Shown: piece after piece, positions 1 to 64,000 of the stretch
Layout of the letters: each line of letters begins with the position of its first letter
Numbering within the stretch: position 1 is the first letter of the stretch
Source of the DNA: an uncultured bacterium
GTDB taxonomy: Bacteria > Actinomycetota > Actinomycetes > JAVEEB01
NCBI GenBank assembly: GCA_964236265.1
Contig: CAXSDE010000001.1
Span: 84,614 to 148,613 of the forward strand
Direction of reading: 5' to 3'
DNA length: 64,000 bases
Translations under genes and position numbers: made by a program
The notes under the pieces: model-generated
Seen by the model: the letters and a program-made list of their open reading frames with translations, nothing else
Databases searched by the model: none
What the model was told of the DNA's origin: nothing

Positions 1-71
1 TCGCCGGCATCCGGCAGGAGCAACTCGAGACGGCAGTCGCGGTCCCTCTTCTGCCGCCCGATGGTGCCGCG

Positions 72-1955
72 ATGGGAGCGCTGCTGCTCGGCTGGCGTTT
101 CACCCTCGAGCCGACATCCCCCCTGCTGGCCCTCGCGCGCACGCTCGCCGCGGCCGCCACGTCACTCCTCGTGCGTGAGCAAGCGGATGTCGCGTTGCGG
201 GCGAGTGAGACGCTGTGGAAGGTCACGCTCGACAACGCGCCCGTCGGAATCTGCCTCATGTCGCTCAACGGCGACTTCCGGCTCGTGAACGCCGCAATGA
301 CCCGCATCCTGGGCTATTCCGAGGAGGAGTTGCTCGGCCGTAACTTCCTTTCCATCACGCTGCCCTCGCACCAGCACGAGAAGACGGAGCTGCTGCGGCG
401 CCTCCTGGCGAAGGACTTCCCGTCCGCCACCGTGCAGACGCAGTGCATCCACGCCGACGGGCACAGTGTGTGGACGTCGGTGTCGGCGCAATTCGTGCCG
501 GATGAAAGCGGCCAGCCGGCGATGTTTTCCGTGCAACTGGAGGACATCACCGCCCAACACGAGCAGAACGAACAGCTCGTCCACCTGGCGACGCACGATT
601 CCCTGACAGGGTTGGCCAACCGGCGTTTGTTCCAGGAGCTGCTGAGTCAGCGCCTCACCGCCTCGTTGCCGACGGTCGTGGCGCTGATCGACGTACCGGA
701 TCTGCACGGTCTCGAGGACCGTAACGGGCATCTGCCCGCAGCTCACGTCGTACGCGAACTCGCGGCGCGGCTCGCCCGCGCCATCGCGGCGGACGACGGG
801 CCGAGCGCGGGCGACGGACCGAGCACTGGCGACGGGCCGAGCGCGGGCGACGGACCGAGCACTGACGACGGACCGAGCGCTGACGACGGACCGAGCACTG
901 ACTCGGACTGCGTCGCGCGGCTCGGCTCCGACGAGTTTGCGGTGATGCTCTCGTCGGCTGACCGCAGAGCCGACGAGGACGCGATGATAGAGCGACTGCT
1001 CGCCGTGTTCCGGCAACCGGTGACGGTCGACGGACGCACCCACTCGTTGTCCGTGCACATCGGCATCGCGGTGTCGCCCCACGACGGCGACACGGCGCAG
1101 GACCTCATGCATTCGGCGGACATCGCGCTGACCGAGGCGCGACGTGAGGGCCGCTCCGCGCGGCGGCATAGCGCGGAGCTGCGGTTGCGCGTGGTGCACC
1201 GCGAGCGGCTCACCGTCGACCTGCGCGAAGCTCTCGCGGCCGGCACCTTGCAGCTCGCCTTCCAGCCGATCATCGACGCAGCGACGGGGCGACTCAGTGC
1301 CGCGGAGGCCCTGGCGCGATGGACGCACGCGGAATACGGGCCCATTCCGCCGGACGTCTTCGTGCCACTGGCGGAGGAGACGGGCCTGATGCCGGCTCTG
1401 ACGAGCTGGGCCATCGACACGGCGTTGCGGGCCTGCGCCGCGTGGCAGGCGAGCAAGCCGCGCGTCGCGGTCGCGGTCAACCTGTCGGCGAGCGACCTGC
1501 AGAACCCGGGCATCGCGCAGTCGATCGCCGCCAGCCTCGACGCCTATTCGCTCGACCCGTCGCTCCTCGAGCTCGAACTGACCGAGACGACCCTGATGAC
1601 CGACCTCGGGGCCGCGCACGCGATGCTCGCGACGCTGTCGGACCTGGGGGTCGCGCTGGGGATCGACGATTTCGGCACCGGCTACAGCTCGCTCGCTTAC
1701 CTGCAGCGCCTGCCGATGATGACGCTGAAGATCGACCGATTGTTCGTGACGACCATGTTGTCCAACCCCGGCAATGCGGCCATCGTGACGATGGTCCTGC
1801 AGCTCGCCCACAGCCTGGGGATGGGCACCGTCGCGGAGGGCGTCGAGGACAGGGAGACGCGCGAACGGCTCACGGCCATGCACTGCGACCGCATCCAGGG
1901 ATATGTCATCGCCCGCCCGATGCCCGAGCCGGACTTTCTCGTCTGGTCGTGCTGA
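72..1955 (+). CDS. PAS-GGDEF-EAL signalling protein. The GGDEF motif is degenerate (GSDEF) and the EAL motif is present. The reading frame is open to the window start, so the N-terminus may lie upstream.
   Basis: 627-aa ORF. PAS-like N-terminal region. Cyclase block ...HDSLTGLANRR...RLGSDEFAV. EAL block AAEALARW...DDFGTGYSSL. No in-frame stop between nt 3 and 72. Confidence 0.85.
   Translation: MGALLLGWRFTLEPTSPLLALARTLAAAATSLLVREQADVALRASETLWKVTLDNAPVGICLMSLNGDFRLVNAAMTRILGYSEEELLGRNFLSITLPSHQHEKTELLRRLLAKDFPSATVQTQCIHADGHSVWTSVSAQFVPDESGQPAMFSVQLEDITAQHEQNEQLVHLATHDSLTGLANRRLFQELLSQRLTASLPTVVALIDVPDLHGLEDRNGHLPAAHVVRELAARLARAIAADDGPSAGDGPSTGDGPSAGDGPSTDDGPSADDGPSTDSDCVARLGSDEFAVMLSSADRRADEDAMIERLLAVFRQPVTVDGRTHSLSVHIGIAVSPHDGDTAQDLMHSADIALTEARREGRSARRHSAELRLRVVHRERLTVDLREALAAGTLQLAFQPIIDAATGRLSAAEALARWTHAEYGPIPPDVFVPLAEETGLMPALTSWAIDTALRACAAWQASKPRVAVAVNLSASDLQNPGIAQSIAASLDAYSLDPSLLELELTETTLMTDLGAAHAMLATLSDLGVALGIDDFGTGYSSLAYLQRLPMMTLKIDRLFVTTMLSNPGNAAIVTMVLQLAHSLGMGTVAEGVEDRETRERLTAMHCDRIQGYVIARPMPEPDFLVWSC
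793..903 (+). repeat. In-frame 15-bp tandem repeat (about 7 copies) encoding (G/D)DGPS(A/T) inside the GGDEF domain of the first signalling protein.
   Basis: gacgggccgagcgcgggc / gacggaccgagcactggc units seen directly. The protein reads DDGPSAGDGPSTGDGPSAGDGPSTDDGPSADDGPSTD. Confidence 0.8.
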
Positions 1956-2019
1956 TGCCCGCGAAGCCTGCCCGCGACCACAAGCCTGACAGCCTCGCTG
2001 GCAGCCAAGGAGACTCGCC

Positions 2020-3393
2020 GTGAGCGACGACATGAAGTTCCCGAAAGGATTCGTCTGGGGAGCGGCCACTGCGGCTTACCAGGTCGAAGGCGCCGTCGCC
2101 GCGGACGGCCGCGGGCAGAGCATCTGGGACACCTTCTGCCGCGTGCCAGGCGCCATCCGCAACGGGGACAGCGGCGAACGCGGTGCGGAGCAATACACCC
2201 GCTATCCGCAGGACATCGCGATGATGCGCGAGCTCAACCTCGGCGCCTACCGCTTCTCCGTCGCGTGGCCCCGCATCCAGCCTCTCGGGTCCGGCGCGGT
2301 CAACAAGGCCGGGCTCGACTACTACGACCGGGTCGTCGACGGGCTGCTCGAAGCCGAGCTGCAACCGTGGATCACCCTGTATCACTGGGATCTCCCGCAA
2401 CCGTTGGAGGACGCGGGCGGTTGGCCGGCGCGTGACACGGCCTATCGCTTCGCCGACTACGCCGGCATCGTGGGCGCGCATCTCGGCGACCGGGTCGCGG
2501 GCTGGACGACGCTCAACGAGCCGTGGTGCTCGTCCTTTCTCGGTTACTACCTCGGGGAGCATGCGCCCGGTCGCACAAACCTCGCGGACGGAGTCATCGC
2601 CGCGCACCACCTGCTGCTCGCCCACGGCCTCGGCGTGCAATCGCTGCGCGGCGCGGGTGTGAGCGCGCCGGTCGGCATCGTCCTCAACCCCGCCAGCGTC
2701 CTTCCGGCCGACGAGAGCCCGGAGGCGGCCGAGGCGGTGCGCCGGATGGAGCTCGGCAACAAGCTGTTCCTGGACCCGCTATACAAGGGTGCCTACGACG
2801 CTGACGTGCTCGCGGAGGCCGCACTCGTGACCGACCCCGCCGGCCACATCCGCGATGGCGACGGCGCGATCATCGCCACGCCGACCGACTATCTCGGCAT
2901 CAACTTCTACGGCCCCGAAAGAATGATGCTCGACCCGGCCGCCGACGAGGGTGTGCCGCAGTGGCCCGGCCGCCGCGGTGTCACGCACGCCACGTGGGAC
3001 GTGCACCGGACCGCGATGGGCTGGCCCGTCGACCCGGCCGGCCTCACGCACCTGCTCCACCGCATCCGCGACGAATACGGGCACTTTCCGTTCTACATCA
3101 CCGAAAACGGCGCCGCGTACGAGGACTCGGTCGCCGACGACGGGTATGTGCACGACGCCGACCGCACGGCCTACCTCGCGGGTCATCTCACCGCCGTCGC
3201 GGCGATGCTCGACGAGGGCCTCGACATCCGCGGCTATTTCGTGTGGTCGCTGCTCGACAATTTCGAGTGGTCGTTCGGTTATGACCGCCGGTTCGGAATC
3301 GTGTGGGTCGACTACGACACGTACGAGCGCACGATCAAGGACAGTGGACTCTGGTACGGGGAGGTCGCCCGCAGGAACACCGTGCGTGCATAG
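2020..3393 (+). CDS. Glycoside hydrolase family 1 beta-glucosidase.
   Basis: 457 aa. N-terminal FPKGFVWGAATAAYQVEGA, the TLNEPW acid/base motif and the ITENGAAY nucleophile motif. GTG start 60 bp after the upstream gene. Confidence 0.92.
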   Translation: MSDDMKFPKGFVWGAATAAYQVEGAVAADGRGQSIWDTFCRVPGAIRNGDSGERGAEQYTRYPQDIAMMRELNLGAYRFSVAWPRIQPLGSGAVNKAGLDYYDRVVDGLLEAELQPWITLYHWDLPQPLEDAGGWPARDTAYRFADYAGIVGAHLGDRVAGWTTLNEPWCSSFLGYYLGEHAPGRTNLADGVIAAHHLLLAHGLGVQSLRGAGVSAPVGIVLNPASVLPADESPEAAEAVRRMELGNKLFLDPLYKGAYDADVLAEAALVTDPAGHIRDGDGAIIATPTDYLGINFYGPERMMLDPAADEGVPQWPGRRGVTHATWDVHRTAMGWPVDPAGLTHLLHRIRDEYGHFPFYITENGAAYEDSVADDGYVHDADRTAYLAGHLTAVAAMLDEGLDIRGYFVWSLLDNFEWSFGYDRRFGIVWVDYDTYERTIKDSGLWYGEVARRNTVRA

Positions 3394-3502
3394 TGCTGTG
3401 CGCGCTCACCCGCTGGTCGTCGACCGGCGGGTGAGCGCGTTGCTGACGTGCAGCCGCTCGAGGGTGCCGCCCCCGGCGCCGCACAATGTCAGCGCGGTCA
3501 CC

Positions 3503-4126
3503 TCACGCGTCCTCACCTGCGGCGAGGATGAGGTAGAGCGCGCGACGCGCGTCGCGGAGAGCGACGACGGCCGCTTCCTGCTGCGCGAGAGTGCCGGTCG
3601 TGCCCACCTGCCGGGCCGCGCCGTGCAGCTCGTGCATGGCGCCACGCAGGTCGGGACCACCCCGGGAGGCGTCCACGTTGGCGAACGGATCCGCCCACGT
3701 GCCGCGACGTTCCTCGATGTGTGACTGCCCGTCGGCCGTCAGGGTGACGAGTTTGCGGCCGCCCTCGGCCAGCGTCGTGACGAGCCCCTCGTCCTCGAGC
3801 TGGGCGATCGTCGGATAGATCGCGCCCGGGCTCGGGCGCCAGGCACCGCCGGTGCGCTCCGCCATCGCCTGCATGATCTGGTAGCCGTGCATCGGCTGCT
3901 CGGCAAGGAGCAGCAGTGTCGCGGTGCGCACGTCGCCGCGCCGGACGCGGAAGCGCCCGCCGCCGCGGCGCCCGCCACCACCGCGCGGTTGGTCGGCGGG
4001 GCCGGGCCCGTGCTGGCCGTGGCGGTGGTCGCCGCCCGCGTGGAGCGGTCCCCTGCCTCGGCCTTCGTCGGTCGGACCGCCGCCGTGTCGGCGGCGAGCC
4101 TCGGAATGACTCTGTTGGTGTCTCAT
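3503..4126 (-). CDS. PadR-family transcriptional regulator. Start uncertain. The N-terminal 70 aa are low complexity, so the true start may be internal.
   Basis: LLLLAEQPMHGYQIMQAMAERTGGAWRPSPGAIYPTIAQLEDEGLV is a PadR winged-HTH signature. ATG at 4126. Confidence 0.7.
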   Translation of the reverse strand: MRHQQSHSEARRRHGGGPTDEGRGRGPLHAGGDHRHGQHGPGPADQPRGGGGRRGGGRFRVRRGDVRTATLLLLAEQPMHGYQIMQAMAERTGGAWRPSPGAIYPTIAQLEDEGLVTTLAEGGRKLVTLTADGQSHIEERRGTWADPFANVDASRGGPDLRGAMHELHGAARQVGTTGTLAQQEAAVVALRDARRALYLILAAGEDA

Positions 4127-4150
4127 TGTCTTGCCCTTCTGTAGATGCAG

Positions 4151-4166
4151 TCACGATATGTCGTGA
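4151..4166. promoter_or_regulatory. 16-bp imperfect palindrome tcacgaTATGtcgtga, 25 bp upstream of the PadR start. Candidate PadR operator in a divergent promoter region.
   Basis: Perfect 6-bp inverted arms tcacga/tcgtga separated by 4 bp. Lies in a locally AT-richer patch between divergent genes. Confidence 0.35.
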
Positions 4167-4378
4167 TCTATTGCGAGTCAACCGACCGTCGCGGCGATGT
4201 ATTCCGGGAGCCGCCGCCAACCTCGGCGGCGCGCGTGCCGGCTGCCGCACGACGCCCGTAGGATCGCCCGCGAGACCCCCGGCACAAGGCAGGTCGTCAT
4301 GCGATTGCAGTCCTCGGCACCGGCCCGGTCGGGCATGCCCTTGCCGAGAGACTCCTCGAGATCGGTCCCGACGGGTGG

Positions 4379-5029
4379 ATGCCAGTCGCAGCCGCGGATA
4401 GCGCTCGGCACCAACGTGTCCAACGTCGCGGTCGTCCACTGAGGCGGGCCCGCCGGGTGCTCGGAGCCGGCATCGGCCTGCTCCTGCTGACGGCAGCGCC
4501 CGCACACGGGGACGCCGTCGGGCCGATCGCCACCCTGACCGCGGGGCCCTACCTCGTCCAGCCCTACGACGCCGCGCGCGGCGAGACCGGCGACACGCAA
4601 CGGTTCCCGCTCACCGTCTACGACGCGCCCAACCATAAGGCAGGCGCCGACGTCTCGGTGAGCATCACCGCGCTCGACGTGTCCGGCACGCGCAAGATCG
4701 GCCCCATCACGGCGCTGCCGAGCCTCAACGGGTTCCAGGTCGACCTGCCGCCCGCCCCGCCGGGTGGCTGGGCCGTCACGGCCACCGTCACCGGGCGCCT
4801 CGGCAACGGGCAGGCGAGCTACCTCGTGCACGGCGTCCAGCAGGCCAGCGCCACGCGCGGCTCGTCGTTGCTGCTCAAGGGGATCGTCGGCACCTTCGGG
4901 CTGGCGATCCTGGCGACGCTGATCGTCGTCTCGATCCGCGGCCGCCGCCGGCTCGAGGAGGACCAGGAGCTCGAGGCGATGCGCGACGGCCGGCCGCCGC
5001 CGGAGGGCCCCCTCCCCCATTCGCTGTGA
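4379..5029 (+). CDS. Hypothetical secreted or membrane-anchored protein (signal peptide plus C-terminal TM helix). Start probably internal, GTG near 4457.
   Basis: N-terminal RRVLGAGIGLLLLTAAPAHG is signal-like. C-terminal GIVGTFGLAILATLIVVSI is a TM helix followed by a charged tail. Divergent from PadR. Confidence 0.45.
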   Translation: MPVAAADSARHQRVQRRGRPLRRARRVLGAGIGLLLLTAAPAHGDAVGPIATLTAGPYLVQPYDAARGETGDTQRFPLTVYDAPNHKAGADVSVSITALDVSGTRKIGPITALPSLNGFQVDLPPAPPGGWAVTATVTGRLGNGQASYLVHGVQQASATRGSSLLLKGIVGTFGLAILATLIVVSIRGRRRLEEDQELEAMRDGRPPPEGPLPHSL

Positions 5030-5048
5030 CCAGGCGCGCGAAGGCGCG

Positions 5049-5540
5049 TCAGGATCGCGCGAGGTGGGCCCGGGCGGCGGCAGCAACCCGGCCGCCGTCG
5101 GCCCGCCCGGCGACTTTCGGTGTCAGCACCTTCATCACGAGCCCCAGCTGGCCAGGGGCCGTGGCGCCTGACTCGGCGACCGCGGCGTCGACGAGCGCGG
5201 CAAGGTCCTCCTCCGACAGCTCGGCCGGCAGGTAGGCCGCGAGCACCTCGCGTTCGGCCAGCTCGCGCGCGGAGCTGTCGGCGCGGCCGCCGTTGGCGAA
5301 CGCCTCCGCCGCCTCCGTGCGCTTTTTCACCTCGCGACGCAGCACGACCACGACATCATGCTCGCTCAACGTGCGGGCCTGCTTGCCGGCGACTTCCTCA
5401 TTGGTGAGCGCGGTGAGTGCCATCCGCAAGGCGGCCGTGCGCACCTCATCGCGCGCTTTCATCGCTGTCGTGAGGTCGTCGTGGAGGCGTTGCTTCAGGC
5501 CGGCAGACACGCGGAACTCCTTGCTGGCCACCGGCGCCAC
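5049..5540 (-). CDS. GatB/YqeY domain protein.
   Basis: LKQRLHDDLTTAMKARDEVRTAALRMALTAL...LSEHDVVVVLRREVKKRTEAAEAF matches the YqeY family pattern. Confidence 0.75.
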   Translation of the reverse strand: MAPVASKEFRVSAGLKQRLHDDLTTAMKARDEVRTAALRMALTALTNEEVAGKQARTLSEHDVVVVLRREVKKRTEAAEAFANGGRADSSARELAEREVLAAYLPAELSEEDLAALVDAAVAESGATAPGQLGLVMKVLTPKVAGRADGGRVAAAARAHLARS

Positions 5541-5585
5541 GGCGCACGGCGTGCCCTCACGGTGCCGCGGAGTGCCGCACCGGGT

Positions 5586-5789
5586 CTAGTCTGCCTCGCG
5601 CTGCTCGGGGATGCCCTCCAGAAGCTGGCGGACCTCGTCGGCGCGGTAGCGGCGGTGGCCACCGAGCGTGCGGATCGAGGTGAGCTTGCCGGCCGTGGAC
5701 CAACGCGTGACCGTCTTCGGGTCGACACGGAACATCCCCGCCACCTCCGCGGGGGTCAGCAACGGCTCCGTGTCGGTGCGAATGCTCAT
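5586..5789 (-). CDS. bldC: BldC-like small MerR-family DNA-binding protein (67 aa).
   Basis: MSIRTDTEPLLTPAEVAGMFRVDPKTVTRWSTAGKLTSIRTLGGHRRYRADEVRQLLEGI closely resembles Streptomyces BldC. ATG at 5789, preceded by GGAGGAAG. Confidence 0.8.
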   Translation of the reverse strand: MSIRTDTEPLLTPAEVAGMFRVDPKTVTRWSTAGKLTSIRTLGGHRRYRADEVRQLLEGIPEQREAD

Positions 5790-5914
5790 GCTTCCTCCGG
5801 GGCCTCGGCCGGGTCCCCGGCGTAGGACAATCGTGCCGGATGTCCCCGATGTCCGATATGGCCTACCTGGGCCATCTTTGGCGCAAGGACTCCCGGCCAG
5901 GCGCAGAGCGGCCC

Positions 5915-6772
5915 TCAGTTGGCGTGCTCGAGCCCTTGGACCCGGCGCCACCAGTTGACGACCGTCGAAAAGACGCTCATCGCCGTATCGACCTCTCCGT
6001 CCGCGAGCAGGGCGGCGGAGGAGCTCAGCAGCTCGGCCGACCTGTCGTCCTTCATGGAGTCGTCGCTCAGCAACGCCACCAGACCACCGTAATCGAGCTC
6101 GACCCACGAGTGCGGATGGAACTCCTCGAGCCAGCGACCGACGTCCTCCAACTCGGCGGTGGCCTCGCCCGCGCCGAAGGTACGTCGTACAACGGCAAGA
6201 GTTTTTGCTGTACGACGACGGGCGGGGGACATGCGCGTCCGGTAGACGCACCGCCGCTGCCCGGCGCCGGCCGGATCCCCCAGATACATCTCCCGCTCGT
6301 CCTGCTCGAACGGCGTGAACCACGACGGCGGCACGTGCCAGGTCGACGTGCGGATGTGGACCCGGGGCTGGGGCTCGTCGACGTACCACTTCTCGAGGTT
6401 CTCGGCGGCGCGCTCCGCGGCCGGACGCGGCACGAAGGAGTCGGCGACGGGGTCGGGCAGCCCGGCCCGGAACTCCCCGAGCGCCTGCCATGACCGCACG
6501 TCGAGCTGAGCCGGGCAGATGAACGGCTCGCCGGCCCGGTGGAGCACGTAGGCATCGACGGGGGCGTTCGACACGACGGGCGGCGCGGCGAGCAACGTCG
6601 TGCGGCTCAGCTCGTGCTCGGCCGCCAGGGCGGCGGCCCGGTCCGGCGCGTCCTGGGCGTAGTCGGCCCACGTCCTGCGCACCGGCTCCGGGAACGCCGC
6701 AAGGGGCTCGTAGACACGTAGGTAGGCCGCGTACGGGGTCACGTCTTCATGGTCGCACGACCGTGCGTGCAC
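5915..6772 (-). CDS. Conserved hypothetical protein. Start uncertain (alternative GTG at VTPYAAYL).
   Basis: 285-aa ORF with non-repetitive composition, co-oriented downstream of bldC. No domain recognised. Confidence 0.5.
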   Translation of the reverse strand: MHARSCDHEDVTPYAAYLRVYEPLAAFPEPVRRTWADYAQDAPDRAAALAAEHELSRTTLLAAPPVVSNAPVDAYVLHRAGEPFICPAQLDVRSWQALGEFRAGLPDPVADSFVPRPAAERAAENLEKWYVDEPQPRVHIRTSTWHVPPSWFTPFEQDEREMYLGDPAGAGQRRCVYRTRMSPARRRTAKTLAVVRRTFGAGEATAELEDVGRWLEEFHPHSWVELDYGGLVALLSDDSMKDDRSAELLSSSAALLADGEVDTAMSVFSTVVNWWRRVQGLEHAN

Positions 6773-6882
6773 GCGGGCCGAGGAAACCCGGTAACGTGGA
6801 TCCCAGCGGCGGCAGGTCCGTCGCTATTCTTGTGACCTGCGACGGTCGGGGCCGGTATGCCTCGTTTCAAGGGGGTCTGACC

Positions 6883-7092
6883 ATGGGGCGCGGCCGAGCC
6901 AAGGCCAAGCAGACGAAGGTCGCCCGGGAGCTCAAATACAGCTCCGGTGGCACCGACCTCGAGCGTCTGCGCGCTGAGTTGACCGTGCCCGGCTCCGTGC
7001 CGGGCCTCGGTCCGGCCGACGACATCCTGGACGACGAGGACGACGAGGACGACGACGAGGACGACGACGAGGACGAGGACGAGGACGAGTAG
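6883..7092 (+). CDS. DUF3073-like small protein with a poly-acidic tail.
   Basis: MGRGRAKAKQTKVARELKYSSGGTDLERLRAEL... followed by a (D/E)n tail encoded by a gacgag/gaggac repeat at 7021-7089. Confidence 0.65.
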   Translation: MGRGRAKAKQTKVARELKYSSGGTDLERLRAELTVPGSVPGLGPADDILDDEDDEDDDEDDDEDEDEDE

Positions 7093-7187
7093 GGCTGCCA
7101 GTCCTCGTTCGGCGGCTTCCTGGTCCCTTCGGCTGGCCGAGGGGACTAGGGACGCAGAGGGCCCTCCTGCCTCTGGTGCGGCGTGTA

Positions 7188-8266
7188 TCAGGTGCCGGCT
7201 GCGTATTCGCCCGTCAGCGCTGTCGTGCCGGTGCCGGCGACGATGCGACCGGCGACCCACGCGGGGATCTTGCGGCGCATGAGCACCGCGAGGGCACGCT
7301 CCGCATCCGCCTCCGACACGACGGCGACCATGCCGACGCCCATGTTGAACGTGCGCTCCATCTCCGCCTGCTCGACGCGGCCCCGGGCGGCGATCAGCCG
7401 GAAGATCGCGGGGAGCACCCACGTCGACCGATTCACGGTGGCGTCGAGGTGGTCCGGCAGCACGCGCGCGAGGTTGGCCGCGAGGCCGCCGCCGGTGATG
7501 TGCGAGAACGCGTGGACCTCTGAGTCGGCGATGAGCGCGAGGCAGTCTCGGGCGTAGATCCGCGTCGGGATGAGCAGCTCATCGCCGAGCGAGCGGCCAT
7601 CGAGGTCCTCGAGCTCCGCCGACAGCGGCAGCCTCGCCATCGTGAGCAGCACGTGCCGGGCCAGGGAGTAGCCGTTGGAGTGCAGGCCGGTCGACGCCAT
7701 GCAGATGACGACGTCGCCCTCGGTGACGCGGTGCGGCCCCAGGACCTTGTCAGCGTCGACGATGCCCACGCCGCAGCCGGCGACATCGTATTCGTCCGGC
7801 TCCATCACGCCCGGGTGCTCGGCCGTCTCGCCGCCGACGAGCGCACAGCCGGCGATCCGGCAACCCTCGGCGATGCCACCGACGATCTCCGCCATCCGCT
7901 CGGGGACCACGCGGCCGCAAGAAATGTAGTCCTGCATGAACAACGGCTCGGCACCGCACACGACGAGGTCGTCGACCACCATGCCGACGAGGTCCTGGCC
8001 GATGGTGCCGTGGCGGTCGAGCGCCTGCGCGATGAGCAGCTTCGTGCCGACGCCGTCGGTCGACGAGGCCAGCAACGGCTTGGTGTATTTGGTGAAGTCG
8101 ACCGCGAACAGACCGGCGAAACCGCCGAGCTCACCGACGACCTCGGGGCGCGTGGCCTTCTTGACCTTCGCCTTAATGAGCTCGACCGCGCGCTCGCCCG
8201 CCTCGATGTCGACGCCGGCGGCGGCATACGTCGCGCCCTGACCGGGGGGTGTCGTGAGAGGCGACG

Positions 8267-8270
<4 letters not shown>
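7188..8270 (-). CDS. purM: Phosphoribosylformylglycinamidine cyclo-ligase (AIR synthetase).
   Basis: 360 aa. ...GVDIEAGERAVELIKAKV...GGFAGLF...STDGVGTKL... ATG overlaps the purF stop (ATGA). Confidence 0.95.
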
Positions 8271-9796
<1,526 letters not shown>

Positions 9797-9929
9797 AGGC
9801 TCGGACTCCTGGGTCTTCAGGGGTGGACGCACTCGGCGAACAACGATCGGCCGGAGAGCCACGGCCGACTCTACCGGGCGGCGACGGAGAAAGGCATCCG
9901 ACAGCGACGAACCGCGCCCGCGCCCGGCA

Positions 9930-10030
9930 GGGGAACGCCGTTCTGGCCGGGGAACGCCGTTCTGGCCGGGGAACGCCGTTCTGGCCGGGAGTCCGCCGTT
10001 CGGGGCCGGGACGCCGCGGGGCTCGGTACG
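9930..10030. repeat. Tandem direct repeats: 3 perfect and 2 degenerate copies of a 19-21 bp unit, in the divergent purF / S8-protease intergenic region.
   Basis: Perfect copies are ggaacgccgttctggccgg. They are followed by gagtccgccgttcggggccgg and gacgccgcggggctcgg. Confidence 0.8.
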
Positions 10031-10076
10031 CTGTCGTCCTGCGTGCGTGCCGGCGCGCCAAGTGCTGGGAGCCCGC

Positions 10077-13000
10077 GTGTCGCGTCCGTCCGCCATCCGT
10101 CGCGGGCCGATCTCCATGGTCGTCGCCGCCGCGCTCACCGCAGGGGCGCTCGGGGCCGTCGTCGGACCCGCGCACATCGCGGTGGCCGCAGTCACCAGCT
10201 CCGTGTCCGCCCCGCCGGCGGGTGGCACAACTGCGGCCGCGCACGCGCAGGCGCCGGCCGGCTCGGGCACCTCGGTCGTGGCTCGCGACCGGCTCCTCAT
10301 CCGTTTCACGGCGGGGGCGACGCGAGCCGCGCAGGCACAGGCGCTCGCCGCCGCCGGGGTGGCCGACCCGCAACCGGTGGACCACACGCCGTACGTCCGC
10401 GTGTCCGTCCCGGGCGACCTGGCCACCGTTTCGCGCGTCCTCGCGCACGACGCGGCCATCGCCGAGGTGCAGCCCGTCTACCAGCGACGCACCACCGACC
10501 TGCCGGCAACGCGCACGGCGGCGCTGACCCCGAGCGAGCCGGCCTACCGGAAGTCGCAAGCCGCCGATGCCGGCCTGCTGCGACTGCCGGCCGCGTGGGC
10601 GCTGCGCCACGACTCGTCGGTCGTCGTGGCCGTCGTGGACACCGGCGTCGACCTCGGACACCCGGATCTGAAGGGACGCATCGTCCCCGGCCACGACTTC
10701 GTCGACAACGACGCCACCGCGCAGGACGAGAACGGCCACGGCACCCAGGTCGCCGGGATCATCGGCGCCGTCCCCGACAACAACCGCGGCGTCGCCGGCG
10801 TCGTGTGGAACGCCCGCATCATGCCCGTGCGGGTGCTCGACGCCGACGGCTACGGTTTCGACGACACGATCGCCAAGGGCATCATCTGGGCGGCGGACCA
10901 TGGTGCATCAGTCATCAACCTGTCGCTCGGTGGACCCGAGGCCGACAGCGTCCTGCAGTCAGCCGTCTCCTACGCAACGCGCAAGGGCGCGCTCGTCGTC
11001 GTCGCCGCCGGCAATGACGGCACGGCCGCGACGCAGTATCCGGCGGCCTACTCCGAGGCGATCGCCGTCGCGGCGACGGACTCGACAGGCACCCTGACGC
11101 TGTTTTCCAGCTACGGCGACTGGGTGGATGTCGCGGCTCCCGGCTGGAACGTCCTGAGCACCGCCTTGCGCTTCCGCGGGGCGCCCAGCTACATCGCCGA
11201 GTCGGGCACGTCGTTCTCCGCGCCGTACGTGTCGGGGGTGGCTGCCCTCGTGCGCGCCCAACATCCGCGCTGGTCGGTCGGCCACATCAGAGCACAACTG
11301 CGCACCACCGCCCGCGACGCGGGCACGCCCGGCTTCGACGAGTTCTACGGATTCGGCGTGCTCGACGCCGCTGCTGCACTGGGCGCCCCGCGCGGGCGAC
11401 CGGTCGCCTCCGCTGCCGCCGATGCCAACGACACCCCGGCGCACGCGGTGTCCGCGCTGCCGGCCACCCAGACGATCGGCGTCGAGGGAGATGTCGACTG
11501 GTTCCGTTACCGCGCCGCCGGACCCACCTGGGTGCGCGTGCGCGTGTCGGGCGGCTCCTCGTACCGGGAAGACGGCCCCCAGAGCCTGGCGCCCCTGATC
11601 AGCGTGTACGACGGCCACCTGACCCCGATGCGGGGCGGCGCCGCCGATGACAGCGGCGCTCCGGTGTCGATCGACGTGTGGCTGCCCGCGGCCGGCGATT
11701 TCTTCGTGAGCGTGCGCAACCAATACCCGTGCCGCAGCACCGTGCCTTACACCGTGTCGATCGCCGCCACCACGGCCCCGCGCGTGGACTTCCTGCCCGT
11801 GACCGCAGCCGACTTCGACACACAGAGCGGCGGGGTGGCGATCGGTGACGTGACGGGCGACGGCAGGAACGACCTCGTCCTGTCCTCGGCCGCCTCGTTC
11901 GGCGGGCCCTCGTTCCTCACCGTGGTGCCGGGACGCAACGGGCCGGTGAGCAGCAAACGCATCTACTACGACGCGAAGTTCTTCTGGCCGGGGCAGGGCA
12001 CCGTCGCGATCGCCGACGTCAACGGGGACGGCCGGCGCGACGTCGTGCTGGGCACGGACGCCGGCGCGCAGCTGTTCCTGCAGACCCGCGCGCACACACT
12101 GGTCGACAAGGGCCTCATCCCGGGGACGAAGGGCGGCACCGTGGCCGTCGTGCCGCACGCGGGCGGCGCCGGGGTCGTGGCTCAGCACAACGACTCGCTC
12201 GGCAACCCGCACGCGCTGGCGGTGTTCTCGTTCGCGCACTCGGCGTGGTCGCATGTCGATCTCGCGACCGTCGCGGCGAACGAGATCGAGGTCGGTGACC
12301 TCAATGCCGACGGGCGTCCCGACATCGCGGTCACCGACGGCTCGCCCGATATCTGGACCTTCCTCGATGACGGCAGCTCGTCGTACACGATGAGCACGCT
12401 CACCCCCGTCCCCTCGACGAGCGTCACGTCGCTGGCGGTCGCCGACGTCACGGGTGACGGCCTCGACGACGTCATCACGACGGCGGATCGCTATGCCAGC
12501 AAGGGATCCGTCACAGTGCTGCGCCAGCTGCCCGGTGCGTTCTTCGTCCCCGGCGGGACGGCGACGTTCACCGGTGGCAACGGGCCCGTCGATGCCGGCG
12601 ATGTCAACGGCGACGACCGCAAGGACATCGTCGTCACCAGCACGCGGTCCATCGTCGTGTTCCGCGCCGACGACACGGGGATGCTCAGCTCCCCGTCCTA
12701 CGTGAAACTGTCACCGACGGACGTGCAGACACCGCCGAACGGCCAGGCCGTCGGCGACCTCGACGGTGACCGCCTCGACGAGGTGGTGAGCCGTACGTCC
12801 GCGTTCACGTACGTGCTCGCCCACGCGCTGCCCGGCCATGACGGCATCGTCACGCACTCGCCGCGCGACGGGGCGCGCCGCGTGAGACGCGCGACCGCAC
12901 CCAACGTCATGTTCGGGCCGGCCGTCGCACCGGCGACCGTCACGTCGAGGACGGTCCGGCTCATCGACGACCGCACGCGCACCGTCGTGCCGGTGCGCCT

Positions 13001-13145
13001 CGCGTACGACAGCGCAACGCACGTGGCGACCTTGGCGCCGCTGCGCCTGCTCGCGGCGAAAACCCCGTACACCGTCATCGTCAGCGGCGTGCGCGCGGCG
13101 CACCGCGTGCTCGTCTCGAGCCGGTTCGGCTTCACGACCGGCTAG
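10077..13145 (+). CDS. Secreted subtilisin-like S8 serine peptidase with FG-GAP/VCBS repeats and a C-terminal Ig-like domain. Start inferred at the GTG that gives a signal peptide.
   Basis: Catalytic triad blocks VVAVVDTGVD, HGTQVAGIIG and GTSFSAPYVSGVAAL. At least six IGDVTGDGRNDLV-type FG-GAP repeats. Signal peptide VSRPSAIRRGPISMVVAAALTAGALGAVVGPAHIA. Confidence 0.85.
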   Translation: MSRPSAIRRGPISMVVAAALTAGALGAVVGPAHIAVAAVTSSVSAPPAGGTTAAAHAQAPAGSGTSVVARDRLLIRFTAGATRAAQAQALAAAGVADPQPVDHTPYVRVSVPGDLATVSRVLAHDAAIAEVQPVYQRRTTDLPATRTAALTPSEPAYRKSQAADAGLLRLPAAWALRHDSSVVVAVVDTGVDLGHPDLKGRIVPGHDFVDNDATAQDENGHGTQVAGIIGAVPDNNRGVAGVVWNARIMPVRVLDADGYGFDDTIAKGIIWAADHGASVINLSLGGPEADSVLQSAVSYATRKGALVVVAAGNDGTAATQYPAAYSEAIAVAATDSTGTLTLFSSYGDWVDVAAPGWNVLSTALRFRGAPSYIAESGTSFSAPYVSGVAALVRAQHPRWSVGHIRAQLRTTARDAGTPGFDEFYGFGVLDAAAALGAPRGRPVASAAADANDTPAHAVSALPATQTIGVEGDVDWFRYRAAGPTWVRVRVSGGSSYREDGPQSLAPLISVYDGHLTPMRGGAADDSGAPVSIDVWLPAAGDFFVSVRNQYPCRSTVPYTVSIAATTAPRVDFLPVTAADFDTQSGGVAIGDVTGDGRNDLVLSSAASFGGPSFLTVVPGRNGPVSSKRIYYDAKFFWPGQGTVAIADVNGDGRRDVVLGTDAGAQLFLQTRAHTLVDKGLIPGTKGGTVAVVPHAGGAGVVAQHNDSLGNPHALAVFSFAHSAWSHVDLATVAANEIEVGDLNADGRPDIAVTDGSPDIWTFLDDGSSSYTMSTLTPVPSTSVTSLAVADVTGDGLDDVITTADRYASKGSVTVLRQLPGAFFVPGGTATFTGGNGPVDAGDVNGDDRKDIVVTSTRSIVVFRADDTGMLSSPSYVKLSPTDVQTPPNGQAVGDLDGDRLDEVVSRTSAFTYVLAHALPGHDGIVTHSPRDGARRVRRATAPNVMFGPAVAPATVTSRTVRLIDDRTRTVVPVRLAYDSATHVATLAPLRLLAAKTPYTVIVSGVRAAHRVLVSSRFGFTTG

Positions 13146-13160
13146 CCACCCCGATGTGTG

Positions 13161-13850
13161 CTACGGCGTGAACCGATAGCCCATCCCGGGCTCGGTGAGC
13201 AGATGACGCGGGCGCCCGGGTTCTGTTTCCAGCTTCTTGCGCAGCTGCGCCATGTAGATCCGCAGATAGCTCGCGTCCGTGTGTTCGGGGTTGCCGCGCA
13301 CTCGGGTGAGAAGTTGGCGCTGCGTCACCAAGCGGCCCGGTTGCCGAAGCAGCACCTCGAGAAGTTGCCATTCCGTCGGCGTCAGATGCACCGCCCGCCG
13401 ACCCGCGGGATCGTCGTCGCGGTGTGCCGTCTTCGCGTCGAGGTCGACCGTCGCCGGCCCGAAGACAACGACCGCTCGGGCCGGATCGCCGCTCGATCGG
13501 CGGGTCGCCGCGCGCAGCCGTGCGAGCAGCTCATTCATGTCGAAGGGCTTAGTCACGAAGTCATCGGCGCCGAGGTCCAGGGCGGCCACCTTGTCGGAGC
13601 TGCCGGTCCGGGCGGACAGGACGAGGATCGGCGTGGCCGAGTCGAGACGGATCGCCCGGATGACATCGAGCCCATCGATGTCCGGCAGGCCGAGGTCGAG
13701 CACGACGATGTCAGGTGACCCGGTCGCGAACGACTGCAGGGCCTCGGTGCCGTCTTCCGCCGTCGAGACGTCGTAACCGCGGGCGGAGAGGTTGAGTTTG
13801 AGAGCGCGCAGCATCTGCGGCTCGTCCTCCACGATCAAGACCCGGGTCAT
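13161..13850 (-). CDS. kdpE: OmpR-family response regulator KdpE.
   Basis: Receiver domain MTRVLIVEDEPQMLRAL...DIVVLDLGLPDIDG plus a winged-helix output domain. Overlaps the kdpD stop by 4 bp. Confidence 0.92.
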   Translation of the reverse strand: MTRVLIVEDEPQMLRALKLNLSARGYDVSTAEDGTEALQSFATGSPDIVVLDLGLPDIDGLDVIRAIRLDSATPILVLSARTGSSDKVAALDLGADDFVTKPFDMNELLARLRAATRRSSGDPARAVVVFGPATVDLDAKTAHRDDDPAGRRAVHLTPTEWQLLEVLLRQPGRLVTQRQLLTRVRGNPEHTDASYLRIYMAQLRKKLETEPGRPRHLLTEPGMGYRFTP

Positions 13851-16477
13851 CCCCGGGCCTCGCTTCCGCGGGTCGGTACGGGCGCGACGGGCGCGACGGG
13901 CGCTATTGGCGCGACCGGCGCGATTGGCGCTATTGGCGCTATTGGCGCTATTGGCAGCGTGACGACCATCGTGACGCCGCCGCCGGGAGTGTCTTCCACG
14001 AGAAGCGCGCCTCCCATCGCCTCGGTGAACCCGCGGGCTATCGCCAGCCCGAGGCCGACTCCGGGGCTCTCGCTGGTGGCGCGGTCGTCGCGGCGCTGGA
14101 ACGGCTCGAAGACACGCTCCTTGTCGCTATCGGGGATGCCGGGGCCACGGTCGAGGATGCGCAACTCCGCGCGCTCGCCGTGCGCGCTGGCGCTGACCCG
14201 GACGCCCGACGCGCCGGCCCCGCTGTGGCGGACCGCGTTCTGCACGAGGTTGGCCACGACCCGCTCCAACAACCCGGCGTCGGCAAGCACCTCCGGCAAT
14301 GCCGGCGGCACGTCGAGCTCGACGGCATCGCCGCCGACAACGTGCTGGAGGGCCTGGCTGACGATGTCGTCCAGCCCGAGCGGGCGCGGGAAGACGGACA
14401 GGACGCCGGCCTGCAACCGCGACAGGTCGAGAAGGTTGGTGACCAGATCGGTGAGCCGATCCAGCGCCGCGCCCGCGGTCGCGAGCAGCTCGCGCCGGTC
14501 TTCGTCGGACCACGTGATCGTGTCGTCCGCCAGCCCTGACATGGCCGCCTTCGCGGTCGCCAGTGGCGTGCGCAGGTCATGGCTGACCGCATTGAGCAGG
14601 GCCGTGCGCATGCGGTCGGCTTCGGCGAGGGGCACCGCCGCGGCGGCCGCTTCTGACAACTGACTCTGCCGGTAGGCCAGCCCGACTTGGGCCGCCACCG
14701 CCGTCAGCACGCGCTGGTCCTCAGCCGGGAGGGCACGCCCGCGGATCGCGAGCGACAGTGAGCCGTCTTCGAGCGAGACCTCGGTGTCGCTGTCCTCCGG
14801 ACGGCGGCACGCGTCCGGGCCTGTCTCGGCCAGGACCCGCCAGCGCCCGCGCCCGCCGGTGCCCGATGTCGCCGGCGCGGCGCTGTCTCGATGCAGCAAG
14901 GCGACGCTGTCGACGGAGAACGTCTCCCGCACACGTTCGAGGAGTTCGGGCAGGGTGTTTTCCCCGCGCAGGAGCGCGCCGGCCATCGTCGACAGGGTGT
15001 CGGCCTCGGCGGTCGCGCGCGCCGCCTGGCTGCTGCGCAGGGCCGCCAGATCCACGACCCGGCTCACCAGGACGGCAATGAGCACGAACACCGTCAGGGC
15101 CAGCACGTTCTGCGGTTCACTGATCGTGAAACGGTGCAATGGTGGAGCGAAATAGAAGTTGAGCAACAGGGAGGCGACGACGGCTGCGACGACCGCCGGC
15201 CAGAAGCCACCGACGAGACTGACGACCACCACGGCAAGCAGGTAGAGCAGCAGGTCGGTGCCGAAGGTGATGTCGTGCCGGCCCGCCGCGCCGAGCGCGG
15301 TGAGCGCGGTCAGGAGGACCACCGCGGTGGCCACCCCCTGGACGCGCCGGCGCGTGGTCAGGCCACGGGTCAGGTGCGGCAGACCCCACCCGCGGCCGAT
15401 GTATTCGTGGCCGACGACATGAACGTCGACCGCACCCGACAAGCGGATCGTCGTGGCGGCCGTCCCCTGGCCCGACAGGGCCGAGAAGGTGTTGCGTCGA
15501 CTGGCTCCGAGCACGACCTGGGTCGCGTTGTGCGCCTTGGCGAAGCCCAGCAGGGCCCGAGGGACATCGTCGCCGATGAGCGAGTGATAGGACCCCCCGA
15601 GGCTCTCCACCAGAACGCGCTGAGTCGCCAGCGCCACGGGGCTCTGCCCCTTGAGGCCGTCGCTGCGCGCGACGTGGACCGCGAGAAGCTCGCCGCCGGT
15701 TGCGCGCGCGGCGATCCGACTGGCCCGACGGATCAGCGTCTCTCCCTCGGGCCCTCCGGTGAGGGCGACGACGATGCGTTCCCGTGTCTCCCACTGCTGT
15801 GCGATGCCGTGTGCGGCCCGGTAACGCTGCAGGCCTTCGTCGACGCTGTCCGCCAGCCAGAGCAACGCCAACTCGCGCAGGGCAGTGAGGTTGCCCACGC
15901 GGAAATAGTTGCCCAGCGCCGCGTCGACCTTCTCCGGCGCGTAGACGTTGCCGTGCGCGAGCCGGCGCCGCAATGCCTCCGGCGTCATGTCGATGAGCTC
16001 GACCTGGTCCGCGGCCCGCACGACGGCATCGGGCACGGTCTCGCGCTGCGCGACACCGGTGATTTGCTGTACGACGTCATTGAGACTTTCCAGATGCTGC
16101 ACGTTGACGGTCGTGATGACGTCGATCCCGGCGTCGAGCAGCGCCTCGACATCCTGCCAGCGTTTCTCGTGCCGGGACCCAGGGATGTTGGTGTGCGCCA
16201 ATTCATCGACCAGGGCAGCGGCCGGAGCGCGCGCCAGGACCGCATCGATGTCCATCTCCTCGAACACCGCCCCGCGGTGCCGCCGGATCGACCGCGGCAC
16301 GACCTCGAGTCCCTCGAGCTGGCTCGCGGTGTGCGCCCTGCCGTGCGTCTCGACGTACGCGACGACGACGTCGCTCCCCCGACTGGCGCGACGATGACCC
16401 TCATCGAGCATTGCGTACGTCTTACCTACCCCTGGCGCGGCACCGAGATAGACGCGCAAGACCCCGCGTGCGGTCAC
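13847..16477 (-). CDS. kdpD: Sensor histidine kinase KdpD with a (PIA/PVA)n C-terminal tail.
   Basis: N-terminal KdpD domain GAAPGVGKTYAML, USP-like region, 4 TM helices, HisKA/HATPase C-terminus. The tail PIAPIAPIAPIAPVAPIAPVAPVAPV is encoded by a ggcgctatt 9-bp repeat at about 13862-13945. Confidence 0.93.
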   Translation of the reverse strand: MTARGVLRVYLGAAPGVGKTYAMLDEGHRRASRGSDVVVAYVETHGRAHTASQLEGLEVVPRSIRRHRGAVFEEMDIDAVLARAPAAALVDELAHTNIPGSRHEKRWQDVEALLDAGIDVITTVNVQHLESLNDVVQQITGVAQRETVPDAVVRAADQVELIDMTPEALRRRLAHGNVYAPEKVDAALGNYFRVGNLTALRELALLWLADSVDEGLQRYRAAHGIAQQWETRERIVVALTGGPEGETLIRRASRIAARATGGELLAVHVARSDGLKGQSPVALATQRVLVESLGGSYHSLIGDDVPRALLGFAKAHNATQVVLGASRRNTFSALSGQGTAATTIRLSGAVDVHVVGHEYIGRGWGLPHLTRGLTTRRRVQGVATAVVLLTALTALGAAGRHDITFGTDLLLYLLAVVVVSLVGGFWPAVVAAVVASLLLNFYFAPPLHRFTISEPQNVLALTVFVLIAVLVSRVVDLAALRSSQAARATAEADTLSTMAGALLRGENTLPELLERVRETFSVDSVALLHRDSAAPATSGTGGRGRWRVLAETGPDACRRPEDSDTEVSLEDGSLSLAIRGRALPAEDQRVLTAVAAQVGLAYRQSQLSEAAAAAVPLAEADRMRTALLNAVSHDLRTPLATAKAAMSGLADDTITWSDEDRRELLATAGAALDRLTDLVTNLLDLSRLQAGVLSVFPRPLGLDDIVSQALQHVVGGDAVELDVPPALPEVLADAGLLERVVANLVQNAVRHSGAGASGVRVSASAHGERAELRILDRGPGIPDSDKERVFEPFQRRDDRATSESPGVGLGLAIARGFTEAMGGALLVEDTPGGGVTMVVTLPIAPIAPIAPIAPVAPIAPVAPVAPVPTRGSEARG

Positions 16478-16525
16478 GATGGCACCCTTTCCGTCGCCGT
16501 GCTCCTCATCGGGCCCGTCGCGCCG

Positions 16526-17422
16526 TCACTGCCCCGCGACCGGATGCTGTGCGTCGAGCGCGAGGTTGAGCTCGAGGACGTTGACGCGGGGCTCGCCCAG
16601 GATGCCGAGATCACGACCGGTCCGGTGCTCGGCGAGCATCGCGCGCACGTCCGCCGCGGACATGCCACGGGCGGCCGCTATCCGCGGGACCTGCAGCTCG
16701 GCGTAGGCCGGGCTGATCTCCGGGTCGAGGCCGGACGCGCTCGTCGTGACGGCGTCCGCCGGCACGGCCGGCTGCGCGGGTGCGTCGCCGCGGATCGGCA
16801 CCACCTGGCCGGCGCTGAGGTCTTCGCCGGGTGTGGCGCACTCGACCGGAACACCACCGTACGAGGCGAGGAACGGGACGGCAGGGCAGGCTTCATTGGC
16901 ACTGACGGCGCGCACGACGGCACCCGCGAACCCCGGCCCCTGGTGGAAAACGACCAGGACGGCCCCGACCCCGCCGGCCGTGCAGAACGGCCGGGATCCG
17001 TCGACCTTCTCGAGCGCGCCGACCGCTGCGCTGCGGGAGCAGACCAGCGTCAGCAGGCGCTGCGTGCCCGTGTCGTCGACCACCGCGGGGTCGGGCAGCA
17101 CATCGAGGATGCTCTCCGGTCCCAGGTTGCTCGCGCTGGACGCGGTCGGGTCGTAGCCGGCGCCCGCGGCGGAGGGACGGCTCTGGAAATACTGCGGCAG
17201 GGCGTTGCCGTCCTTGTCCGTGAACGACTGGCCGATGAGACGTGAGCCGACGAGATGCCCGTCCGCGGCCTTGAGGAGCGAGCCGTCGGCGTGCGACTTC
17301 AACCCGGGCACCTGGGCGACTGCTGTCACCGCGAGGGGATAGCCGATGCCGAGGACGACGGTCATCACGACGAGTAACCGCAGCGCGGCGACGTACGGTC
17401 GGAAAAAAGCGGGTGTGCGCAC
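16526..17422 (-). CDS. kdpC: K+-transporting ATPase subunit C. Unusually long at 298 aa, against roughly 190-200 aa in typical KdpC.
   Basis: MRTPAFFRPYVAALRLLVVMTVVLGIGYPLAVTAVAQ...GNALPQYFQSRPSAAG is the KdpC signature. An extra central segment is present. Confidence 0.85.
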   Translation of the reverse strand: MRTPAFFRPYVAALRLLVVMTVVLGIGYPLAVTAVAQVPGLKSHADGSLLKAADGHLVGSRLIGQSFTDKDGNALPQYFQSRPSAAGAGYDPTASSASNLGPESILDVLPDPAVVDDTGTQRLLTLVCSRSAAVGALEKVDGSRPFCTAGGVGAVLVVFHQGPGFAGAVVRAVSANEACPAVPFLASYGGVPVECATPGEDLSAGQVVPIRGDAPAQPAVPADAVTTSASGLDPEISPAYAELQVPRIAAARGMSAADVRAMLAEHRTGRDLGILGEPRVNVLELNLALDAQHPVAGQ

Positions 17423-17426
17423 GGTC

Positions 17427-19574
17427 TTAACCGATCCCTGGAAGGAGAGCGAGAAGGAGGTCGATGAGCTTGATACCGATGAACGGGGTGATGAGGCCGC
17501 CGACGCCGTACACGAGGATGTTGCGACGCAACATCGCGCTGGCGTTCTGCGGCGAATAACGGACCCCGCGCAGAGCCAGCGGGATGAGCGCCACGATGAC
17601 GAGGGCGTTGAAGACGATGGCCGACAGGATGGCCGACTGCGGCGAGTGCAGCCGCATGACGTTGAGCTTGTCGAGGCCCGGATACACGGCAGCGAACATC
17701 GCCGGGATGATGGCGAAGTATTTGGCCACGTCGTTGGCGATCGAAAAGGTCGTCAACGAGCCGCGCGTGATGAGCAATTGCTTGCCGATCTCGACTATCT
17801 CGATCAGCTTTGTCGGGTTGCTGTCGAGGTCGACCATGTTGCCGGCCTCCTTGGCGGCCGACGTGCCGCTGTTCATCGCGACGCCGACATCGGCCTGCGC
17901 GAGTGCTGGGGCGTCGTTGGTGCCGTCGCCGGTCATCGCGACGAGCTTGCCGCCTTCCTGCTCCCGCTTGATGAGCGCCATCTTGTCTTCCGGTGTTGCC
18001 TCGGCAAGGAAGTCGTCCACCCCCGCCTCTTGCGCGATGGCGGCGGCCGTCAGCGGGTTGTCGCCCGTGATCATGACTGTCCGGATGCCCATCCGCCGCA
18101 TCTCCGCGAAGCGCTCGGCCATGCCGGATTTGACGACGTCCTTCAGCTGGATGCAGCCGAGGATGGTCGGGGCCGTCCCCGCGTCGGGCCGCTCCGCCAC
18201 GAGCAGGGGCGTCCCACCGGCACCACTGACCGTCTGCACGACGTGATCCGTCCCACTGGGGACCGTCCCACCGTTCTGCTGCACCCACGCGACGACCGAG
18301 GCGGCCGCCCCCTTGCGGACCTCGCGCCCGGCGATGTCGACGCCGCTCATCCGCGTCGCGGCCGTGAAGGGAACGTAGGTCGCATCGAGTGTGTCGTCGG
18401 CCGCGCTCGGCGCCAGCCCGTACTTCGACTGCGCGAGGTCGACGACGGACCTGCCCTCCGGGGTTTCGTCGGCGAGCGAGCTCAGCAGAGCCACGGCCGC
18501 CAGCCGGTCGACCGGCGTCCCGCCCAATGGGATGAAGTCACTTGCCTGCCGGTTGCCCAACGTGATGGTGCCGGTCTTGTCGAGAAGCAGGACGTTGACG
18601 TCGCCGGCTGCTTCGACCGCTCGGCCGCTCATGGCCAGCACGTTGCGTTGGACGAGCCTGTCCATCCCGGCGATGCCGATCGCCGACAGCAAAGCCCCGA
18701 TCGTTGTCGGGATCAGGCAGACCAGGAGCGCGACGAGGACGATGCCGGTCACGCCGTGCCCGGTCAGCGCCGCCGTGTCGGGGAGCCCCGGCTGCGAGGC
18801 CTTCGCGAAGATGGCCAGCGGCTGCAACGTGGCGGTGGCCAGCAGGAAAACGATGGTGAGGCTGGCCAGCAGGATGTTGAGCGCGATCTCGTTCGGTGTC
18901 TTCTGGCGGGAAGCCCCCTCGACCAGCGCGATCATCCGGTCGATGAAGCTCCCCCCCGGCTTCTGCGTGATCTCGATGACGGCGCGGTCGGACAGCACGC
19001 GGGTGCCCCCGGTGACGGAACTGCGGTCACCGCCGGACTCGCGGATCACGGGCGCGGATTCGCCGGTGATGGCCGACTCGTCGACGGAGGCGATGCCGTC
19101 GATGATGTCGCCGTCGCCCGGGATGAAGTCGCCGGCCTCGCAGACGACGACGTCACCTTGCTGCAGCTGAGCCGCCGACACCAGCTCCTCGCGGCCATGA
19201 AAGTCGCGGGGGGACACGAGGCGGCGGGCCATCGTGTCCGTCTTCGTGCGCCGCAGCGACTCGGCTTGGGCTTTGCCGCGGCCTTCCGCGACCGCTTCCG
19301 CGAGGTTGGCGGCCAGGACCGTCAACCACAGCCACGCCGCGATCGCGATCGCGAAGGCCGTGTGGTCCCGCGCGGCGAGCACGGTCGTGAAGACCGATCC
19401 CACCTCGACGAGAAACATGACGGGGTTCTTCCACAGGGTGCGGGGGTCGAGCTTTCGCAGCGCGTCCGGCACCGCCGCGAGCAGCATGCGGGGGTCGAGC
19501 AGGCCACCGCCGCGCCTGCGCTCAGGATCGGTCGGTGCACCCACGGTTGACGGGGGCGACAGGGAGATTGCCAT
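17427..19574 (-). CDS. kdpB: K+-transporting P-type ATPase subunit B.
   Basis: DKTGTIT phosphorylation motif and [19 protein letters not shown]. 715 aa. Confidence 0.96.
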
Positions 19575-21235
19575 CAGTGCAGGCCTTCCGCGAGCGGTCC
19601 CAGCGCAAGGGCTGGGAAGTAGGTGAGGGCCACGACGATGACCGTCACGCCGGTGAGAAACCCGATGAACTGCAGCCGGTGCGTGGGCAATGTGCCCTCC
19701 GACGCCGGGACCGTGTGTTGCTGCGCCAGCGACCCGGACAGCGCGAGCACGAAGACGATGGGCAGGAAGCGACCGAGCAGCATCACGATGCCGAGTGCCG
19801 TGTTGTACCAGGCCGTGTTGACGCTGATACCGGCGAACGCGCTGCCGTTGTTGTTGCCCGCAGATGTGAACGCATACAGGACTTCCGACAGTCCGTGCGC
19901 CCCCGAGTTGAGCATCGACGCGCGTTCACCGGGCAACGCCATGGCGAGCGCGGTGCCGCCGAGAACGACGGTCGGCGTGGCCAGGATGTAGAGAGAAGCA
20001 AACTTGATCTCCCGGCGCGAGATCTTCTTGCCGAGATATTCCGGGGTGCGACCCACCATGAGACCGGCGATGAACACCGACAGCACCGCGAGCACGAGCA
20101 TGCCGTAGAGGCCGGAGCCGGTGCCGCCGGGCGCGACCTCGCCGAGCATCATGTTGAACAGGGTCACCGCCCCACCGAGGCTGGTGTAGCTGTCATGGAA
20201 ACTGTTGACGGCCCCGGTGGACGTTGCCGTCGTGGTGCTGGCGAACACGGCGGAGTCCGGCACGCCGAACCTGGTCTCGATTCCTTCGTACGACGAACCG
20301 ACCGCGGTCGGGACCGTGCCGTGATGGGCGAGCTGCGCGGCCATCAACAGGCCGGTCGTCACGACGAGCAGCAGACCCATGACAGCGGCGATCGCGCGGC
20401 CCTGCCGCCTGTCGCCGACCAGCACGCCGAAGGTCCTGGCCAACGAGAAGGGGATCGCGATCTCCAGCAGGATCTGGAGCCAGTTGGTCCACACCGTCGG
20501 GTTCTCGAACGGGTGCGCGCTGTTGGCGTTGAAGATGCCACCGCCGTTGGTGCCGAACTGCTTGATGGCTTCCTGACTCGCGACGGTCCCCCCTGGCAGC
20601 GTCTGCGCCTGACCGGCCAGGCCGGTCGCGTCCGCGTAGGGGTGGAAATTCTGCACCGCACCGGCGGCCACGAAAAGGACGGCGACGACGAAGGAGACCG
20701 GCAGGAGCAGCCGCAGGCAGCAACGCGTCAGGTCGACCCAGAAGTTGCCGATGCGGTCCGTCCGCGAGCGCGCGAATCCGCGGACCAACGCGACGGCCAC
20801 GGCGATGCCGGCCGCCGCCGACAGGAAGTTTTGCACGGCAAGGCCGGCCGCCTGCCCGGCGTACCCCATCGCGCTTTCGCCGGAATAGCTCTGCCAGTTG
20901 GTGTTCGTGACGAAGCTCGCAGCGGTGTTGAAGGACTGACTGCTCGACATCTGCGGCACCGCGTACGGATGGCCGAGGGTGTGTTGAATGCGCAGGATGC
21001 CGTAGAGAGCCACGACGGACACCCCGCTGAACGCCAGGACCGACCGGAGATACACGCCCCAGGTCTGGTCGGCGTCGGGGTCGATCCCGACGGCACGGTA
21101 GACGACGCGCTCGGCACGACTGTGGTGCGTGCTCGTGAAGATGCGCGCCATGAAGTCACCCAGGGGGCGATAGATCAGGACGACGGCGACGAGCACGGAA
21201 CCGGCGAACAGGAGCCCCGCAACTGTGCTGCTCAT
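19574..21235 (-). CDS. kdpA: K+-transporting ATPase subunit A.
   Basis: 553-aa polytopic membrane protein with the KdpA pattern ([33 protein letters not shown]...). Confidence 0.95.
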
Positions 21236-21321
21236 CAGAATCGCTCCGGGAACAGCAGGGCGATCAGCAGAAACACAGAGGCGGCGACGGCCAGGATGAG
21301 ACCCACGAGGTTCTCGGCGTT
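21232..21321 (-). CDS. kdpF: KdpF small subunit (29 aa). Not in the ORF track.
   Basis: The minus-strand translation gives [29 protein letters not shown]. The stop TGA overlaps the kdpA ATG (ATGA). Single TM helix typical of KdpF. Confidence 0.7.
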
Positions 21322-21518
21322 CACAGTCTCTCGACCGCCCGTCCGATCGCGCCGAGAACGGCGAACACGAGGCCGGTGAGCAGAACGAACACGACGTCCA
21401 TGAGGGGATGACTCCAGAGACGACCCGTTAGGGGACCATCGGCGCGGTGCCGACTACGGCAAGTAGACCGCATCGTCGCGACCGTCGGTCAACGCCGTGC
21501 GCGTTGCTCGCGCCGTCC

Positions 21519-21554
21519 TCACGCGTTGTTCACACCTCACGCGTTGTTCACACC
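21519..21554. promoter_or_regulatory. Perfect 18-bp tandem direct repeat (tcacgcgttgttcacacc x2, then a partial third copy) about 200 bp upstream of kdpF. Candidate KdpE binding site.
   Basis: Seen directly. Lies between the MFS stop (21606) and the kdpF start (21321). Confidence 0.35.
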
Positions 21555-21605
21555 TGACGCTCACGCGGCCGGGTGCCGACACCACGGGCGGAGCAGCGCG
21601 CGGGC

Positions 21606-22898
21606 CTACGGCGGTGGACCGGCCAGCCCGGCGACGGCGCCGCGCGGGAGCCCGCGGATCGACGGCAGGCACGCGATCGCGGCCGACGCGGTGACGCCGA
21701 TGACGGACATGCCGATCAGCGCCGGTCGCAACCCGACCGCGGCGCTGACGAGCCCCGCGACGACGTTGCCGAGCGGGATGGCGCCGACGCTGGTGAGGTA
21801 GTCGTAGCTCGAGACGCGTGAGAGCGCGGAGTCGGGGATGTGTTCCTGCTGCGAGGTGTCCCACAGTGTGAAGGCACCGGTGACACAGACACCGGCCGCG
21901 ACCTCGAGGGCGGCGATGGCCCACACCGACAAGCCGCTGCCGATGATCCCCGCCTGGCAGGAGGCCCCGACGAGCAGCACCGCCGCCACCCGCATCGCAA
22001 ACCGGGGCCGCCAGCGCAACAGCAGCACATTGCCCAGCATCGAGCCCACGCCGAAGCCGGCCGTGATGACCGACCACGAACGAGCGCCGGCCATCTCGCG
22101 GTCGGCGAGCACCGGCCCCAGCACGAAGATGGCCGGCAGCACGACGGCGTGGTAGATGCCGAGACCGACGAGAAACGCGCGCAGCCACGGGCGCCGAGCC
22201 ACCTCGCGCCAGCCCTCGCGCAGGCTGACCCGGAAACTCGGATGCGCGCCGGTCGCCATCGGGGGTCCGCCGGTTGCCGGTCGCACGCGCAGCCGCAGAA
22301 GACAACCCACCGAGAACGCGAACGTGGCCGCGTCGACCAGGACCGCGACGCCCGGCCCACCGGCGTACGCGATCAGCAGTCCCGCGAGGACCGGCCCGAG
22401 GATCGATCCGGTCGCGTACGTCACGCCGAGCAGCGCGTTGGCGGCCTGGAGATTGTGCGCCGCGACGGTGCGCGGCATCAGGCCCGTGAACGCGGGCGCG
22501 AAGAACGCATCGGCCGCGCCGTAGATGGCGGCGAGTGTCGCCAGCGACCCAACCCCGGCCGTGCCTGTCAGCAGCAGCACCCCCGCTACGATCTGGCAGA
22601 CGAAGCGGCTCACGTCAGAGGCGATCAGGATCCGTTTGCGGTCGAGCCGGTCAGCCCAGACACCCGCCGGCAGGGCCAGCACCGCGAACGGCAGGAACTG
22701 CGCCGTCGACACCAGCGCGACGCCGCGGAGGCCGCCGCCAACGGCGAGCACGGCGAACGGCAGGACGACGCCGGTCATCCGGTCGCCCAGGATGGACAGC
22801 AACTGGCCGGTGAACAGCAGCCGGTAGGGCCGCTCCTCCCGCAGGACCGCCGGGAGCCGCGGGCGGCTTCTGGAGCGGCGGGCGGCTTCGGTCGTCAT
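21606..22898 (-). CDS. MFS transporter (EntS/DHA3-like).
   Basis: 430 aa, 12 predicted TM helices. N-terminus YRLLFTGQLLSILGDRMTGVVLPFAVL. Confidence 0.8.
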   Translation of the reverse strand: MTTEAARRSRSRPRLPAVLREERPYRLLFTGQLLSILGDRMTGVVLPFAVLAVGGGLRGVALVSTAQFLPFAVLALPAGVWADRLDRKRILIASDVSRFVCQIVAGVLLLTGTAGVGSLATLAAIYGAADAFFAPAFTGLMPRTVAAHNLQAANALLGVTYATGSILGPVLAGLLIAYAGGPGVAVLVDAATFAFSVGCLLRLRVRPATGGPPMATGAHPSFRVSLREGWREVARRPWLRAFLVGLGIYHAVVLPAIFVLGPVLADREMAGARSWSVITAGFGVGSMLGNVLLLRWRPRFAMRVAAVLLVGASCQAGIIGSGLSVWAIAALEVAAGVCVTGAFTLWDTSQQEHIPDSALSRVSSYDYLTSVGAIPLGNVVAGLVSAAVGLRPALIGMSVIGVTASAAIACLPSIRGLPRGAVAGLAGPPP

Positions 22899-22947
22899 GG
22901 TGCGGTGAGCCTGTCACGTCCGCGCCCTCACCCGGGACACGCGACCG

Positions 22948-23421
22948 TCACATCGAGGGGGCGCTCGCCGCCGGGATCCAGGCCGTGCCGTCCCACCACC
23001 ATTGCCGGTCGGGACTCCACTGCGGCGGTGCGGTGGGGGCCGCCTGCTGGGCGTGCGGCTGCTGCGCCGGGACGTGCGGTTGCCCGTACTGGTGCTGCGG
23101 CGGCAGGAAGTGGCCCGCGTGCCCGGGGTGCCCCTGTCCCGGGTGCCCCTGCATGGCGAGCGCCGCTGCGGACGCCGCCGGGTAGCCGTACGCAATCCCG
23201 CCCTGCGGCGGCAGCGCGTTCATGGCCAGGTAGCGGCCGCGGGCGACGAGGAAGCACGGAAAGCCGATGACCCAGATGAGCAACGTGCACAGCACGTACG
23301 ACGCGACGCCCATGTCGAGCGGGCCGCCCCCGAGCCGCCCTCGACGAAAGCCGAGCCTACTGGCGTCGAAGCCGACCCACACGGCACAGCCCACAACGGC
23401 GAGCCAAACGATTCCCTGCAC
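22948..23421 (-). CDS. Hypothetical membrane protein with a Pro/Gln/His-rich C-terminal tail.
   Basis: Two hydrophobic helices followed by PQGGIAYGYP...GHPGQGHPGHAGH...QWSPDRQWWWDG. Confidence 0.45.
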   Translation of the reverse strand: MQGIVWLAVVGCAVWVGFDASRLGFRRGRLGGGPLDMGVASYVLCTLLIWVIGFPCFLVARGRYLAMNALPPQGGIAYGYPAASAAALAMQGHPGQGHPGHAGHFLPPQHQYGQPHVPAQQPHAQQAAPTAPPQWSPDRQWWWDGTAWIPAASAPSM

Positions 23422-23515
23422 GTGTCACCCATCGATGTCGGTATCACCCGGACATCGGCGGCCCGCCCCCTTGCCTGTAGGCCCGCGGGGCAGCATTGCG
23501 GCGGCGGGAACTGGC

Positions 23516-24265
23516 CTAGGACAGCAGTGGCAGCACCGGCGCCAGGTCCGCCCGGATGCCGCTCGGGCGGGCGCGGCCATCGCTCACGGCGTCGGCCCAC
23601 CGCAGCCGGCCGCCGGCGAGGAGCAGCCAGGTGACGCCGTCGCATTCGACCGTGTTCGGCGGCGTGCCGCGCGTGTGGGTCGGTCCTTGGATGCATTGCA
23701 CGGCCGCGTACGGCGGGACGCGCACTTCGACGCTGCGGCCGGGATGGCGCATCGCCAGCACGTCGAGCAGCGAGCGCACCACGATGCGGGTGCAGGTGTC
23801 GTCGAGCGGCGCCGCCGGGATAAGGTCGAGCGAATGCAGCGTCACTTCGACGCAGCGCGTGATGAGGATGTCATCGACGCGCATCGGACCGCGCCTCGTC
23901 TCCAGCACATCGTCGGGCGAGAGTTCGGCCACGCGGGCCGCGTTGGCGACGACCCGCAGCCGCAGCTCCGCGATCGTCCCGGCGTCGGTGCGCGCCGATG
24001 CGTCGATGTCGGCGGCCGCTCCGGGGATCGCGGCGGCCCAGCCGTTGACGTCGATCCTCGCGCGCGTGCCCGTCTCCGGGGAGTCGAGCACCACACCCAG
24101 ACCGCGCACGAGGTGCGTGACCATCTCGCGGTTGTGCCAGCCCGGAATGCGCGTCGGGACGTTCGGGTCAGTGGTGGCGAGCGCGTCGACGAGCAGCTCG
24201 GTCTGCGCGAGGAAACCGCGGGTCAGATCGTCGTACGACGGGCGGAACGCGCGCGGCCCGGCCAT
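23516..24265 (-). CDS. DinB/MDMPI-fold protein (maleylpyruvate isomerase N-terminal domain family, TIGR03083-like).
   Basis: N-terminal ...TRIPGWHNREMVTHLVRG... pattern. 249 aa. Sits between purL and the MFS gene. Confidence 0.55.
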   Translation of the reverse strand: MAGPRAFRPSYDDLTRGFLAQTELLVDALATTDPNVPTRIPGWHNREMVTHLVRGLGVVLDSPETGTRARIDVNGWAAAIPGAAADIDASARTDAGTIAELRLRVVANAARVAELSPDDVLETRRGPMRVDDILITRCVEVTLHSLDLIPAAPLDDTCTRIVVRSLLDVLAMRHPGRSVEVRVPPYAAVQCIQGPTHTRGTPPNTVECDGVTWLLLAGGRLRWADAVSDGRARPSGIRADLAPVLPLLS

Positions 24266-24267
24266 CC

Positions 24268-26550
24268 TCAGCCGAACAGCTGCGGCAACGTGCCGGTGTG
24301 GGCCTCGTACAGCTCATCGAGGGGCACCTCGAACAGTCCCGCCACGACGAGGCCTTCGCCGCCCGTGACACCTAGCTTCGTCACGACGATTCCGTGCTCG
24401 GCAGCGACCCCGGCGAGTGCCGGCGCAGAGTCCGGCTGGACCGCGACGATCGCCCGCGCGACGCTCTCGCTGAACAGGGCGACGAAGGGATCGACACCCG
24501 CGGGCAACGTGACGGTCGCGCCGACGCCGTAGCGCAGGCACGCCTCGACGAGCGTCTGGGCGAGACCACCATCGGAAAGGTCGTGCGCCGCGGTAACGAG
24601 CCGGCCGCGGGAAGCCTCGTGCAGCACGCGAGCCAGCCGGCGTTCTGCGTCCAGGTCGACCTGCGGCGGCACGCCACCGAGGTGGCCGTGGACGACGTGC
24701 GCCCACTCCGAGCCGCCGAAGTCGTCGCGCGTCGTGCCGAGGAGCCAGATCTGCAGGCCGTCGGCCTGCCACCCGCTCGCGAGCCGCCGGGCGACATCGT
24801 CGATGACGCCCAGCACGCCGATGACAGGTGTCGGGTGCACGGCCGTCGAGCCGGTCTGGTTGTAGAAGCTGACGTTGCCGCCGGTCACCGGAGTGCCGAG
24901 CTCGAGACACGCATCGGCCAGACCGGTGACGGCCTGTTCGAACTGCCACATCACCTCGGGGTCCTCCGGCGAGCCGAAGTTGAGGCAGTTGGTGACGGCG
25001 ATCGGCTCCGCGCCGCTCGTGGCGACGTTGCGGTAGGCCTCCGACAGCGCGAGCTGCGCGCCGGCGTAGGGGTCGAGCTTTCCGTAGCGCCCGTTGCCAT
25101 CCGTGGCGAGCGCGATCCCGCGGCCGGTGGTTTCATCGAGTCGGATCACCCCCGCGTCGTCGGGTTGCGCGAGAGTGGTGTTGCCGAGGACGAAGCGGTC
25201 GTACTGGTCCGTGACCCACGCGCGCGAGCACAGGTTGGGTGACGCCACCAGCTGCAGCAGGGTGTCGCGCAGTTCGTCGCCGGTCGCCGCTCGCGGCAGC
25301 GCGGTCGGCACGTCCGCCTGCAGCGCGTCGATCCAGGCCGGCTTGGCGATCGGACGGTGGTAGACCGGACCGTCGTGCGCGAGCGGACGCGGCTCGAGGT
25401 CGACGACGAGCTCGCCGTGCCACGTCATCTGCAGCATGGTGCCGTCGGTGACCTCGCCGATGACCGTGGCCGGCGCGCCCCAGCGGGCGCAGACGTCCAG
25501 CACCGCTTGGGTATTTTCCGGGGTGACGATGGCGAGCATGCGCTCCTGCGACTCGCTCATCAGCATTTCGAGCGGCACCATCGATGCCTCGCGCAGCGGC
25601 ACACGCTCGAGGTAGATGTGCATGCCGCCGTCACCGGCGGCCGCGGTCTCCGTGGTCGCGCACGTCAGGCCGGCGGCGCCGAGGTCCTGAATGCCGGTCA
25701 CGAGGTCGCGCTCGAAGAGCTCGAGGCAGCACTCGATGAGCACCTTCTCGGTGAACGGGTCGCCGACCTGCACGCTCGGGCGCTTCGCCGGGCCGCCGTC
25801 ATCTTCGAACGTCGCACTCGCCAGGATCGACGCGCCGCCCATGCCGTCGCGGCCGGTCTTCGCCCCGATCAGGACGACGGAGTTGCCCGCGCCTTCCGCC
25901 TTCGCATACTTGATGCCGGAGCTCGGCAGCACCCCCACGCACAAGGCGTTCACGAGCGGATTTCCCTGGTAGGACGTGTCGAACACGACCTCGCCGCCCA
26001 CGTTGGGCAGACCCACGCAGTTACCGTAACCGCCGACGCCGCTGACGATCCCGTGCACGAGCCGGGCGGTATCGGGGTCGGCCGGGTCGCCGAAGCGCAA
26101 CGAGTCCATGACCGCGATCGGCCGGGCACCCATCGTGAGGATGTCGCGGATGATTCCACCGACCCCCGTTGCGGCTCCCTGGTAGGGCTCGACGTACGAC
26201 GGATGATTGTGGCTCTCGATCTTGAACGTCACCGCGATGCCGTTGCCGATGTCGACGACACCCGCGTTCTCGCCCATGCCGACGAGCAGGTGCTCACTTT
26301 TCGGGGCCTTGTCACTGAACTGGCGCAGATGCACCTTGCTCGACTTGTAGGAGCAGTGCTCGCTCCACATCACGCTGTACATGGCGAGCTCGGTGTCGGT
26401 CGGGCGACGGCCGAGAATCTCCTTGATGCGCAGGTATTCGTCGTCGGCGACACCCAGCTCACGGTAACGCTGCTGACGGTCCGGCGACGCGGTCGCGATC
26501 TCGACGGTGTCGAGGATCGCCTCGACGTGCGGGGTCGTCGCCGTTGTCAC
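24268..26550 (-). CDS. purL: Phosphoribosylformylglycinamidine synthase subunit PurL (FGAM synthase II).
   Basis: 760 aa. ...[17 protein letters not shown]... plus duplicated AIRS/AIRS_C domains. Overlaps the purQ stop by 4 bp. Confidence 0.96.
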
Positions 26551-27224
26551 GCGTTCACCAATCGCCGGAGGATGCTCGTGAAGAAGCCGAGGCCGTCCGC
26601 GCTCGTGCCCGTCAGCGCGTCGATGGCATGCTCCGGGTGCGGCATGATGCCAACCACGTTGCCGGCCTCGTTGGTGATGCCGGCGATGTCGCGGGCGGAC
26701 CCGTTGGGGTTGCCGCCGGAGTAATACGCGATGACGCGCGCGTTGCTCTCGAGCTCATCGAGGGTGGCCTCATCGGCGACATAGCGGCCGTCGATGTTCT
26801 TGATGGGGATGCGGATCTCCTGACCGGCGGTGTAGTCACTCGTCCAGGCGCTGCCCGCGTTGGCGATCTCGAGGGTCTGGTCGCGGCAGATGAAGTGCAG
26901 TTTCTCGTTGCGCATCAGCGCGCCCGGCAGTAGGTGCGACTCCATGAGGATCTGGAATCCGTTGCAGATGCCGAGCACGGGAAGGCCAGTCGTCGCCGCG
27001 GTCTTGATCGACCCGACGATGGGCGAGAGCGCCGCGATGGCGCCGCAGCGGAGATAGTCGCCGTACGAGAAGCCACCTGGAAGGACGACGGCGTCGACGC
27101 CGGACAGATCCGTGTCGGCGTGCCAGAGCCGGACCGCTTGGCCCCCGCCCGCCGTGACGGCCCGCTGGGCGTCCCCGTCGTCGAGTGATCCGGGGAAGGT
27201 GACGACACCCACGCGGGCAGTCAT
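26547..27224 (-). CDS. purQ: FGAM synthase glutaminase subunit PurQ.
   Basis: [18 protein letters not shown]...[13 protein letters not shown]... Class-I glutamine amidotransferase with the Cys-His-Glu triad region. Confidence 0.93.
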
Positions 27225-27284
27225 TCTGGCGTGCTCCAAGCGGTTGGGGACGCGCCCAGCCTACCGGGTGGACGGGTCCGGCCC

Positions 27285-27773
27285 TCAGCCGTAGGCGGGG
27301 CGCGCCGTCGCGGGGCGGTCGCGGTCCTCCTGGTCGAGGCGCTTGCCGATCGCATCCGGCGACGACCAGAGCAGAGCCTTCTCCATGTGGACGATCGTGC
27401 CGGCCTCCGGCCTGTTGCTGAAGGTGATCGTGTCGACGAGGTGCTGCATCAACAGCATGCCGCGGCCCTGCTCCGCCGTCGGCGGAGCGGTCAGCTCGGC
27501 CAGTGACGACGAGTCGAAGCCGTGCCCGGCGTCCACGACCTCGATGACGCACCGCTCGCCGTCGATGCCGGCGGAAACGAAATAGTCGTCGCCGCTGGCC
27601 GCATGGAGCAGCACGTTGGTGCACGCCTCGGACAAGGCGGTCTCGATGTCCTCGATGCACTCCTCGGCGACCTCGAGGGTGCGCAGCGACTGCGTCGTGA
27701 GATGCCGGATGACGGACACGGACACGGAGTCGCGCGGCAGCGACAGGCTGACCTTGATCTCCACGGGCGGCAC
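27285..27773 (-). CDS. Anti-sigma regulatory factor / Ser kinase (HATPase_c_2, RsbW/SpoIIAB-like), inserted between purS and purQ.
   Basis: ...TALSEACTNVLLHAASGDDYFVSAGIDGERCVIEVVDAGHGF...EQGRGMLLMQHLVDTITF... is a Bergerat-fold kinase signature. Confidence 0.7.
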   Translation of the reverse strand: MPPVEIKVSLSLPRDSVSVSVIRHLTTQSLRTLEVAEECIEDIETALSEACTNVLLHAASGDDYFVSAGIDGERCVIEVVDAGHGFDSSSLAELTAPPTAEQGRGMLLMQHLVDTITFSNRPEAGTIVHMEKALLWSSPDAIGKRLDQEDRDRPATARPAYG

Positions 27774-27845
27774 CTCCGGACTCTCCGAGTTGTCACGCGG
27801 AACGTCCCCTCGCCTGCCGCAGTCAACCGTGAGCGACGGCCTGCA

Positions 27846-28091
27846 TCAGCCCTCGACGCGCACCACGTAGTCCTCGATGACCGGGTTGGCGAGGAGCGTG
27901 TCGGCGAGCCGGCGCACCTCTGCCAGAGCCGTGTCGTCCGCGTCTGCGTCGAGCTCCACCTCGAAGCGCTTGCCCTGCCGCACGCTCACGACACCACCGA
28001 AGCCCAGCCGCCCGATGGCCCCGATGATCGCCTGCCCCTGGGGGTCGAGGATCTCCGGCTTGAGCATGACGTCCACAACGACTCGTGACAT
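27846..28091 (-). CDS. purS: FGAM synthase PurS subunit.
   Basis: 81 aa. MSRVVVDVMLKPEILDPQGQAI...RQGKRFEVELD... is classic PurS. Confidence 0.9.
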   Translation of the reverse strand: MSRVVVDVMLKPEILDPQGQAIIGAIGRLGFGGVVSVRQGKRFEVELDADADDTALAEVRRLADTLLANPVIEDYVVRVEG

Positions 28092-28276
28092 GCGGCGCAG
28101 CTTATCGCGCGGGCTTCCGGAACCCGAAATGGCCGAATCCAGGCGTCAGAAGCAGTCTGTGGACAACTTTTTCACGGCCTCCGGATTCCTGGCACTGTCT
28201 TCTTCAGCACCACGCCACACACCGACACAACGACCCGGACGCGACTGCGGCACCGGGGGAGCCGAAGGAGACAGTC

Positions 28277-28570
28277 ATGTCGAACGTCAAGGTCACTTAC
28301 CAGGAAATGCGCACCGCCGGTGACAAGCTCAACACCGGCAAGGACGAGATCTTCCAGAACCTCGACCACCTCAAGCGCGAGATCGAGAACCTGCTGCAGG
28401 CGGGCTACGTCACCAGCAACTCCTCCGGCAAGTTCCAGCACTCCTACGAGACGTTCAACACGGGTGCTCGCGCCGTGCTCGAGGGACTGACGGAGATGTC
28501 CGGCTATCTGCACACGGCGGCGCACACGTTCGAGGAAGCCGACACGTTGCTCGCGGGCAAGCTCGCCTAG
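28277..28570 (+). CDS. WXG100/ESAT-6-like small helical protein (97 aa). The canonical W-x-G is replaced by Y-V-T...G. Monocistronic.
   Basis: MSNVKVTYQEMRTAGDKLNTGKDEIFQNLDHLKREIENLLQAGYVTSNSSGKFQHSYETFNTGARAVLEGLTEMSGYLHTAAHTFEEADTLLAGKLA has a helix-turn-helix hairpin pattern like EsxA/YukE. Strong RBS (aaggagacagtcATG). A perfect terminator lies 26 nt downstream. Confidence 0.55.
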   Translation: MSNVKVTYQEMRTAGDKLNTGKDEIFQNLDHLKREIENLLQAGYVTSNSSGKFQHSYETFNTGARAVLEGLTEMSGYLHTAAHTFEEADTLLAGKLA

Positions 28571-28595
28571 CCACCTCGGACAAACCGCACCACCG

Positions 28596-28636
28596 CACAA
28601 GGGCACGGCCGGCTGGCCGTGCCCTTGTGCGTTTCC
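28596..28636 (+). terminator. Rho-independent terminator after the WXG100-like gene.
   Basis: Perfect 15-bp GC-rich stem cacaagggcacggcc / ggccgtgcccttgtg with loop ggct, followed by cgtttcc. Confidence 0.6.
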
Positions 28637-28772
28637 GGCCGAGTCGGGCGTTTCCGGGCCGGGCGTCCGCGCGGGCGTGCGGGCGGGCGTCCAGGCGGGC
28701 CGGCGGGGCGGCGAACGCGTTGACATGTCGCGGTCTCTGGCCCGCGATATCTCAACGCGTCTTGGGTGACGA

Positions 28773-29333
28773 TCAGCGCGGCGGGTACTTAGCCGCCAGC
28801 TTCCGAATCGTTGTCATATTGCGCGCGGTGCCCTCGCCGTTGACGGACAGTCGGCGTACGACGGAGGGCGGCAACGTGGTGTCCGTCATCCGGCCGTGAC
28901 GCAGCCAGTAGAACTCCCGCTGACCGAAGGCGAACCGGTCCTCGTCGTTTGCCGCACCGAGGAGTGCATCGCGGAGGCTCGCGTCCGGCGCCACGCGAAG
29001 GAAGGTGACGTGCAGGGCGTGAGTGTCGTCGCGGTCGACGCCCGGAAAGGGGTCGTACGCCGCGATGGCCGCGAGCTCGCTCTCGGTGCGCAGGAAGGTC
29101 GCCACGGAAAAACCGAGCGCCGCGTGCAGCACACGTTCCAGAGCGACCTCGAGAGCGTCCGACCTCTCGCGGGACCCCGTTGACGCGAGGATGTTGCCGC
29201 TGGCAAGGAAGGTTTCGACGCCCGTGAATCCGGCGGCCTCGAACGGCGCGACGAAGTCGGCCTTCCTCACGTTCCGGCCGCGGACGTTGATGCCGCGCAG
29301 GAACGCCACGTAACGAACCGTCATGCGAGCCAT
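28773..29333 (-). CDS. DUF1697-family protein.
   Basis: MARMTVRYVAFLRGINVRGRNVRKADFVAPFEAAGFTGVETFLASGNILAS... matches DUF1697 N-termini. The longer ORF-track N-terminal extension is translated from the intergenic repeats and is unlikely to be real. Confidence 0.7.
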   Translation of the reverse strand: MARMTVRYVAFLRGINVRGRNVRKADFVAPFEAAGFTGVETFLASGNILASTGSRERSDALEVALERVLHAALGFSVATFLRTESELAAIAAYDPFPGVDRDDTHALHVTFLRVAPDASLRDALLGAANDEDRFAFGQREFYWLRHGRMTDTTLPPSVVRRLSVNGEGTARNMTTIRKLAAKYPPR

Positions 29334-29366
29334 GCTGCCAGGATCGCCCGACGACGCCAGGCGCGG

Positions 29367-29429
29367 GACGTGCCGACAGGCGCGGCGGACGTGCCGGCAG
29401 GCGGGCCGGACGTGCCGGCAGGGGGGCCG
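29367..29429. repeat. Three tandem 21-bp direct repeats (ggacgtgccg[a/g]cagg[c/g]g[c/g]gg[c]c) in the divergent DUF1697 / pilin-operon promoter region.
   Basis: Seen directly. A 21-bp period is two helical turns. About 150 bp upstream of the pilin-like gene 1 start. Confidence 0.75.
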
Positions 29430-29576
29430 TGGGTGGCGAGCGGCGGCGCGATCAAGCGCGGGCAGGCTCGAGCGGGCCAAAGATTACTCCGAACGCTGCT
29501 AAAGCGCTCTGATGGCTGGGCCGACCTTCAACTCACGTGCGCCCGGGATTGACCCGGCCGCGCTGGAGGGAGTCCC

Positions 29577-31013
29577 GTGCTTGCGCGCCTGCGTTCGAGG
29601 CTCGACGACGACGGCTTCACGCTGGTCGAAGTCATGATCTCGCTCGTCATCTTCGCCCTGATCAGCACCGTCGCCGCGGTTGGTCTGCTCTCCAACCTCC
29701 GCTCCGCCGGGTCCAACCGCGCCCGCGTGACGGCCGCTGACCTGGCTTTGAAGGAGATCGAGACCGTCCGCTCAGCCTTCATGTCTCAGGCTCAGCAAGC
29801 CGGGCCCACGACCGTCCTGCAAAACCTCGTCGAGAACCCGCAGCCGAACGGCACCGAAGGCGGCCCGACGATGGACACCGTGGTCCAGGGCCGCGCGTAC
29901 AAGGTGTGGCGTGACGCGGAATGGGAGCCCCTCAACGACACCGCCGGGCCGTGCGACGGCTTGGCCGGCGGTGCGAGCAAGCCACTGGCCTATCTGCGGG
30001 TCACGGTCACCGTCGTCTGGGCCAACATGGGTTCGACGACACCAGTCACCAACACGACCCTGTTGACGCCGCCACTGGGCACATACAAGGACGGGCAGGG
30101 TCACCTCAAGGTGAAGGTGACCGACATCAACGCGGCCCCGTTGACCAACATCGACGTGAACGTCTATCAGACGACCCCGAAAGTGCTCGTCCAGACAGGC
30201 GCCACTGGCCCGGACGGCTGCGCGTTCTTCGCGTACCTGACTCCGGGCAACTACACGGTCGAGGTGACCAAGCCGGGCTACGTCACGACCGACTGGCTCA
30301 ACCTGTTCAGCTACCCCACGAGCGTCACCGCCAACAACGTGACCTCGGTGCCGGTCAGTTATACGCCGCAAGCCGACCTTCAGCTGGCGTTCGACCCAGC
30401 GGCCGTCCCCACGCCCTACGCGGCGCCCGTCAACGCCACCATGAGTTACTACAGCCCCAACCTTCCGGTGACGGGTTCCCCCACGTGGACGGGCTGGCAG
30501 CGTGCACGCTCGACACTCCCGGCACCGACGCTGCCGCTCTTGCACCCATGGCCCGACTCGTACGGCGTCGCGGCGTGGGCCGGTGACTGCTACGACTCGG
30601 ACCCCGGCTTCTACCCTCCTGCGTCCCGGCAGAAGTTCGTGCCCGTCGTCGGCAGCCCGATGAGCACGCCCGTCACGGGCGCCCTCGTCGCCGTGAAGAT
30701 CAGCGGGGCCGCCATCGGACAGACGTTCTATGCGGAACATGCCAAGTTCATACCGGTCACACCTCCGACATCGCCCGTCACATACACGACCACCCTGGCG
30801 TGCCCCGCGACAGCGGCCGCCAACGACACTCTCGGGACCGCCATGGGCGAGATCCTCACGTTCCCGGCCGGCACGGTCGCGAGCGGCACCACCGCAGCCA
30901 ACATCCTGCTCCCGTACGGCATCTGGACTATCCGGTCCACGACGGGCAACAAGGTAGTCACGGTCACCGTTACTCCCACCAGCACCTACCCGATGGCGGT
31001 GACCCTCACATGA
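29577..31013 (+). CDS. Large prepilin-type N-terminal cleavage/methylation domain protein (478 aa; modular pseudopilin-like with beta-sandwich/CarboxypepD_reg-like modules).
   Basis: N-terminus MLARLRSRLDDDG|FTLVEVMISLVIFALISTVAAVGLL has a positive leader, G at -1, F at +1, E at +5 and a 20-aa hydrophobic helix, which is a class-III (type IV prepilin) signal. GTG start with GGAGGGA RBS. HLKVKVTD...GCAFFAYLTPGNYTVEVTKPGYV is a Cna-B/CarboxypepD_reg-like segment. Confidence 0.75.
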   Translation: MLARLRSRLDDDGFTLVEVMISLVIFALISTVAAVGLLSNLRSAGSNRARVTAADLALKEIETVRSAFMSQAQQAGPTTVLQNLVENPQPNGTEGGPTMDTVVQGRAYKVWRDAEWEPLNDTAGPCDGLAGGASKPLAYLRVTVTVVWANMGSTTPVTNTTLLTPPLGTYKDGQGHLKVKVTDINAAPLTNIDVNVYQTTPKVLVQTGATGPDGCAFFAYLTPGNYTVEVTKPGYVTTDWLNLFSYPTSVTANNVTSVPVSYTPQADLQLAFDPAAVPTPYAAPVNATMSYYSPNLPVTGSPTWTGWQRARSTLPAPTLPLLHPWPDSYGVAAWAGDCYDSDPGFYPPASRQKFVPVVGSPMSTPVTGALVAVKISGAAIGQTFYAEHAKFIPVTPPTSPVTYTTTLACPATAAANDTLGTAMGEILTFPAGTVASGTTAANILLPYGIWTIRSTTGNKVVTVTVTPTSTYPMAVTLT

Positions 31014-31768
31014 TGCGGCTGATCCAGCGGGCACAGAAGGACGATGGCGGCTTCAGCCTCGTCGAGTTGCTCATCTCGATGACCATCTTCTCCGTCCTGA
31101 TGGGCATGGTCTTCACCGTCCTCATCACGACGCAGAAGCAGGTCGCGGGCGCCGGCGTCCGGCTGGACGACATCGACCAGGGCCGCATGGCGCTGGATGT
31201 GCTGTCGCGGACCTTGCGCACCGCCGTCGAACCGGCGCAGCTGCAGGTCTTCTGCACGACGTGCGGCGGTTCCGGAACGGCCGCGGGTGCAACAGCGATC
31301 ACCGACGCGCAGCAGCTGACGATCACTCTCTACTCCAACACGGACTCGGCGGCCGGCCCGAACCTGATCACGTTCTCGGTCCAGTACGACAGCTCGTTGA
31401 AGATGACGACGCTGACGAAGTCGACCCAACCTCCGGACGTGGGATCAGCGCCGAACTACATCTACACGACATGCACACCGGGCCCTGGGTGTTCGAAGCG
31501 GGTAATGACCTTGGTCAAGGGGGTCACATTCCCGGTGGGCGCCCCGTCTTTCTTCCAGTATTTCGACAACAAGGGCAGCGATATCACGCCGGTGAGCGCC
31601 GGCACGAGCCTGACCCTGAGCCAGCTGATCACCATCGACTCGGTCGGCATCAACATGACCGTCGACACGCCGGACAATTTCAAGGCCGGGCCGACCACGA
31701 TCTACAGCCGCGTCGGCCTTCCCAACTCCGGGACGGGCGTCCTCGTCCTTCCCACCGCGACATCATGA
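31010..31768 (+). CDS. Prepilin-type N-terminal domain protein 2 (252 aa), translationally coupled.
   Basis: MMRLIQRAQKDDGG|FSLVELLISMTIFSVLMGMVFTVLI with G-F-x-x-x-E. The ATG overlaps the gene-1 stop (ATGATG). Confidence 0.75.
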   Translation: MMRLIQRAQKDDGGFSLVELLISMTIFSVLMGMVFTVLITTQKQVAGAGVRLDDIDQGRMALDVLSRTLRTAVEPAQLQVFCTTCGGSGTAAGATAITDAQQLTITLYSNTDSAAGPNLITFSVQYDSSLKMTTLTKSTQPPDVGSAPNYIYTTCTPGPGCSKRVMTLVKGVTFPVGAPSFFQYFDNKGSDITPVSAGTSLTLSQLITIDSVGINMTVDTPDNFKAGPTTIYSRVGLPNSGTGVLVLPTATS

Positions 31769-33753
31769 GGGCCTCTATGAGAATCGGTTGGATAGCGCGA
31801 CGGATCGACGCGGCTCGCGGTGACTCCGGTGTCGCCATCGTGCTCGTGGTCGGCGTCGGCATGGTCGTGTCGATGCTGCTTCTCTCCCTGACGGCGTACA
31901 CGATTCTGTCCGTGTCGCACTCACGGCAGGAGCAGGACACGCAGGCGGCGCTATCCGCCGCCCAAGCTGGAGTGGACGACTACCTCAGCCGGCTCAACGC
32001 CAACAACACCTACTGGCAGGTGCCCATCTCGCCGGCGCCGAACCAGTGCGTCGACAATGTGGCCATCCGTACGATCGGCGATGCCTGCGGCGACATAAAG
32101 ACCGGCTGGGCGCCGATCTCGGGTCAGCAGTACACGCCGACGACCGGCAGCACCACGCTCGTCAGCTGCTCCGTCGCCGACTCGGCCGGCAACTTCGCCG
32201 CGCCGTGCGGGGCGTTCCACTACGACGTGGACATCTCGCAGACGATCGCTACCGGGGCCATCAACCTCACGTCGACGGGCAAGGCGCACGGCAAGACGCG
32301 AAGCGTGAAGGTCGTCGTGCGCCGGCAGAGCTTCGGCGACTTCATGTATTACACCGACCTCGAGACGAGCGACCCCGGCAACCCCTTTTCCTACGACGAC
32401 TCCGTGCCGACGCCCAACACCGACCAGTGCTACCAGCACGTCTGGGACACGCCGACCCGGCCGACCTCGTACGTAGTGGCGCCGGCCGGGTCGACCGAGG
32501 GGGCCACCAACTCGGGCTTTACGTGCGATGACATCACGTTTAACGGCGGCGACGTTCTCAATGGGCCGATCCACTCCAACGACGCCATCCGCGTCGGCAC
32601 GGCGACGTTCAACGGACCCGTCACGACGGCGTGGCCGCGGTGCGCACCCAACGCCCTCGGTGTCGCGCCGGGCGTGTCCTACTGTTACCGCGACGCCGTC
32701 GGCACCGCGACGTTCAACAAGAGCATCAAGTACGTCACGCCGCTGTTGATGCCGCCGACACCGGTCGACCTGCGCAAGCAGACGGACCCCGCACAGGTGA
32801 CAAACCCCGGCTGCATGTACGAAGGTCCGACACGCATCCAGTTCCAGCCCGGCGGCTCCATGAAGGTGTGGAGTCCCTACACCCGCACGCTTAACTCAGG
32901 TTGCGGGTCAGTGAGCGGCTTCCAGACCAACCCGACGCAGCCGCAGACGATCACGCCCCCGGCCAACAACGTCATCTACGTCGACCCGTCACCGGCCAGC
33001 GTCGGAGCGACCAACGGCCCGTGCCCGGCAGGCTTCGTCGGTGGGTTGCCGGTGACCCCGACAACCGGCGGCACCGGCAGCACGACCGGTGACATCAACG
33101 CAATCTGGGGGGACTACGACTGCACCCAGGGCACGCTCTACGTCGACGGCACCTTCAACGGCCGCATGACCGTCGGATCCTCGGCCAACATCATCATCGT
33201 CGGTGACCTGAAGTACGACACCAGCGCGGCCGGCAACGACAGCCTCGGCCTCGTGGCCCAGACGAGCGTGGAGATCTACCACCCCGTGCGCTGCCAGACC
33301 TGGTACAACGTCGACTCGGCCAGCCCGCCGCACAAGGCATGCCTCCCGAACAATTCCGGTGGCAACAGCTCGGAGATCGCGCGCAATGCCGGTGCCGGGG
33401 GACCGCTGCCCGGCACGCCGACCCTGAGCGGCTACTTCGCCAACCCCATCGTCAACGCCGCCATGCTGTCGCTGCAGCACAGCTTCGTGGTGCAGGCCTA
33501 CAACCTCGGGACCGCGTCGAACCTCGGCTCGGGCGGTCTGTCCGTGTTCGGCTCGATCGCGCAGAAGTTCCGCGGCGCGGTCGCGACGAGCAACAGTTCC
33601 GGCACCATCGTCACCGGCTACAAGAAGGTGTACACGTACGACAACCGCTTGAAGTTCGCGCCGCCGCCCTACTACCTTGACCCGGTTGCGTCGAAGTACA
33701 TCTCGGCGGTGTTTTCGGAGATTCCGCCGGCGTACAAGCCGACCGATCCGTAG
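31765..33753 (+). CDS. Large (662 aa) PilX_N/TadG-like pseudopilin-associated protein, Gly/Thr/Asn-rich, possibly beta-helical. The third gene of the operon. Possible alternative start at 31777.
   Basis: N-terminus MRASMRIGWIARRIDAARGDSGVAIVLVVGVGMVVSMLLLSLTAYTIL resembles PilX_N/TadG N-termini. The ATG overlaps the gene-2 stop. The rest is a long low-hydrophobicity G/T/S/N-rich region. Confidence 0.6.
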   Translation: MRASMRIGWIARRIDAARGDSGVAIVLVVGVGMVVSMLLLSLTAYTILSVSHSRQEQDTQAALSAAQAGVDDYLSRLNANNTYWQVPISPAPNQCVDNVAIRTIGDACGDIKTGWAPISGQQYTPTTGSTTLVSCSVADSAGNFAAPCGAFHYDVDISQTIATGAINLTSTGKAHGKTRSVKVVVRRQSFGDFMYYTDLETSDPGNPFSYDDSVPTPNTDQCYQHVWDTPTRPTSYVVAPAGSTEGATNSGFTCDDITFNGGDVLNGPIHSNDAIRVGTATFNGPVTTAWPRCAPNALGVAPGVSYCYRDAVGTATFNKSIKYVTPLLMPPTPVDLRKQTDPAQVTNPGCMYEGPTRIQFQPGGSMKVWSPYTRTLNSGCGSVSGFQTNPTQPQTITPPANNVIYVDPSPASVGATNGPCPAGFVGGLPVTPTTGGTGSTTGDINAIWGDYDCTQGTLYVDGTFNGRMTVGSSANIIIVGDLKYDTSAAGNDSLGLVAQTSVEIYHPVRCQTWYNVDSASPPHKACLPNNSGGNSSEIARNAGAGGPLPGTPTLSGYFANPIVNAAMLSLQHSFVVQAYNLGTASNLGSGGLSVFGSIAQKFRGAVATSNSSGTIVTGYKKVYTYDNRLKFAPPPYYLDPVASKYISAVFSEIPPAYKPTDP

Positions 33754-33774
33754 ACCGCGCATCACGAGCAACGG

Positions 33775-33816
33775 GAGAGCCGCCGGCATGATGCCGGCGG
33801 CTCTCGTCGTCTTTCC
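33775..33816 (+). terminator. Rho-independent terminator of the pilin-like operon.
   Basis: Perfect 14-bp stem gagagccgccggca / tgccggcggctctc, 3-nt loop, then gtcgtctttcc. Confidence 0.55.
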
Positions 33817-33880
33817 GGCGTGTACGAAGGCAGTTTCCCGCGTCGCCCGGCCTCAGCACACCGCTCGACACTGCCTCTAG

Positions 33881-36800
33881 CTAGCCCGTCGCGATGTCCC
33901 CGGCCGTCGTCACCGGCGCCTGCACCGTGACCAGCTCGCCGTCGCCGCTGTGCAGATACCCGCGGCCCGCGCTGACTGGTCCTCCGATGATGCTGCGCGG
34001 CAGCCGCACCCCGATGAGGTCGCCGTCACCGATGCCCTGCGGGGACAGCAGAATGCCGGTGCGGCCGCGCTTCATGTCGACCTGCCATCCGCTGAAGCCG
34101 GTGCACACGTCGTCGGTGCCGCCGGCAACGACGACAGCCTGACCACGTTCCGCTCCGTGCCGGATGACGTCCCGCAACACGTCGGCCGCCCCGCACTCCT
34201 TCAGCAACTCTGCGTCGTCGACCAGCACCACGACAGGACCGGTCCCGCCCGCGAGCACCGTGGCCAGTTCCGCCGGAAGGACGGAGCCCTCGTACGACGC
34301 CAGCACGCCGGGGTGACCCGCGAGCTCCCGCAGCGGCGACGGCTTCGGCGTGGCCAGGACCACCGATGCCCCGCGCGCGAGCAACGACACCGCCATCGTC
34401 ACCAGCAGGCCGCTGCGCCCCGACCGGGGCGCGCCGCCGATGATGAACGTCGGCGTGCGCGCGAGGTCGGCGCCGTACGCCGTCCACTCGTCGCCCCCGA
34501 CTCCCACCAGCGACCACAACGGCGACGTCGTGTCGACGAGCGTGTCCGCCTCGGCGTAGCTGAGCTTCGTCGGGAGCAGCTCCACCCGGAACGGCCGCAA
34601 CCCGCGCGGGACGTCCGGCTCCCGCTCGCGGGCCTCCGCCGCGATCTCCCGCAGCGCCGCCGCCTGCCCGGCGCCCGTGCCGTCCTTGTCGAGCAAGGCG
34701 ACCTGGATCTCGCGGCCGGTCTCGGCGCGGAACGCGCGGCCGGCGGGCGGGTCGTCCGGCATCGACCGGGGACTGAGCGCCGCGAGGGTGTAGTCGGCCC
34801 GGTCGGCCATGCGGAACGTCAGCCGGTCCTCGCTCATCGCCGCGATCCGCCCCGACAGCACTGTGCGGTCGCCGACGATGACAACGTGCACGCCGACGGT
34901 CGCGCCCTCGCGGAGCAGCTGCGTGATCGCGTCGGTCAGCGCCCCGCCGTCGAGCTCCCCGAGCGTCGAGACGAAGCCCTCCCAGCGGTCGAGCAGCACC
35001 ACGACATGCGGCAACCGCTCGCCCGCCGCGCTCGCCGCCCGCTGTTCGCCGATGTCGGACACACCCAGCCGGCCGAGGATCTCCTGCCGCCGCGCGACCT
35101 CCCCGACGAGGCGGCCCAACACGCGCCGGGCGCGCTCCGGTTGCGTACGCGACACGACGGCGCCGCAGTGCGGTAGATCCGCCAGCGGCAGCAGGGCGCC
35201 GTTGCCGCAGTCGAGGCCGTAGATGTGCACGTCGGCGGCCGAGTGCCGGCGCCCGATCGAGCCCGCGATCGTCCGCAGCAATTGGGAGCGCCCACTCCGC
35301 GGTGCCCCCGCCACCAGCAGGTGCCCGAACGTGGCGAAGTCGAGCACGGCCGCGCGCTGGAGCTGCTCCGCCGGCAGGTCCTCGATCCCGAACGGCACGG
35401 TCGCGAGCCCCCCGACCGCGAGCCCCCCGACCGCGAGCCCCCCGACCGCGAGCCCCCCGACCGCCGACCGCGGCGCCGCCGGCCGCGGCGCCGCAATGTC
35501 ATCGAGCACCACATCGGTGCCGAGGGCCGCCAACCACGGGCTGTGCTGCGGCTCCAGACGGAGTTGCTCGTTGGCCGCGCAGATCGCCTCGACCACTGCG
35601 GTCAGATCGGTCTCGGCCTCCTCGTCCGCCCGGACCGTCGGCCGCGCCGGCGCCGGGCGCCCGAGGGCGGCCACGTCCACGTCCACGACGAACGGGTCGG
35701 CGACCACCCGCGCCACCGCGCCCGGTCGCCGCCCACCGACGCGCCCGCTCTGGAACGGCAGGAGCGACGCGTGCCCCAGCCGCGCATACGCGCGCCCGGG
35801 CGTCGACTTCGCGATGCGCGCGGCCTCACCGGTCCCGATGACGTCCGCGCTCTCGCTCACATCCGTGACGCGCAGGGCGATGCGCAGGTTGGTGTTGGCG
35901 CGGATCTCCGGCGAGACGACACCCGACGGCCGCTGCGTGGCGAGGATGAGGTGGATGCCGAGCGAGCGACCGCGTTGGGCGATATTCACCAAGCCTGTCA
36001 CGAAATCCGGGAGGTCGCGCACCATCGACGCGAACTCGTCGATGACGATCAGCAGCCGTGGCATGGCCTCCAGGTACGGCATCGTCCGCATTCCCGCGAC
36101 GTAGTCCTCGATGTCCTTGGCGCCGACCGCCGCCAGCATGTGTTCCCGGCGCTTCAGCTCCGCCGACAGGGATTCCAACGCGCGGCCCACGAGGTGCGCG
36201 TCGAGGTCGGTGACCATGCCGACGGTGTGCGGCAGCCGTACACAATCCTTGAACGCACTGCCGCCCTTGTAGTCGATGAGGACGAACGTCATCGCGTCCG
36301 GTTTGTTGGCCACCGCCAGCGACGCGACGATCGACTGCAGCAGCTCGGACTTGCCGGAGCCCGTCGTGCCGGCGATCAGCCCGTGCGGGCCGTCGCGCGA
36401 CAGGTCGAGGGAGAACGCGCCGTCCATCCCCTCGCCGATGACGAATTCGGTCGACCGGCCGCCCGAGAGCCACCGGGCCGCGATGTCGGGCGCCGTCGGC
36501 GGGTCGAGCTGCAACACGTCGAGCAAGCGGCTGGACGACGGGATCGCCCCGCCGCTCTCGTCCGCGCTGGTGTCGCGGATCGGCGCCAGCGCGCGGGCCA
36601 CCCGTTCGGCCCACCCGGCGGGCACCTCGTCTGGCCGCACGTCCTCGACCGTCTCCGCCCGCATCTGCCGCAGGGTGAGCCGCCCGCTCCCGGGATCGAC
36701 GGTGACGACGGCCTGGCACTCCTCGGGCAGCAACCGCTCGTCGGCGTCGAGGCAGACGACGAACATCCCGACCGACGGGCCGTCGCGCAGCAACTGCGCG

Positions 36801-38299
36801 ACACCCGGCAGCGAACGCAGCCGCCGCGCGCCGTCGAGCACCACCACGATGTCCGTCGCGAACGTCACCGTCGACGACTCCCGCGCCGCGTCGCGCCGCG
36901 CGGTCAGCATCGTGATGAGCTCGCCGATCCGGCGCCCGACGGTCTCGTTGTCGGAGCCGATCAGCGCGATCGTGTCCTGCCCGTCGGCTGGCCGCGTGTG
37001 CGGCAGCCAGCGCACCCAGGCCCACTCGCCGCGGGACTGCGAGTCGGTCAGCACGCACAGCTGCACGTCGCGCGGGCTGTGCAGGACACCCAGCTGGGTG
37101 ACGAGGCAGCGCGTCACCGCGGTCGCGAGCGGTCCGCGGCCGGCGATGCCGAGCACGCCACGTTCGGTCAGCGACACCGGCACCGGCACCGCGTGCGCGA
37201 GCGGGTGCTGCTCGCGCCGATGGTCGTCCTGCGCCGGGTCCTCGACCGTGACGTCGCTCCGGAGGTCGGCGGTGCCGACACGCAGGACGAGATAGTCGGG
37301 GTCGTGCCGCCGCCGCTCCCACAGCCGCCGGCGCGGACCCACCGCAGTGAGCAGCAGCTCGGCGGGGTCGGGGCATTCGGCCCGCCGCGCCAATCGCTCG
37401 AGCCCCAGCGCCTCCTGGACATCCGCCTCGATGCGCGCCGTCGTCTCCCGGAACTGCGCCAGTTGTTTCCGGTACGACGACCTCCCGTGGCGACGGTCGG
37501 CGAAGAAGTTGGCCACGAGCGCCACGGGGCTGAGCAGACCCATCAACAGATAGCGCGGCTGGTGCATCACGGTCGCCATGACACCGGCGCCGATCAGCGG
37601 CACGAGGGCCATGATGATCGGGATGGGGCGGCGGTCGTTCTCGCGCGGCTGGGACGGCAGCTTGAACGCGGTCTGGCGTTTCGGCGGGTGCAGGCGCGGC
37701 GGGCGGTTGTAATCCAGGCCCGCGCCGTCGGCGGAGACCACGAGCGCGGCGTCGGGCGCGCTGGGCCGGCCGAGCTCGAGCAGCACACTGCCGAGGTCGA
37801 CGACGTCGCCCGGCTCCCAGGGGACCGCCCCGGTCACCTCGGCGTCCTCCAGAGCGATCTGCGCGCCGGCGAACGGCGTCAGCGCGCAGCGCCCGTCGGA
37901 GGCGACCGCGAGGACGAACTCGTGCGAGAGCGCCCCCGGCGCGCTCAGCACCACTCCGCAGTCGGCAGCAGCGCCGACGTCGTATTCCCCCGGCGCGAGG
38001 CGGTGGACGAGCCCCGCGTCCGGACCGCCGACGATCCGCAACTCGATCACGCCCGGCGGCTCGGTCGGGACGCACCCGGCGGCCGTGCCGAAGCTGACGA
38101 TGCAGCCGTCCCGCAGCCGCGAGTCGGGCACCGGCATCGACGGGTCGAGGAGCACCCCGTCGACGTACGCCGGGCGGGACTCGACTCCCAGCCGAGCCGC
38201 GAGCGCAGCCACCGCGAGACCGACCGTCGAGCCGTCGTCGAGGTCGATGAGCACGTCCTCGCGCGCGCCGCCGACCGCATCGACGGCCGTGAGAGTCAT
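33881..38299 (-). CDS. FtsK/SpoIIIE-family triple-ATPase, EssC/EccC-like (type VII secretion motor architecture), with an N-terminal ubiquitin-like + FHA module and a TM segment.
   Basis: 1472 aa from ATG 38299 (MTLTAVDAVGG...). FHA-like block IELRIVGGPDAGLVHRLAPGEYDVGAAADCGVVL...SHEFVLAV. TM helix IPIIMALVPLIGAGVMATVM. Three P-loops: GTTGSGKSELL plus LLIVIDEF, GAPRSGRSQLL and GAPRSGRSGLL. Confidence 0.85.
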   Translation of the reverse strand: MTLTAVDAVGGAREDVLIDLDDGSTVGLAVAALAARLGVESRPAYVDGVLLDPSMPVPDSRLRDGCIVSFGTAAGCVPTEPPGVIELRIVGGPDAGLVHRLAPGEYDVGAAADCGVVLSAPGALSHEFVLAVASDGRCALTPFAGAQIALEDAEVTGAVPWEPGDVVDLGSVLLELGRPSAPDAALVVSADGAGLDYNRPPRLHPPKRQTAFKLPSQPRENDRRPIPIIMALVPLIGAGVMATVMHQPRYLLMGLLSPVALVANFFADRRHGRSSYRKQLAQFRETTARIEADVQEALGLERLARRAECPDPAELLLTAVGPRRRLWERRRHDPDYLVLRVGTADLRSDVTVEDPAQDDHRREQHPLAHAVPVPVSLTERGVLGIAGRGPLATAVTRCLVTQLGVLHSPRDVQLCVLTDSQSRGEWAWVRWLPHTRPADGQDTIALIGSDNETVGRRIGELITMLTARRDAARESSTVTFATDIVVVLDGARRLRSLPGVAQLLRDGPSVGMFVVCLDADERLLPEECQAVVTVDPGSGRLTLRQMRAETVEDVRPDEVPAGWAERVARALAPIRDTSADESGGAIPSSSRLLDVLQLDPPTAPDIAARWLSGGRSTEFVIGEGMDGAFSLDLSRDGPHGLIAGTTGSGKSELLQSIVASLAVANKPDAMTFVLIDYKGGSAFKDCVRLPHTVGMVTDLDAHLVGRALESLSAELKRREHMLAAVGAKDIEDYVAGMRTMPYLEAMPRLLIVIDEFASMVRDLPDFVTGLVNIAQRGRSLGIHLILATQRPSGVVSPEIRANTNLRIALRVTDVSESADVIGTGEAARIAKSTPGRAYARLGHASLLPFQSGRVGGRRPGAVARVVADPFVVDVDVAALGRPAPARPTVRADEEAETDLTAVVEAICAANEQLRLEPQHSPWLAALGTDVVLDDIAAPRPAAPRSAVGGLAVGGLAVGGLAVGGLATVPFGIEDLPAEQLQRAAVLDFATFGHLLVAGAPRSGRSQLLRTIAGSIGRRHSAADVHIYGLDCGNGALLPLADLPHCGAVVSRTQPERARRVLGRLVGEVARRQEILGRLGVSDIGEQRAASAAGERLPHVVVLLDRWEGFVSTLGELDGGALTDAITQLLREGATVGVHVVIVGDRTVLSGRIAAMSEDRLTFRMADRADYTLAALSPRSMPDDPPAGRAFRAETGREIQVALLDKDGTGAGQAAALREIAAEAREREPDVPRGLRPFRVELLPTKLSYAEADTLVDTTSPLWSLVGVGGDEWTAYGADLARTPTFIIGGAPRSGRSGLLVTMAVSLLARGASVVLATPKPSPLRELAGHPGVLASYEGSVLPAELATVLAGGTGPVVVLVDDAELLKECGAADVLRDVIRHGAERGQAVVVAGGTDDVCTGFSGWQVDMKRGRTGILLSPQGIGDGDLIGVRLPRSIIGGPVSAGRGYLHSGDGELVTVQAPVTTAGDIATG
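35401..35470 (-). repeat. In-frame 15-bp tandem repeat (x4) encoding (GGLAV)4 in the linker between ATPase domains 1 and 2 of the EssC-like protein.
   Basis: cgcgagccccccgac x4 on the plus strand. The protein reads SAVGGLAVGGLAVGGLAVGGLATVPF. Confidence 0.8.
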
Positions 38300-38482
38300 G
38301 CGCACCCGCGCCACGCTAGCCGCCGCGAGCGCCCAGGGCCGCATTCTGTCCACAACGCCCGGGGGCCGCAGATCAAGCCATGGCCGGCAGACCGGCCCGG
38401 GCCGAGCTGAGTGCCCGCGACCGCACAGGCCGAATAGGGTGTGTCCCCGACAAGCACGCGCGACGCAGGAGGGCGGACCGAA

Positions 38483-38971
38483 ATGGCCAGCGAGGACCCG
38501 ACTGTCCCTAGTGCCGATGACGTCCTGACCCGGATCGGGCAGGCGGTCGCGGCGGCCGGCGGCGGGGACACGGACGGGGCACGCGCGACGCTCGAGGCGT
38601 TGTGGGTCCAGGCGCGCGGGCCGACAGCCGACGCCCTCCATCAGTTGGCCATCGCGCACGCCTTGGCCGACCTGCAGGACGACCCGCGCGAGGAGCTGGC
38701 GTGGGACCTGCTGGCGCTGCAGGCGGCCGCGGACGTCACCGACGAGCGTGTCGCCCGTTCCGGAATGCCGGGGCGCGCCGCCGCCCTCTACCCGTCACTG
38801 CACCACAACCTCGGCGAGGACTACCGCACACTCGGCGAGCTGGAGGCCGCCCGCCGCCACGCCGCTCTGGGTCTGGACGCCGTGGTCCACCTGGGCGACG
38901 ACGGCTACAGCCGGATGATCACGGCCGGCCTGCAACGCCTGCGCGACAGGCTGGCCGAGCTGCCTGAGTAG
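38483..38971 (+). CDS. Hypothetical helical protein, divergent from the EssC-like gene.
   Basis: MASEDPTVPSADDVLTRIGQAVAAAG... is Ala/Leu-rich and helical. RBS GGAGGGCGGA upstream. No domain recognised. Confidence 0.45.
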   Translation: MASEDPTVPSADDVLTRIGQAVAAAGGGDTDGARATLEALWVQARGPTADALHQLAIAHALADLQDDPREELAWDLLALQAAADVTDERVARSGMPGRAAALYPSLHHNLGEDYRTLGELEAARRHAALGLDAVVHLGDDGYSRMITAGLQRLRDRLAELPE

Positions 38972-38982
38972 CTCGGTCGCGG

Positions 38983-39245
38983 TCAACGCCCCTCGCCGTC
39001 ACAACGCCAGGGTGAGAAACACGCTGTTGTCATCGAGCCGGTAGTCGGCGATCGTCCCGCACTCGACGAAGCCGTGCCGGAGGTAGAGCCGCCGCGCGGC
39101 CTCGAAGAAGTCCTGAGCGCCGGTCTCGAGGCTGACGCGCCCGTAGCCCCCGGCTACGCGCCTCGGCGAGCAGGTGCGTCAGCAGCCGGGTGGCGACCCC
39201 GCGCCCGGGACCTCGATACGCATGTGTCCTCCTTTGTCGGCTCAC
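38983..39245 (-). pseudogene. GNAT N-acetyltransferase remnant. The N-terminal half is missing, and there is a +1 frameshift in a C5/G5 homopolymer.
   Basis: One frame gives RGPGRGVATRLLTHLLAEARSRG (acetyl-CoA binding Q/RxxGxG/A motif). The C-terminal GYGRVSLETGAQDFFEAARRLYLRHGFVECGTIADYRLDDNSVFLTLAL* appears only after a 1-bp shift at ccccc (about 39150). Upstream of this the gene is replaced by 12-bp repeats. Confidence 0.5.
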
Positions 39246-39246
39246 G

Positions 39247-39318
39247 AAGCCCGGCCGTCGCCCGGCCGTCGCCCGGCCGTCGCCCGGCCGTCGCCCGGCC
39301 GAAGCCCGGCCGTCGCCC
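39247..39318. repeat. Tandem 12-bp repeat cccggccgtcgc, about 6 copies.
   Basis: Seen directly, abutting the truncated 5' end of the GNAT remnant. Confidence 0.85.
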
Positions 39319-39332
39319 CGACGTCGACGGAG

Positions 39333-40331
39333 TCAATCGGTGACCGCGTGGCGGCCGCGTCCGCCCGCGTTGAGCTGATCGATGATCGCGCCGATGTATT
39401 GCCGTCGGAACGCGGTCATCTTCGCCGAAAACGGCGGGAGCAGCAGCACGCCCGCAGCGGTGAGTGCGTCGGCTTCGTCGAGGGCCGCGAGCCAACGCTT
39501 CGCCGCACCGGCGTCGGCGTCGTGCATCAGCAGGTGCAGGGTCGTCTGCAGGTTGTGGTGGCGCGCAGCGCTGACTGTCTGGTTGAACATCTGTCGGCGC
39601 GGTTCGTGAAACTCCTCGTTGGCCCGTTGCAGCTGTCCGGCGAGTGCCAGAACGCCCGGCCCGGACCGTCTTGCGCTGTCGAGCAACGTCAGCTGCAGCT
39701 CACGCACGAGGTCGTCGGTGTGCGCCCGGCTCTCGAGCATTGCCTGCACGTCGATGTCGATGGCGACCTCGATGGCCTCATCGGGCAGGTGGTGCTTCGG
39801 CCACGGTTCGGCTCCCCACAGGTCGAGCAGATCCCCGTCGGCGTCCTCCGGCGTGGCTGCGGCCGGATGGTCGATCTGCGCCCACACGACTTTGCCGCTG
39901 TCGCCGAGCGGTTCGACGCCCCACGTGGCGCTGAGCCGCTGCACGAGAAGGAGCCCGCGGCCGCTCGTTGCGGTCGGCCGCACCGGAGTCCAGCGCGGCA
40001 GCTTGTCCGAGGCGTCCGTGACACTCAGGCGGACGCCGGCCCCGCATTCCTCGACGGACAAGGCCATCTCGGTGCGGGCATGGATGACCGCGTTCGCGAC
40101 CAACTCCGTCACGATGATGGCCGCGTCGTTCATCAGGTCCTCGCGGCCGACCTCGGACAGGGCCTTCGCCACCGCCTGCCGAGCGAGCTGCACACTCTCC
40201 GGCACTGGCGCCAGATGGAGCAACACGTGGCCGACCTCCGTCCCTCGCTCGTCCGTTCGCTGTGCGACGGAGCCTAACGCCGACCACCGGCGCAGCCTCG
40301 GCGGTGCAGCGACCCGCCGCCGGTCAATCAA
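39333..40331 (-). CDS. ATP-binding anti-sigma-factor-like protein (HATPase_c_2 N-terminal domain) with a roughly 190-aa C-terminal domain of unknown function. Start uncertain.
   Basis: ...LARQAVAKALSEVGREDLMNDAAIIVTELVANAVIHARTEMALSVEECGAGVRLSVTDAS...SGRGLLLVQRLSATWGVE... is the Bergerat-fold kinase signature. Confidence 0.55.
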   Translation of the reverse strand: MIDRRRVAAPPRLRRWSALGSVAQRTDERGTEVGHVLLHLAPVPESVQLARQAVAKALSEVGREDLMNDAAIIVTELVANAVIHARTEMALSVEECGAGVRLSVTDASDKLPRWTPVRPTATSGRGLLLVQRLSATWGVEPLGDSGKVVWAQIDHPAAATPEDADGDLLDLWGAEPWPKHHLPDEAIEVAIDIDVQAMLESRAHTDDLVRELQLTLLDSARRSGPGVLALAGQLQRANEEFHEPRRQMFNQTVSAARHHNLQTTLHLLMHDADAGAAKRWLAALDEADALTAAGVLLLPPFSAKMTAFRRQYIGAIIDQLNAGGRGRHAVTD

Positions 40332-40351
40332 GCGAAGGGGCCGCCTGGCAA

Positions 40352-41341
40352 TCAGGCGAAGGGCCCGCCCGGCGAGGCGAAGGCGTGGCCCGTCAGCAAT
40401 TCGTACGCCTCGAGGTATTTCTCCCTCGTCCGCGCGACGACGTCATCGGGCAGCGCCGGCAACGGAGAGACGCGATCCCAGCCGGACTCGTTGGCCAGCC
40501 AGTCCCGAAGGTATTGCTTGTCGAACGAGACCTGCGGCTCCCCCGGCCGCCAGGCCGCAGCGGGCCAGAACCGCGACGAGTCGGGCGTGAGCACCTCGTC
40601 GCCGAGCACCAGCGCACCGGCCGCGTCCCGGCCGAATTCCAGCTTGGTGTCCGCGATGATCACGCCGCGTGCCTCGGCGATGTCCGCCGCCGTCGCATAG
40701 ACGTCGAGCGTCAGCTCCTGCAGCTGCTGGGTCAGCTCGGCCCCGTGCCGCGCGGCCACCTGGGCGATCGAGACGTTCTCGTCGTGCGCACCGAGCTCCG
40801 CCTTCGTCGCGGGCGTGAAGATCGGCTCCGGCAGGCGGTCACCGTTGCGCAGCCCTGCCGGCAGCCGGTGCCCGCAGATCTCGCCGGTGCGCGCGTAGTC
40901 GCCGTACCCGCTCCCGGTCAGATAGCCGCGAGCGACGCACTCGACGGGGACCATCTCCAGCTTCTGGCACAGCATCGACCGCCCGCGCAGCGCGTCGGCG
41001 TAGGGCACCAGCACGGCCGGATAGTCGGCGACATCGGCGGTGATCACGTGATGGGCGACCACGCCCTCGAGCTGCGCGAACCACCACAGCGACAGGGCCG
41101 TGAGAATGGCGCCCTTGTCGGGGATCGGCGTCGAGAGGATTTCGTCGTACGCCGAGATACGGTCGCTGGCCACCACGAGGACGCGCGAGTCGTCGACCCG
41201 GTAGAGGTCACGGACCTTTCCCGAGTGCAGGTGCCGGTCGGCGAGGCCGGCGAGCGGCCCCGCGGCGGACGGCGCTGCGGATGGCGCGGATGGCGCGGCG
41301 GACAAGGGCGTAGTCGTCGCCGCGGACAAGGGCGTGGACAC
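40352..41341 (-). CDS. purC: SAICAR synthetase with an N-terminal Ser/Pro/Ala/Thr low-complexity extension. Start uncertain.
   Basis: ...HLHSGKVRDLYRVDDSRVLVVASDRISAYD...GVIIADTKLEFG... The N-terminal VSTPLSAATTTPLSAAPSAPSAAPSAAG is encoded by the gcggacaagggcgt x2 and gcggatggcgcg x2 repeats. Confidence 0.88.
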   Translation of the reverse strand: MSTPLSAATTTPLSAAPSAPSAAPSAAGPLAGLADRHLHSGKVRDLYRVDDSRVLVVASDRISAYDEILSTPIPDKGAILTALSLWWFAQLEGVVAHHVITADVADYPAVLVPYADALRGRSMLCQKLEMVPVECVARGYLTGSGYGDYARTGEICGHRLPAGLRNGDRLPEPIFTPATKAELGAHDENVSIAQVAARHGAELTQQLQELTLDVYATAADIAEARGVIIADTKLEFGRDAAGALVLGDEVLTPDSSRFWPAAAWRPGEPQVSFDKQYLRDWLANESGWDRVSPLPALPDDVVARTREKYLEAYELLTGHAFASPGGPFA

Positions 41342-41373
41342 TGCGGACCTCCGGCGCTGGGGACCCCCCGAGC

Positions 41374-44300
41374 TTATCGAGAGGCGGGCCGCGCGAGCGG
41401 CACGGCCGCCGACAACACTGCCGCCGCGACGTCGACAGCCGGGACGGGCCGGGAGAAGAGGAACCCCTGGCCGTAGGCGCAGCCGAACGACGCGAGCATC
41501 TCCCGCTCCGCGGCGTGCTCGATGCCCTCGGCGATCACATCGACGCCGAGGCTCGCGCCCATCATCACGATCGTGCGCGCCAGCTCGGCACTCCGCGAGC
41601 CGTTGCTCATCGCGACGACGAACGACCGGTCGATCTTCAGGCCGTCGATGCGGAACCGGTGCAGCGCGGCCAACGAGGAGTAACCGGTCCCGAAATCGTC
41701 GATGTGCACCTCGTGGCCGCGCTGGTGCATCGCCTCGACGATCCGTTCCGCGTGTCGGTCGTTGTGCATGATGACGCCCTCGGTGATTTCGAGGACGAGC
41801 GCTCGCGGCTCGAGAGCATGCTCCGCGATGCACGCGTCGAGGTGGGTGAGCACGCCCGCGTCCCAGAACTCCTTGTTGGACAGGTTGATGCTCACGGGCA
41901 GGCCGGCCGCGAGGTGGTTGTCGTCGCGCCAGCTCGCGACCTGGCGGCACGCCTCGTCGACCACCCAGCGGCCGATCGGCACGATGAGCGCCGTGTCCTC
42001 CGCGACCGGCAGGAACTCGCCCGGGGGCATGAGACCGCCTCGGCCGTCGGGCCAGCGGATGAGCGCTTCGAAGCCCCGCACCTCGCCGCTGGCGATGCTG
42101 ACGATCGGTTGGTAGTGGAGCTCGAAATCGCCGCGCTCGACGGCGACCCGCAGCTGCGTCTCGATCGACATCCGGTTGACGAGCCGCAGCCGCATCGTCG
42201 CGTCGAACGTCGCGTGCCTGCCCCGGCCGGCGGTCTTCGCCCGATACATGGCGATGTCCGCGTCGCGGAGCATGTCCTCGGCGCTCTCGTGCTGCTGTTG
42301 TGTGCTGGTGATCCCGATGCTCGCGGAGATCGTCACCAGGTGGCCGCCGATGTCGAACGGCACGGCCAGCGCTGCCTGCAGGCGCCGGGTGATGGCCGGC
42401 ACGTCGGCAGTCGACGCGAGGTCGTCGAGGACGATGACGAACTCGTCGCCACCGATCCGGGCGGCCGTGTCGCCGACGCGGACGAACGACTGCAGACGTT
42501 CGGCGACACCGATGAGCAACTTGTCGCCCGCGACATGGCCCAGGCTGTCGTTGATGACCTTGAACCCGTCGAGGTCGATGAACAGCACCGCGAAGCGGTA
42601 GCGGTCATGCCGCTTCGTGCGGCGGATGGCGACGCCGAGCCGGTCGAGCAGGAGCGCGCGGTTGGGCAGGTTGGTGAGGCTGTCGTAGAGGGCCTGGCGC
42701 CGCAGCCGGTCCTCGAGGGTGCGTCGGTCGTCGACGTCGGTGAGGGAGCCGACGATCCGCGTCACCGCGCCGCCGGTGGTGACAGCGAGGCCACGGCAAC
42801 GGATCCAGCGCGTGTCGCCGTCATCCGTGGTGATGCGGTGCTCGTAGTCGAGGCTGTCGGTGTGGCCCGCGACCTGCCGGTCGATGACGGCGCGCAGACC
42901 CGCTGCGTCGTCCGGGTGGACGCGGTTGAGCCAGGCGGTGATGTGCGTCGCGGGGACGGTGGTGCTGCCGAGGACAGCCAGACTGCGGTCGGAGTAGAAG
43001 ACGGTGCCGGTCGTCAGGTCCCAATCCCACAGGCCGTCGTTGGCGGCGGCCGCCGCGAGGGCATACCGCTGCTCGCTGCGCCCGATGTCGGCTGCCAGCC
43101 GCTGCTCGCGGTCCAGCGATTCGGCAAGGGACACCTGCTGGCTGCGCAGGGACTGCCAGACATCCTCGTGGTCGAGGGCGACGCCGACGAGGGCGGCCCA
43201 CTGGTGGAACGTCTCGTGTCCTGTCGCGTCCCGGTTTTCCACGGATGCCACGACCGCCAGGAGAGCGTCCTCGGTCCCGCCCGTCGTGATCGGGATGACG
43301 AGGACGATGCCATCGGGATGAGCGAGCGCCCGCTCGATCAGCGCCGCCGACGGGAAGTCACGCTCAGCGACATCGCTGCCGGCGAGTATCGACAGCTCGT
43401 CGGCCCGGTCGTACGCGCTGTGGATTCGCAGGACCGGGTCGCCGCTGTCGCTGCGCAGGGCCAGCACGCCCGCCTCGGCACTGGTGGCGCCGAGCCAGCT
43501 GAGGCCGCTGCCCAACCGCCCTCCGCGCAGGAGGGACATGCTCACCTCGTACTGCGTCGTCAGCGAGTCCTGCAGGTGCCGCCAACCGAGGAACTGCTCG
43601 CGCGCTCCCGCGCCGGCCAGGCCGAGGCTGACCTCGACGAGGAGCTCTTCGAGTCGGCGCTCCGGGTCCTCGACGAGGCTGATACCTGCCTCGGCCGCCG
43701 CGGCGAGCCAGCGGCGGGCGCCGTCGCGGAGCAGGCCCGTCACCTGGGCGAGGTCGTCGAGCGGACGGGTGACCGGCCACAGCTTGTCGACCGCGTCACG
43801 CAGGAGCCACAACGTGGCCTCGTCAGCGCTGCGAAGGGCACTCGTGAGAGCCTCGCCGAGCAGGCCGAGCACCGCGTCGCTGCCCTCGGCGGGCGTCGGC
43901 TGCGTCGCGAGCAACGCCCCGGCCAGCGGGCGGAGGGCGACCGCGCCGGCGGTGGCGTCGTGCGGAGCCGGCGTGCCGACGGGCCCCGCGTGGGCGCCCG
44001 CGCACCCACACGAGTGCCGCGCGATGAACCGCGTGGGGATCAGGTGGCACGCGTAGGCCTCCCCCGACCCGTCGATCTGGCGGATCAGCAGGTCGGCAGC
44101 GGCCCAGCCGATCCGTGCGAAGTCCTGTGCGACGGTCGACAGCGACGGCCGGGCGTGCCGGGCCTGATCACCGTCGTCGAACCCGACGATCGCCTGGCCC
44201 TGCGGCAGCAGGACACCCGCGGCGGCGAGCACCCGCATGATGCCGACCGCGTTGAGGTCGGTGCCGGCGACGACGGCGGTCGACGGCAGGCCGGCCGCGA

Positions 44301-44847
44301 GCATGCCGGCGCCCGCCGCCTCACCGCCCGCATGGACCATGTCGTCCACGTCGTACACGAGGCTGGGATCGAAGTCGATGCCGTGCTCGGCGAGCGCGGC
44401 AGTATAAGCGCGGAAGCGCTCGAGGATGTCGTGCTCCCGCAGCATTCCGGCGAAGGCGATGCGCCGGTGGCCGTGCTCGACGAGGTGGCGGACCACCTGC
44501 TCGATGCCGCCGGCGTTGTCCGGCAGGACGACGGGCGCAGGCAGTGTCGGCACCTGGTGACTGACCAGCACGACGGGCTTCCCGGCGTCGATGATCGAGT
44601 GGAGCGAGGCATCGCTGGCGGACGCGATGATCGACACGAAGCCGGTCACGTGGTCCCACCCGATCGGGCGGATCGGCGGCCACAGCTGGCTGTCGGGTGG
44701 CGCATCGGATCCCGCCGGCTGGCTCTGGAAGGCGACCGTGGCATAGCCGTCGGCGGCCGCGCGGGCACGGATTCCGTTGATCACGCCGCCGAAGTAGAAG
44801 CCACTGCCGTAGGGCGACAGCACGCCTATCGCCCGCAGCTTCGCCAT
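41374..44847 (-). CDS. Multidomain c-di-GMP signalling protein: HTH-less LacI-type periplasmic-binding-protein-like sugar-binding domain, then GAF/PAS region, then GGDEF (intact), then EAL (intact).
   Basis: 1157 aa from ATG 44847 (MAKLRAIGVLSPYGSGFYFGGVINGI...VVLVSHQ...RRIAFAGML..., a LacI-family ligand-binding core with no preceding HTH). ...RIGGDEFVIV... and ...FEALIRWPDG...DDFGTGYSSL. Confidence 0.85.
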   Translation of the reverse strand: MAKLRAIGVLSPYGSGFYFGGVINGIRARAAADGYATVAFQSQPAGSDAPPDSQLWPPIRPIGWDHVTGFVSIIASASDASLHSIIDAGKPVVLVSHQVPTLPAPVVLPDNAGGIEQVVRHLVEHGHRRIAFAGMLREHDILERFRAYTAALAEHGIDFDPSLVYDVDDMVHAGGEAAGAGMLAAGLPSTAVVAGTDLNAVGIMRVLAAAGVLLPQGQAIVGFDDGDQARHARPSLSTVAQDFARIGWAAADLLIRQIDGSGEAYACHLIPTRFIARHSCGCAGAHAGPVGTPAPHDATAGAVALRPLAGALLATQPTPAEGSDAVLGLLGEALTSALRSADEATLWLLRDAVDKLWPVTRPLDDLAQVTGLLRDGARRWLAAAAEAGISLVEDPERRLEELLVEVSLGLAGAGAREQFLGWRHLQDSLTTQYEVSMSLLRGGRLGSGLSWLGATSAEAGVLALRSDSGDPVLRIHSAYDRADELSILAGSDVAERDFPSAALIERALAHPDGIVLVIPITTGGTEDALLAVVASVENRDATGHETFHQWAALVGVALDHEDVWQSLRSQQVSLAESLDREQRLAADIGRSEQRYALAAAAANDGLWDWDLTTGTVFYSDRSLAVLGSTTVPATHITAWLNRVHPDDAAGLRAVIDRQVAGHTDSLDYEHRITTDDGDTRWIRCRGLAVTTGGAVTRIVGSLTDVDDRRTLEDRLRRQALYDSLTNLPNRALLLDRLGVAIRRTKRHDRYRFAVLFIDLDGFKVINDSLGHVAGDKLLIGVAERLQSFVRVGDTAARIGGDEFVIVLDDLASTADVPAITRRLQAALAVPFDIGGHLVTISASIGITSTQQQHESAEDMLRDADIAMYRAKTAGRGRHATFDATMRLRLVNRMSIETQLRVAVERGDFELHYQPIVSIASGEVRGFEALIRWPDGRGGLMPPGEFLPVAEDTALIVPIGRWVVDEACRQVASWRDDNHLAAGLPVSINLSNKEFWDAGVLTHLDACIAEHALEPRALVLEITEGVIMHNDRHAERIVEAMHQRGHEVHIDDFGTGYSSLAALHRFRIDGLKIDRSFVVAMSNGSRSAELARTIVMMGASLGVDVIAEGIEHAAEREMLASFGCAYGQGFLFSRPVPAVDVAAAVLSAAVPLARPASR

Positions 44848-44987
44848 GTGGCCCGTGCTCCGCCCAGTTGGAGTGTCGGAGTCCATATCGGCCGGACTAT
44901 TGCGGCGGTGAACATTCCACCGCTTCATTTCGCGCGGGCTGCGGTCGGCGTGCGGGAAGGCCGCCTCCCAGCCCGACGGGTGACGCG

Positions 44988-45671
44988 CTAGACCTGCGGG
45001 AGTCGCCCGCCGCCGCCCTGACCGTGCGCGCCGGTGTCGTAGGCGACCTGGCAGAAGCCGTGGTTGCAATAACCGCGCGGGTTCTTGGCCAGATATTGCT
45101 GGTGGTATTCCTCCGCGTAGAACCACGGCCCCGCTTCGGCGAAGGGGCGGATCTCCGTGGTGATGGCGCCGTACCCCGCCGCGCTCAACGCTGCCTGGTA
45201 ACGCACCTGTGACTCGCGGACGGCGGCAAGCTGCGCGTCGGTGGTCGGATAGATCGCGGTGCGGTATTGCGTGCCGCGGTCGCCGCCCTGACCGTTGAGC
45301 TGCGTCGGGTCGTGGTTTTCCCAGAACGCCTTCAGCAGCGTCTCGAGGTCGACCTTCGCCGGGTCGTAGACGATACGGACCGCCTCGGTGTGACCGGTGC
45401 GGCCCGTGCACGTCTCCTCGTACGTCGGGTGCGCCGTCACCCCGCCCGTGTAGCCGGCGGCCGTCGTGTAGACGCCCGGGATCTGCCAGAAGATCCGCTC
45501 GGCGCCCCAGAAACAGCCCATGCCGACGTACAACTCCTCGAAGCCGGCCGGGAACGGCTCGCCCATCGGCGTCCCGAGCACGAGGTGCGTCCCGGGCGTG
45601 TAGATCGGCGTCGTGCGGCCGGGCAGGGCGGAGTCAGCGGTCACGTCGGCGGCGTCACGGCGGAAGAACAT
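44988..45671 (-). CDS. msrA: Peptide-methionine (S)-S-oxide reductase.
   Basis: [28 protein letters not shown] active-site block. 227 aa with a roughly 45-aa N-terminal extension. Confidence 0.9.
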
Positions 45672-45744
45672 CAGGGCCTCCTGGTTGCGGTCTCGACAGG
45701 AGCAACGGCGCCTGTACGACGCTCTGTTCCGGCCGCGGCCTTAC

Positions 45745-45824
45745 GCAGAGGTGACGCTGTGCAGAGGTGACGCTGTTCAGAGGTGCCGCTATGCAGAAGT
45801 GACGCAATGCAGAGGTCACGCCGC
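45745..45824. repeat. Five tandem 16-bp direct repeats (gcagaggtgacgctgt; the first two are perfect) between the katE stop and the msrA start.
   Basis: Seen directly. They lie 74-153 bp upstream of the msrA ATG on the minus strand. Confidence 0.8.
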
Positions 45825-45851
45825 ACAGCCGCCGTCGCCGGAGCCCGCCGG

Positions 45852-47984
45852 TCACCCCGTGACGGGCACGACTCCTCGCCCCCACGCACGGTGCAACCCG
45901 ACGTGGCGGAGCAAATCCGCGACGAAGGCCGCCGACGGCTTGTCCGCGGTGACGATGCCGGGCGCGGTCAGGTCGACGCCGGCGTCGAGCAGCACCTGCT
46001 CGCCGGTGCCCCAGGCGGCGATCGCCTTGCCGTGCCGGAACGCTTCCTGCAGCAGCACATCGAGTTTCAGGTTGACGGTGCCGCCGGTGCCGCCGGCGAT
46101 GACCACCGCGTCGTACTCGATGGAACGGCTCGTCAGTAACGTCCGCTCGACCACGACCGTGCGCGAACCGGCCTTCAGCGTGCCGCCCATCGGGGCCAGC
46201 ACCCGCAGGACGGCGCCCTTCGCCTCTACGGCCTTCTGCAGGGCAGCCACGCCCGCCAGGTCCGCCCCGGGCGTCACGAAGACACCGATGACGCGGCCGG
46301 CGACGGGTCCGGGCACCGTGACCACCTGCGACAGGGCGGGCGACGGCACGATGTCAGTCGGGGGCGTGCCCGCGGGTGCCGGCATCCCCAGGCCCGCCGC
46401 GACCTGCGCACACAGGTCGGTGTCGATGTTGGCCAAGTTGGCCAGCATCCGTTGACGAACGGGCTCCTCGAAACATTTCCCGAGCTCGAATGTGAAGGCC
46501 TCCACGATGTGCGCCTGCTCGACCGGGGTCATGCTCGCGAAGAACAGGGCAGCCTGCGAGAAGTGGTCGTCGAAGGAGGCCGGCTTGCTCCGGACCTTCC
46601 CGCCCTCGACCGGCGTGGGGACGGTGACGTAGCCGCCGTCCGCGGCACTCACGCGCAGCGGCTTGTCCCCGTCGAGAGAGTTGGGGAGGTAGGGCGTGAC
46701 GCCCTCGTGCACCGCCGTCTGGTGCATGCCGTCACGCAAGTTGTCGTTGACCGGCGCGTGCGGGCGGTTGATGGGCAGCTGCGTGAAGTTGGGCCCGCCG
46801 AGTCGGGTGATCTGCGTGTCCAGGTAGGAGAACATGCGCGCCTGGAGCAGTGGGTCGTTGGTGAGCTGGATGCCGGGGACCAGGTGAGTGGTGCAGAAGG
46901 CCACCTGCTCCGTCTCGGCGAAGAAGTTGGTCGGGTTGCGATTGAGGACCAGGCGTCCGAGCGGTTGCACGGGTGCGAGCTCCTCGGGGACGAGCTTGGT
47001 CGGGTCGAGCAGGTCGATGCCGGCGAACGTCTCCTCCGGGATGTCCGGCATGACCTGCACTCCGAGCTCGTACTCGAAGAAAGCGCCGGCCTCGATGCCG
47101 TCGGCGAGGTCGCGGCGGTGGAAGTCGGGGTCGACGCCCATGGCGAGCTGCGCCTCTTCCCACACGAGCGAGTGAACGCCCGCGACAGGCTTCCAGTGGA
47201 ACTTCACGAGCGAGGTGGCGCCCTGGGCGTTCTCGAGGCGGAAGGTATGGACGCCGAAGCCTTCCATCGTGCGGAAGGAGCGCGGGATCGCCCGGTCGGA
47301 CATCGCCCACATGACGTGGTGCATCGCTTCCGTGTGCAGGCCGACGAAATCCCAGAACGTGTCGTGCGCCGTCGAAGCCTGCGGGATCTCGCGGTCCATG
47401 TGGGGCTTGGCCGCGTGGATCAGGTCGGGAAACTTGATGCCGTCCTGGATGAAGAACACGGGCATGTTGTTGCCGACCAGGTCGACGTTGCCCTCATCGG
47501 TGTAGAACTTCGTCGCGAACCCGCGGACATCACGCGCCGTGTCCGCCGACCCGCGCGAGCCCAGGACGGTCGAGAAGCGCACGTAGACGGGCGTCTCCCG
47601 GCCTTTGACTGCGAGGAACGGTGCCTTCGTGATAGCCGCCGCCGTCCCGTACGACGTGAAAATGCCGTGGGCAGCCGACCCGCGGGCGTGCACCACGCGC
47701 TCGGGAATGCGCTCGTGGTCGAAGTGGGTGATCTTCTCGCGGAAGTGGAAGTCCTCGAGCAGCGTCGGGCCGCGGACGCCGGCCTTCAGCGAGTGGTCGG
47801 TGTCGGTCAGCCGCAACCCCTGCGCGGTGGTGAGGGCGTCGCCGGCCTGCGCCCGGGCGTCCGGGCCGAGCAGCGTCGACGGCTCCGGCACGCCTGTCGG
47901 GCTGACCGGCTTCGGTGCACTCTGGTCGCTCTTCTTCCTCGGGGGCATCGACATCTCCAAACGCGAACGGGTGGGCACGGACAC
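45852..47984 (-). CDS. katE: Large-subunit (HPII-type) catalase with a C-terminal DJ-1/PfpI-like domain.
   Basis: 710 aa. ...FDHERIPERVVHARGSAAHGIF... haem-catalase core. The C-terminal ~150 aa is flavodoxin-like. Confidence 0.95.
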   Translation of the reverse strand: MSVPTRSRLEMSMPPRKKSDQSAPKPVSPTGVPEPSTLLGPDARAQAGDALTTAQGLRLTDTDHSLKAGVRGPTLLEDFHFREKITHFDHERIPERVVHARGSAAHGIFTSYGTAAAITKAPFLAVKGRETPVYVRFSTVLGSRGSADTARDVRGFATKFYTDEGNVDLVGNNMPVFFIQDGIKFPDLIHAAKPHMDREIPQASTAHDTFWDFVGLHTEAMHHVMWAMSDRAIPRSFRTMEGFGVHTFRLENAQGATSLVKFHWKPVAGVHSLVWEEAQLAMGVDPDFHRRDLADGIEAGAFFEYELGVQVMPDIPEETFAGIDLLDPTKLVPEELAPVQPLGRLVLNRNPTNFFAETEQVAFCTTHLVPGIQLTNDPLLQARMFSYLDTQITRLGGPNFTQLPINRPHAPVNDNLRDGMHQTAVHEGVTPYLPNSLDGDKPLRVSAADGGYVTVPTPVEGGKVRSKPASFDDHFSQAALFFASMTPVEQAHIVEAFTFELGKCFEEPVRQRMLANLANIDTDLCAQVAAGLGMPAPAGTPPTDIVPSPALSQVVTVPGPVAGRVIGVFVTPGADLAGVAALQKAVEAKGAVLRVLAPMGGTLKAGSRTVVVERTLLTSRSIEYDAVVIAGGTGGTVNLKLDVLLQEAFRHGKAIAAWGTGEQVLLDAGVDLTAPGIVTADKPSAAFVADLLRHVGLHRAWGRGVVPVTG

Positions 47985-48172
47985 ATTGCCCCGTATTGCC
48001 GCACCGACACCCCCGTGTTCGTCGGTCGCCGTCCTCCGTTCGGCCCATTGCCGGCTGCCCGCGGCCGCCGATGACAGGAGTGACCGATAAGGGCAAACCC
48101 GTCGTGAGGCGGGGACGCAAAGCCACGGGACCCATGGGGTCAGCCGGGCCGCCGAACCCGAAGGACATCACC

Positions 48173-48400
48173 ATGATCACTTTTCGTGATGCGCCGCCGA
48201 CCCAGTCGGTCCCGAATGTCGTCCGCCTCAACGCACGGAGCGCCCGCGCCACGCTCGAGGCCGTGGGCCTGACCGCGGTGTTCGTCGCGGATGGCCGCGC
48301 CCTCATCGACGCCCCCGCGGACGCCATCGTGCAGGTGCAGGTGCCCTCGGTCGGCCAGTACGCCAGCCCCGGCGCGGGGATCGCCCTCTACCTTTCGTAA
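48173..48400 (+). CDS. Small hypothetical protein with a PASTA-like fold (75 aa). Weakly supported.
   Basis: MITFRDAPPTQSVPNVVRLNARSARATLEAVGLTAVFVADG... resembles a single PASTA unit. Weak RBS. Convergent with purB. Confidence 0.3.
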   Translation: MITFRDAPPTQSVPNVVRLNARSARATLEAVGLTAVFVADGRALIDAPADAIVQVQVPSVGQYASPGAGIALYLS

Positions 48401-48458
48401 GCTCCCCGGTCGACGCGAGGTGGCGGTGTGGTTCGGCGTCCTGACAGTCGCCGCTGAC

Positions 48459-49766
<1,308 letters not shown>

Positions 49767-49923
49767 AGGGACAAGCCTTTCACTGCCTTGGTACGACGAC
49801 CGTGGGACGACGGGATGCCCCCATCCTCCCGCATCCCGCCCGGCGCCGGACGTTCGGCGCACGCCCGGACTGCTGCAGCGGAAGCGGCCTCGGGTGGCCA
49901 CTTCCGCTGCACGGGCGTGACAG

Positions 49924-50940
49924 TCAGCCCTTGACGGCGGGGCCGCTGCCCTTTTTCACGTCCTCCGTGCCGCCCGTGGGCTTGGGGTTGGGCGCCCCGG
50001 TTGCCGTCGCCGCCATCGCCGCAAACGCCTGATCGATCGCGACGCGCTGCTCCGGTGTCACCTGGACGACGTCAGCCAGGTCCAGGACGGGGCTGGTCGC
50101 AACGGCCAGCAACAGGCTGTCAGCGACGTGGACAGGCGCGCCGTCGTCAACGATGAAGTGCACGTCTGTCACGGTGCGACCCCAGACGATCACGCGTCGG
50201 CCGGACTCCCCGACTCCCACATCGACGGCGTCGCTCAGCTGCGCGGTGCTGCCATCAGGGAGGTGCCGCAGGCTGCACCCGGGCAGGTCGGCTGGGCACA
50301 CCGTCGGTATGTCGGTCGGGTGCACCACTGCGCCCGTGACCACCACCACCCCGCCTCTGACCGCCGTCATCCCGCCACTGGTAGCGCCGTCACCCAGCCC
50401 GAACTTCGCCGCGTACGTGCCGGACGGCGACGCCCCGGACAGCAGCGCCTGCATCGAGTCGTCGGCCCCGGACTCCGGGACGGAGTAGCCGGCGGTCGTC
50501 AGCCTGGCCTTGATGTCGGCGACGATCGCCTCGAGTTTCGCCGTCCGCGAGGCCTTCAGCGCCGCGAGCCCCGGGATCTGACGGTCGTCGAGCTGGATAC
50601 TTCCGTGCGCGGGCACCGAAGCCTTGTCGTCGGTGGTGGCCCGGTTGCCGTCGGCCGGATCGTCGGCCGGATTGCTGGCCGACGGGACAACCGTGGCCTT
50701 GTCATTCGCGGTGGCAGCCCCGCTGCCTGCAGCAGTGCCGAGGCCGCCATCGTGTGGTGACCACGGCAGTGCGACCACGGCCGTGACGACGAGCGCGGCA
50801 ACCGCGGCCCCACTGATCGAGGCCGTGAGGGAGCGCCGCCGGCGTCGAGAGTGGCCGGCACGCATGATCTGCGCGCGCGTCGTCCGCACCGGGGGTTCGT
50901 TCTGGATCGACGCGTCGAACGCGTCCTTCAGCTCGTTCAT
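49924..50940 (-). CDS. Putative membrane-anchored anti-sigma factor cotranscribed with the ECF sigma.
   Basis: ATG 5 nt after the sigma stop, with an AGGAAG RBS. MNELKDAFDASIQNEPPV... is the cytoplasmic part, with one TM helix LTASISGAAVAALVVTAVVAL and then a roughly 230-aa extracytoplasmic domain. Confidence 0.5.
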   Translation of the reverse strand: MNELKDAFDASIQNEPPVRTTRAQIMRAGHSRRRRRSLTASISGAAVAALVVTAVVALPWSPHDGGLGTAAGSGAATANDKATVVPSASNPADDPADGNRATTDDKASVPAHGSIQLDDRQIPGLAALKASRTAKLEAIVADIKARLTTAGYSVPESGADDSMQALLSGASPSGTYAAKFGLGDGATSGGMTAVRGGVVVVTGAVVHPTDIPTVCPADLPGCSLRHLPDGSTAQLSDAVDVGVGESGRRVIVWGRTVTDVHFIVDDGAPVHVADSLLLAVATSPVLDLADVVQVTPEQRVAIDQAFAAMAATATGAPNPKPTGGTEDVKKGSGPAVKG

Positions 50941-50945
50941 GGGAC

Positions 50946-51464
50946 TCACTTCCTGGCAGGGAAATCGGGGGCCAGACCGGACGGTTGGGCCATCAGCTCG
51001 CGGAGGCGGGCAAGTCCGCGGGCGCAGTAGCTCTTGACGGTGCCGGTGCCGATGCCCAAGGTCCGCGCGGTCTCCTCGACCGTCAGGTCCTCCCAATACC
51101 GCAGGACCACCGCGGCTCGTTGCTGCGCAGGCAGAGCGCCGAGTGCGGTGAGCAGTTCGTCCCGCACCTCGTACGACGTGCCGGTCTGTGCGGCGCTGTC
51201 GGGCAGGTACGCTGTCACCCGTTCACGTCGCCACGGTCTGCGCCGCTCGTCGAGGAACACGCGCACCAGAACGCGCCGCGCATAGCTGTCGACCGCTTCC
51301 CGCGCGTTGAGCCCCGGCCATGCGGCATACATGCGAATCAACGTCGTCTGAGCAAGATCTTCCGCGGAGTGCCAATTGCCACACAGGAAGAACGCGGTGC
51401 GGCGCAACGCGGGCAACCGCGCATCGACGTACTCGCCGAACTGCTCTTCCTCATGCGCTCGCAT
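50946..51464 (-). CDS. ECF (group IV) RNA polymerase sigma factor.
   Basis: Region 2 ...EDLAQTTLIRMYAAW... and region 4 ...LTVEETARTLGIGTGTVKSYCARGLARLRELM. Confidence 0.88.
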   Translation of the reverse strand: MRAHEEEQFGEYVDARLPALRRTAFFLCGNWHSAEDLAQTTLIRMYAAWPGLNAREAVDSYARRVLVRVFLDERRRPWRRERVTAYLPDSAAQTGTSYEVRDELLTALGALPAQQRAAVVLRYWEDLTVEETARTLGIGTGTVKSYCARGLARLRELMAQPSGLAPDFPARK

Positions 51465-51536
51465 CCGCGCCCCTCTCCGTTCCGGTCGGCGTCTACACGC
51501 GCGGGACGGGCGGCACGGTTGCCACGATCCGCATAG

Positions 51537-52454
51537 TCAGTCCAAGTCGCGGCGATGCGGTGGATCCGCTCCCACGCGGGCGCAGGTCACCGCCGCGGCG
51601 CGCATCCCGTAGCGGAGCGCAGCCTGCAGCTGCTCCGACGTGACGGTCAGCCGCCCGCCGAGCAGCCCCGCATCGTGCAGGTGCACGAGCAGCCCGGCGG
51701 TGAACGTGTCACCCGCCGCGACGGTGTCCACGACGGTGGTCGGCGGAGCCGGCAGTCGCACCGTCCCCTCGCGGGTGGCGGCGATGACGCCCCCGGACCC
51801 GAGCGTCACGATCGCGACAGCCGGCCCCATGGCCTGCCAGCGTTGCACCACGGCCTCGGGGTCCTCGCCCGGATACAGCACCTCGACGTCGTCCGCGCTG
51901 GCCTTCATGATGTCGGCGATCCCGCACCAGCGGGTCACGTCGGTCCGCATCAGCTCGGCGCTGCCGACGATCGACGGCCGCACGTTGGGGTCGATGCAGA
52001 TCGTTGCAGAAGCCTTGCTACGCACGAGAAATCGCTCGAGTGCCTCGGCTCCCGGAGCGAGGGCCAATGCCAGGGACCCGGCGTGCACGGCCATCACCTC
52101 GGCCGGCACCTGCGCGGGAAATTCGCTGTCGGTCCATTGCCAGTCGGCGCGCCCGACGATGTCGAACCGGTACGACGCTGCGCCCGTCTCGTCGAGGTCG
52201 ACGATGGCGATGCTGCTCGCCTCGCTCGCGGCCACGGCCATCGACAGGTCCACCTCGTTGCCCTCGAGGTGCGCGCGCAGCCGCCGCCCGAACGAGTCAC
52301 CCGACAGTCGCGCGAGCAACGACGTCCGGACACCGAGCCGCGCGAGGGCGACGGCCGCGTTCGCGGGACTGCCGCCGGGGATGGCGCTGTAGCGCGCGCC
52401 CGTGGCGTCGTCGGGCACGAGATCGACGAGTGCCTCGCCGCACACGAGGATCAT
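51537..52454 (-). CDS. PfkB-family carbohydrate kinase (fructokinase / keto-deoxy-sugar kinase-like).
   Basis: 305 aa. MILVCGEALVDLVPDD... N-terminus and the ...VVDTVAAGDTFTAGLL... (DTxGAGD) motif. Confidence 0.85.
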   Translation of the reverse strand: MILVCGEALVDLVPDDATGARYSAIPGGSPANAAVALARLGVRTSLLARLSGDSFGRRLRAHLEGNEVDLSMAVAASEASSIAIVDLDETGAASYRFDIVGRADWQWTDSEFPAQVPAEVMAVHAGSLALALAPGAEALERFLVRSKASATICIDPNVRPSIVGSAELMRTDVTRWCGIADIMKASADDVEVLYPGEDPEAVVQRWQAMGPAVAIVTLGSGGVIAATREGTVRLPAPPTTVVDTVAAGDTFTAGLLVHLHDAGLLGGRLTVTSEQLQAALRYGMRAAAVTCARVGADPPHRRDLD

Positions 52455-53695
52455 GGCGCGACCGGTCCGGCGGGCGGGGTCACCGTGTCGAGCTTCTGCG
52501 CGCGGACGGCGGCAACGAGGCTCGGCGCCAGCGGCAGCCGCGGGATCAGCGTGGCCTGGATCGCGTGATAGATGTCGGGCTTGCCCGACCACACGGTGGC
52601 GGCCGGCACGTTGCTCTCGTCGAGCTCGTGCCGCCAGCTCCCGAGTCCCCTGTCGAGGAGGTGCACCTCCGCGAACGCCCACAGTAATGCGTAGACGTCT
52701 GCGTACGACTCTGCTCCGAAGCGGTGCCACAATGCCGCCGCGGCGCCGATGCCCTCCGTGACGACCCAGTGCAGTCGCGTGCGCACGACGGGCGCGTCGT
52801 CCCACCCGATCGTGTAGACGAATCCGTCGGTGCCATCGACGGACCAGCCCAGGCGCATGGCGTTGGCGAACAGGGCGGCCGCGGACTCGGCGAGCCAGTC
52901 GGGCGGATTCGCGAGCGACGCCTCGAGGTGCAGCAGCAGCCGGCTCCATTCCAGCCAGTGACCGATGGTCAGGCCGTAGGGGCGGAACTGGTCCGCCGGG
53001 CTGTCCTCGTTGTAGCGCGGCAGCGGCTCCCAGCTGGTGTCGAAATGCTCGACGAGCCGCCAGCCGAACCCGCGGGCGGCGTCGTTGACGATGCGTTCGG
53101 CGATGAGCAACGCGCGCTCACGCAACTGCGCGTCCGGCACCGCGTCGGCCGCGGCGAGCAGTGCCTCGACGGCGTGCATGTTGCTGTTGGCGCCGCGATA
53201 GGCCTCCGCGTCGGACCAGTCTTCGGAGAAGCTCTCCTGATGCGCTCCGTGGTCGGCCTCCCAGAAGTGCTCGTCGAGCGTCGCGAGCGCCAGCGCGAGC
53301 AGCTCGTCGGAACGCGGGCGTCCCGCCTGCACCGCGCTCGCCGCCGCCAGGACGACGAACGCATGCTGGTAGGCCTCCTTGCGGTCGGACAGCGGCGCGT
53401 TGGTCGCATCGACCGCAGAATGCCAGCCACCGTTGACCTTGTCGTGCAGCCGGCCGAGCAGCGCATCGAGGCCGTGATCGACCAGCACCTCGCAGCCGGG
53501 CTCGTCGAGCAGCACGCCGAGGGCGAACACGTGCGTCATCCGACCGGTCAGCCACGTCTCGACGGGCTCCGGCAACTCAGCCGCGCCACTCGTGTCGAGT
53601 CGGGCAAAGCCCCCGTCGGGGTGCACGGCGCCGCGGGCGAAGTCGAGCAGCCGCGTCGTCTCGGCGGCGAGCCAGTCGGCATGCGTGGAAGTCAT
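52451..53695 (-). CDS. N-acylglucosamine 2-epimerase (AGE) family sugar epimerase/isomerase.
   Basis: 414 aa. The alpha/alpha-barrel AGE pattern gives the best fit. Overlaps the kinase start by 4 bp, so they form an operon. Confidence 0.7.
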   Translation of the reverse strand: MTSTHADWLAAETTRLLDFARGAVHPDGGFARLDTSGAAELPEPVETWLTGRMTHVFALGVLLDEPGCEVLVDHGLDALLGRLHDKVNGGWHSAVDATNAPLSDRKEAYQHAFVVLAAASAVQAGRPRSDELLALALATLDEHFWEADHGAHQESFSEDWSDAEAYRGANSNMHAVEALLAAADAVPDAQLRERALLIAERIVNDAARGFGWRLVEHFDTSWEPLPRYNEDSPADQFRPYGLTIGHWLEWSRLLLHLEASLANPPDWLAESAAALFANAMRLGWSVDGTDGFVYTIGWDDAPVVRTRLHWVVTEGIGAAAALWHRFGAESYADVYALLWAFAEVHLLDRGLGSWRHELDESNVPAATVWSGKPDIYHAIQATLIPRLPLAPSLVAAVRAQKLDTVTPPAGPVAP

Positions 53696-53785
53696 GCGTG
53701 CAGCTTGCCATGACGCCCTGACGCCCTGACGCCCTGACGGACTGACGCGGTCGTCACCGTGCCGGACCCGGCGGGCATCGCCGCG

Positions 53786-54799
53786 TCACGCGCCTCGGAC
53801 CAGTGGGGCGACGGCCGTGCCGAACAACTCGATCGCGTGGAGCACTTGCTCGTGCGGCAACGTGCCGACGCTCAGATGCAGCAGGAAGCGCTCGATGCCG
53901 AGCAACTCCCGCAGCCGCAGGATCTTCGCGGCCACGTCCGCCGGCGCGCCGATGACCATGCCGCCGTCGGGCGCCGCCATCTGGTCGAAGCTCTGCCGGG
54001 ACATCGGTGGCCAGCCACGCTCCCGGCCGATCGTCGTCACCGCCCGCGCGTAGGGACCGTAGAACTGTTCCTTGGCCTCCTCGAACGAGTCGGCGATAAA
54101 ACCGTGCGCGTTGACGGCGAGCGGCTGCCGCGGGTGGCCGCCCTGCTCCTGCGCCTGGCGATACAGCTCGGCGAGCGGCACGAAGCGGTCCGGGGATCCG
54201 CCGATGATCGCGAGGATCATCGGGAGACCGAGAAACCCTGCTCGTACGACGGACTGCGGGTTGCCGCCCACGCCGATCCACACGGGCAGCGGTGTCTGCA
54301 CGGGCCGCGGAAACACCGGCTGGTCGTGAAGCGCCGCCCGGAAGCGGCCCGACCAGGTGACCCGTTCGTTGTCGCGCAGGGCCAGCAACAGCCCGAGCTT
54401 GTCGGCGAACAGGTCGTCGTAGTCCTCGAGGTCGTAGCCGAACAGCGGAAAGGACTCGGTGAACGAGCCGCGGCCCGCGATGATCTCGGCGCGACCACCG
54501 GACAGCTGGTCCAGGGTGGCAAACTCCTCGAACACCCGCACGGGGTCGTCCGTCGACAGCACCGTCACGGCGCTCGTCAACCGGATGCGCGACGTACGCG
54601 CGGCGATCGCCGCGAGCACCACCGCGGGCGCAGGGGCCGCGAAGTCAGCGCGGTGATGCTCACCGACGCCGTAGACGTCGAGGCCCAGCTGATCGGCCAG
54701 CTCCGCCTCGGCGATGACCTGCTGCAACCGGTCGCCGGCCGGCGTTTCGGCGCCGTTCACGGGATGCGTCTCGACGAACGTCGTGATGCCGAGCTCCAT
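53786..54799 (-). CDS. LLM-class (luciferase-like) flavin-dependent oxidoreductase.
   Basis: MELGITTFVETHP...LGLDVYGVGEHH... is a luciferase-like TIM-barrel signature. Strong AGGAAGGA RBS before the ATG at 54799. Confidence 0.8.
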   Translation of the reverse strand: MELGITTFVETHPVNGAETPAGDRLQQVIAEAELADQLGLDVYGVGEHHRADFAAPAPAVVLAAIAARTSRIRLTSAVTVLSTDDPVRVFEEFATLDQLSGGRAEIIAGRGSFTESFPLFGYDLEDYDDLFADKLGLLLALRDNERVTWSGRFRAALHDQPVFPRPVQTPLPVWIGVGGNPQSVVRAGFLGLPMILAIIGGSPDRFVPLAELYRQAQEQGGHPRQPLAVNAHGFIADSFEEAKEQFYGPYARAVTTIGRERGWPPMSRQSFDQMAAPDGGMVIGAPADVAAKILRLRELLGIERFLLHLSVGTLPHEQVLHAIELFGTAVAPLVRGA

Positions 54800-54887
54800 C
54801 AGATGTCCTTCCTGGCCCTCGTACGACGAAGCACCGCACATCCGAAGCCACGGTGGTGCGGTGCTGTCGTCGTACCAGAAGAGTCTG

Positions 54888-56453
54888 TCAGCTGTAGCGC
54901 CGACCACTGCGGGACGAGGCGCTGACACCCGCGGCGGAGTGGGCCCGACCGCTGGAGCCGGTGCGCGCACCGCCGCCGGAACGGGCGCCGGCGGACGACG
55001 CTGCGCCCTGGGCGCGGGCCGGGCGCGGCTTGCGGGAGGTCGTCTGGATCTGCTCGACCTTCGGCACGGGGATGACCGGTGCGGCCTTTTCGCCGACGAG
55101 CTCCCGCACGCGCGGATGCATGGCGGTGACGGTGCCCTGCTCGGGGCGGATGCCGGCCTGGCGCATCAGCAGCGCAACGTCGCGCTGCTGCTCGGGCAGC
55201 ACGACCGTCACGACGATCCCCGACGCGCCGGCGCGGGCGGTGCGACCGCTGCGGTGCAGGTAGGCCTTGTGCTCCGTCGGCGGGTCGACGTGCACGACCA
55301 GCTCGATGTCGTCGACGTGCACACCGCGGGCCGCGACGTCGGTCGCGACGAGCACGCGCACCGCACCGGAGGAGAACGCGGCGAGGTTCCTGTCGCGGGC
55401 GTTCTGCGCAAGGTTGCCGTGCAGGTCGACGGACGGGATGCCGGCGGCGGTCAGTTGCGCGGACAGCTTCTTCGCCGCGTGCTTCGTGCGCATGAACAGC
55501 AGCGACCGACCGGTGCCGGACGCGAGCTCCCGCACGAGCGCGTTCTTCTCGTCCGTGCCGGAGACCGACAGGATGTGGTGCTCCATCGTGGAGACCGCGG
55601 CGCTCGGCGGGTCGACCGAGTGGATCGCCGGGTCGTGGAGGTAACGCTGCACGATGACGTCGATGCCGTTGTCGAGCGTGGCGCTGAACAGCAGGCGCTG
55701 GACGCCCTTCGGGGTCGCATCGAGGATGCGCTTGACGCCGGGGAGGAAGCCGAGGTCGGCCATGTGGTCGGCCTCGTCCAGCACGGTGATCTCGACCTTG
55801 TCGAGCTGCACGAAGCGCTGCTTCATCAGGTCCTCGAGACGGCCGGGACAGGCGATGACGATGTCGACACCGTCGCGCAGCGCCCGCACCTGACGCTCCT
55901 GCGAGACACCGCCGAAGATGGTGGTGACGCGCTGCTTCACAGCGGCCGCGAGCGGTGCGAGGACTGCCGCGACCTGCGTCGCGAGCTCGCGCGTCGGCAC
56001 GAGGATCAGCGCGCGCGGCTTGAACGGCTGGGCGAGCTCGCCCGACCAGGACAGCACCGACACGACGGGCAGCGCGAACGCCACCGTCTTGCCGCTGCCG
56101 GTCTTGCCGCGGCCGATGACGTCACGGCCGGCGAGGCTGTCGGTCAACGTGGCGGCCTGGATCGCGAAAGGCTTCGTCACGCCGGTCTTTGTCAGAGCGG
56201 CGACGACGGGCGCGGGGATGTCGAGCTCGGCAAACGATTCGAGGTCCGGTACGACGGACGACGTCGGCTCGAGATCTGGGACGGGAGCGCTGGGGCGGGG
56301 CGCGGGGGCCTGGCGGGCCTGCGGTTGCCGGGGCGTTTGCTGACGCGCCTGGGCCTGCTCCGAAGCCGGACGGCGCGAGGGGCGGGACGGGCGTCGAGGG
56401 GCTTGGCCGGAGTTGTTGGTGGGCGTGCTGGTGCTGGGGGCGTTGCTGGGCAC
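54888..56453 (-). CDS. DEAD-box ATP-dependent RNA helicase with a Pro/Gln/Ala-rich N-terminal and a Ser/Arg-rich C-terminal tail.
   Basis: Q-motif FAIQ, Walker A GRGKTGSGKT, VLDEADHM (DEAD), SAT, HRSGRTARAG. Confidence 0.9.
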   Translation of the reverse strand: MPSNAPSTSTPTNNSGQAPRRPSRPSRRPASEQAQARQQTPRQPQARQAPAPRPSAPVPDLEPTSSVVPDLESFAELDIPAPVVAALTKTGVTKPFAIQAATLTDSLAGRDVIGRGKTGSGKTVAFALPVVSVLSWSGELAQPFKPRALILVPTRELATQVAAVLAPLAAAVKQRVTTIFGGVSQERQVRALRDGVDIVIACPGRLEDLMKQRFVQLDKVEITVLDEADHMADLGFLPGVKRILDATPKGVQRLLFSATLDNGIDVIVQRYLHDPAIHSVDPPSAAVSTMEHHILSVSGTDEKNALVRELASGTGRSLLFMRTKHAAKKLSAQLTAAGIPSVDLHGNLAQNARDRNLAAFSSGAVRVLVATDVAARGVHVDDIELVVHVDPPTEHKAYLHRSGRTARAGASGIVVTVVLPEQQRDVALLMRQAGIRPEQGTVTAMHPRVRELVGEKAAPVIPVPKVEQIQTTSRKPRPARAQGAASSAGARSGGGARTGSSGRAHSAAGVSASSRSGRRYS

Positions 56454-56902
56454 AGAGATGTCCTTCGTAGCGGCGGGTGGCCGGGAAATGCGTGGCGACC
56501 CGCTAATGAAAGAAGGAAACCGTGCGCCGAGTGGTCAGGCGCGGTGCAGATTCGACCTCGTGTGAGCCACATCGGCAGCACACGACAGGGACAAGAGTAG
56601 CCGATGTCGATCTATTCCGTACGCGCCGTCGCGCCGTCACGCCGTCGAGGGAGCGGCGCGGAGGTCGCGCTCCCAGTCGACCCTGCCAAGACGGGTCAGT
56701 CGTCCCGTCGAGGCGCGGACCACCCGCCGGGGGCGACCGGAACTAGTTGAACTGACAACTTTATCAGAACGCAGGGTGACCTCGAAAGTAACAAGACGGC
56801 AACGCCTGTCCGTCGCCCTTGACAGCTTTCCGGAGCCCGTAGGAGTGTGCGCCTCGCAGACTCATGACAACGATGTCACATGCGTACCGGAGGGAACCAC
56901 TG

Positions 56903-58300
56903 ATGGGCTTTCAACGACGGGCCGCAGCCGCGGCAGTCGCAGTCGGCGCACTGCTCTCGGCAGCCGCCTGCAGCAGCAACTCGAGCTCGGGATCGGCCGC
57001 GGGTGCCACCACCAGCGCCTCGTCGCCGGCGGCACCACCGGCGAGTTCCGCGAGCTCCGCCTCGTCCACTCCCGCCGATGCGTCGAGCAGCGCGGCCAGC
57101 AGCGCGGCCAGCAGCCCGCCCGCCGCCGGCACCGCGACCGGCAAGGTCGAGGTCTTCACGTGGTGGGCCGACGGCGGGGAGAAGGCCGGCCTCGATGGAC
57201 TCGTCAGCTCCTTCAAGACCCAATGTCCGGGCGCGGAGTTCGTCAACGGCGCTGTCGCCGGTGGTGCCGGAGCCCAGGCCAAGCAGGTGCTCGCCTCACG
57301 GTTGCAGCAGAGTGACCCGCCCGAGACCTTCCAGGCGCACGCGGGCGCGGAGCTCACCGACTACATCAACAACGGTCAGGTCGAGGACCTCAGCGCCGAC
57401 TACCAGGCGTGGGGGCTCGACAAGGCGTTCCCGCCGGGGCTCATCAGCAGCCTCACGGTCGACGGGAAGATCTACTCCGTGCCGGCCAACATCCACCGGG
57501 CGAATGTGCTGTGGAGCAACAAGAAGGTGCTGGCGGATGCCGGCATAACGACCGACGCGAAGACGCTGGACGAGTTCTTCGCGGACCTCGACAAGGTGAA
57601 GGCCAAGGGAATCGCGGCCCCGCTCGCCGTCGGCAAGGACTGGACGCAGCTCATGCTGCTCGAGGCGGTGCTCATCACCGACGTCGGCCCGGACAAGTAC
57701 GCGGGTCTGTGGAACGGGTCGACGGACTGGACCAGCGCCGAGGTGACGAAGGGCCTCAACGACTTCAAGCGCCTGCTGACCTACTCCAACTCCGACCGCG
57801 ACGCCCTCGACTGGACGGACGCCGAGAAGTCCATCATGGACGGCAAGGCGGCCTACCAGCTCATGGGCGACTGGGAGGCGGCGGACCTCGACACGAAGGG
57901 GTTCAAGAACTACGGCTTCGCGACCTTCCCGGGCAACGGGTCCACCTACCAGTGGCTCGCGGACTCGTTCGTCCTGCCGAAGGGGGCGAAGAATGTCGAG
58001 GGTGCCAAGTGCTGGCTGAAGACCGTCGGCAGCGCCGAGGGGCAGAAGGCCTTCAACACCAAGAAGGGCTCGATCCCGGCTCGCATCGACGCGTCGGTGG
58101 CCGATTACCCCCCCTACCAGCAGGCCGCCATGGCCGACTGGAAGACGTTCAAGCAGGTGCCGTCCTGCGCGCACGGTTCCGGTTGCACGCAGGCGATGCA
58201 GGGGGCTGTCAACTCGGCCCTCGGTGCCTATTCGTCGAATCACGACCTGGGCGCGCTACAGAAGGCCCTCGGCGCGGCCGCCGCGCTGGCCAAGCAGTAA
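56903..58300 (+). CDS. Sugar ABC transporter substrate-binding lipoprotein (solute-binding protein family 1).
   Basis: MGFQRRAAAAAVAVGALLSAAAC is a lipobox. GGAGGGA RBS 8 nt upstream. Ser-rich linker, then an SBP_bac_1-type fold. Confidence 0.85.
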   Translation: MGFQRRAAAAAVAVGALLSAAACSSNSSSGSAAGATTSASSPAAPPASSASSASSTPADASSSAASSAASSPPAAGTATGKVEVFTWWADGGEKAGLDGLVSSFKTQCPGAEFVNGAVAGGAGAQAKQVLASRLQQSDPPETFQAHAGAELTDYINNGQVEDLSADYQAWGLDKAFPPGLISSLTVDGKIYSVPANIHRANVLWSNKKVLADAGITTDAKTLDEFFADLDKVKAKGIAAPLAVGKDWTQLMLLEAVLITDVGPDKYAGLWNGSTDWTSAEVTKGLNDFKRLLTYSNSDRDALDWTDAEKSIMDGKAAYQLMGDWEAADLDTKGFKNYGFATFPGNGSTYQWLADSFVLPKGAKNVEGAKCWLKTVGSAEGQKAFNTKKGSIPARIDASVADYPPYQQAAMADWKTFKQVPSCAHGSGCTQAMQGAVNSALGAYSSNHDLGALQKALGAAAALAKQ

Positions 58301-58379
58301 CGACATTCACCATCGCTGGACCCGCTGGCGGGTGGGAGTGAACGCCCACCCGCCAGCACCTTTGCCGTCGAGGAGACGC

Positions 58380-59276
58380 ATGCACACGCGGATGAAGACG
58401 TGGGGGCCCGGCCTTGTCCTGCTGTCCCCCTCCCTTGTCCTGCTCGGGGTCTTCGTGTACGGCCTCATCGGCTGGACGGTGAAGCTGTCGATCTCCAACC
58501 AGCACAATGCACGCGGCTCCAAGGGCTACGTGGGCCTGACCAACTACACCAACCTCTTCACGAGGGACGTCAACGACCGCTTTCTCCACTCGTTGGGCAA
58601 CCTGCTGGTGTTCACGGTCGTCTTCGTCGTCGGCACGCTGCTCTTGGGTCTCCTGTGGGCGTTCATCCTCGAGCGCGGGGTGCGCGCCGAGGGCTTCTTC
58701 CGCACCATCTACCTCTTCCCGATGGCGGTGTCGTTCGTCGCGTCCGGCGTCGTGTGGCGCTGGCTCATGAACCCCGGCACCGGCCAGAACGCCGGTGGTC
58801 TCAACACGATCTTCGGCGGCCTCGGGCTCCCGTTCCTCGAGAACCACTGGTGGACGAGCCCACGCTGGGGCATGGCTGCGATGGCGATGCCCGCCATCTG
58901 GCAGCTGTCCGGCTACGTCATGGCGTTGTTTCTCGCGGGTTTCCGGGGGATCCCACGCGAACTGCGCGAGGCGGCCGCCATGGACGGGGCCACCACGTAC
59001 CAGCTCTATCGCCGTGTCCTGTTCCCGCAGCTCACGCCCGTCGCGCTGTCCGCGCTCATCATCATCGGCCACATGTCCATGAAGATGTTCGACCTGATCA
59101 TGTCGGTGTCGGGACCGCAGTGGCTGACCGAGGTGCCATCGGTCTACGTCTGGCAGGCGCTGCTCACCAGCGACTATGCGAAGGCCGCGGCCATCTCCGT
59201 GATCCTGCTGATCCTCGTGGCCGTCGTGATCGTGCCCTACCTCATCCACAGCTCGCGCACGGAGCGCAAGTCATGA
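58380..59276 (+). CDS. Sugar ABC transporter permease (MalF/UgpA-like).
   Basis: 6 TM helices and the EAA loop ...FRGIPRELREAAAMDGAT... RBS GAGGAGA. Confidence 0.88.
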   Translation: MHTRMKTWGPGLVLLSPSLVLLGVFVYGLIGWTVKLSISNQHNARGSKGYVGLTNYTNLFTRDVNDRFLHSLGNLLVFTVVFVVGTLLLGLLWAFILERGVRAEGFFRTIYLFPMAVSFVASGVVWRWLMNPGTGQNAGGLNTIFGGLGLPFLENHWWTSPRWGMAAMAMPAIWQLSGYVMALFLAGFRGIPRELREAAAMDGATTYQLYRRVLFPQLTPVALSALIIIGHMSMKMFDLIMSVSGPQWLTEVPSVYVWQALLTSDYAKAAAISVILLILVAVVIVPYLIHSSRTERKS

Positions 59277-60175
59277 CCACGACCAGCCTCGCCGCACCGC
59301 CGACGACCGTCGAGCCCGTGCCCCGAGCGAAGGCCCCGGGGGCGGAGCTCACGCGCCGGTCCGTCGCCGGCGGCATCGTGAAGTACGCCCTGGCGGTGTT
59401 CTTCCTCTTCCTCGTGCTGATGCCGGCGTACGTGCTCATCGTCACGAGTTTCAAGGCCGGCTCGGAGATCGGCGTGAGCAGCCAGTGGACGCTGCCGGCC
59501 CACTGGACGCTGTCGTCATGGCGGAAGGCGTGGACCGCGCTCGGCCCATCGTTCTTCCGGACCTTCGAGCTCGCCGTGCCCGTCGCCGTCATCTCGTCCC
59601 TGCTGGGGGCGGCGAACGGCTTCGTGCTGTCGCGCTGGCGGTTCCCCGGCGCCGACATCGTCTTCACGCTGATCCTGTTCGGGATGTTCATCCCCTACCA
59701 GGCGGTGATGATCCCGCTGCGGGAAATCGTGAGCACGCTGGGCATCCCGGCCGGCATTCCGACGCTGATCTTCGTGCACACCGTCTACGGCATCCCGATC
59801 TGCACGCTCATCTTCCGCAACTACTACGCGACGATCGTGCCCGTCGAGATCGTCGAAGCGAGCCGCGTGGACGGTGCGGGGCTGCTGCGCACGTTCCGCT
59901 CGGTCATCCTGCCGATCTCCGGCCCCGGCTTCGTGGTCACCGTCATCTGGCAGTTCACGTCGGCGTGGAACGACTACCTGTTCGCCATCTTCCTGTCCAA
60001 CACGCGCAACGGGCCGATCACCATCGCGCTCAATGCCCTGGCGGGCGCGCAGTCACCCGACTACGCCGCCTCGATGGCCGGCGCGCTCATCACGTCGCTG
60101 CCGACGCTGGTCGTCTACGTGCTCCTCGGCCGCTGGTTCATCGGCGGCCTGATGGCCGGGTCCGTCAAGGGTTGA
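59273..60175 (+). CDS. Sugar ABC transporter permease (MalG/UgpE-like).
   Basis: The ATG overlaps the upstream stop (ATGA). EAA loop ...EIVEASRVDGAGLLRTF... Confidence 0.88.
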   Translation: MTTTSLAAPPTTVEPVPRAKAPGAELTRRSVAGGIVKYALAVFFLFLVLMPAYVLIVTSFKAGSEIGVSSQWTLPAHWTLSSWRKAWTALGPSFFRTFELAVPVAVISSLLGAANGFVLSRWRFPGADIVFTLILFGMFIPYQAVMIPLREIVSTLGIPAGIPTLIFVHTVYGIPICTLIFRNYYATIVPVEIVEASRVDGAGLLRTFRSVILPISGPGFVVTVIWQFTSAWNDYLFAIFLSNTRNGPITIALNALAGAQSPDYAASMAGALITSLPTLVVYVLLGRWFIGGLMAGSVKG

Positions 60176-60797
60176 CCGGCACGTCGCTCGTGGGGGCGAC
60201 CGCGTCCGGAGGCATCGGCGCGCAGGCCGTGGCAGACAACAGGCGCTGCCACGGCAACTCCGATGCGACGGGATCGACCAGTCCGCGCCGAGTCGCGTCC
60301 TGCGGCGGGATGCCGCTGTCGGGCATGAGCCAACTCGTCCGGACGCCCCATGGGCGGTGGACGTGCACGGGGATGGGCCAGCTCCCTCGGGGCACCGCGG
60401 CGCAGTCGGTGACATCGTAAGTCAGCGTCACAACGACGCCGGTCGCCGGCGGGACGTCCATGGGCAGCTCGGCGTCGATGGCGCGCAGCGCGATTCCCGT
60501 GCCGCTGCGCCCGATGGCCACGACGCGGACCGTTGCCCAGCCCTCGTTGCGGATGTCGATCTGCTGCGTGACCCGATGCGTCGCAATGTCGGCCGACCAT
60601 CCGTTGTCCGCCGTGCCGCGCACCACATGTGGGACAACGAATCCCGACTGCCACCCGGCCGTCACGACACCCGACGTGAGGAGTGACAGCACACCTACCG
60701 CCCACAGCCGCAGGCGGTCACGACGGGTGAGCCGGCCGGCGTCAGGGTCGAGCGCCTGCCAGATCTCGTCCGGCAGCAGCTCAGAGGCAGAGGTCAT
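60165..60797 (-). CDS. Hypothetical membrane protein.
   Basis: 210-aa ORF with one N-terminal TM helix (LWAVGVLSLLTSGVVTAGW). Its 3' end overlaps the permease end by 11 nt. Confidence 0.4.
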   Translation of the reverse strand: MTSASELLPDEIWQALDPDAGRLTRRDRLRLWAVGVLSLLTSGVVTAGWQSGFVVPHVVRGTADNGWSADIATHRVTQQIDIRNEGWATVRVVAIGRSGTGIALRAIDAELPMDVPPATGVVVTLTYDVTDCAAVPRGSWPIPVHVHRPWGVRTSWLMPDSGIPPQDATRRGLVDPVASELPWQRLLSATACAPMPPDAVAPTSDVPVNP

Positions 60798-60856
60798 GAC
60801 GACAATGTATCAACTACTTGGTACATTGTGGCAAGCCCTCGACATCGGAGCCCTGC

Positions 60857-61702
60857 ATGCCCATCCTGGCCTCACTCGTCATCGCCGCTCTCGTCATCCT
60901 CGGACTGACGAAGTCACGAGGCGTGTTCGGCCCCGTGGAGCGCAAGCGCATCGAGCGTTTCGCCGCGCGGCAGCAGTTGGCCATCACTGTCGCCAACGGC
61001 AACCGCGTCATCGCCTATCTCGCGACGACACGACGCTGGCGAGCGGGTGGGCTCGCCGTATCCATCGCGGCCAGCTTCGTGTGGGGCATTGCCCACGGCG
61101 GTCCCAGCTTCGGTTCGCTGCAGTTGTTCAGCGCGTGGTTCGCCGGCGCGGTGATTGCCGAGTGGCGCGTCACCAAGCTGCCCGCCGGTGACCGGCGCGC
61201 CGCGTCGCTGGAGGCGCGCGCCCCCGAGTTGTACGTCTCACGGGTGGCGCGGGCGGCCCCGCCGCTCTTCGCCGCGGTGTCGGTCGCGGCGTTGGTGGTC
61301 TGCGTCGCGGTGCCCGGTGCCCGGCAGCGGCTGCCGATGGGCGAGCTGGCCTTCAACGCACTGGTGGCAACGGTCTTCGCAGCGATCGGCCGCCTCGTGG
61401 AACGCCGCATCCTCGACCGGCCGCAGCCGCTGACAGCTCCCGACCTCGTCGCCGCGGACGATGCCATCCGCTCCCGCTCGCTCCACGTGACGGTCGCGTC
61501 CATCACAGCCGTCACCGGGTTCTGCCTCGGGTCGCAGCTGTCCGCCGTCGCGCATACCTACCCGGGGACCGGCATCGGCTCCTACCTAGGCATGGTGGCC
61601 GTGCTGGGACCGCTCTGCGTCGCGATCGCGGCGTACAGGTTTTCGACACTGCCGTGGTCCGTCCGGCGCACGGTTGCCGGGCACGTGGAGCACGGCACGT
61701 GA
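60857..61702 (+). CDS. Hypothetical polytopic membrane protein.
   Basis: MPILASLVIAALVILGL... Several hydrophobic helices. Its stop overlaps the GntR start. Confidence 0.45.
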   Translation: MPILASLVIAALVILGLTKSRGVFGPVERKRIERFAARQQLAITVANGNRVIAYLATTRRWRAGGLAVSIAASFVWGIAHGGPSFGSLQLFSAWFAGAVIAEWRVTKLPAGDRRAASLEARAPELYVSRVARAAPPLFAAVSVAALVVCVAVPGARQRLPMGELAFNALVATVFAAIGRLVERRILDRPQPLTAPDLVAADDAIRSRSLHVTVASITAVTGFCLGSQLSAVAHTYPGTGIGSYLGMVAVLGPLCVAIAAYRFSTLPWSVRRTVAGHVEHGT

Positions 61703-62073
61703 TCGTCTCGGTCGACCCCGGGAGCGCGGTGCCGCCGTACGAGCAGATCCGTTCGCAGATCGAGACGATGGTGCGTGCCGGCACGCTTCCACCGGGCGCC
61801 CCGCTGCCGCCGATCCGGCGCCTCGCGGCAGATCTCGGCGTGGCCTCCGGCACCGTCGCCCGCGCGTACCGGGAGCTCGAGCTGGCCGAGATCGTCATCA
61901 CCCGCGGGCGGCACGGCACGCACATCGCGGACGTGCCACCCGGCCTGACCCCGGCGCAGCTGCGCGCGCGACTGGCCGAGGCGGCGCGCGCGTATGCAGG
62001 GCTCGGGCGACAGCTCGGCGTGCCGGTCAACGAGCTGATCGCCGTCCTCCGGGCCACGTCTGCGGAAACGTAG
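61699..62073 (+). CDS. Short GntR-family (YtrA-like) transcriptional regulator.
   Basis: PPYEQIRSQIETMVRAGTLPPGAPLPPIRRLAADLGVASGTVARAYRELELAEIV is a GntR winged-HTH. The GTG overlaps the upstream stop. Confidence 0.75.
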   Translation: MIVSVDPGSAVPPYEQIRSQIETMVRAGTLPPGAPLPPIRRLAADLGVASGTVARAYRELELAEIVITRGRHGTHIADVPPGLTPAQLRARLAEAARAYAGLGRQLGVPVNELIAVLRATSAET

Positions 62074-62135
62074 CCGCTGCTTGTGCCAAACGGGGGCTCA
62101 GTCCTTGCGGCCCGTGAGAGCGACCGCGATCCCGA

Positions 62136-62232
62136 TCGGCAGCGGCGGCGGCAGCGGCGGCAGCGGCAGCGGCAGCGGCAGCGGCAGCGGCGGCAGCGGC
62201 AGCGGCAGCGGCGGCGGCGGCGGCGGCAGCGC
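62136..62232. repeat. (GGC/AGC)n trinucleotide microsatellite, about 32 units, intergenic between the convergent GntR and purE genes.
   Basis: cggcagcggcggcagcggcagcggcagc...ggcggcggcggcggcagc seen directly. Confidence 0.85.
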
Positions 62233-62268
62233 GTACGTCAGGACGGCGCCGGTGCGCCGCACAATTTA

Positions 62269-62748
62269 TCAGCGACCCGCGGCCGCGGTCTCGAACGCAT
62301 CCTTGAAGTTGGCCAGCTTGGCGCGCAGGTCGGGGTCGCCGATCGACAGGATCTGCACGGCGAGCACCGCCGCGTTCTTCGCGTTGTCCAGGCCGACCAC
62401 TGCAATGGGGACGCCGGTCGACATCTCCGTCAACGACAGCACGGCGTTGACGGCGCCCGTCGGCGAGTTTCCGCGCAGCGGCACGCCGATCACCGGGATC
62501 GTCACGAACGAGGCGATCGAGGCGGCCAACGACCCGCCGCCGATCGAAGCGCCCGCGATGACGCATTCGACGCCACTCGGCTCCAGCTCGGCCACGTAGT
62601 CGGCGAGCGTCCGAGGGGAACGGTGCGGTGAGATGAACTGCTCGTCGTACGACACACCGAAGCGCTGGAGCATCGCTCCTGCCTGGGCCATGACGTCGTG
62701 GTCGGACGGCGATCCGTAGACGATCGCGACGCGGGGGTTGCCGCTCAC
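62269..62748 (-). CDS. purE: N5-CAIR mutase.
   Basis: ...RVAIVYGSPSDHDVMAQAG...IAGASIGGGSLAASIASF...VIGVPL... 159 aa. Confidence 0.92.
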   Translation of the reverse strand: MSGNPRVAIVYGSPSDHDVMAQAGAMLQRFGVSYDEQFISPHRSPRTLADYVAELEPSGVECVIAGASIGGGSLAASIASFVTIPVIGVPLRGNSPTGAVNAVLSLTEMSTGVPIAVVGLDNAKNAAVLAVQILSIGDPDLRAKLANFKDAFETAAAGR

Positions 62749-64000
62749 CGGGTCTCCTCGCTGGTCGGGACATGGGTCGGGATGGTGATGTCGAGATTCA
62801 CCGCGCGGAGCGCGATGTCGTTGCGATACACGCTGCCGTCCAGTCTTATCCGGTCGACGGCCTCGTATGCCGCATCCCGCGCGGCGGCGAGATTCGCGCC
62901 GCGCGCCGTGACGACGAGCACGCGCCCGCCGGCGGACACCACACGGCCCTGGGCGTCGAGGGCCGTGCCGGCGTGCAGCACGTCGACACCGGCGACCGCC
63001 GCCGCTTCCTCGAGGCCGGTGATGATTTCGCCGGTGCGCGGCGGGCCGGGATAGCCCGCGGCGGCGATCACCACGCACACCGCAGCGTCGTCGTGCCAGT
63101 CCAAAGGCGGGTGCTCCGACAGTGTGCCGGTCGCGGCAGCCAGCAGGAGCCCACCGAGCGGCGTCTTGAGGCGCGCCAGGACGACCTCGGTCTCCGGGTC
63201 GCCGAAGCGCGCGTTGAACTCGATCACCCGCGGGCCATCGGCCGTCAATGCGAGGCCGGCGAAGAGGCAGCCGTTGAAGGGCGTGCCGCGATCGGCGAGC
63301 TCGCGGACGGTGGGCTCGAGCACCGTGCGTTGCAGGTCATCGACGAGGGCGGCCGGTGCCCAGGGCAGCGGCGAGTAGGCGCCCATCCCGCCGGTGTTGG
63401 GCCCCGCGTCGCCGTCGCCGAGCCGCTTGAAGTCCTGCGCCGGCGCCAGCGGCACGACTGTTGTGCCGTCGGTGATCGCGAACAGGGAGACCTCGGGACC
63501 GTCGAGGAACTCCTCGAGCAGGATGCGGGTCTCGCTCGGCCCGCTCCCGAACGCGCCCGCGAACGCTTCCGAGACGGCTGACCTCGCCGCCTCCAGATCC
63601 GCGGTTACGGTGACACCCTTGCCGGCGGCGAGACCGTCGAACTTCACGACGTACGGCGCCGTTGCCGCCGCCAGCCCGGCGAGGGTGGCGGCCTCCGTCG
63701 TGAACGAGCCTGCCCCGGCCGTCGGAACCCCGGCCGCGACCATCACGTCCTTGGCGAAGGACTTCGACCCCTCGAGGGCCGCCGCACCGCGCCCCGGACC
63801 GAATGTCGCGATCCCCCGCGCCCGGCAGGCGTCGGCGGCGCCCACCACCAGCGGCGCCTCGGGCCCGATCACGACGAGGTCGGCGCCCACGTCGACGGCC
63901 AGCTGCGCGACGGCTTCGGGGTCGGTCGTGCGGAGCGGGAAAGCCTCGGCCAGCGCCGACGTTCCGGCGTTGCCAGGCGCGCAGACGATCGCTGTCACGG
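62745..64000 (-). CDS. purD: Phosphoribosylamine-glycine ligase (GAR synthetase). The N-terminus runs past the window end.
   Basis: ...FVAPGNAGTA-type block IVCAPGNAGTSALAE, then ...YVVKFDGLAAGKGV... (ATP-grasp). Overlaps the purE start by 4 bp. Confidence 0.9.
   Translation of the reverse strand, partial: VTAIVCAPGNAGTSALAEAFPLRTTDPEAVAQLAVDVGADLVVIGPEAPLVVGAADACRARGIATFGPGRGAAALEGSKSFAKDVMVAAGVPTAGAGSFTTEAATLAGLAAATAPYVVKFDGLAAGKGVTVTADLEAARSAVSEAFAGAFGSGPSETRILLEEFLDGPEVSLFAITDGTTVVPLAPAQDFKRLGDGDAGPNTGGMGAYSPLPWAPAALVDDLQRTVLEPTVRELADRGTPFNGCLFAGLALTADGPRVIEFNARFGDPETEVVLARLKTPLGGLLLAAATGTLSEHPPLDWHDDAAVCVVIAAAGYPGPPRTGEIITGLEEAAAVAGVDVLHAGTALDAQGRVVSAGGRVLVVTARGANLAAARDAAYEAVDRIRLDGSVYRNDIALRAVNLDITIPTHVPTSEETR

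What the first reader, a model, noticed from the sequence alone, without database searches (positions are those of the whole stretch)
28277..38971. Candidate undescribed hybrid locus: WXG100-like protein, three giant prepilin-type proteins and an EssC/EccC-like triple-FtsK ATPase
Three kinds of gene sit within 10 kb. The first is a monocistronic WXG100/ESAT-6-like gene, which is the hallmark substrate of type VII secretion. The second is an operon of three translationally coupled proteins with textbook type IV prepilin leaders (G|FTLVE, G|FSLVE, PilX/TadG-like) that are far larger than any major pilin (478, 252 and 662 aa). The third is a convergent 1472-aa FtsK/SpoIIIE protein whose architecture (ubiquitin-like + FHA, TM, three P-loop domains) matches the EssC/EccC motor of T7SS. 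None of the other canonical T7SS components is present: EccB/EccD/MycP, or EssA/EssB/EsaA. None of the T4P core is present either: PilB/PilT ATPase, PilC platform, prepilin peptidase, or a small major pilin. This pairing of pseudopilin-like proteins with a T7SS-type ATPase matches no established system I know. It could be a pseudopilus-assisted secretion or conjugation-like apparatus in a monoderm or mycolate actinobacterium.
Basis: partly seen in the sequence, partly recalled or inferred. Interest (0 to 1): 0.88.

Follow-up and report, generated by a model that had tools for sequence, protein, structure and literature searches.

The report
Pilus-tip operon beside T7SS-like ATPase
The genes are real, but they look like two separate known systems that lie side by side in one actinobacterial lineage (a type IV pilus tip-pilin operon, and a WXG100 protein with an EssC-like secretion ATPase), not a new hybrid machine.

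Summary

The hybrid interpretation is not supported.
- The three-gene pilin operon is a conserved actinobacterial module. Elsewhere it lies inside or beside canonical type IVa pilus clusters, for example Cellulomonas pilB-pilT-pilC-pilA-[module]-pilD-pilMNO.
- It is never next to an EssC gene outside this lineage (0 of 10 informative loci).
- EssC orthologues are linked to WXG100 genes in 20 of 22 groups.
- Of 22 fetched EssC-orthologue loci, only the closest relative (Frankiaceae MAG) carries the pilin module. Two short metagenome contigs of the same lineage show the same convergent pair. In the MAG the purSQL genes are syntenic too.
- WXG100, the pilin operon and EssC are separate transcription units with their own terminators.

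One caveat remains. In another clade of EssC orthologues a Tad pilus locus abuts the WXG100/EssC genes. This echoes the published, unexplained T7SSg/h-Tad adjacency, so functional cooperation is not excluded.

The EssC family itself appears to be an undescribed T7SS variant.

The parts
28277..28570 (+). WXG100-family gene (97 aa). It is the likely substrate or co-factor of the EssC-like ATPase. It is monocistronic and the hairpin motif has no Trp (SSG).
   Evidence: PF06013 52.1 bits, cutoff 27.3. TIGR03930 41.5 bits, just under the 44.85 cutoff. Orthologues lie near EssC orthologues in 20 of 22 groups. Alignment. 75% identical to the L003 copy.
28600..28629 (+). GC-rich hairpin directly after the WXG100 stop codon; a likely terminator.
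   Evidence: Read from the sequence: CAAGGGCACGGCCGGCTGGCCGTGCCCTTG.
28773..29333 (-). DUF1697 gene on the opposite strand. It is a passenger that separates WXG100 from the pilin operon and is not part of either system.
   Evidence: PF08002, E 4e-31. Conserved in L003 at 70% identity.
29577..31013 (+). Module protein A (478 aa). It is a prepilin-type minor pilin (G|FTLVE) with an Ig-like CarboxypepD_reg domain, proposed as a PilI/PilV/GspH-I-like tip subunit.
   Evidence: N_methyl 30.1 bits, TIGR02532 28.2 bits, CarboxypepD_reg E 1.5e-7. Homologues hold the first position of the same operon in L001, L002, L003, L025, L026 and L039-L041.
31010..31768 (+). Module protein B (252 aa). It is a prepilin-type minor pilin (G|FSLVE), proposed to be PilJ/PilW/GspJ-like.
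   Evidence: N_methyl 33.8 bits. Weak hits to GspJ and to Verru_Chthon cassette protein C. ATGA overlap with A. Conserved second position of the operon.
31765..33753 (+). Module protein C (662 aa). It is a PilX/PilK/GspK/ComZ-like large tip pilin: a long N-terminal helix, a pilin fold and a beta-solenoid. It has Gly22 but no Glu+5.
33775..33805 (.). 14-bp-stem hairpin between the convergent stop codons of protein C and EssC. It is a likely bidirectional terminator.
   Evidence: Terminator scan and sequence.
33881..38299 (-). EssC/EccC-family T7SS-type ATPase (1472 aa). Layout: ubiquitin-like beta-grasp (1-75), FHA (85-178), two TM helices (about 224-270), then three FtsK/SpoIIIE P-loop domains. 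D1 is canonical (GTTGSGKS, VIDEF). D2 and D3 have Arg in place of the Walker A Lys.
   Evidence: dN/dS against L003 is 0.17.
35402..35464 (-). Perfect 15-nt x 4.2 tandem repeat that encodes (GGLAV)x4 in the D1-D2 linker of EssC.
38441..38971 (+). TPR-like 176-aa gene divergent from EssC. tblastn found no copy in the closest relative, so synteny ends at EssC. It is probably unrelated.
   Evidence: Weak TPR_4 hit only. No tblastn hit in L003.

Best explanation
The region holds two independent modules of known kinds that are neighbours by descent in one Frankiaceae-like lineage.

Module 1, the three translationally coupled genes A-B-C, is the minor-pilin initiation (tip) complex of an actinobacterial type IVa pilus.
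- A and B are class-III-signal prepilins, cut by a prepilin peptidase after Gly.
- C is the large PilK/GspK/ComZ-type subunit without Glu5 that caps the trimer.
- The trimer would dock on a PilC/PilMNO platform, prime polymerisation of a small major pilin driven by PilB, and stay at the pilus tip. There the Ig-like domain of A and the beta-solenoid of C would be exposed for binding.
- The machinery (PilB/T/C/D/M and the major pilin) must be encoded elsewhere in the genome. This last point is inferred.

Module 2 is the WXG100 gene plus the convergent EssC-like ATPase, a T7SS-type export pair of a distinct actinobacterial family.
- The ATPase is membrane-anchored and has a fused ubiquitin-like domain and one FHA domain.
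- Its canonical D1 site would supply the ATP hydrolysis, and it would recognise and export WXG100 dimers and partner toxins.
- In relatives the same ATPase lies with WXG100 pairs, T7SS_signal-domain membrane proteins, a TNT toxin and a Ser/Thr kinase.

Shown here: gene content, folds, and conservation patterns of the neighbourhoods. Inferred: the assembly and secretion roles, and the location of the missing machinery.
For: Pilin module elsewhere:
- The A-B-C order is conserved in L001, L002, L003, L025-L029, L031, L033 and L039-L041.
- T4aP machinery genes lie within 10 kb in L001, L025, L026 (Cellulomonas dongxiuzhuiae: pilB-pilT-pilC-pilA-[A-B-C]-pilD-pilM-N-O), L029 and L040 (pilD).
- L002 and L041 carry additional pilin genes. 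None of these loci has an EssC or WXG100 gene.
- The protein C model matches ComZ, GspK and other minor pilins.

EssC side:
- Of the 22 EssC-orthologue loci, only L003 has the module.
- WXG100 lies nearby in 20 of 22 groups.
- The orthologues fall into three clades, and W+L003 form one of them.

Within the lineage:
- In L003 the synteny includes purL-purQ-HATPase-purS, so the adjacency is ordinary inherited gene order.
- Terminators after WXG100 and after C, plus an opposite-strand DUF1697 gene, make three separate transcription units.
- EssC is under purifying selection (omega 0.17) and matches EccC/YukB structures.
Against: - No T4aP machinery and no major pilin lie within the 64-kb window. 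The module could therefore be orphaned or re-used.
- The pilC-EssC convergent pair is kept in three lineage members (W, L003, L037/L038) even though the pilins diverge strongly.
- Pilus-type genes of another kind (Tad) abut EssC orthologues in L004, L013, L014, L019, L020 and probably L011, L017 and L023. T7SSg and T7SSh in Bacillota are always next to Tad genes (PMC11217815). Repeated T7SS/type-IV-filament adjacency may not be chance.
- The usual partners of this EssC family (clusters c2, c3, c5/c12, c17/c18, c8) are absent from the window.
Confidence: 0.77

Rival explanations
1. Functional cooperation without a shared machine. The pilus module (here T4a tip pilins, in other clades a Tad pilus) and the EssC/WXG100 export system are co-selected because pili establish the cell-cell or surface contact needed for contact-dependent delivery of T7SS toxins, or because the two share regulation.
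For: - Tad genes sit in a tight string with the WXG100/EssC genes in L004 (same strand, gaps from -90 to 525 nt), L013, L019 and L020. Tad genes also lie about 6 kb from EssC in Streptomyces L014.
- The pilC-EssC pair is kept in W, L003 and L037/L038.
- Garrett et al. 2024 report that T7SSg and T7SSh are always adjacent to Tad genes and leave the reason open.
- Relatives encode TNT and T7SS_signal toxin-like proteins.
Against: - 12 of 13 Streptomyces orthologue loci have no pilus gene within 10 kb.
- The A-B-C module occurs in 10 informative loci without EssC.
- Each adjacency maps to a single clade, so there are few independent events.
- There is no shared operon in the window.
Confidence: 0.14
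2. A true hybrid apparatus. The three pilin-like proteins form a pseudopilus that is assembled by, or acts as a piston or conduit for, the EssC-like ATPase and replaces the missing EccB/D/E or EssA/B/EsaA components.
For: - Canonical T7SS and T4P partner genes are absent from the window.
- The two units are convergent and adjacent, and this is kept within the lineage.
- The pilin genes diverge faster in this lineage, which could reflect a new role.
Against: - Pilin assembly in every known type IV filament needs a PilB-type hexameric ATPase, a PilC platform and a prepilin peptidase. EssC/EccC ATPases have no known role in this (established knowledge).
- Homologous A-B-C modules lie within complete T4aP clusters.
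- EssC orthologues in Streptomyces operate in loci with no pilin genes.
- The units are transcribed separately.
Confidence: 0.04
3. The large FtsK/SpoIIIE protein is a DNA translocase of an integrated conjugative element (a TraB-like actinomycete conjugation system), and the pilin-like genes are conjugation or competence pilus genes.
For: The Pfam FtsK_SpoIIIE domain is present. There are weak NCBIfam hits to plasmid TraB (38 bits) and FtsK (77 bits). NCBI names fragments of this family 'cell division protein FtsK'.
Against: - EssC/EccC models score 312-563 bits against 38-77 bits for the DNA translocases.
- The best PDB matches are EccC and YukB over more than 700 residues.
- It has three tandem P-loop domains and is linked to WXG100 in 20 of 22 groups.
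- The flanks are housekeeping pur genes, syntenic with a relative. Pfam scans of the neighbouring genes found no integrase or replication gene.
Confidence: 0.02

Closest known systems
Minor-pilin tip initiation complexes of type IV filaments (PilI-PilJ-PilK / PilV-PilW-PilX / GspI-GspJ-GspK), and the Thermus thermophilus tip pilin ComZ
   Same: - Three co-transcribed pilin-like genes.
- The first two have the G|F..xE class III signal.
- Homologous modules lie inside T4aP clusters.
- The role of such complexes in priming and capping the fibre is described in PMC13533445, PMC7541494 and PMC6561018.
   Different: - All three proteins are unusually large (478, 252 and 662 aa).
- Protein A carries an Ig-like CarboxypepD_reg domain.
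- There is no PilY1/PilC adhesin and no fourth (GspH/FimU-like) gene in the module.
- In this genome the module is separated from any pilus machinery.
- Whether A and B correspond to PilI and PilJ was not tested structurally.
T7SSb EssC/YukB with EsxA and the ubiquitin-like YukD/EsaB (Bacillota)
   Same: - A membrane ATPase with an N-terminal FHA fold, two TM helices and tandem FtsK-like domains.
- The best NCBIfam model is TIGR03928, and it aligns to YukB 9qks.
- It is linked to a WXG100 gene.
- A ubiquitin-like domain is involved. YukD binds YukB and controls assembly (bioRxiv 10.1101/2025.01.24.634720).
   Different: - The score is below the equivalog cutoff (563 against 778 bits).
- There is one FHA domain, not two.
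- The ubiquitin-like domain is fused to the ATPase instead of being a separate protein.
- The Walker A Lys is replaced by Arg in D2 and D3 across the whole family.
- No EssA, EssB or EsaA was found in the window.
- The host is actinobacterial.
T7SSa/ESX EccC with EsxA/B (Actinomycetota)
   Same: Same phylum. The best solved relative is Thermomonospora EccC 4nh0 (E 1e-85). EccCa and EccCb models hit at 421 and 312 bits. A WXG100 partner is present.
   Different: - Both scores are below the cutoffs.
- EccC has no FHA or ubiquitin-like N-terminus; in ESX systems the ubiquitin-like fold is on EccD (established knowledge).
- No EccB, EccD, EccE or MycP is nearby.
T7SSd (Olsenella/Bifidobacterium), and T7SSg/T7SSh (Bacillota, next to Tad loci), from Garrett, Higginson and Palmer 2024 (PMC11217815)
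   Same: - T7SSd: actinobacterial, with an FHA-bearing ATPase and a Ser/Thr kinase. The Streptomyces orthologue loci here also carry a kinase next to EssC.
- T7SSg/h: always adjacent to Tad pilus genes, as in one clade of orthologues here.
   Different: - T7SSd has no ubiquitin-like component and has TsdH and TsdI. No TsdI-like giant Ig protein was seen here.
- The T7SSg/h ATPases lack FHA domains.
- Streptomyces, Frankia and Nocardioides are not mentioned in that paper.
- The window has T4a-type minor pilins, not Tad genes.

Membership tests
WXG100 (PF06013) | About 100 aa and an HMM score above the Pfam gathering threshold | tested here: met
   97 aa; 52.1 bits against 27.3.
WXG100 (PF06013) | Trp-x-Gly motif in the hairpin turn | tested here: not met
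   The hairpin reads ...GYVTSNSSGKF... with no Trp. The same holds for its direct orthologues. It is therefore a WXG100-superfamily member by HMM with a degenerate motif. TIGR03930 scores 41.5, under the 44.85 cutoff.
WXG100 (PF06013) | Genomic linkage to an EssC/EccC-type ATPase | tested here: met
   It lies 5.3 kb from the ATPase here. WXG100 cluster members lie within 10 kb in 20 of 22 groups (window plus orthologue loci).
EssC/EccC T7SS ATPase | Two N-terminal TM helices followed by three tandem FtsK/SpoIIIE P-loop domains | tested here: met
   A hydrophobic segment at 224-247, and model helices at 228-245 and from 249. Walker A sites at 644, 998 and 1289. Alignment to EccC 4nh0 covers residues 373-1210.
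EssC/EccC T7SS ATPase | Score above the curated equivalog cutoffs (TIGR03928, TIGR03924, TIGR03925) | tested here: not met
   563/778, 421/509 and 312/347 bits. It belongs to the superfamily but is not an equivalog of T7SSb EssC or T7SSa EccC.
T7SSa (ESX) | EccB, EccD, EccE and MycP encoded with EccC | tested here: not met
   Pfam scans of the window's genes found none. The only subtilase (about 10500-13142) carries FG-GAP and Big_5 domains and lies 15 kb away, beyond the kdp genes. The rest of the genome could not be searched.
T7SSb | EssA, EssB/YukC, EsaA and a separate EsaB/YukD | tested here: not met
   None in the window. A ubiquitin-like fold is instead fused to the ATPase N-terminus. 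The YukD Pfam model hits 1 of 18 orthologues.
Type IV (class III signal) prepilin | Short basic leader, Gly-1, hydrophobic helix, Glu+5; N_methyl/TIGR02532 above cutoff | tested here: met
   A: DDDG|FTLVE, 30.1 and 28.2 bits. B: DDGG|FSLVE, 33.8 and 24.8 bits. C has Gly22 and a hydrophobic helix but no Glu+5 and no HMM hit, as expected for GspK/PilK-type subunits.
PilI-J-K / GspI-J-K tip initiation complex | Third subunit with a GspK/PilK-like pilin fold, large and without Glu5 | tested here: met
PilI-J-K / GspI-J-K tip initiation complex | First two subunits are PilI/GspI-like and PilJ/GspJ-like and form a trimer with the third | tested here: inconclusive
   Only weak hits, confined to the N-terminal helix, to GspH, PilV and GspJ. 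No structure models or multimer prediction could be run for A and B.
Type IVa pilus system | PilB ATPase, PilC platform, PilD peptidase, PilM(NO) and a small major pilin in the same genome | not testable with these tools
   Absent from the 64-kb window, but only the window is available. Homologous modules are next to these genes in L001, L025, L026, L029 and L040.

The most novel reading that the evidence does not exclude
This actinobacterial EssC family (ubiquitin-like fold, FHA, EssC, with WXG100 proteins that lack Trp) is an undescribed T7SS subtype whose function is tied to type IV filaments. In most non-Streptomyces lineages it lies in a supercluster with a Tad pilus. In the Frankiaceae-like lineage a fast-evolving T4a tip-pilin module took that place. 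The filament would provide contact, or cell-wall passage, for T7SS toxin delivery.
Probability: 0.1. Interest if true: 0.8.

Novelty: new variant of a known kind. Interest (0 to 1): 0.35.

Why it matters
As posed, a pilin/T7SS hybrid machine, the finding would have been a new secretion principle. The evidence instead points to inherited adjacency of two known kinds, so the locus itself is ordinary. Three by-products have some value.
1. There is a widespread actinobacterial EssC family (13 Streptomyces loci, Aeromicrobium and several MAGs among those fetched). It has a fused ubiquitin-like domain, one FHA domain, Arg-substituted D2/D3 P-loops and its own conserved partners. NCBI labels fragments of it 'cell division protein FtsK'. 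It is absent from the published T7SSa-j scheme, at least in the literature I could search.
2. This family adds actinobacterial cases to the unexplained recurrence of Tad loci next to T7SS loci.
3. It defines a conserved three-gene ComZ/GspK-type tip module of actinobacterial type IVa pili, with very fast-evolving alleles. That is useful for annotating these usually 'hypothetical' giant pilin-like proteins.

Tried and rejected
- Exact-sequence look-ups of the window's EssC, protein C and its database twin P0001 found no contig on record. Cluster look-up gave no names or accessions. The source genome therefore could not be inspected for pilus machinery.
- PDB sequence searches gave nothing significant for protein C (best E 0.056, to unrelated cupin proteins) and nothing for the EssC N-terminus or cluster c5. 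Fold comparison was needed instead.
- The YukD Pfam model barely detects the N-terminal domain (1 of 18).
- The metagenome scan with the protein C alignment confirmed only 10 loci, few of them with long flanks.
- The search with the EssC N-terminus returned only fragmentary proteins.
- I considered horizontal cassette replacement as the reason for the pilin divergence. It is not clearly supported: the NJ tree still groups W, P0002 and L003, and dS is not clearly higher than in the flanks.
- I considered and rejected the S8 protease (about 10500-13142) as a mycosin, and the FtsK-like gene as a conjugative translocase.
- Literature searches found no description of this Streptomyces/Frankiaceae EssC family. 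The library does not cover subscription journals.

Full report
**1. Observation**

The window is about 70% G+C, so I selected genes by GC3 bias and checked them against the ORF list. The region contains:
- a 97-aa WXG100-family gene (28277-28570, +);
- an opposite-strand DUF1697 gene (28773-29333);
- three translationally coupled genes A, B and C (29577-31013, 31010-31768 and 31765-33753; ATGA overlaps at both junctions);
- a convergent 1472-aa FtsK/SpoIIIE-family gene (33881-38299, -);
- a small TPR-like gene (38441-38971).

- WXG100: PF06013 scores 52.1 bits against a cutoff of 27.3.
- A and B: N_methyl/TIGR02532 score above cutoff. A also has an Ig-like CarboxypepD_reg domain.
- The ATPase: TIGR03928 EssC at 563 bits, EccCa at 421 and EccCb at 312. 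All are strong, and all are below the equivalog cutoffs.

**2. Surroundings**

The flanks are housekeeping genes. Upstream are purL, purQ, an anti-sigma-kinase-like HATPase_c_2 gene and purS. Downstream are another HATPase_c_2 gene, a large GGDEF-EAL protein, msrA, a catalase and purB. Further out are kdp genes, an S8/FG-GAP protease and purD. Nothing in the 64 kb matches EccB/D/E, MycP, EssA/B or EsaA by Pfam. Nothing matches PilB/T/C/D/M/N/O by tblastn.

A hairpin follows the WXG100 gene. A 14-bp-stem terminator lies between the stop codons of C and the ATPase. With the opposite-strand DUF1697 gene, this makes WXG100, A-B-C and the ATPase three separate transcription units.

**3. The ATPase**

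Its best solved relatives are T7SS motors: Thermomonospora EccC 4nh0 (E 1e-85), B. subtilis YukB 9qks (E 2e-69) and EccC5. DNA translocases match only over one motor domain.

I built an AF2 model of residues 1-330 on 23 sequences (pLDDT 79). It shows:
- a beta-beta-alpha-beta-beta grasp domain at residues 1-75;
- an FHA sandwich at residues 85-178;
- two long helices from residue 228.

D1 has canonical Walker A and B motifs. D2 and D3 carry GxPRSGRS (Lys replaced by Arg) in all 20 sequences aligned, so this is a family trait.

**4. Where the ATPase's orthologues live**

A scan of species-representative genomes returned 22 loci. The closest is a Frankiaceae MAG (L003, 80% identity). The rest include 13 Streptomyces loci (52-54%), Aeromicrobium phragmitis and several MAGs. 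Clustering the neighbouring genes gave these results:
- WXG100 genes lie near the ATPase in 20 of 22 groups (window plus orthologue loci), often as pairs.
- Other recurrent neighbours:
  - a T7SS_signal-domain membrane protein (14 loci);
  - a small protein, c3 (12 loci);
  - a Ser/Thr kinase with a PQQ propeller (10 loci);
  - a secreted-protein and lipoprotein pair (c5/c12 with c18/c17);
  - a TNT toxin domain gene in L017.
- None of these partners occurs anywhere in the window.
- The pilin genes A, B and C were found only in L003.

**5. Where the pilin operon's homologues live**

Protein C has 79 database homologues; sources name a few of them 'PilX'. Wherever enough sequence exists, the A-B-C order is conserved.
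- Cellulomonas dongxiuzhuiae (L026): the module lies between pilA and pilD in pilB-pilT-pilC-pilA-[A-B-C]-pilD-pilM-N-O.
- L001 and L025: it is divergent from pilB/T-pilC, small pilins, pilD and pilM.
- L029: PilC, PilA, PilD and PilM lie upstream.
- L040: pilD follows it directly.
- L002 and L041: more pilin genes are nearby.
- L028, L031 and L039: it is alone.
- None of these ten loci has an EssC or WXG100 gene.

C keeps a nearly invariant Gly22 before its hydrophobic helix but has no Glu+5. That is the GspK/PilK pattern. I therefore read A-B-C as a PilI-J-K-type initiation and tip complex (framework: PMC13533445, PMC7541494).

**6. Within the lineage**

L003 shares the order purL-purQ-HATPase-purS-WXG100-DUF1697-A-B-C-EssC with the window. 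Synteny stops after EssC. Two short metagenome contigs (L037, L038) carry a C homologue convergent with an EssC C-terminus that is 79% identical.

Amino-acid identity between the window and L003, by gene:

| Gene | Identity (%) |
|---|---|
| purL | 90 |
| purQ | 90 |
| purS | 83 |
| EssC | 80 |
| WXG100 | 75 |
| DUF1697 | 70 |
| HATPase_c_2 | 68 |
| B | 41 |
| C | 41 |
| A | 31 |

dN is 0.52-0.72 for the pilins and 0.06-0.22 for the flanks. EssC has omega 0.17. An NJ tree still groups W, P0002 and L003, on long branches. I therefore favour accelerated in-lineage divergence of surface-exposed proteins over replacement from a distant donor, but I cannot settle this.

The adjacency is thus inherited along with ordinary housekeeping synteny. 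That is not evidence of shared function.

**7. Mechanism**

*Module 1 (inferred from homology).* PilD would cut A and B after Gly. A, B and C would assemble into a trimer capped by C. That trimer would prime PilB-driven polymerisation of a major pilin on a PilC/PilMNO platform encoded elsewhere, and would remain at the tip as the binding end.

*Module 2 (inferred).* The membrane ATPase would oligomerise. Its fused ubiquitin-like domain may play the assembly role that free YukD plays on YukB (bioRxiv 10.1101/2025.01.24.634720). D1 would hydrolyse ATP, and WXG100 dimers with partner effectors would be exported. The other membrane components are unknown or encoded elsewhere.

**8. The caveat**

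In the third clade of EssC orthologues a Tad locus lies in one string with the T7SS genes: tadA-tadB-tadC-tadE-like genes-c17-c12-c8 (LysM/BTAD)-WXG100, next to EssC.
- In L004 everything is on one strand with short gaps. L013, L019 and L020 have the same content.
- L011, L017 and L023 are cut off at the point where the Tad genes would begin.
- One Streptomyces locus (L014) has tadC and a tadE-like gene about 6 kb from EssC.

Garrett, Higginson and Palmer (PMC11217815) reported that T7SSg and T7SSh in Bacillota are always adjacent to Tad genes, and they left the reason open. So adjacency of a type IV filament to a T7SS recurs. Each case here maps to one clade, and 12 of 13 Streptomyces loci lack pilus genes. 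I therefore give functional cooperation about 0.14 and a true hybrid machine about 0.04.

**9. Comparison and novelty**

The pilin module is a new, unusually large member of the minor-pilin tip-complex kind. The ATPase and WXG100 pair is a T7SS variant that fits none of T7SSa-j as described. Its features are:
- a fused ubiquitin-like domain and a single FHA domain;
- Arg in the D2 and D3 P-loops;
- WXG100 proteins without Trp;
- its own partner set.

I found no description of it in the searchable literature. NCBI calls fragments of it 'cell division protein FtsK'.

The locus as a 'hybrid' is most likely two neighbours. Interest is modest (0.35). The residual novel reading, a filament-coupled T7SS subtype, gets about 0.1 probability.

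Noticed in passing
L004:1-14224; L013:9995-22542; L019:9995-24451; L020 (same layout); L014:9929-24549: A Tad pilus locus (tadA, tadB, tadC, TadE-like genes) is strung together with a lipoprotein (c17), a secreted protein (c12), a LysM/BTAD membrane protein (c8), WXG100 genes and the EssC orthologue. This occurs in a whole clade of orthologues and partly in one Streptomyces locus. It parallels the published, unexplained T7SSg/h-Tad adjacency in Bacillota.
   Followed up: partly
window 29577-33753 compared with L003:7949-12032: The pilin operon is only 31-41% identical between two relatives whose flanking genes are 68-90% identical (dN 0.5-0.7 against 0.06-0.22). Either these tip proteins evolve very fast or alleles are exchanged.
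   Followed up: partly
window 35402-35464: A perfect 15-nt x 4.2 tandem repeat encodes (GGLAV)x4 in the D1-D2 linker of the EssC-like gene. The L003 orthologue is 23 aa shorter overall.
   Followed up: no
window 29358-29429: A 21-nt x 3 direct repeat (about 90% identical copies) lies in the divergent intergenic region between the DUF1697 gene and the pilin operon. It could be an operator array.
   Followed up: no
window 27288-27773: An anti-sigma-factor-kinase-like HATPase_c_2 gene is inserted between purS and purQ, inside the purSQL cluster. The insertion is conserved in the Frankiaceae MAG L003 (68% identity).
   Followed up: no
window 33881-38299 and all orthologues (L003-L023): The Walker A lysine is replaced by arginine (GxPRSGRS) in both D2 and D3 of every family member aligned, while D1 is canonical. 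This suggests that D2 and D3 bind nucleotide but do not hydrolyse it.
   Followed up: partly
window 28277-28570 and orthologues: The WXG100 proteins of this orthologue group have no tryptophan in the hairpin: G(Y/F)(V/T)T..(S/A)S(G/K). They keep a conserved C-terminal (Y/F)E(D/E)xD..LA. Many loci also encode a second, more typical WXG-like paralogue that the window lacks.
   Followed up: partly
L017:10001-15523: The EssC orthologue has four in-frame stops, which may be long-read MAG errors or a pseudogene. A gene with a tuberculosis-necrotizing-toxin (TNT) domain lies directly beside it.
   Followed up: no
window 41377-45411: A 1345-aa protein combines LacI-type periplasmic-binding domains, PAS, GGDEF and EAL. 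A second PAS-GGDEF-EAL protein lies at the window start (3-1955).
   Followed up: no
window 8267-10459 (-) and 9765-13145 (+): Two long high-GC3 ORFs overlap on opposite strands. The + strand ORF encodes an S8 subtilase with FG-GAP repeats and a Big_5 domain. The status of the - strand ORF was not resolved.
   Followed up: no

Follow-up and report, generated by a model that had tools for sequence, protein, structure and literature searches.

A three-gene minor-pilin operon in an uncultured actinobacterium: a probable tip and priming set for a type IV pilus encoded elsewhere

Background

Tip complexes of the GspHIJK/FimU-PilVWX type, known from type II secretion and from diderm type IVa pili (PDB 3CI0, 5VTM), start assembly and are capped by a subunit that lacks Glu5 (PMC10191384). 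A comparable arrangement has been described for the type IVa pilus of the monoderm Streptococcus sanguinis. In this species the minor pilins are encoded by an operon of three genes; one product lacks Glu5, the other two are large and modular, and PilA-PilB-PilC is the proposed tip complex, essential for assembly (PMC9934059, PMC8179133). In Thermus thermophilus, ComZ, together with PilA1-3, forms the tip of the competence pilus (PDB 6QVI; PMC6561018). Type IV pilus clusters also occur in actinobacteria. They are known from the zoospore pili of Actinoplanes missouriensis and, under WhiG control, from Cellulomonadaceae and Sanguibacteraceae (PMC12871210). We found no characterisation of the minor pilins of these clusters in the accessible literature and, in the searchable literature, no experimental work on proteins of the family described here.

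We have analysed a three-gene operon located in a 64-kb stretch (the window) of a 236-kb metagenome-assembled contig from an uncultured actinobacterium. The operon probably encodes a three-subunit minor-pilin set, serving as tip and for priming, for the type IVa pilus of a monoderm actinobacterium, with the machinery encoded elsewhere. An earlier reading, made from the sequence alone, had compared the proteins with the modular pilins of S. sanguinis and with the GspHIJK/PilVWX tip complex. Both analogies are borne out, and the view that these are minor or tip pilins, not filament-forming major pilins, is supported.

Organization of the operon

The operon includes three intact and tightly coupled ORFs on the same strand, closed at the 3' end by a strong hairpin terminator (Table 1).

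Table 1. Features of the operon and its immediate surroundings (positions in the window)
Feature	Position	Strand	Details
WXG100 gene	28277-28570		flanks the operon
Candidate WhiG (sigma-28 family) promoter	29500..29527	+	TAAA-N16-GCCGACCT; ends 50 nt 5' of the gene 1 start codon
Shine-Dalgarno sequence of gene 1	29565..29572	+	GGAGGGAG, read from the sequence; 4 nt 5' of GTG 29577
Gene 1	29577..31013	+	478 aa, GTG start; modular type IV minor pilin
Gene 2	31010..31768	+	252 aa; type IV minor pilin
Gene 3	31777..33753	+	658 aa (662 aa if ATG 31765); Glu5-less cap pilin
Intrinsic terminator hairpin	33775..33805	+	14-bp stem with 11 G-C pairs, then GTCGTCTTTC
EccC-like (FtsK-type) type VII secretion ATPase gene	33881-38659		convergent to the operon

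The three genes had been thought to be linked by ATGA overlaps throughout. This is correct for genes 1 and 2. An ATGA (31765-31768) also exists at the junction of genes 2 and 3, but the start at ATG 31777 is better supported: it is preceded by GAGGG (31767-31771) and agrees with the database gene model P0001. With this start, genes 2 and 3 are 8 nt apart and the coupling is still tight.

The promoter-like motif upstream of gene 1 agrees in every letter with the WhiG2 query used in PMC12871210, and the pattern TAAA-N15/16-GCCGA has no other match in the 64 kb when both strands are scanned (0.07 expected). The same motif class is found 55-73 nt upstream of gene 1 in two other stand-alone loci (L012 and L016) and, in loci where the trio is clustered with pilus genes, upstream of pilT, pilA, pilM or pilB. 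Related loci contain more such motifs than shuffled sequences do (23 observed compared with 7.6 +/- 2.6 in shuffles). We infer that the motif is a candidate WhiG-type promoter, which would probably couple expression of the trio to that of distant pilus genes.

The three proteins

Two of the three proteins have canonical prepilin leaders, in partial agreement with the sequence-only reading, which had attributed one to each. The leaders are MLARLRSRLDDDG/FTLVE for gene 1 (Gly13, Glu18) and MMRLIQRAQKDDGG/FSLVE for gene 2, which also carries Glu5 (the slash follows the conserved Gly). Both exceed the curated cut-offs of PF07963 (21.2 bits) and TIGR02532 (16.3 bits), with 30.1 and 28.2 bits for gene 1 and 33.8 and 24.8 bits for gene 2. 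The motifs G/FTLVE and G/FSLVE are conserved in 14 loci. Gene 3 matches neither model. Its leader (...ARGDSG/VAIVLVV) ends in Gly and is followed by a hydrophobic stretch, with Leu at +5 in place of Glu. This is a property of the family: in each of the 13 other homologous loci with aligned leaders, as in the window, position 5 is hydrophobic and Glu5 is absent.

The predicted structure of gene 1 includes an alpha1 helix (about 16-69), a small pilin sheet (about 99-163) and CnaB/transthyretin-like beta-sandwich modules, one at about 175-272 and further ones C-terminal to it. The C-terminus (...YPMAVTLT) carries no LPXTG sorting signal with a hydrophobic tail; the lone LPVTG, at about residue 297, lies within the protein and is missing from the family consensus. 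A sortase-assembled Gram-positive pilin was considered for gene 1 and rejected, as it has the CnaB-like fold alone in common with such proteins.

Gene 2 is conserved over its full length across 16 database homologues and those derived from the loci, and Gly14 and Glu19 do not vary. No relative could be recognised for its globular part: N_methyl, matched by 26 of 27 family members, is the sole significant match.

Gene 3 belongs to a large family (1326 clusters at 50% identity match at E <= 1e-30). The predicted structure (658-aa numbering) has the long N-terminal alpha1 helix packed on an antiparallel beta-sheet that is typical of the pilin fold, with the helix at about 16-75 and a four-strand sheet at about 146-198. 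The topology of this domain is GspK-like. A triangular beta-solenoid (about 250-620), resembling that of ice-binding proteins, is inserted before the last strand (about 641-649).

The sole strong PDB match of the gene 3 model is Thermus ComZ, which shares the predicted insertion of a triangular beta-solenoid before the last strand of a pilin domain. The global TM-score is low (0.22-0.27), so that the match concerns domains and topology and is not a rigid-body fit. At the sequence level no similarity is detectable, and a profile of the gene 3 family (59 members) retrieves no ComZ chain from the PDB at E <= 1. Moreover, three pilins are encoded at the locus here compared with four in Thermus and, since the host is monoderm, there is no secretin to cross.

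Gene 3 is Glu5-less and GspK-like in topology, but the insert in GspK is an alpha-helical domain, whereas that of gene 3 is a beta-solenoid at another insertion point. The set has three members instead of four and no PilY1. Neither T2SSK (PF03934) nor PilX_N (PF14341) matches gene 3 at E <= 1 in Pfam and NCBIfam, and some Cellulomonas homologues carry the NCBI name 'pilus assembly PilX family protein'. In spite of the lack of a K-family profile match, the absence of Glu5 and the topology make gene 3 K-like in its working, outside the sequence family. The lack of detectable similarity to ComZ, GspK and PilX_N, together with the low TM-score, counts against a tip and priming set. The missing Glu5 marks gene 3, as a GspK/PilX-type subunit, as the cap.

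The operon has no sequence relationship to that of S. sanguinis, although both encode exactly three pilins in a monoderm, one of them Glu5-less, with grafted modules. Glu5 is missing from the small GspI-like PilA in S. sanguinis, where the modules are vWA and lectin; here it is missing from the largest, GspK/ComZ-like protein, and the modules are CnaB-like and beta-solenoid.

Could these proteins instead be ordinary Sec-exported, membrane-anchored adhesins (CnaB-type, beta-helix) whose N-termini merely resemble prepilin leaders? The failure of gene 3 with the prepilin models would fit, and CnaB and beta-solenoid modules are frequent in non-pilus adhesins. We nevertheless consider this highly improbable in view of the scores of genes 1 and 2, the invariance of their Gly and Glu5 in the family, the pilin fold of gene 3, the absence of a C-terminal sortase signal and the position of the trio between pilA and pilD in many genomes.

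Related loci and the pilus machinery

The trio is present in the same gene order at 17 distinct actinobacterial loci, including the window. At ten of these, type IV pilus genes surround or adjoin it: L001 (Cellulomonas dongxiuzhuiae), L004, L005, L007 (Sanguibacter inulinus), L008 (Cellulomonas rhizosphaerae), L009 (Modestobacter), L013, L014, L017 and L018. The fullest cluster reads pilB-pilT-pilC-pilA-[trio]-pilD-pilM-pilN-pilO. A pilD gene directly follows the trio in L001, L005, L007, L009, L017 and L018. The closest relatives with informative flanks are L017 and L018 (46% identity), both with pilD straight after gene 3; on the short contig of L017, pilD is the sole machinery gene visible. 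The described actinobacterial clusters of Cellulomonas, Sanguibacter and Modestobacter (L001, L007-L009) include homologous trios and the same class of WhiG-type motif, whereas the trio of the window is detached from such a cluster.

The searches for machinery cover the 64 kb. Among 30 neighbouring ORFs, Pfam analysis identified neither a major pilin nor a pilus ATPase, and neither a platform protein nor an A24 peptidase. A tblastn search with PilA/B/T/C/D/M/N/O gave a single match, between the N-terminal 58 residues of a PilA and the prepilin leader of gene 1, and a six-frame scan for GxxxxE leaders found genes 1 and 2 and no others. The earlier statement that no major pilin, ATPase or peptidase lies alongside is therefore confirmed for the window. 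This absence also counts against the preferred reading. However, a tip set with no machinery nearby is not unusual, as had been supposed: the trio represents a large conserved family and, in addition to the window, stands alone in the recovered flank of six other loci (L003, L010, L011, L012, L016 and L020/L021). Use of the trio by a distant type IV pilus locus, also proposed earlier, is supported as a reading by the linkage to pil genes at ten of the 17 loci.

With no machinery within 30 kb on either side, the trio might be an orphan remnant whose machinery has been lost and whose genes are non-functional or decaying. This is very unlikely. The three ORFs are intact, with a strong coding bias (GC3 of 0.86 for gene 1), and every family-invariant residue is kept (34 columns in gene 3, 24 in gene 1). 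The Shine-Dalgarno sequence, the promoter-like motif and the terminator are all retained. In addition, a relative with about 60% identity in gene 3 still has the stand-alone layout, which argues for purifying selection.

A reading that we regard as possible, if tentative, is that the trio is an extra, alternative tip set paralogous to one in the main pilus cluster, providing the same machine with a second tip specificity. Several pilin sets do adjoin one another at two loci: in Sporichthya brevicatena (L003) a second pair resembling genes 2 and 3 is found at 142-2825, and in L017 another N_methyl pilin and large ORFs precede the trio. The existence of the other stand-alone trios is consistent with it, as is the length of gene 3 in the window, 60-80 residues greater than in most homologues. 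Multiple minor-pilin sets also appear to have precedents in Myxococcus and cyanobacteria. Against this, the 64 kb include no second trio or pilus cluster. An alternative set is a variant of the main explanation and does not contradict it.

It had been suggested that the trio and the adjacent FtsK-type ATPase might share a new role, and the trio could be imagined to work with this EccC-type protein and WXG100 as type VII-like substrates or surface parts, since the two genes lie on either side of the operon. The adjacency to EccC is kept in the two closest relatives (L020/L021), in which the EccC C-terminus is 79% identical; synteny at this distance is expected from common descent by itself. Neither EccC nor WXG100 occurs near the trio at any of the 15 more distant loci, including the ten with pilus genes. 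Furthermore, the EccC-like gene runs towards gene 3 with the strong terminator between them, and the trio has class III leaders in place of the features of type VII substrates. With neither cross-lineage linkage nor co-orientation, a type VII component or substrate is scarcely credible and was rejected; the operon is functionally unlinked to the neighbouring type VII-like ATPase.

Proposed mechanism

As members of a tip and priming set, all three proteins would enter the membrane via their N-terminal hydrophobic helix and would be cut after the conserved Gly by a PilD (A24) prepilin peptidase encoded elsewhere. Because gene 3 lacks Glu5, no subunit is expected to dock above it. It would be the first subunit in and form the cap, with its GspK-like pilin domain and a solenoid of roughly 370 residues in a ComZ-like build. 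The products of genes 2 and 1, both with Glu5, would stack below, gene 1 bringing its CnaB-like modules. Tight translational coupling would ensure near-fixed stoichiometry. The complex may then prime the polymerisation in which the PilB/PilC/PilMNO machine adds major pilin, and stay at the pilus tip. The solenoid and beta-sandwich modules could provide a binding surface; by analogy, possible ligands are DNA (as for ComZ) or polysaccharide (as for tapirins).

Implications

The operon is an ordinary member of a large conserved actinobacterial family and not an anomaly. Proteins annotated as 'hypothetical' or 'PulG-like' can be given a more specific assignment: the complex that would form the tip and prime assembly of an actinobacterial type IV pilus, capped by a beta-solenoid pilin like ComZ. 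Work on S. sanguinis has led to the idea of a simpler, three-subunit tip in monoderm type IV pili, and the recurrence of the three-gene layout supports it.

A more speculative extension, which we consider unlikely as it stands and which is based on analogy, is that type IVa pili throughout the Actinomycetota carry a ComZ-like beta-solenoid cap, that this cap is a tip receptor for DNA outside the cell (as in Thermus) or for polysaccharide of plants or cell walls (as in tapirins), and that detached trios controlled by WhiG and c-di-GMP are exchangeable tip cartridges which re-target a single pilus machine. If this were true, it would point to pilus-based DNA uptake or substrate attachment in a phylum in which natural competence is poorly understood.

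Operon structure and prepilin leaders

The sequence-only reading had described three pilin genes linked by ATGA overlaps and starting with canonical prepilin leaders. Its description of the sequence was largely borne out, except for the leader and the start codon of gene 3. Genes 1 and 2 do overlap in this way. An ATGA is also present at the gene 2/3 junction (31765-31768), but the start of gene 3 at ATG 31777 is better supported, both by a GAGGG five bases upstream and by agreement with the database gene model (P0001, 658 aa). Genes 2 and 3 are tightly coupled whichever start is used. Coordinates are collected in the table.

Genes 1 and 2 score above the curated thresholds of both HMMs of the prepilin cleavage/methylation motif (PF07963, N_methyl, and TIGR02532), and their leaders are canonical. 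This does not hold for gene 3, because it gives no match at all to either model and because Glu5, the fifth residue after the cleavage Gly, is never found in the aligned loci. Its N-terminus (...ARGDSG|VAIVLVV, where '|' marks the cleavage site) includes a basic leader, the conserved Gly and a hydrophobic helix, with Leu at +5 where Glu is expected. In leaders aligned from 14 homologous loci, genes 1 and 2 always show G|xxxxE while gene 3 always shows D/E-x-G followed by hydrophobic residues. The Glu5-less leader is therefore a family trait, and the departure from the canonical form is informative.

The pilin N-terminus is the only recognisable feature of gene 2. Pfam analysis of its homologues (n=27) gave N_methyl and weak ComGE matches only, and a PDB sequence-profile search gave only N-terminal helix matches to pilins together with a spurious designed PPR repeat protein.

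Features of the window and of homologous loci (L handles), with coordinates. Motif positions in homologous loci are for T[AC]AA-N15-17-GCCGA just upstream of pilT, pilA, pilM, pilB or gene 1.
Sequence	Feature	Position	Strand	Remarks
Window	Gene 1	29577-31013	+	GTG start, four bases after GGAGGGAG
Window	Gene 2	31010-31768	+	ATGA overlap with gene 1
Window	Terminator hairpin	33775-33805		14-bp stem, T-rich tail; closes operon
Window	WXG100 gene	28277-28570	+	Near operon, same side as purLQS cluster and DUF1697 gene
Window	DUF1697 gene	28773-29480	-	Near operon, same side as purLQS cluster and WXG100 gene
Window	EccC-type ATPase	33881-38659	-	1592 aa, FHA-like/FtsK-SpoIIIE; opposite side of operon, convergent
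Window	TAAA-N16-GCCGA	29500-29524		
Window	21-nt tandem repeat	29358-29429		~3 copies, 90% match
Window	15-nt tandem repeat	35402-35464		Perfect, 4.2 copies, in EccC-like gene
Window	HATPase_c_2 gene	27285-27773	-	Between purQ and purS
Window	HATPase_c_2 gene	39333-40331	-	
Window	c-di-GMP turnover protein	3-1955	+	PAS-GGDEF-EAL
Window	c-di-GMP turnover protein	41374-45633	-	Periplasmic-binding-PAS-GGDEF-EAL
L003	Extra pilin sets	1-7656		Tandem with trio
L017	Extra pilin sets	1-3025		Tandem with trio
L004	ECF-type sigma factor gene	11870-12436		Immediately 3' of gene 3
L016	ECF-type sigma factor gene	5091-5636		Immediately 3' of gene 3
L004	pilD, pilC	763-1489, 4878-6099		Each apparently in two pieces
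L001	WhiG/sigma-28-type motif	3838		
L004	WhiG/sigma-28-type motif	7756, 2795, 719		
L005	WhiG/sigma-28-type motif	3726		
L007	WhiG/sigma-28-type motif	1623, 7010		
L008	WhiG/sigma-28-type motif	4168		
L012	WhiG/sigma-28-type motif	7692		
L013	WhiG/sigma-28-type motif	1869		
L014	WhiG/sigma-28-type motif	7722, 14358, 17955		
L016	WhiG/sigma-28-type motif	1124		
L018	WhiG/sigma-28-type motif	6419		

Distribution of the trio and its pilus machinery

The lack of pilus machinery in the window, already remarked upon from the sequence, is real. Pfam analysis of 30 neighbouring ORFs identified K+ transport, purine, c-di-GMP, catalase and ABC-transport genes and no T2SSE, T2SSF, A24 or PilM. A tblastn search of the window with actinobacterial PilA/B/T/C/D/M/N/O gave a single match, between the N-terminal 58 residues of PilA and the gene 1 prepilin leader, and a six-frame scan of the window (G+C ~70%) found no GxxxxE leaders outside genes 1 and 2. 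The window also contains two large c-di-GMP turnover proteins and two anti-sigma-factor-kinase-like (HATPase_c_2) genes, one of which is inserted inside the purLQS cluster. The purL product belongs to a 90%-identity cluster in which the named members are metagenome-assembled 'Frankiales/Frankiaceae bacterium' genomes.

A word-indexed search identified 79 homologues of gene 3, of which every source-named one is actinobacterial and some carry the name 'pilus assembly PilX family protein'. An exhaustive profile search gave 1326 clusters at 50% identity with E <= 1e-30 (3340 with E <= 1e-10). There are 87 homologues of gene 1, with the same N_methyl and CarboxypepD_reg make-up, and 16 of gene 2. 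We found no experimental data on any member of the trio family in the searched literature.

Scanning genome contigs with the gene 3 profile gave at least 6 confirmed loci. The distinct trio loci recovered number 17 if the window is included and near-identical duplicate contigs are taken as one, and the gene order is identical in 17/17. Ten of these have the trio within or adjacent to type IVa pilus genes, typically as pilB-pilT-pilC-pilA-[gene 1-gene 2-gene 3]-pilD-pilM-pilN-pilO. The pilus-linked loci are L001 (Cellulomonas dongxiuzhuiae), L005, L007 (Sanguibacter inulinus), L008 (Cellulomonas rhizosphaerae), L009 (Modestobacter) and L018; L017, a short contig where only pilD is visible, directly after gene 3; and L004, L013 and L014, where the trio is divergent from or flanked by pilT, pilC, pilA and pilM. 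No machinery occurs in the available flank (up to 10 kb per side, shorter on the short contigs L010 and L020/L021) of the remaining seven: the window, L003 (Sporichthya brevicatena), L010, L011, L012, L016 and the near-identical pair L020/L021. With 17 loci in the same order, ten pilus-linked and seven without flanking machinery, the trio belongs to the actinobacterial type IV pilus as a conserved module, and it is fairly often separated from the machinery genes. The earlier reading of the arrangement as unusual is not supported.

Pilin sets can also occur in tandem. In L003 and L017 the extra sets include a second gene-2/3-like pair and a GspH-domain pilin, which suggests several alternative minor-pilin sets per genome. 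The ECF-type sigma factor gene (Sigma70_r2/r4_2, ~185 aa) that follows gene 3 in L004 and L016 is absent from the window. The apparently split pilD and pilC of L004, a metagenomic contig, may reflect a frameshift or an assembly error.

A candidate WhiG promoter

The 96-bp region upstream of gene 1 includes the motif TAAA-N16-GCCGA, the sole match in 64 kb on both strands (0.07 expected). It is identical to the WhiG2 query of a recent survey (T(A/C)AA-N16-GCCGA within 200 bp of a start codon). In that survey, type IV pilus clusters of several families, Cellulomonadaceae and Sanguibacteraceae among them, are predicted to be controlled by WhiG (PMC12871210). Motifs of the same class precede gene 1 by 55-73 nt in two stand-alone loci, L012 and L016; in clustered loci they are found just upstream of pilT, pilA, pilM or pilB. 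In 275 kb of distinct related loci the relaxed pattern T[AC]AA-N15-17-GCCGA occurs 23 times, where dinucleotide shuffles give 7.6 +/- 2.6 (~3-fold enrichment); in the window it has 2 matches against 1.7 by chance, which is not significant. The candidate WhiG promoter of gene 1 is supported by the strict match, by where it lies and by the pattern across loci. A promoter scan found no sigma-70 promoter upstream of the operon. Through WhiG, an operon standing apart could plausibly be co-expressed with machinery encoded at a distance, and the c-di-GMP turnover proteins may matter should WhiG/RsiG (c-di-GMP) regulate the operon. The 21-nt repeat is located either at the DUF1697 ORF's 5' end or upstream of that ORF, roughly 70-140 nt upstream of the motif.

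The neighbouring EccC-like ATPase

The EccC-like protein has two FtsK_SpoIIIE matches (Pfam) and an N-terminal FHA-like domain and, together with the WXG100 gene, points to a putative type VII-like system. These two genes flank the pilin operon and the DUF1697 gene, so that the type VII-like locus is apparently split. The tandem repeat in the ATPase gene encodes (GGLAV)x4, situated in a linker that joins ATPase domains, and may act as a spacer of variable length.

A new role for the trio together with this FtsK-type ATPase had been considered. In L020/L021, the closest relatives of the trio (gene 3 ~60% identical), a convergent EccC also follows gene 3 (79% identical over the last 362 residues), and the arrangement is therefore stable within the clade formed with the window. 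EccC is absent next to the trio in the other 15 loci, where the consistent partners are pil genes, and the trio and EccC genes converge on a terminator. The proposed role is thus not supported, and we read the adjacency as inherited synteny, not a functional link.

Predicted fold of gene 3 and a model of the pilus tip

An AlphaFold2 model of gene 3, obtained from a 59-sequence alignment (pLDDT 83.7, pTM 0.80), has a long helix at its N-terminus (16-75). After it come a sheet of four strands (146-198), an extended series of short parallel strands (~250-620) and one last strand (641-649). ComZ was the only significant Foldseek match (E 1e-8, probability 1.00). Since the global TM-score is only 0.22-0.27, the predicted agreement is one of domains and topology, not of rigid-body superposition. 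The pilin domain of ComZ is GspK-like and is interrupted, between its penultimate and last strands, by a triangular solenoid like that of ice-binding proteins, which is also the architecture predicted for gene 3; the ComZ leader is atypical and missed by PilFind, the protein binds a neighbouring GspI-like pilin as well as DNA, and a steric argument restricts it to the tip (PMC6561018). A PDB sequence-profile search with gene 3 gave only chance cupin matches (E ~0.06). Gene 3 also has a weak match to DUF4900 (E 0.038), which is recorded for many homologues and for which we found no usable literature.

In the tip complex of minor pilins, a Glu5-less subunit is the cap, and assembly starts from this complex (PMC10191384). 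The monoderm Streptococcus sanguinis has, in place of the four-protein HIJK set, a three-pilin operon, PilABC, with one pilin lacking Glu5 and two modular adhesins (PMC9934059). The actinobacterial trio fits this pattern, and for this reason we propose gene 3 as the cap. The suggestion that these are minor or tip pilins is supported. Other systems were rejected: a type II secretion pseudopilus, as the hosts are monoderm and pilT and pilMNO belong to the clusters of the relatives; ComG or Tad systems, as the genes around the trio in relatives are those of a type IVa pilus; and sortase pilins, as the sorting signal is absent.

For the trio we infer processing, an order of assembly, a tip location and a putative ligand. 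Gene 3 would be the cap and first-in subunit, with genes 2 and 1 docking under it through Glu5-to-N-terminus contacts. The complex would then prime polymerisation of the major pilin, after which the gene 3 solenoid and the CnaB-like modules would be displayed at the tip. The modest extra interest of the operon is that actinobacterial type IV pili appear to have a ComZ-like cap.

Follow-up and report, generated by a model that had tools for sequence, protein, structure and literature searches.

Type VII secretion systems (T7SSs) are at present classified into subtypes T7SSa to T7SSj, and the two described from Actinobacteria are T7SSa (ESX) and T7SSd. The motor of T7SSa, EccC, consists of two transmembrane helices, a DUF region and three FtsK-type ATPase domains, and ESX loci carry eccB, eccD, eccE and mycP in addition to a pair of WXG100 genes, esxA and esxB. 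In T7SSb, the motor (EssC/YukB) bears two FHA domains in tandem, of a fold without phosphothreonine-binding residues, and is accompanied by a single WXG100 gene and by the pseudokinase EssB/YukC, EssA and EsaA/YueB. The ubiquitin-like component is supplied in T7SSb by the free protein YukD/EsaB and in ESX by the N-terminus of EccD (PMC1779556), and both YukD and the FHA domains have a role in assembling YukB (PMC12637312). T7SSd, from Olsenella and Bifidobacterium, has a short component list with an FHA-bearing motor, TsdC, the kinase TsdD, TsdH and TsdI, and has no ubiquitin-like component; the FHA domain of TsdC keeps the GR, SxxH and NG motifs in 100%, 98% and 90% of cases, respectively (Garrett, Higginson & Palmer 2024, PMC11217815).

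Here, we have analyzed a motor gene of the EccC/EssC type in a 64-kb stretch of actinobacterial DNA (the window). The gene lies at 33881-38299 on the minus strand and encodes 1472 amino acids, which agrees with the open reading frame originally predicted. The frame remains open as far as 38659, but the starts of the homologues coincide with the ATG at 38299, and the extension 5' of this codon overlaps a divergent 162-aa gene (38483-38971, plus strand). The host is an actinobacterium of about 70% GC and has its nearest relatives among Frankiaceae MAGs, and one database protein (P0001) is 100% identical to the motor. From the N- to the C-terminus, the protein is composed of a ubiquitin-like domain, an FHA domain, two transmembrane helices, a DUF region and the ATPase domains D1 to D3. 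AlphaFold2 and Foldseek, together with the FtsK_SpoIIIE, EssC and EccC models, bear out the domain order proposed in the original prediction, to which we add the DUF/D0 region that precedes D1 and was missing from its list. We consider it likely that this motor is the membrane-anchored ATPase of a WXG100 (type VII-like) export system, and that its WXG100 partner has been split off by an insertion.

The N-terminal part of the motor differs from EccC, which has neither a ubiquitin-like nor an FHA domain. Residues 1-79 (38063-38299, minus strand) were modelled by AlphaFold2 as a beta-grasp fold with a pLDDT of 92.2, and Foldseek matched this model to ubiquitin, NEDD8 and SUMO with TM scores of 0.65-0.74; Pfam YukD gave weak matches in 2 of 21 motor-family members. 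The following residues (about 85-180; 37760-38047, minus strand) form a single FHA fold, matched by Foldseek to the FHA domains 3gqs, OdhI, GarA and YscD (TMt up to 0.89), and Pfam Yop-YscD_cpl scored 35.3 bits on the N-terminal fragment. Both folds had been anticipated from the sequence. The phosphothreonine-binding motifs GR, SxxH and NG are absent from the FHA domain of the motor. Across the family, an arginine follows the invariant glycine in 10 of 61 members (16%), SxxH is found in about 0% and NG in 0%, unlike in TsdC. A search with the N-terminal module returned 138 clusters (50% identity) at E<=1e-30, in every case with the module at the N-terminus; judged from these sequences, the module is conserved and specific to the motor family. 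The membrane region (aa ~224-268; 37496-37630, minus strand) had been described as one transmembrane region, whereas its hydropathy peak resolves into two helices, IPIIMALVPLIGAGVMATVM and YLLMGLLSPVALVANFF, at aa ~226-246 and ~251-268, which align with the membrane regions of EccC3 and YukB.

The three ATPase domains differ in the state of their nucleotide-binding motifs. D1 (aa ~620-860; 35720-36442, minus strand) has an intact Walker A (GTTGSGKS) and an intact Walker B (LLIVIDEF), both invariant in the alignment of the motor family, and is the only domain of the three to keep the Walker A lysine. In D2 (aa ~970-1210; 34670-35392, minus strand) and D3 (aa ~1265-1472; 33884-34507, minus strand) the Walker A reads GAPRSGRS, with arginine in place of this lysine, and the Walker B reads VVLLDRWE and VVLVDDAE, respectively. 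The degenerate Walker B originally proposed for both the second and the third ATPase is thus present in D2 (LLDRWE), but D3 keeps VLVDDAE; in both domains the Lys to Arg change in Walker A is the clearer degeneracy. The Walker A of D2 aligns to GGPQTGKS of Thermomonospora curvata EccC, and the D3 Walker A of EccC5 likewise reads GRT. The endings of the three Walker A motifs are KS, RS and RS in all 81 family members examined, which argues for an ancestral state rather than decay, and a Walker A arginine may permit nucleotide binding or even slow hydrolysis. By analogy with published work on EccC and EssC, D3 is presumed to be the substrate-recognition domain.

The original assignment of the protein to the T7SS coupling ATPases is supported, as EssC and EccC models and EccC and YukB structures were its best matches. 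The top NCBIfam models were EssC (TIGR03928; 562.8 bits, matching aa 196-1309), EccCa (420.8 bits) and EccCb (311.8 bits), all of them under their equivalog cut-offs (778.4, 509.15 and 346.55 bits, respectively), and Pfam FtsK_SpoIIIE scored 204 bits. Among solved structures, the top relatives were T. curvata EccC (4NH0, the best match with 291 bits), Bacillus subtilis YukB (9QKS, 238 bits) and EccC5 (7NP7). The protein also shows the features of the EccC/EssC (TsxC) superfamily, with two transmembrane helices, a DUF region, three tandem P-loop domains, an intact D1 and linkage to a WXG100 gene. Within this superfamily, the closeness to firmicute EssC that had been suggested is limited to the presence of an FHA domain, since the ATPase core favors EccC (420.8 + 311.8 bits with the two EccC models versus 562.8 bits with the EssC model).

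There are differences from each of the described systems. With EccC, the motor shares its two transmembrane helices, DUF region and three ATPase domains, a D-x-W type Walker B in D2, the WXG100 linkage and an actinobacterial host; unlike EccC, it scores under the EccCa and EccCb cut-offs, reads GRS instead of GKS (T. curvata EccC) in the Walker A of D2 and D3, has one WXG100 gene at its locus rather than an esxA/esxB pair, and has no eccB, eccD, eccE or mycP nearby. With EssC/YukB, it shares an N-terminal FHA fold devoid of phosphothreonine-binding residues and the single WXG100 gene, but it carries one FHA domain rather than two, its ubiquitin-like module is fused in cis rather than separate, and its locus is without EssB/YukC, EssA and EsaA/YueB. 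TsdC is, like the motor, actinobacterial and FHA-bearing, with few components, and the kinase gene beside the Streptomyces members of the motor family is a further resemblance to T7SSd; nevertheless, the motor carries a ubiquitin-like domain, its family largely lacks the motifs that TsdC retains, and the window encodes no kinase, TsdH or TsdI. Neither actinobacterial subtype, T7SSa or T7SSd, matches the architecture of the motor, and its family does not fall into any published subtype from T7SSa to T7SSj that we were able to check.

The original prediction had described the motor as an orphan that stands alone. We found, however, a WXG100-family gene at 28277-28570 (plus strand, 97 aa), 5.3 kb beyond the 3' end of the motor gene, and Pfam, a family HMM and synteny all identify it as the conserved partner. 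Its product scored 52.1 bits with Pfam WXG100 (PF06013; cut-off 27.3) and 41.5 with the NCBIfam WXG100 model, just under the cut-off of 44.85; Y-x-T replaces W-x-G and there is a C-terminal F-x-x-x-D motif. The WXG100 family HMM gave this gene as its single match in the window (E=2e-31), and a WXG100 gene of the same cluster lies within 10 kb of the motor in 58 of the 81 family loci, at a median distance of 192 bp. In two syntenic relatives, L081 and L082 (73% identical), the motor is followed by DUF1697, the WXG100 gene on the opposite strand and purS, within a frame of purine genes; DUF1697 (14353-14901 in L081, 9770-10315 in L082) has a 4-bp overlap with the motor stop codon. In the window, DUF1697 (28773-29333, minus strand; Pfam DUF1697, 107.6 bits) is parted from the motor by a 4.6-kb block (29326-33912, plus strand) that encodes a pilin-like N_methyl protein (29577-31013, Pfam) and an 830-aa protein of unassigned function (31261-33753). 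Collinearity with L081 by blastn is broken only at this block, whose GC content is 0.65-0.67 as compared with 0.70-0.75 in the flanks. Apart from the window, a single locus (L001) has the block, which L081 and L082 lack. It is a lineage-specific insertion which split the motor from DUF1697 and the WXG100 gene, and the motor seems solitary because of it. We therefore discarded a functional partnership between the pilin-like operon and the motor. The divergent gene on the other side of the motor, which had been described as a 163-aa helical protein gene and the only neighbor of the motor, encodes a helical/TPR-like protein with only a sub-threshold TPR_4 match, and was likewise discarded as a component of the system, as none of the 82 fetched loci holds a relative of it.

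Homologues of the motor are numerous, with more than 2200 matches at E<=1e-10, and are spread over Streptomyces, Catenulispora, Frankiaceae, Streptosporangiaceae and others; most of the Streptomyces loci sampled hold a member, as do several other actinobacterial families. As part of the explanation that we find likely as a whole, they would form a large, vertically inherited family apart from mycobacterial EccC and firmicute EssC. Streptomyces-type loci also encode T7SS_signal-domain proteins and EspC-like small helical proteins, and a membrane Ser/Thr kinase gene lies convergently downstream in Streptomyces loci (51 of the 81). The kinase gene was found neither in the window nor in non-Streptomyces loci, and tblastn and HMM searches of the window gave no T7SS_signal, EspC-like or ~200-aa family genes of the Streptomyces loci. 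The 64-kb window is also devoid of genes for EccB, EccD, EccE or MycP and for EssB/YukC, EssA, EsaA/YueB or YukD/EsaB. The recurrent neighbors in the 81 loci gave no Pfam or NCBIfam match to EccB, EccD, MycP, EssB or EsaA, most of them having no match at all, and no further dedicated membrane component is visible in the window and among these neighbors. Our literature searches (Streptomyces, T7SS and FHA; the SCO4508 neighborhood) found no paper describing the family; SCO4508, in the neighborhood of mqnA (SCO4506), is a putative motor orthologue.

Three other readings of the motor have to be weighed. It could be an additional EccC paralogue that uses a canonical ESX complex (EccB/EccD/EccE/MycP) encoded elsewhere, a reading to which we give a small share of the probability. 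In its favor, a canonical ESX locus is found in Streptomyces species as well, the window holds no membrane partners and the ATPase core scores higher with EccC models and T. curvata EccC than with EssC. Such a paralogue would explain less well why the motor has its own ubiquitin-like domain, the job of EccD in ESX (PMC1779556), within an N-terminal module that is conserved and family-specific, why a WXG100 partner of its own is kept across families of Actinomycetota, and why its scores stay under both EccC cut-offs. We regard it as hardly credible that the motor moves DNA in the manner of FtsK, SpoIIIE or the conjugative TraB proteins, despite the Pfam FtsK_SpoIIIE match and the source label "DNA segregation ATPase FtsK/SpoIIIE". 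A conjugative TraB/TcpA-type translocase was one of the alternatives that the original prediction had named against itself, and it fails: the motor scored 38.1 bits with TraB (versus 800) and 77.1 bits with FtsK (versus 1566), and CedB, VirB4 and HerA assignments were rejected as well, all being far under their cut-offs. DNA translocases have a single motor domain, whereas the motor has three in tandem and a DUF region as in EccC; it is linked to a WXG100 gene and its surroundings are a housekeeping purine-biosynthesis region, not a mobile element.

The motor could finally be a decaying, non-functional remnant that the insertion has severed from its operon partners. Its separation from DUF1697 and the WXG100 gene, the arginines in D2 and D3 and a 20-aa hydrophobic linker expansion peculiar to this sequence may all be read in this way. 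Nevertheless, the 4.4-kb frame is intact with a stop-to-stop GC3 of 0.92, the RS/RS endings belong to the whole family and hundreds of invariant alignment columns are kept. In addition, L001 has the same insertion next to an intact motor of 80% identity, which suggests that the arrangement has outlasted the divergence of the two loci. Decay is thus very improbable, and we retain an export motor as the best explanation.

Based on these comparisons, we infer an export activity for the motor and propose the following model. The motor would oligomerize in the membrane through its two transmembrane helices and the DUF region, on which the cis-fused ubiquitin-like and FHA modules may dock and so steady the assembly, by analogy with YukD for YukB. 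D1, the sole holder of the Walker A lysine, would hydrolyze ATP and power export, and D2 and D3 would act as nucleotide-binding modules for regulation and substrate recognition. The putative substrate is a homodimer of the WXG100 protein, predicted to be recognized by its C-terminal F-x-x-x-D tail. A phosphothreonine-blind FHA and a ubiquitin-like module are combined in the single polypeptide of the motor, where other T7SSs supply them separately or differently. A more speculative extension, which we put forward tentatively, is that the family represents a further, unnamed T7SS subtype of Streptomyces and other mycelial Actinomycetota, in which an all-in-one motor oligomer could be both engine and channel, without EccB/EccD/MycP or EssA/EssB/EsaA partners, the minimal machine being the motor and one WXG100 protein. 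What sets the family apart is a ubiquitin-like assembly factor and an FHA domain fused onto the motor, with no other recognizable machinery genes. Should the motor need nothing but its WXG100 partner, no natural T7SS would be simpler, and it would make a handy system in which to study the channel-forming part and the roles of the ubiquitin-like and FHA domains. For annotation, a T7SS-type motor would be preferable to the "FtsK/SpoIIIE DNA segregation ATPase" labels in these genomes.

Both the apparent orphan status of the motor and the repeat in its D1-D2 linker have ordinary explanations, namely the insertion of a gene block and the growth of a variable linker by slippage. The perfect, in-frame 15-bp repeat noticed originally between the first two ATPases was recovered by TRF at 35402-35464 (minus strand; period 15, 4.2 copies, 100% match, score 126). 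Its unit on the coding strand, GCGGTCGGGGGGCTC, is translated as AVGGL, four times over aa 946-966. The (AVGGL)4 repeat was not found among the 39 closest homologues listed, relatives of 73-86% identity have one copy of the unit, and the linker is hypervariable in length across the motor family. The 20-aa expansion is therefore probably a recent product of replication slippage and would be functionally neutral. It is hydrophobic enough to score as a third transmembrane segment, a possibility that we discarded since the relatives are without the repeat; a single span at this position would also leave D2 and D3 on the extracellular side. The repeat is itself preceded by a second duplication, of 15 bp x2.3 (AAPRP/AAPRS), at 35461-35494.

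By its sequence, the 1472-aa motor belongs to a widespread actinobacterial family of T7SS motors with a distinctive all-in-one N-terminus, a family of which literature searches found no published description, and in its source genome it is paired with one WXG100 gene, now parted from it by a 4.6-kb insertion. The original prediction was largely correct. Its view of the protein as a T7SS coupling ATPase is supported by matches to the NCBIfam models EssC (562.8 bits, cut-off 778.4), EccCa (420.8 bits, cut-off 509.15) and EccCb (311.8 bits, cut-off 346.55), and to the PDB structures of T. curvata EccC (4NH0, 291 bits), B. subtilis YukB (9QKS, 238 bits) and EccC5 (184 bits). A TraB-type translocase, the assignment set beforehand as its refutation, scored 38 bits against a cut-off of 800, and the FtsK model 77 bits against 1566. 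The suggestion that the protein is closest to firmicute EssC is not supported: on the NCBIfam and PDB scores the motor core is at least as EccC-like as EssC-like, and its N-terminal likeness to EssC is confined to the possession of an FHA domain.

More than 2200 proteins match the motor at E<=1e-10, including relatives at 80-86% identity in Frankiaceae metagenome-assembled genomes (MAGs) and full-length relatives at 53-60% identity in Streptomyces, Streptantibioticus, Actinacidiphila, Catenulispora, Wenjunlia, Streptosporangiaceae, Pseudonocardiaceae and Nocardioidaceae. Sources that give these proteins a name use a generic one ('FtsK/SpoIIIE domain-containing protein', 'S-DNA-T family DNA segregation ATPase FtsK/SpoIIIE', 'cell division protein FtsK'). 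A profile of the N-terminal module (ubiquitin-like plus FHA) retrieved 138 clusters (50% identity) at E<=1e-30 and 1120 at E<=1e-10; matches nearly always start at about residue 3, and the full-length proteins have 1414-1646 aa. For two different family members, P0116 (1465 aa) and P0117 (1520 aa), the longest contig reported has the same length, 5,408,661 bp, a sign that the motor may have two paralogues in some genomes.

The N-terminus had been predicted to join a ubiquitin-like/YukD-like domain to an FHA domain, and structural matches bear out both folds. When aa 1-222 were modelled with AlphaFold2 from 21 family sequences (mean pLDDT 84.7), residues ~85-180 superposed on the FHA domains of CT664, OdhI, GarA, YscD and EmbR (target-normalised TM up to 0.89), and Pfam Yop-YscD_cpl matches 20 of the 21 family N-termini. 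Residues 1-79, modelled separately (pLDDT 92.2), adopt a beta-grasp fold like that of ubiquitin, NEDD8 and SUMO (TM 0.65-0.74), whereas Pfam YukD gives weak matches to 2/21 members; this segment is therefore shown, at the level of the predicted fold, to be ubiquitin-like, while homology to YukD is reasonable but unproven. Within the FHA domain the Gly of the GR motif is invariant and is followed by Arg in 10 of 61 family sequences, and the SxxH and NG phosphothreonine-binding motifs are absent from these 61. This pattern resembles EssC and differs from TsdC, for which Table S1 of Garrett, Higginson & Palmer (PMC11217815) gives GR, SxxH and NG frequencies of 0%, 0% and 21% (EssC) and 100%, 98% and 90% (TsdC). 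EssC has two FHA domains and the motor one. In the same paper, which sets out the T7SSa-j classification, actinobacterial systems are of types a and d only; T7SSd, known from Olsenella and Bifidobacterium, combines phosphothreonine-competent FHA domains with a kinase, TsdH and TsdI and is explicitly said to lack a ubiquitin-like component, and Streptomyces is not mentioned in the examined text or supplement text. Iyer et al. (2006) report that in actinobacteria the YukD-like domain is invariably joined to the 12-TM protein today named EccD, and describe no fusion like that of the motor. Since a 2025 cryo-EM study of the B. subtilis T7SSb showed that YukD binds the FHA domains and DUF region of YukB and is required for assembly, we infer by analogy that the cis-fused ubiquitin-like and FHA modules of the motor may serve assembly.

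Two hydrophobic helices (aa ~226-246 and ~251-268) are followed by a region that matches the stalk and DUF of EccC, and then by the three P-loop domains: D1 (Walker A GTTGSGKS, Walker B LLIVIDEF), D2 (GAPRSGRS, VVLLDRWE) and D3 (GAPRSGRS, VVLVDDAE). The D2 and D3 arginines align opposite the GKS lysines of T. curvata EccC, EccC5 D3 likewise reads GRT, and the Walker A endings are KS/RS/RS in all 81 family motors fetched. Between D1 and D2, the predicted in-frame 15-bp x4 repeat was confirmed by TRF (35402-35464, period 15, 4.2 copies, 100% identity, score 126) and by translation. The coding strand reads AAPRP-AAPRS and then four copies of AVGGL (aa 946-966), directly ahead of the conserved 'VPFGIEDLPAEQ' with which D2 opens. 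At this site the 39 closest homologues listed, those at 73-86% identity included, all have a single 'GLLA' or 'AGLA', and the length of the flanking linker differs from one family member to another; the array is thus probably a recent, lineage-specific slippage expansion in a permissive linker. This linker appears prone to slippage, since a second, imperfect array (35461-35494, 15 bp x2.3), encoding AAPRP-AAPRS, adjoins the first. The identical protein is the only member of its database cluster. A membrane span formed by the hydrophobic repeat was rejected as topologically impossible for D2 and D3.

Genes were called and clustered in 80 loci plus the window. The commonest immediate neighbour of the motor, in 58 of the 81, is a ~98-aa WXG100 protein (Pfam 52-58 bits, cut-off 27.3), usually divergent upstream at a median of 192 bp. 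Streptomyces-type loci also have EspC/WXG-like small proteins (~100 aa), ~447-aa Pfam T7SS_signal proteins bearing TM helices (sometimes two per locus), several families of ~200 aa that match no Pfam model and a convergent membrane Ser/Thr kinase gene. In such loci, for example L006, L041 and L066, the T7SS_signal+TM, EspC/WXG-like and ~200-aa proteins form cassettes, of which one locus can have more than one copy, that resemble the LXG toxin effector/partner/immunity cassettes of T7SSb. EccB, EccD, EccE, MycP, EssA, EssB and EsaA had no match among the recurrent neighbours of the 81 loci. Several loci, from several lineages, have Tad-pilus genes upstream of the motor, a T2SSE ATPase among them (Tad/Flp-type genes in L003, L011, L047, L061, L076 and L079), and some of these neighbours, which have no Pfam matches, may be CpaB-, TadB- or TadC-like; Tad loci adjoining T7SSg and T7SSh are noted by Garrett et al. 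(PMC11217815).

The description of the motor as an orphan is not supported: the window has its own member of the motor-adjacent WXG100 cluster at 28277-28570 (plus strand), the sole window ORF matching the family HMM (E=2e-31). Two relatives at 73% identity, L081 and L082, are syntenic with the window over the purine-gene region. L081 runs motor, DUF1697 (same strand), WXG100 (opposite strand), purS, HATPase_c_2, purQ, purL, and L082 has an HxlR/ADH pair between DUF1697 and WXG100. By blastn the window is collinear with L081 apart from 29326-33912, 4.6 kb between motor and DUF1697 (28773-29333; L081 14353-14901; L082 9770-10315), with a GC of 0.65-0.67 against 0.70-0.75 in the flanks. It follows that what had been taken for a convergent pilin-like operon is inserted DNA, which parted the motor from both DUF1697 and WXG100. 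Two proteins are encoded in it: one of 478 aa (29577-31013), which combines a prepilin N_methyl motif with a CarboxypepD_reg domain, and one of 830 aa (31261-33753), which matches no Pfam model. The block is common only to the window and the Frankiaceae MAG locus L001, where its sequences have diverged. The window, L001, L081 and L082 yielded no T7SS_signal or EspC-like genes, and the system in this clade appears to comprise the motor and one WXG100 protein only. DUF1697 could be a clade-specific accessory; it overlaps the motor stop codon by 4 bp in the 73%-identity relatives (translational coupling), and is unlinked to the motor in Streptomyces-type loci. At the insertion edge, in the DNA that separates the start of DUF1697 from the pilin-like gene, lies a 21-bp x3 tandem repeat (29363-29446, GCGGGACGTGCCGACAGGCGC-like, 71-86% identity between 42-nt copies).

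The motor ORF runs on the minus strand from ATG 38299 to a stop at 33881-33883 (1472 codons; GC3 0.92 for the stop-to-stop frame containing it). Although the frame is open upstream to 38659, we place the start at this ATG because homologues begin there, residue 2 starts the first predicted beta-strand of the AlphaFold2 model, and the open stretch overlaps the divergent 162-aa gene (38483-38971). This divergent gene, given as 163 aa in the original prediction, had no relative in any locus fetched. Between the stops of the 830-aa and motor genes, a perfect 15-nt inverted repeat with a 1-nt loop (33775-33805; GAGAGCCGCCGGCAT / ATGCCGGCGGCTCTC) looks like a bidirectional terminator hairpin. The window is otherwise ordinary chromosome (GC ~70%) with purF, purL, purQ, purS and purB (purine biosynthesis), kdp genes, catalase, msrA and GGDEF-EAL proteins. 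A ~1150-aa subtilase (Peptidase_S8; 9693-13145) with FG-GAP repeats and a Big_5 domain was rejected as a sign of an ESX locus, its architecture not being mycosin-type. Anti-sigma-factor-kinase-like HATPase_c_2 genes flank the region on both sides (27285-27773 and 39333-40226); the one between purS and purQ, an unusual resident for a purine-biosynthesis operon, is kept in L081 and L082.
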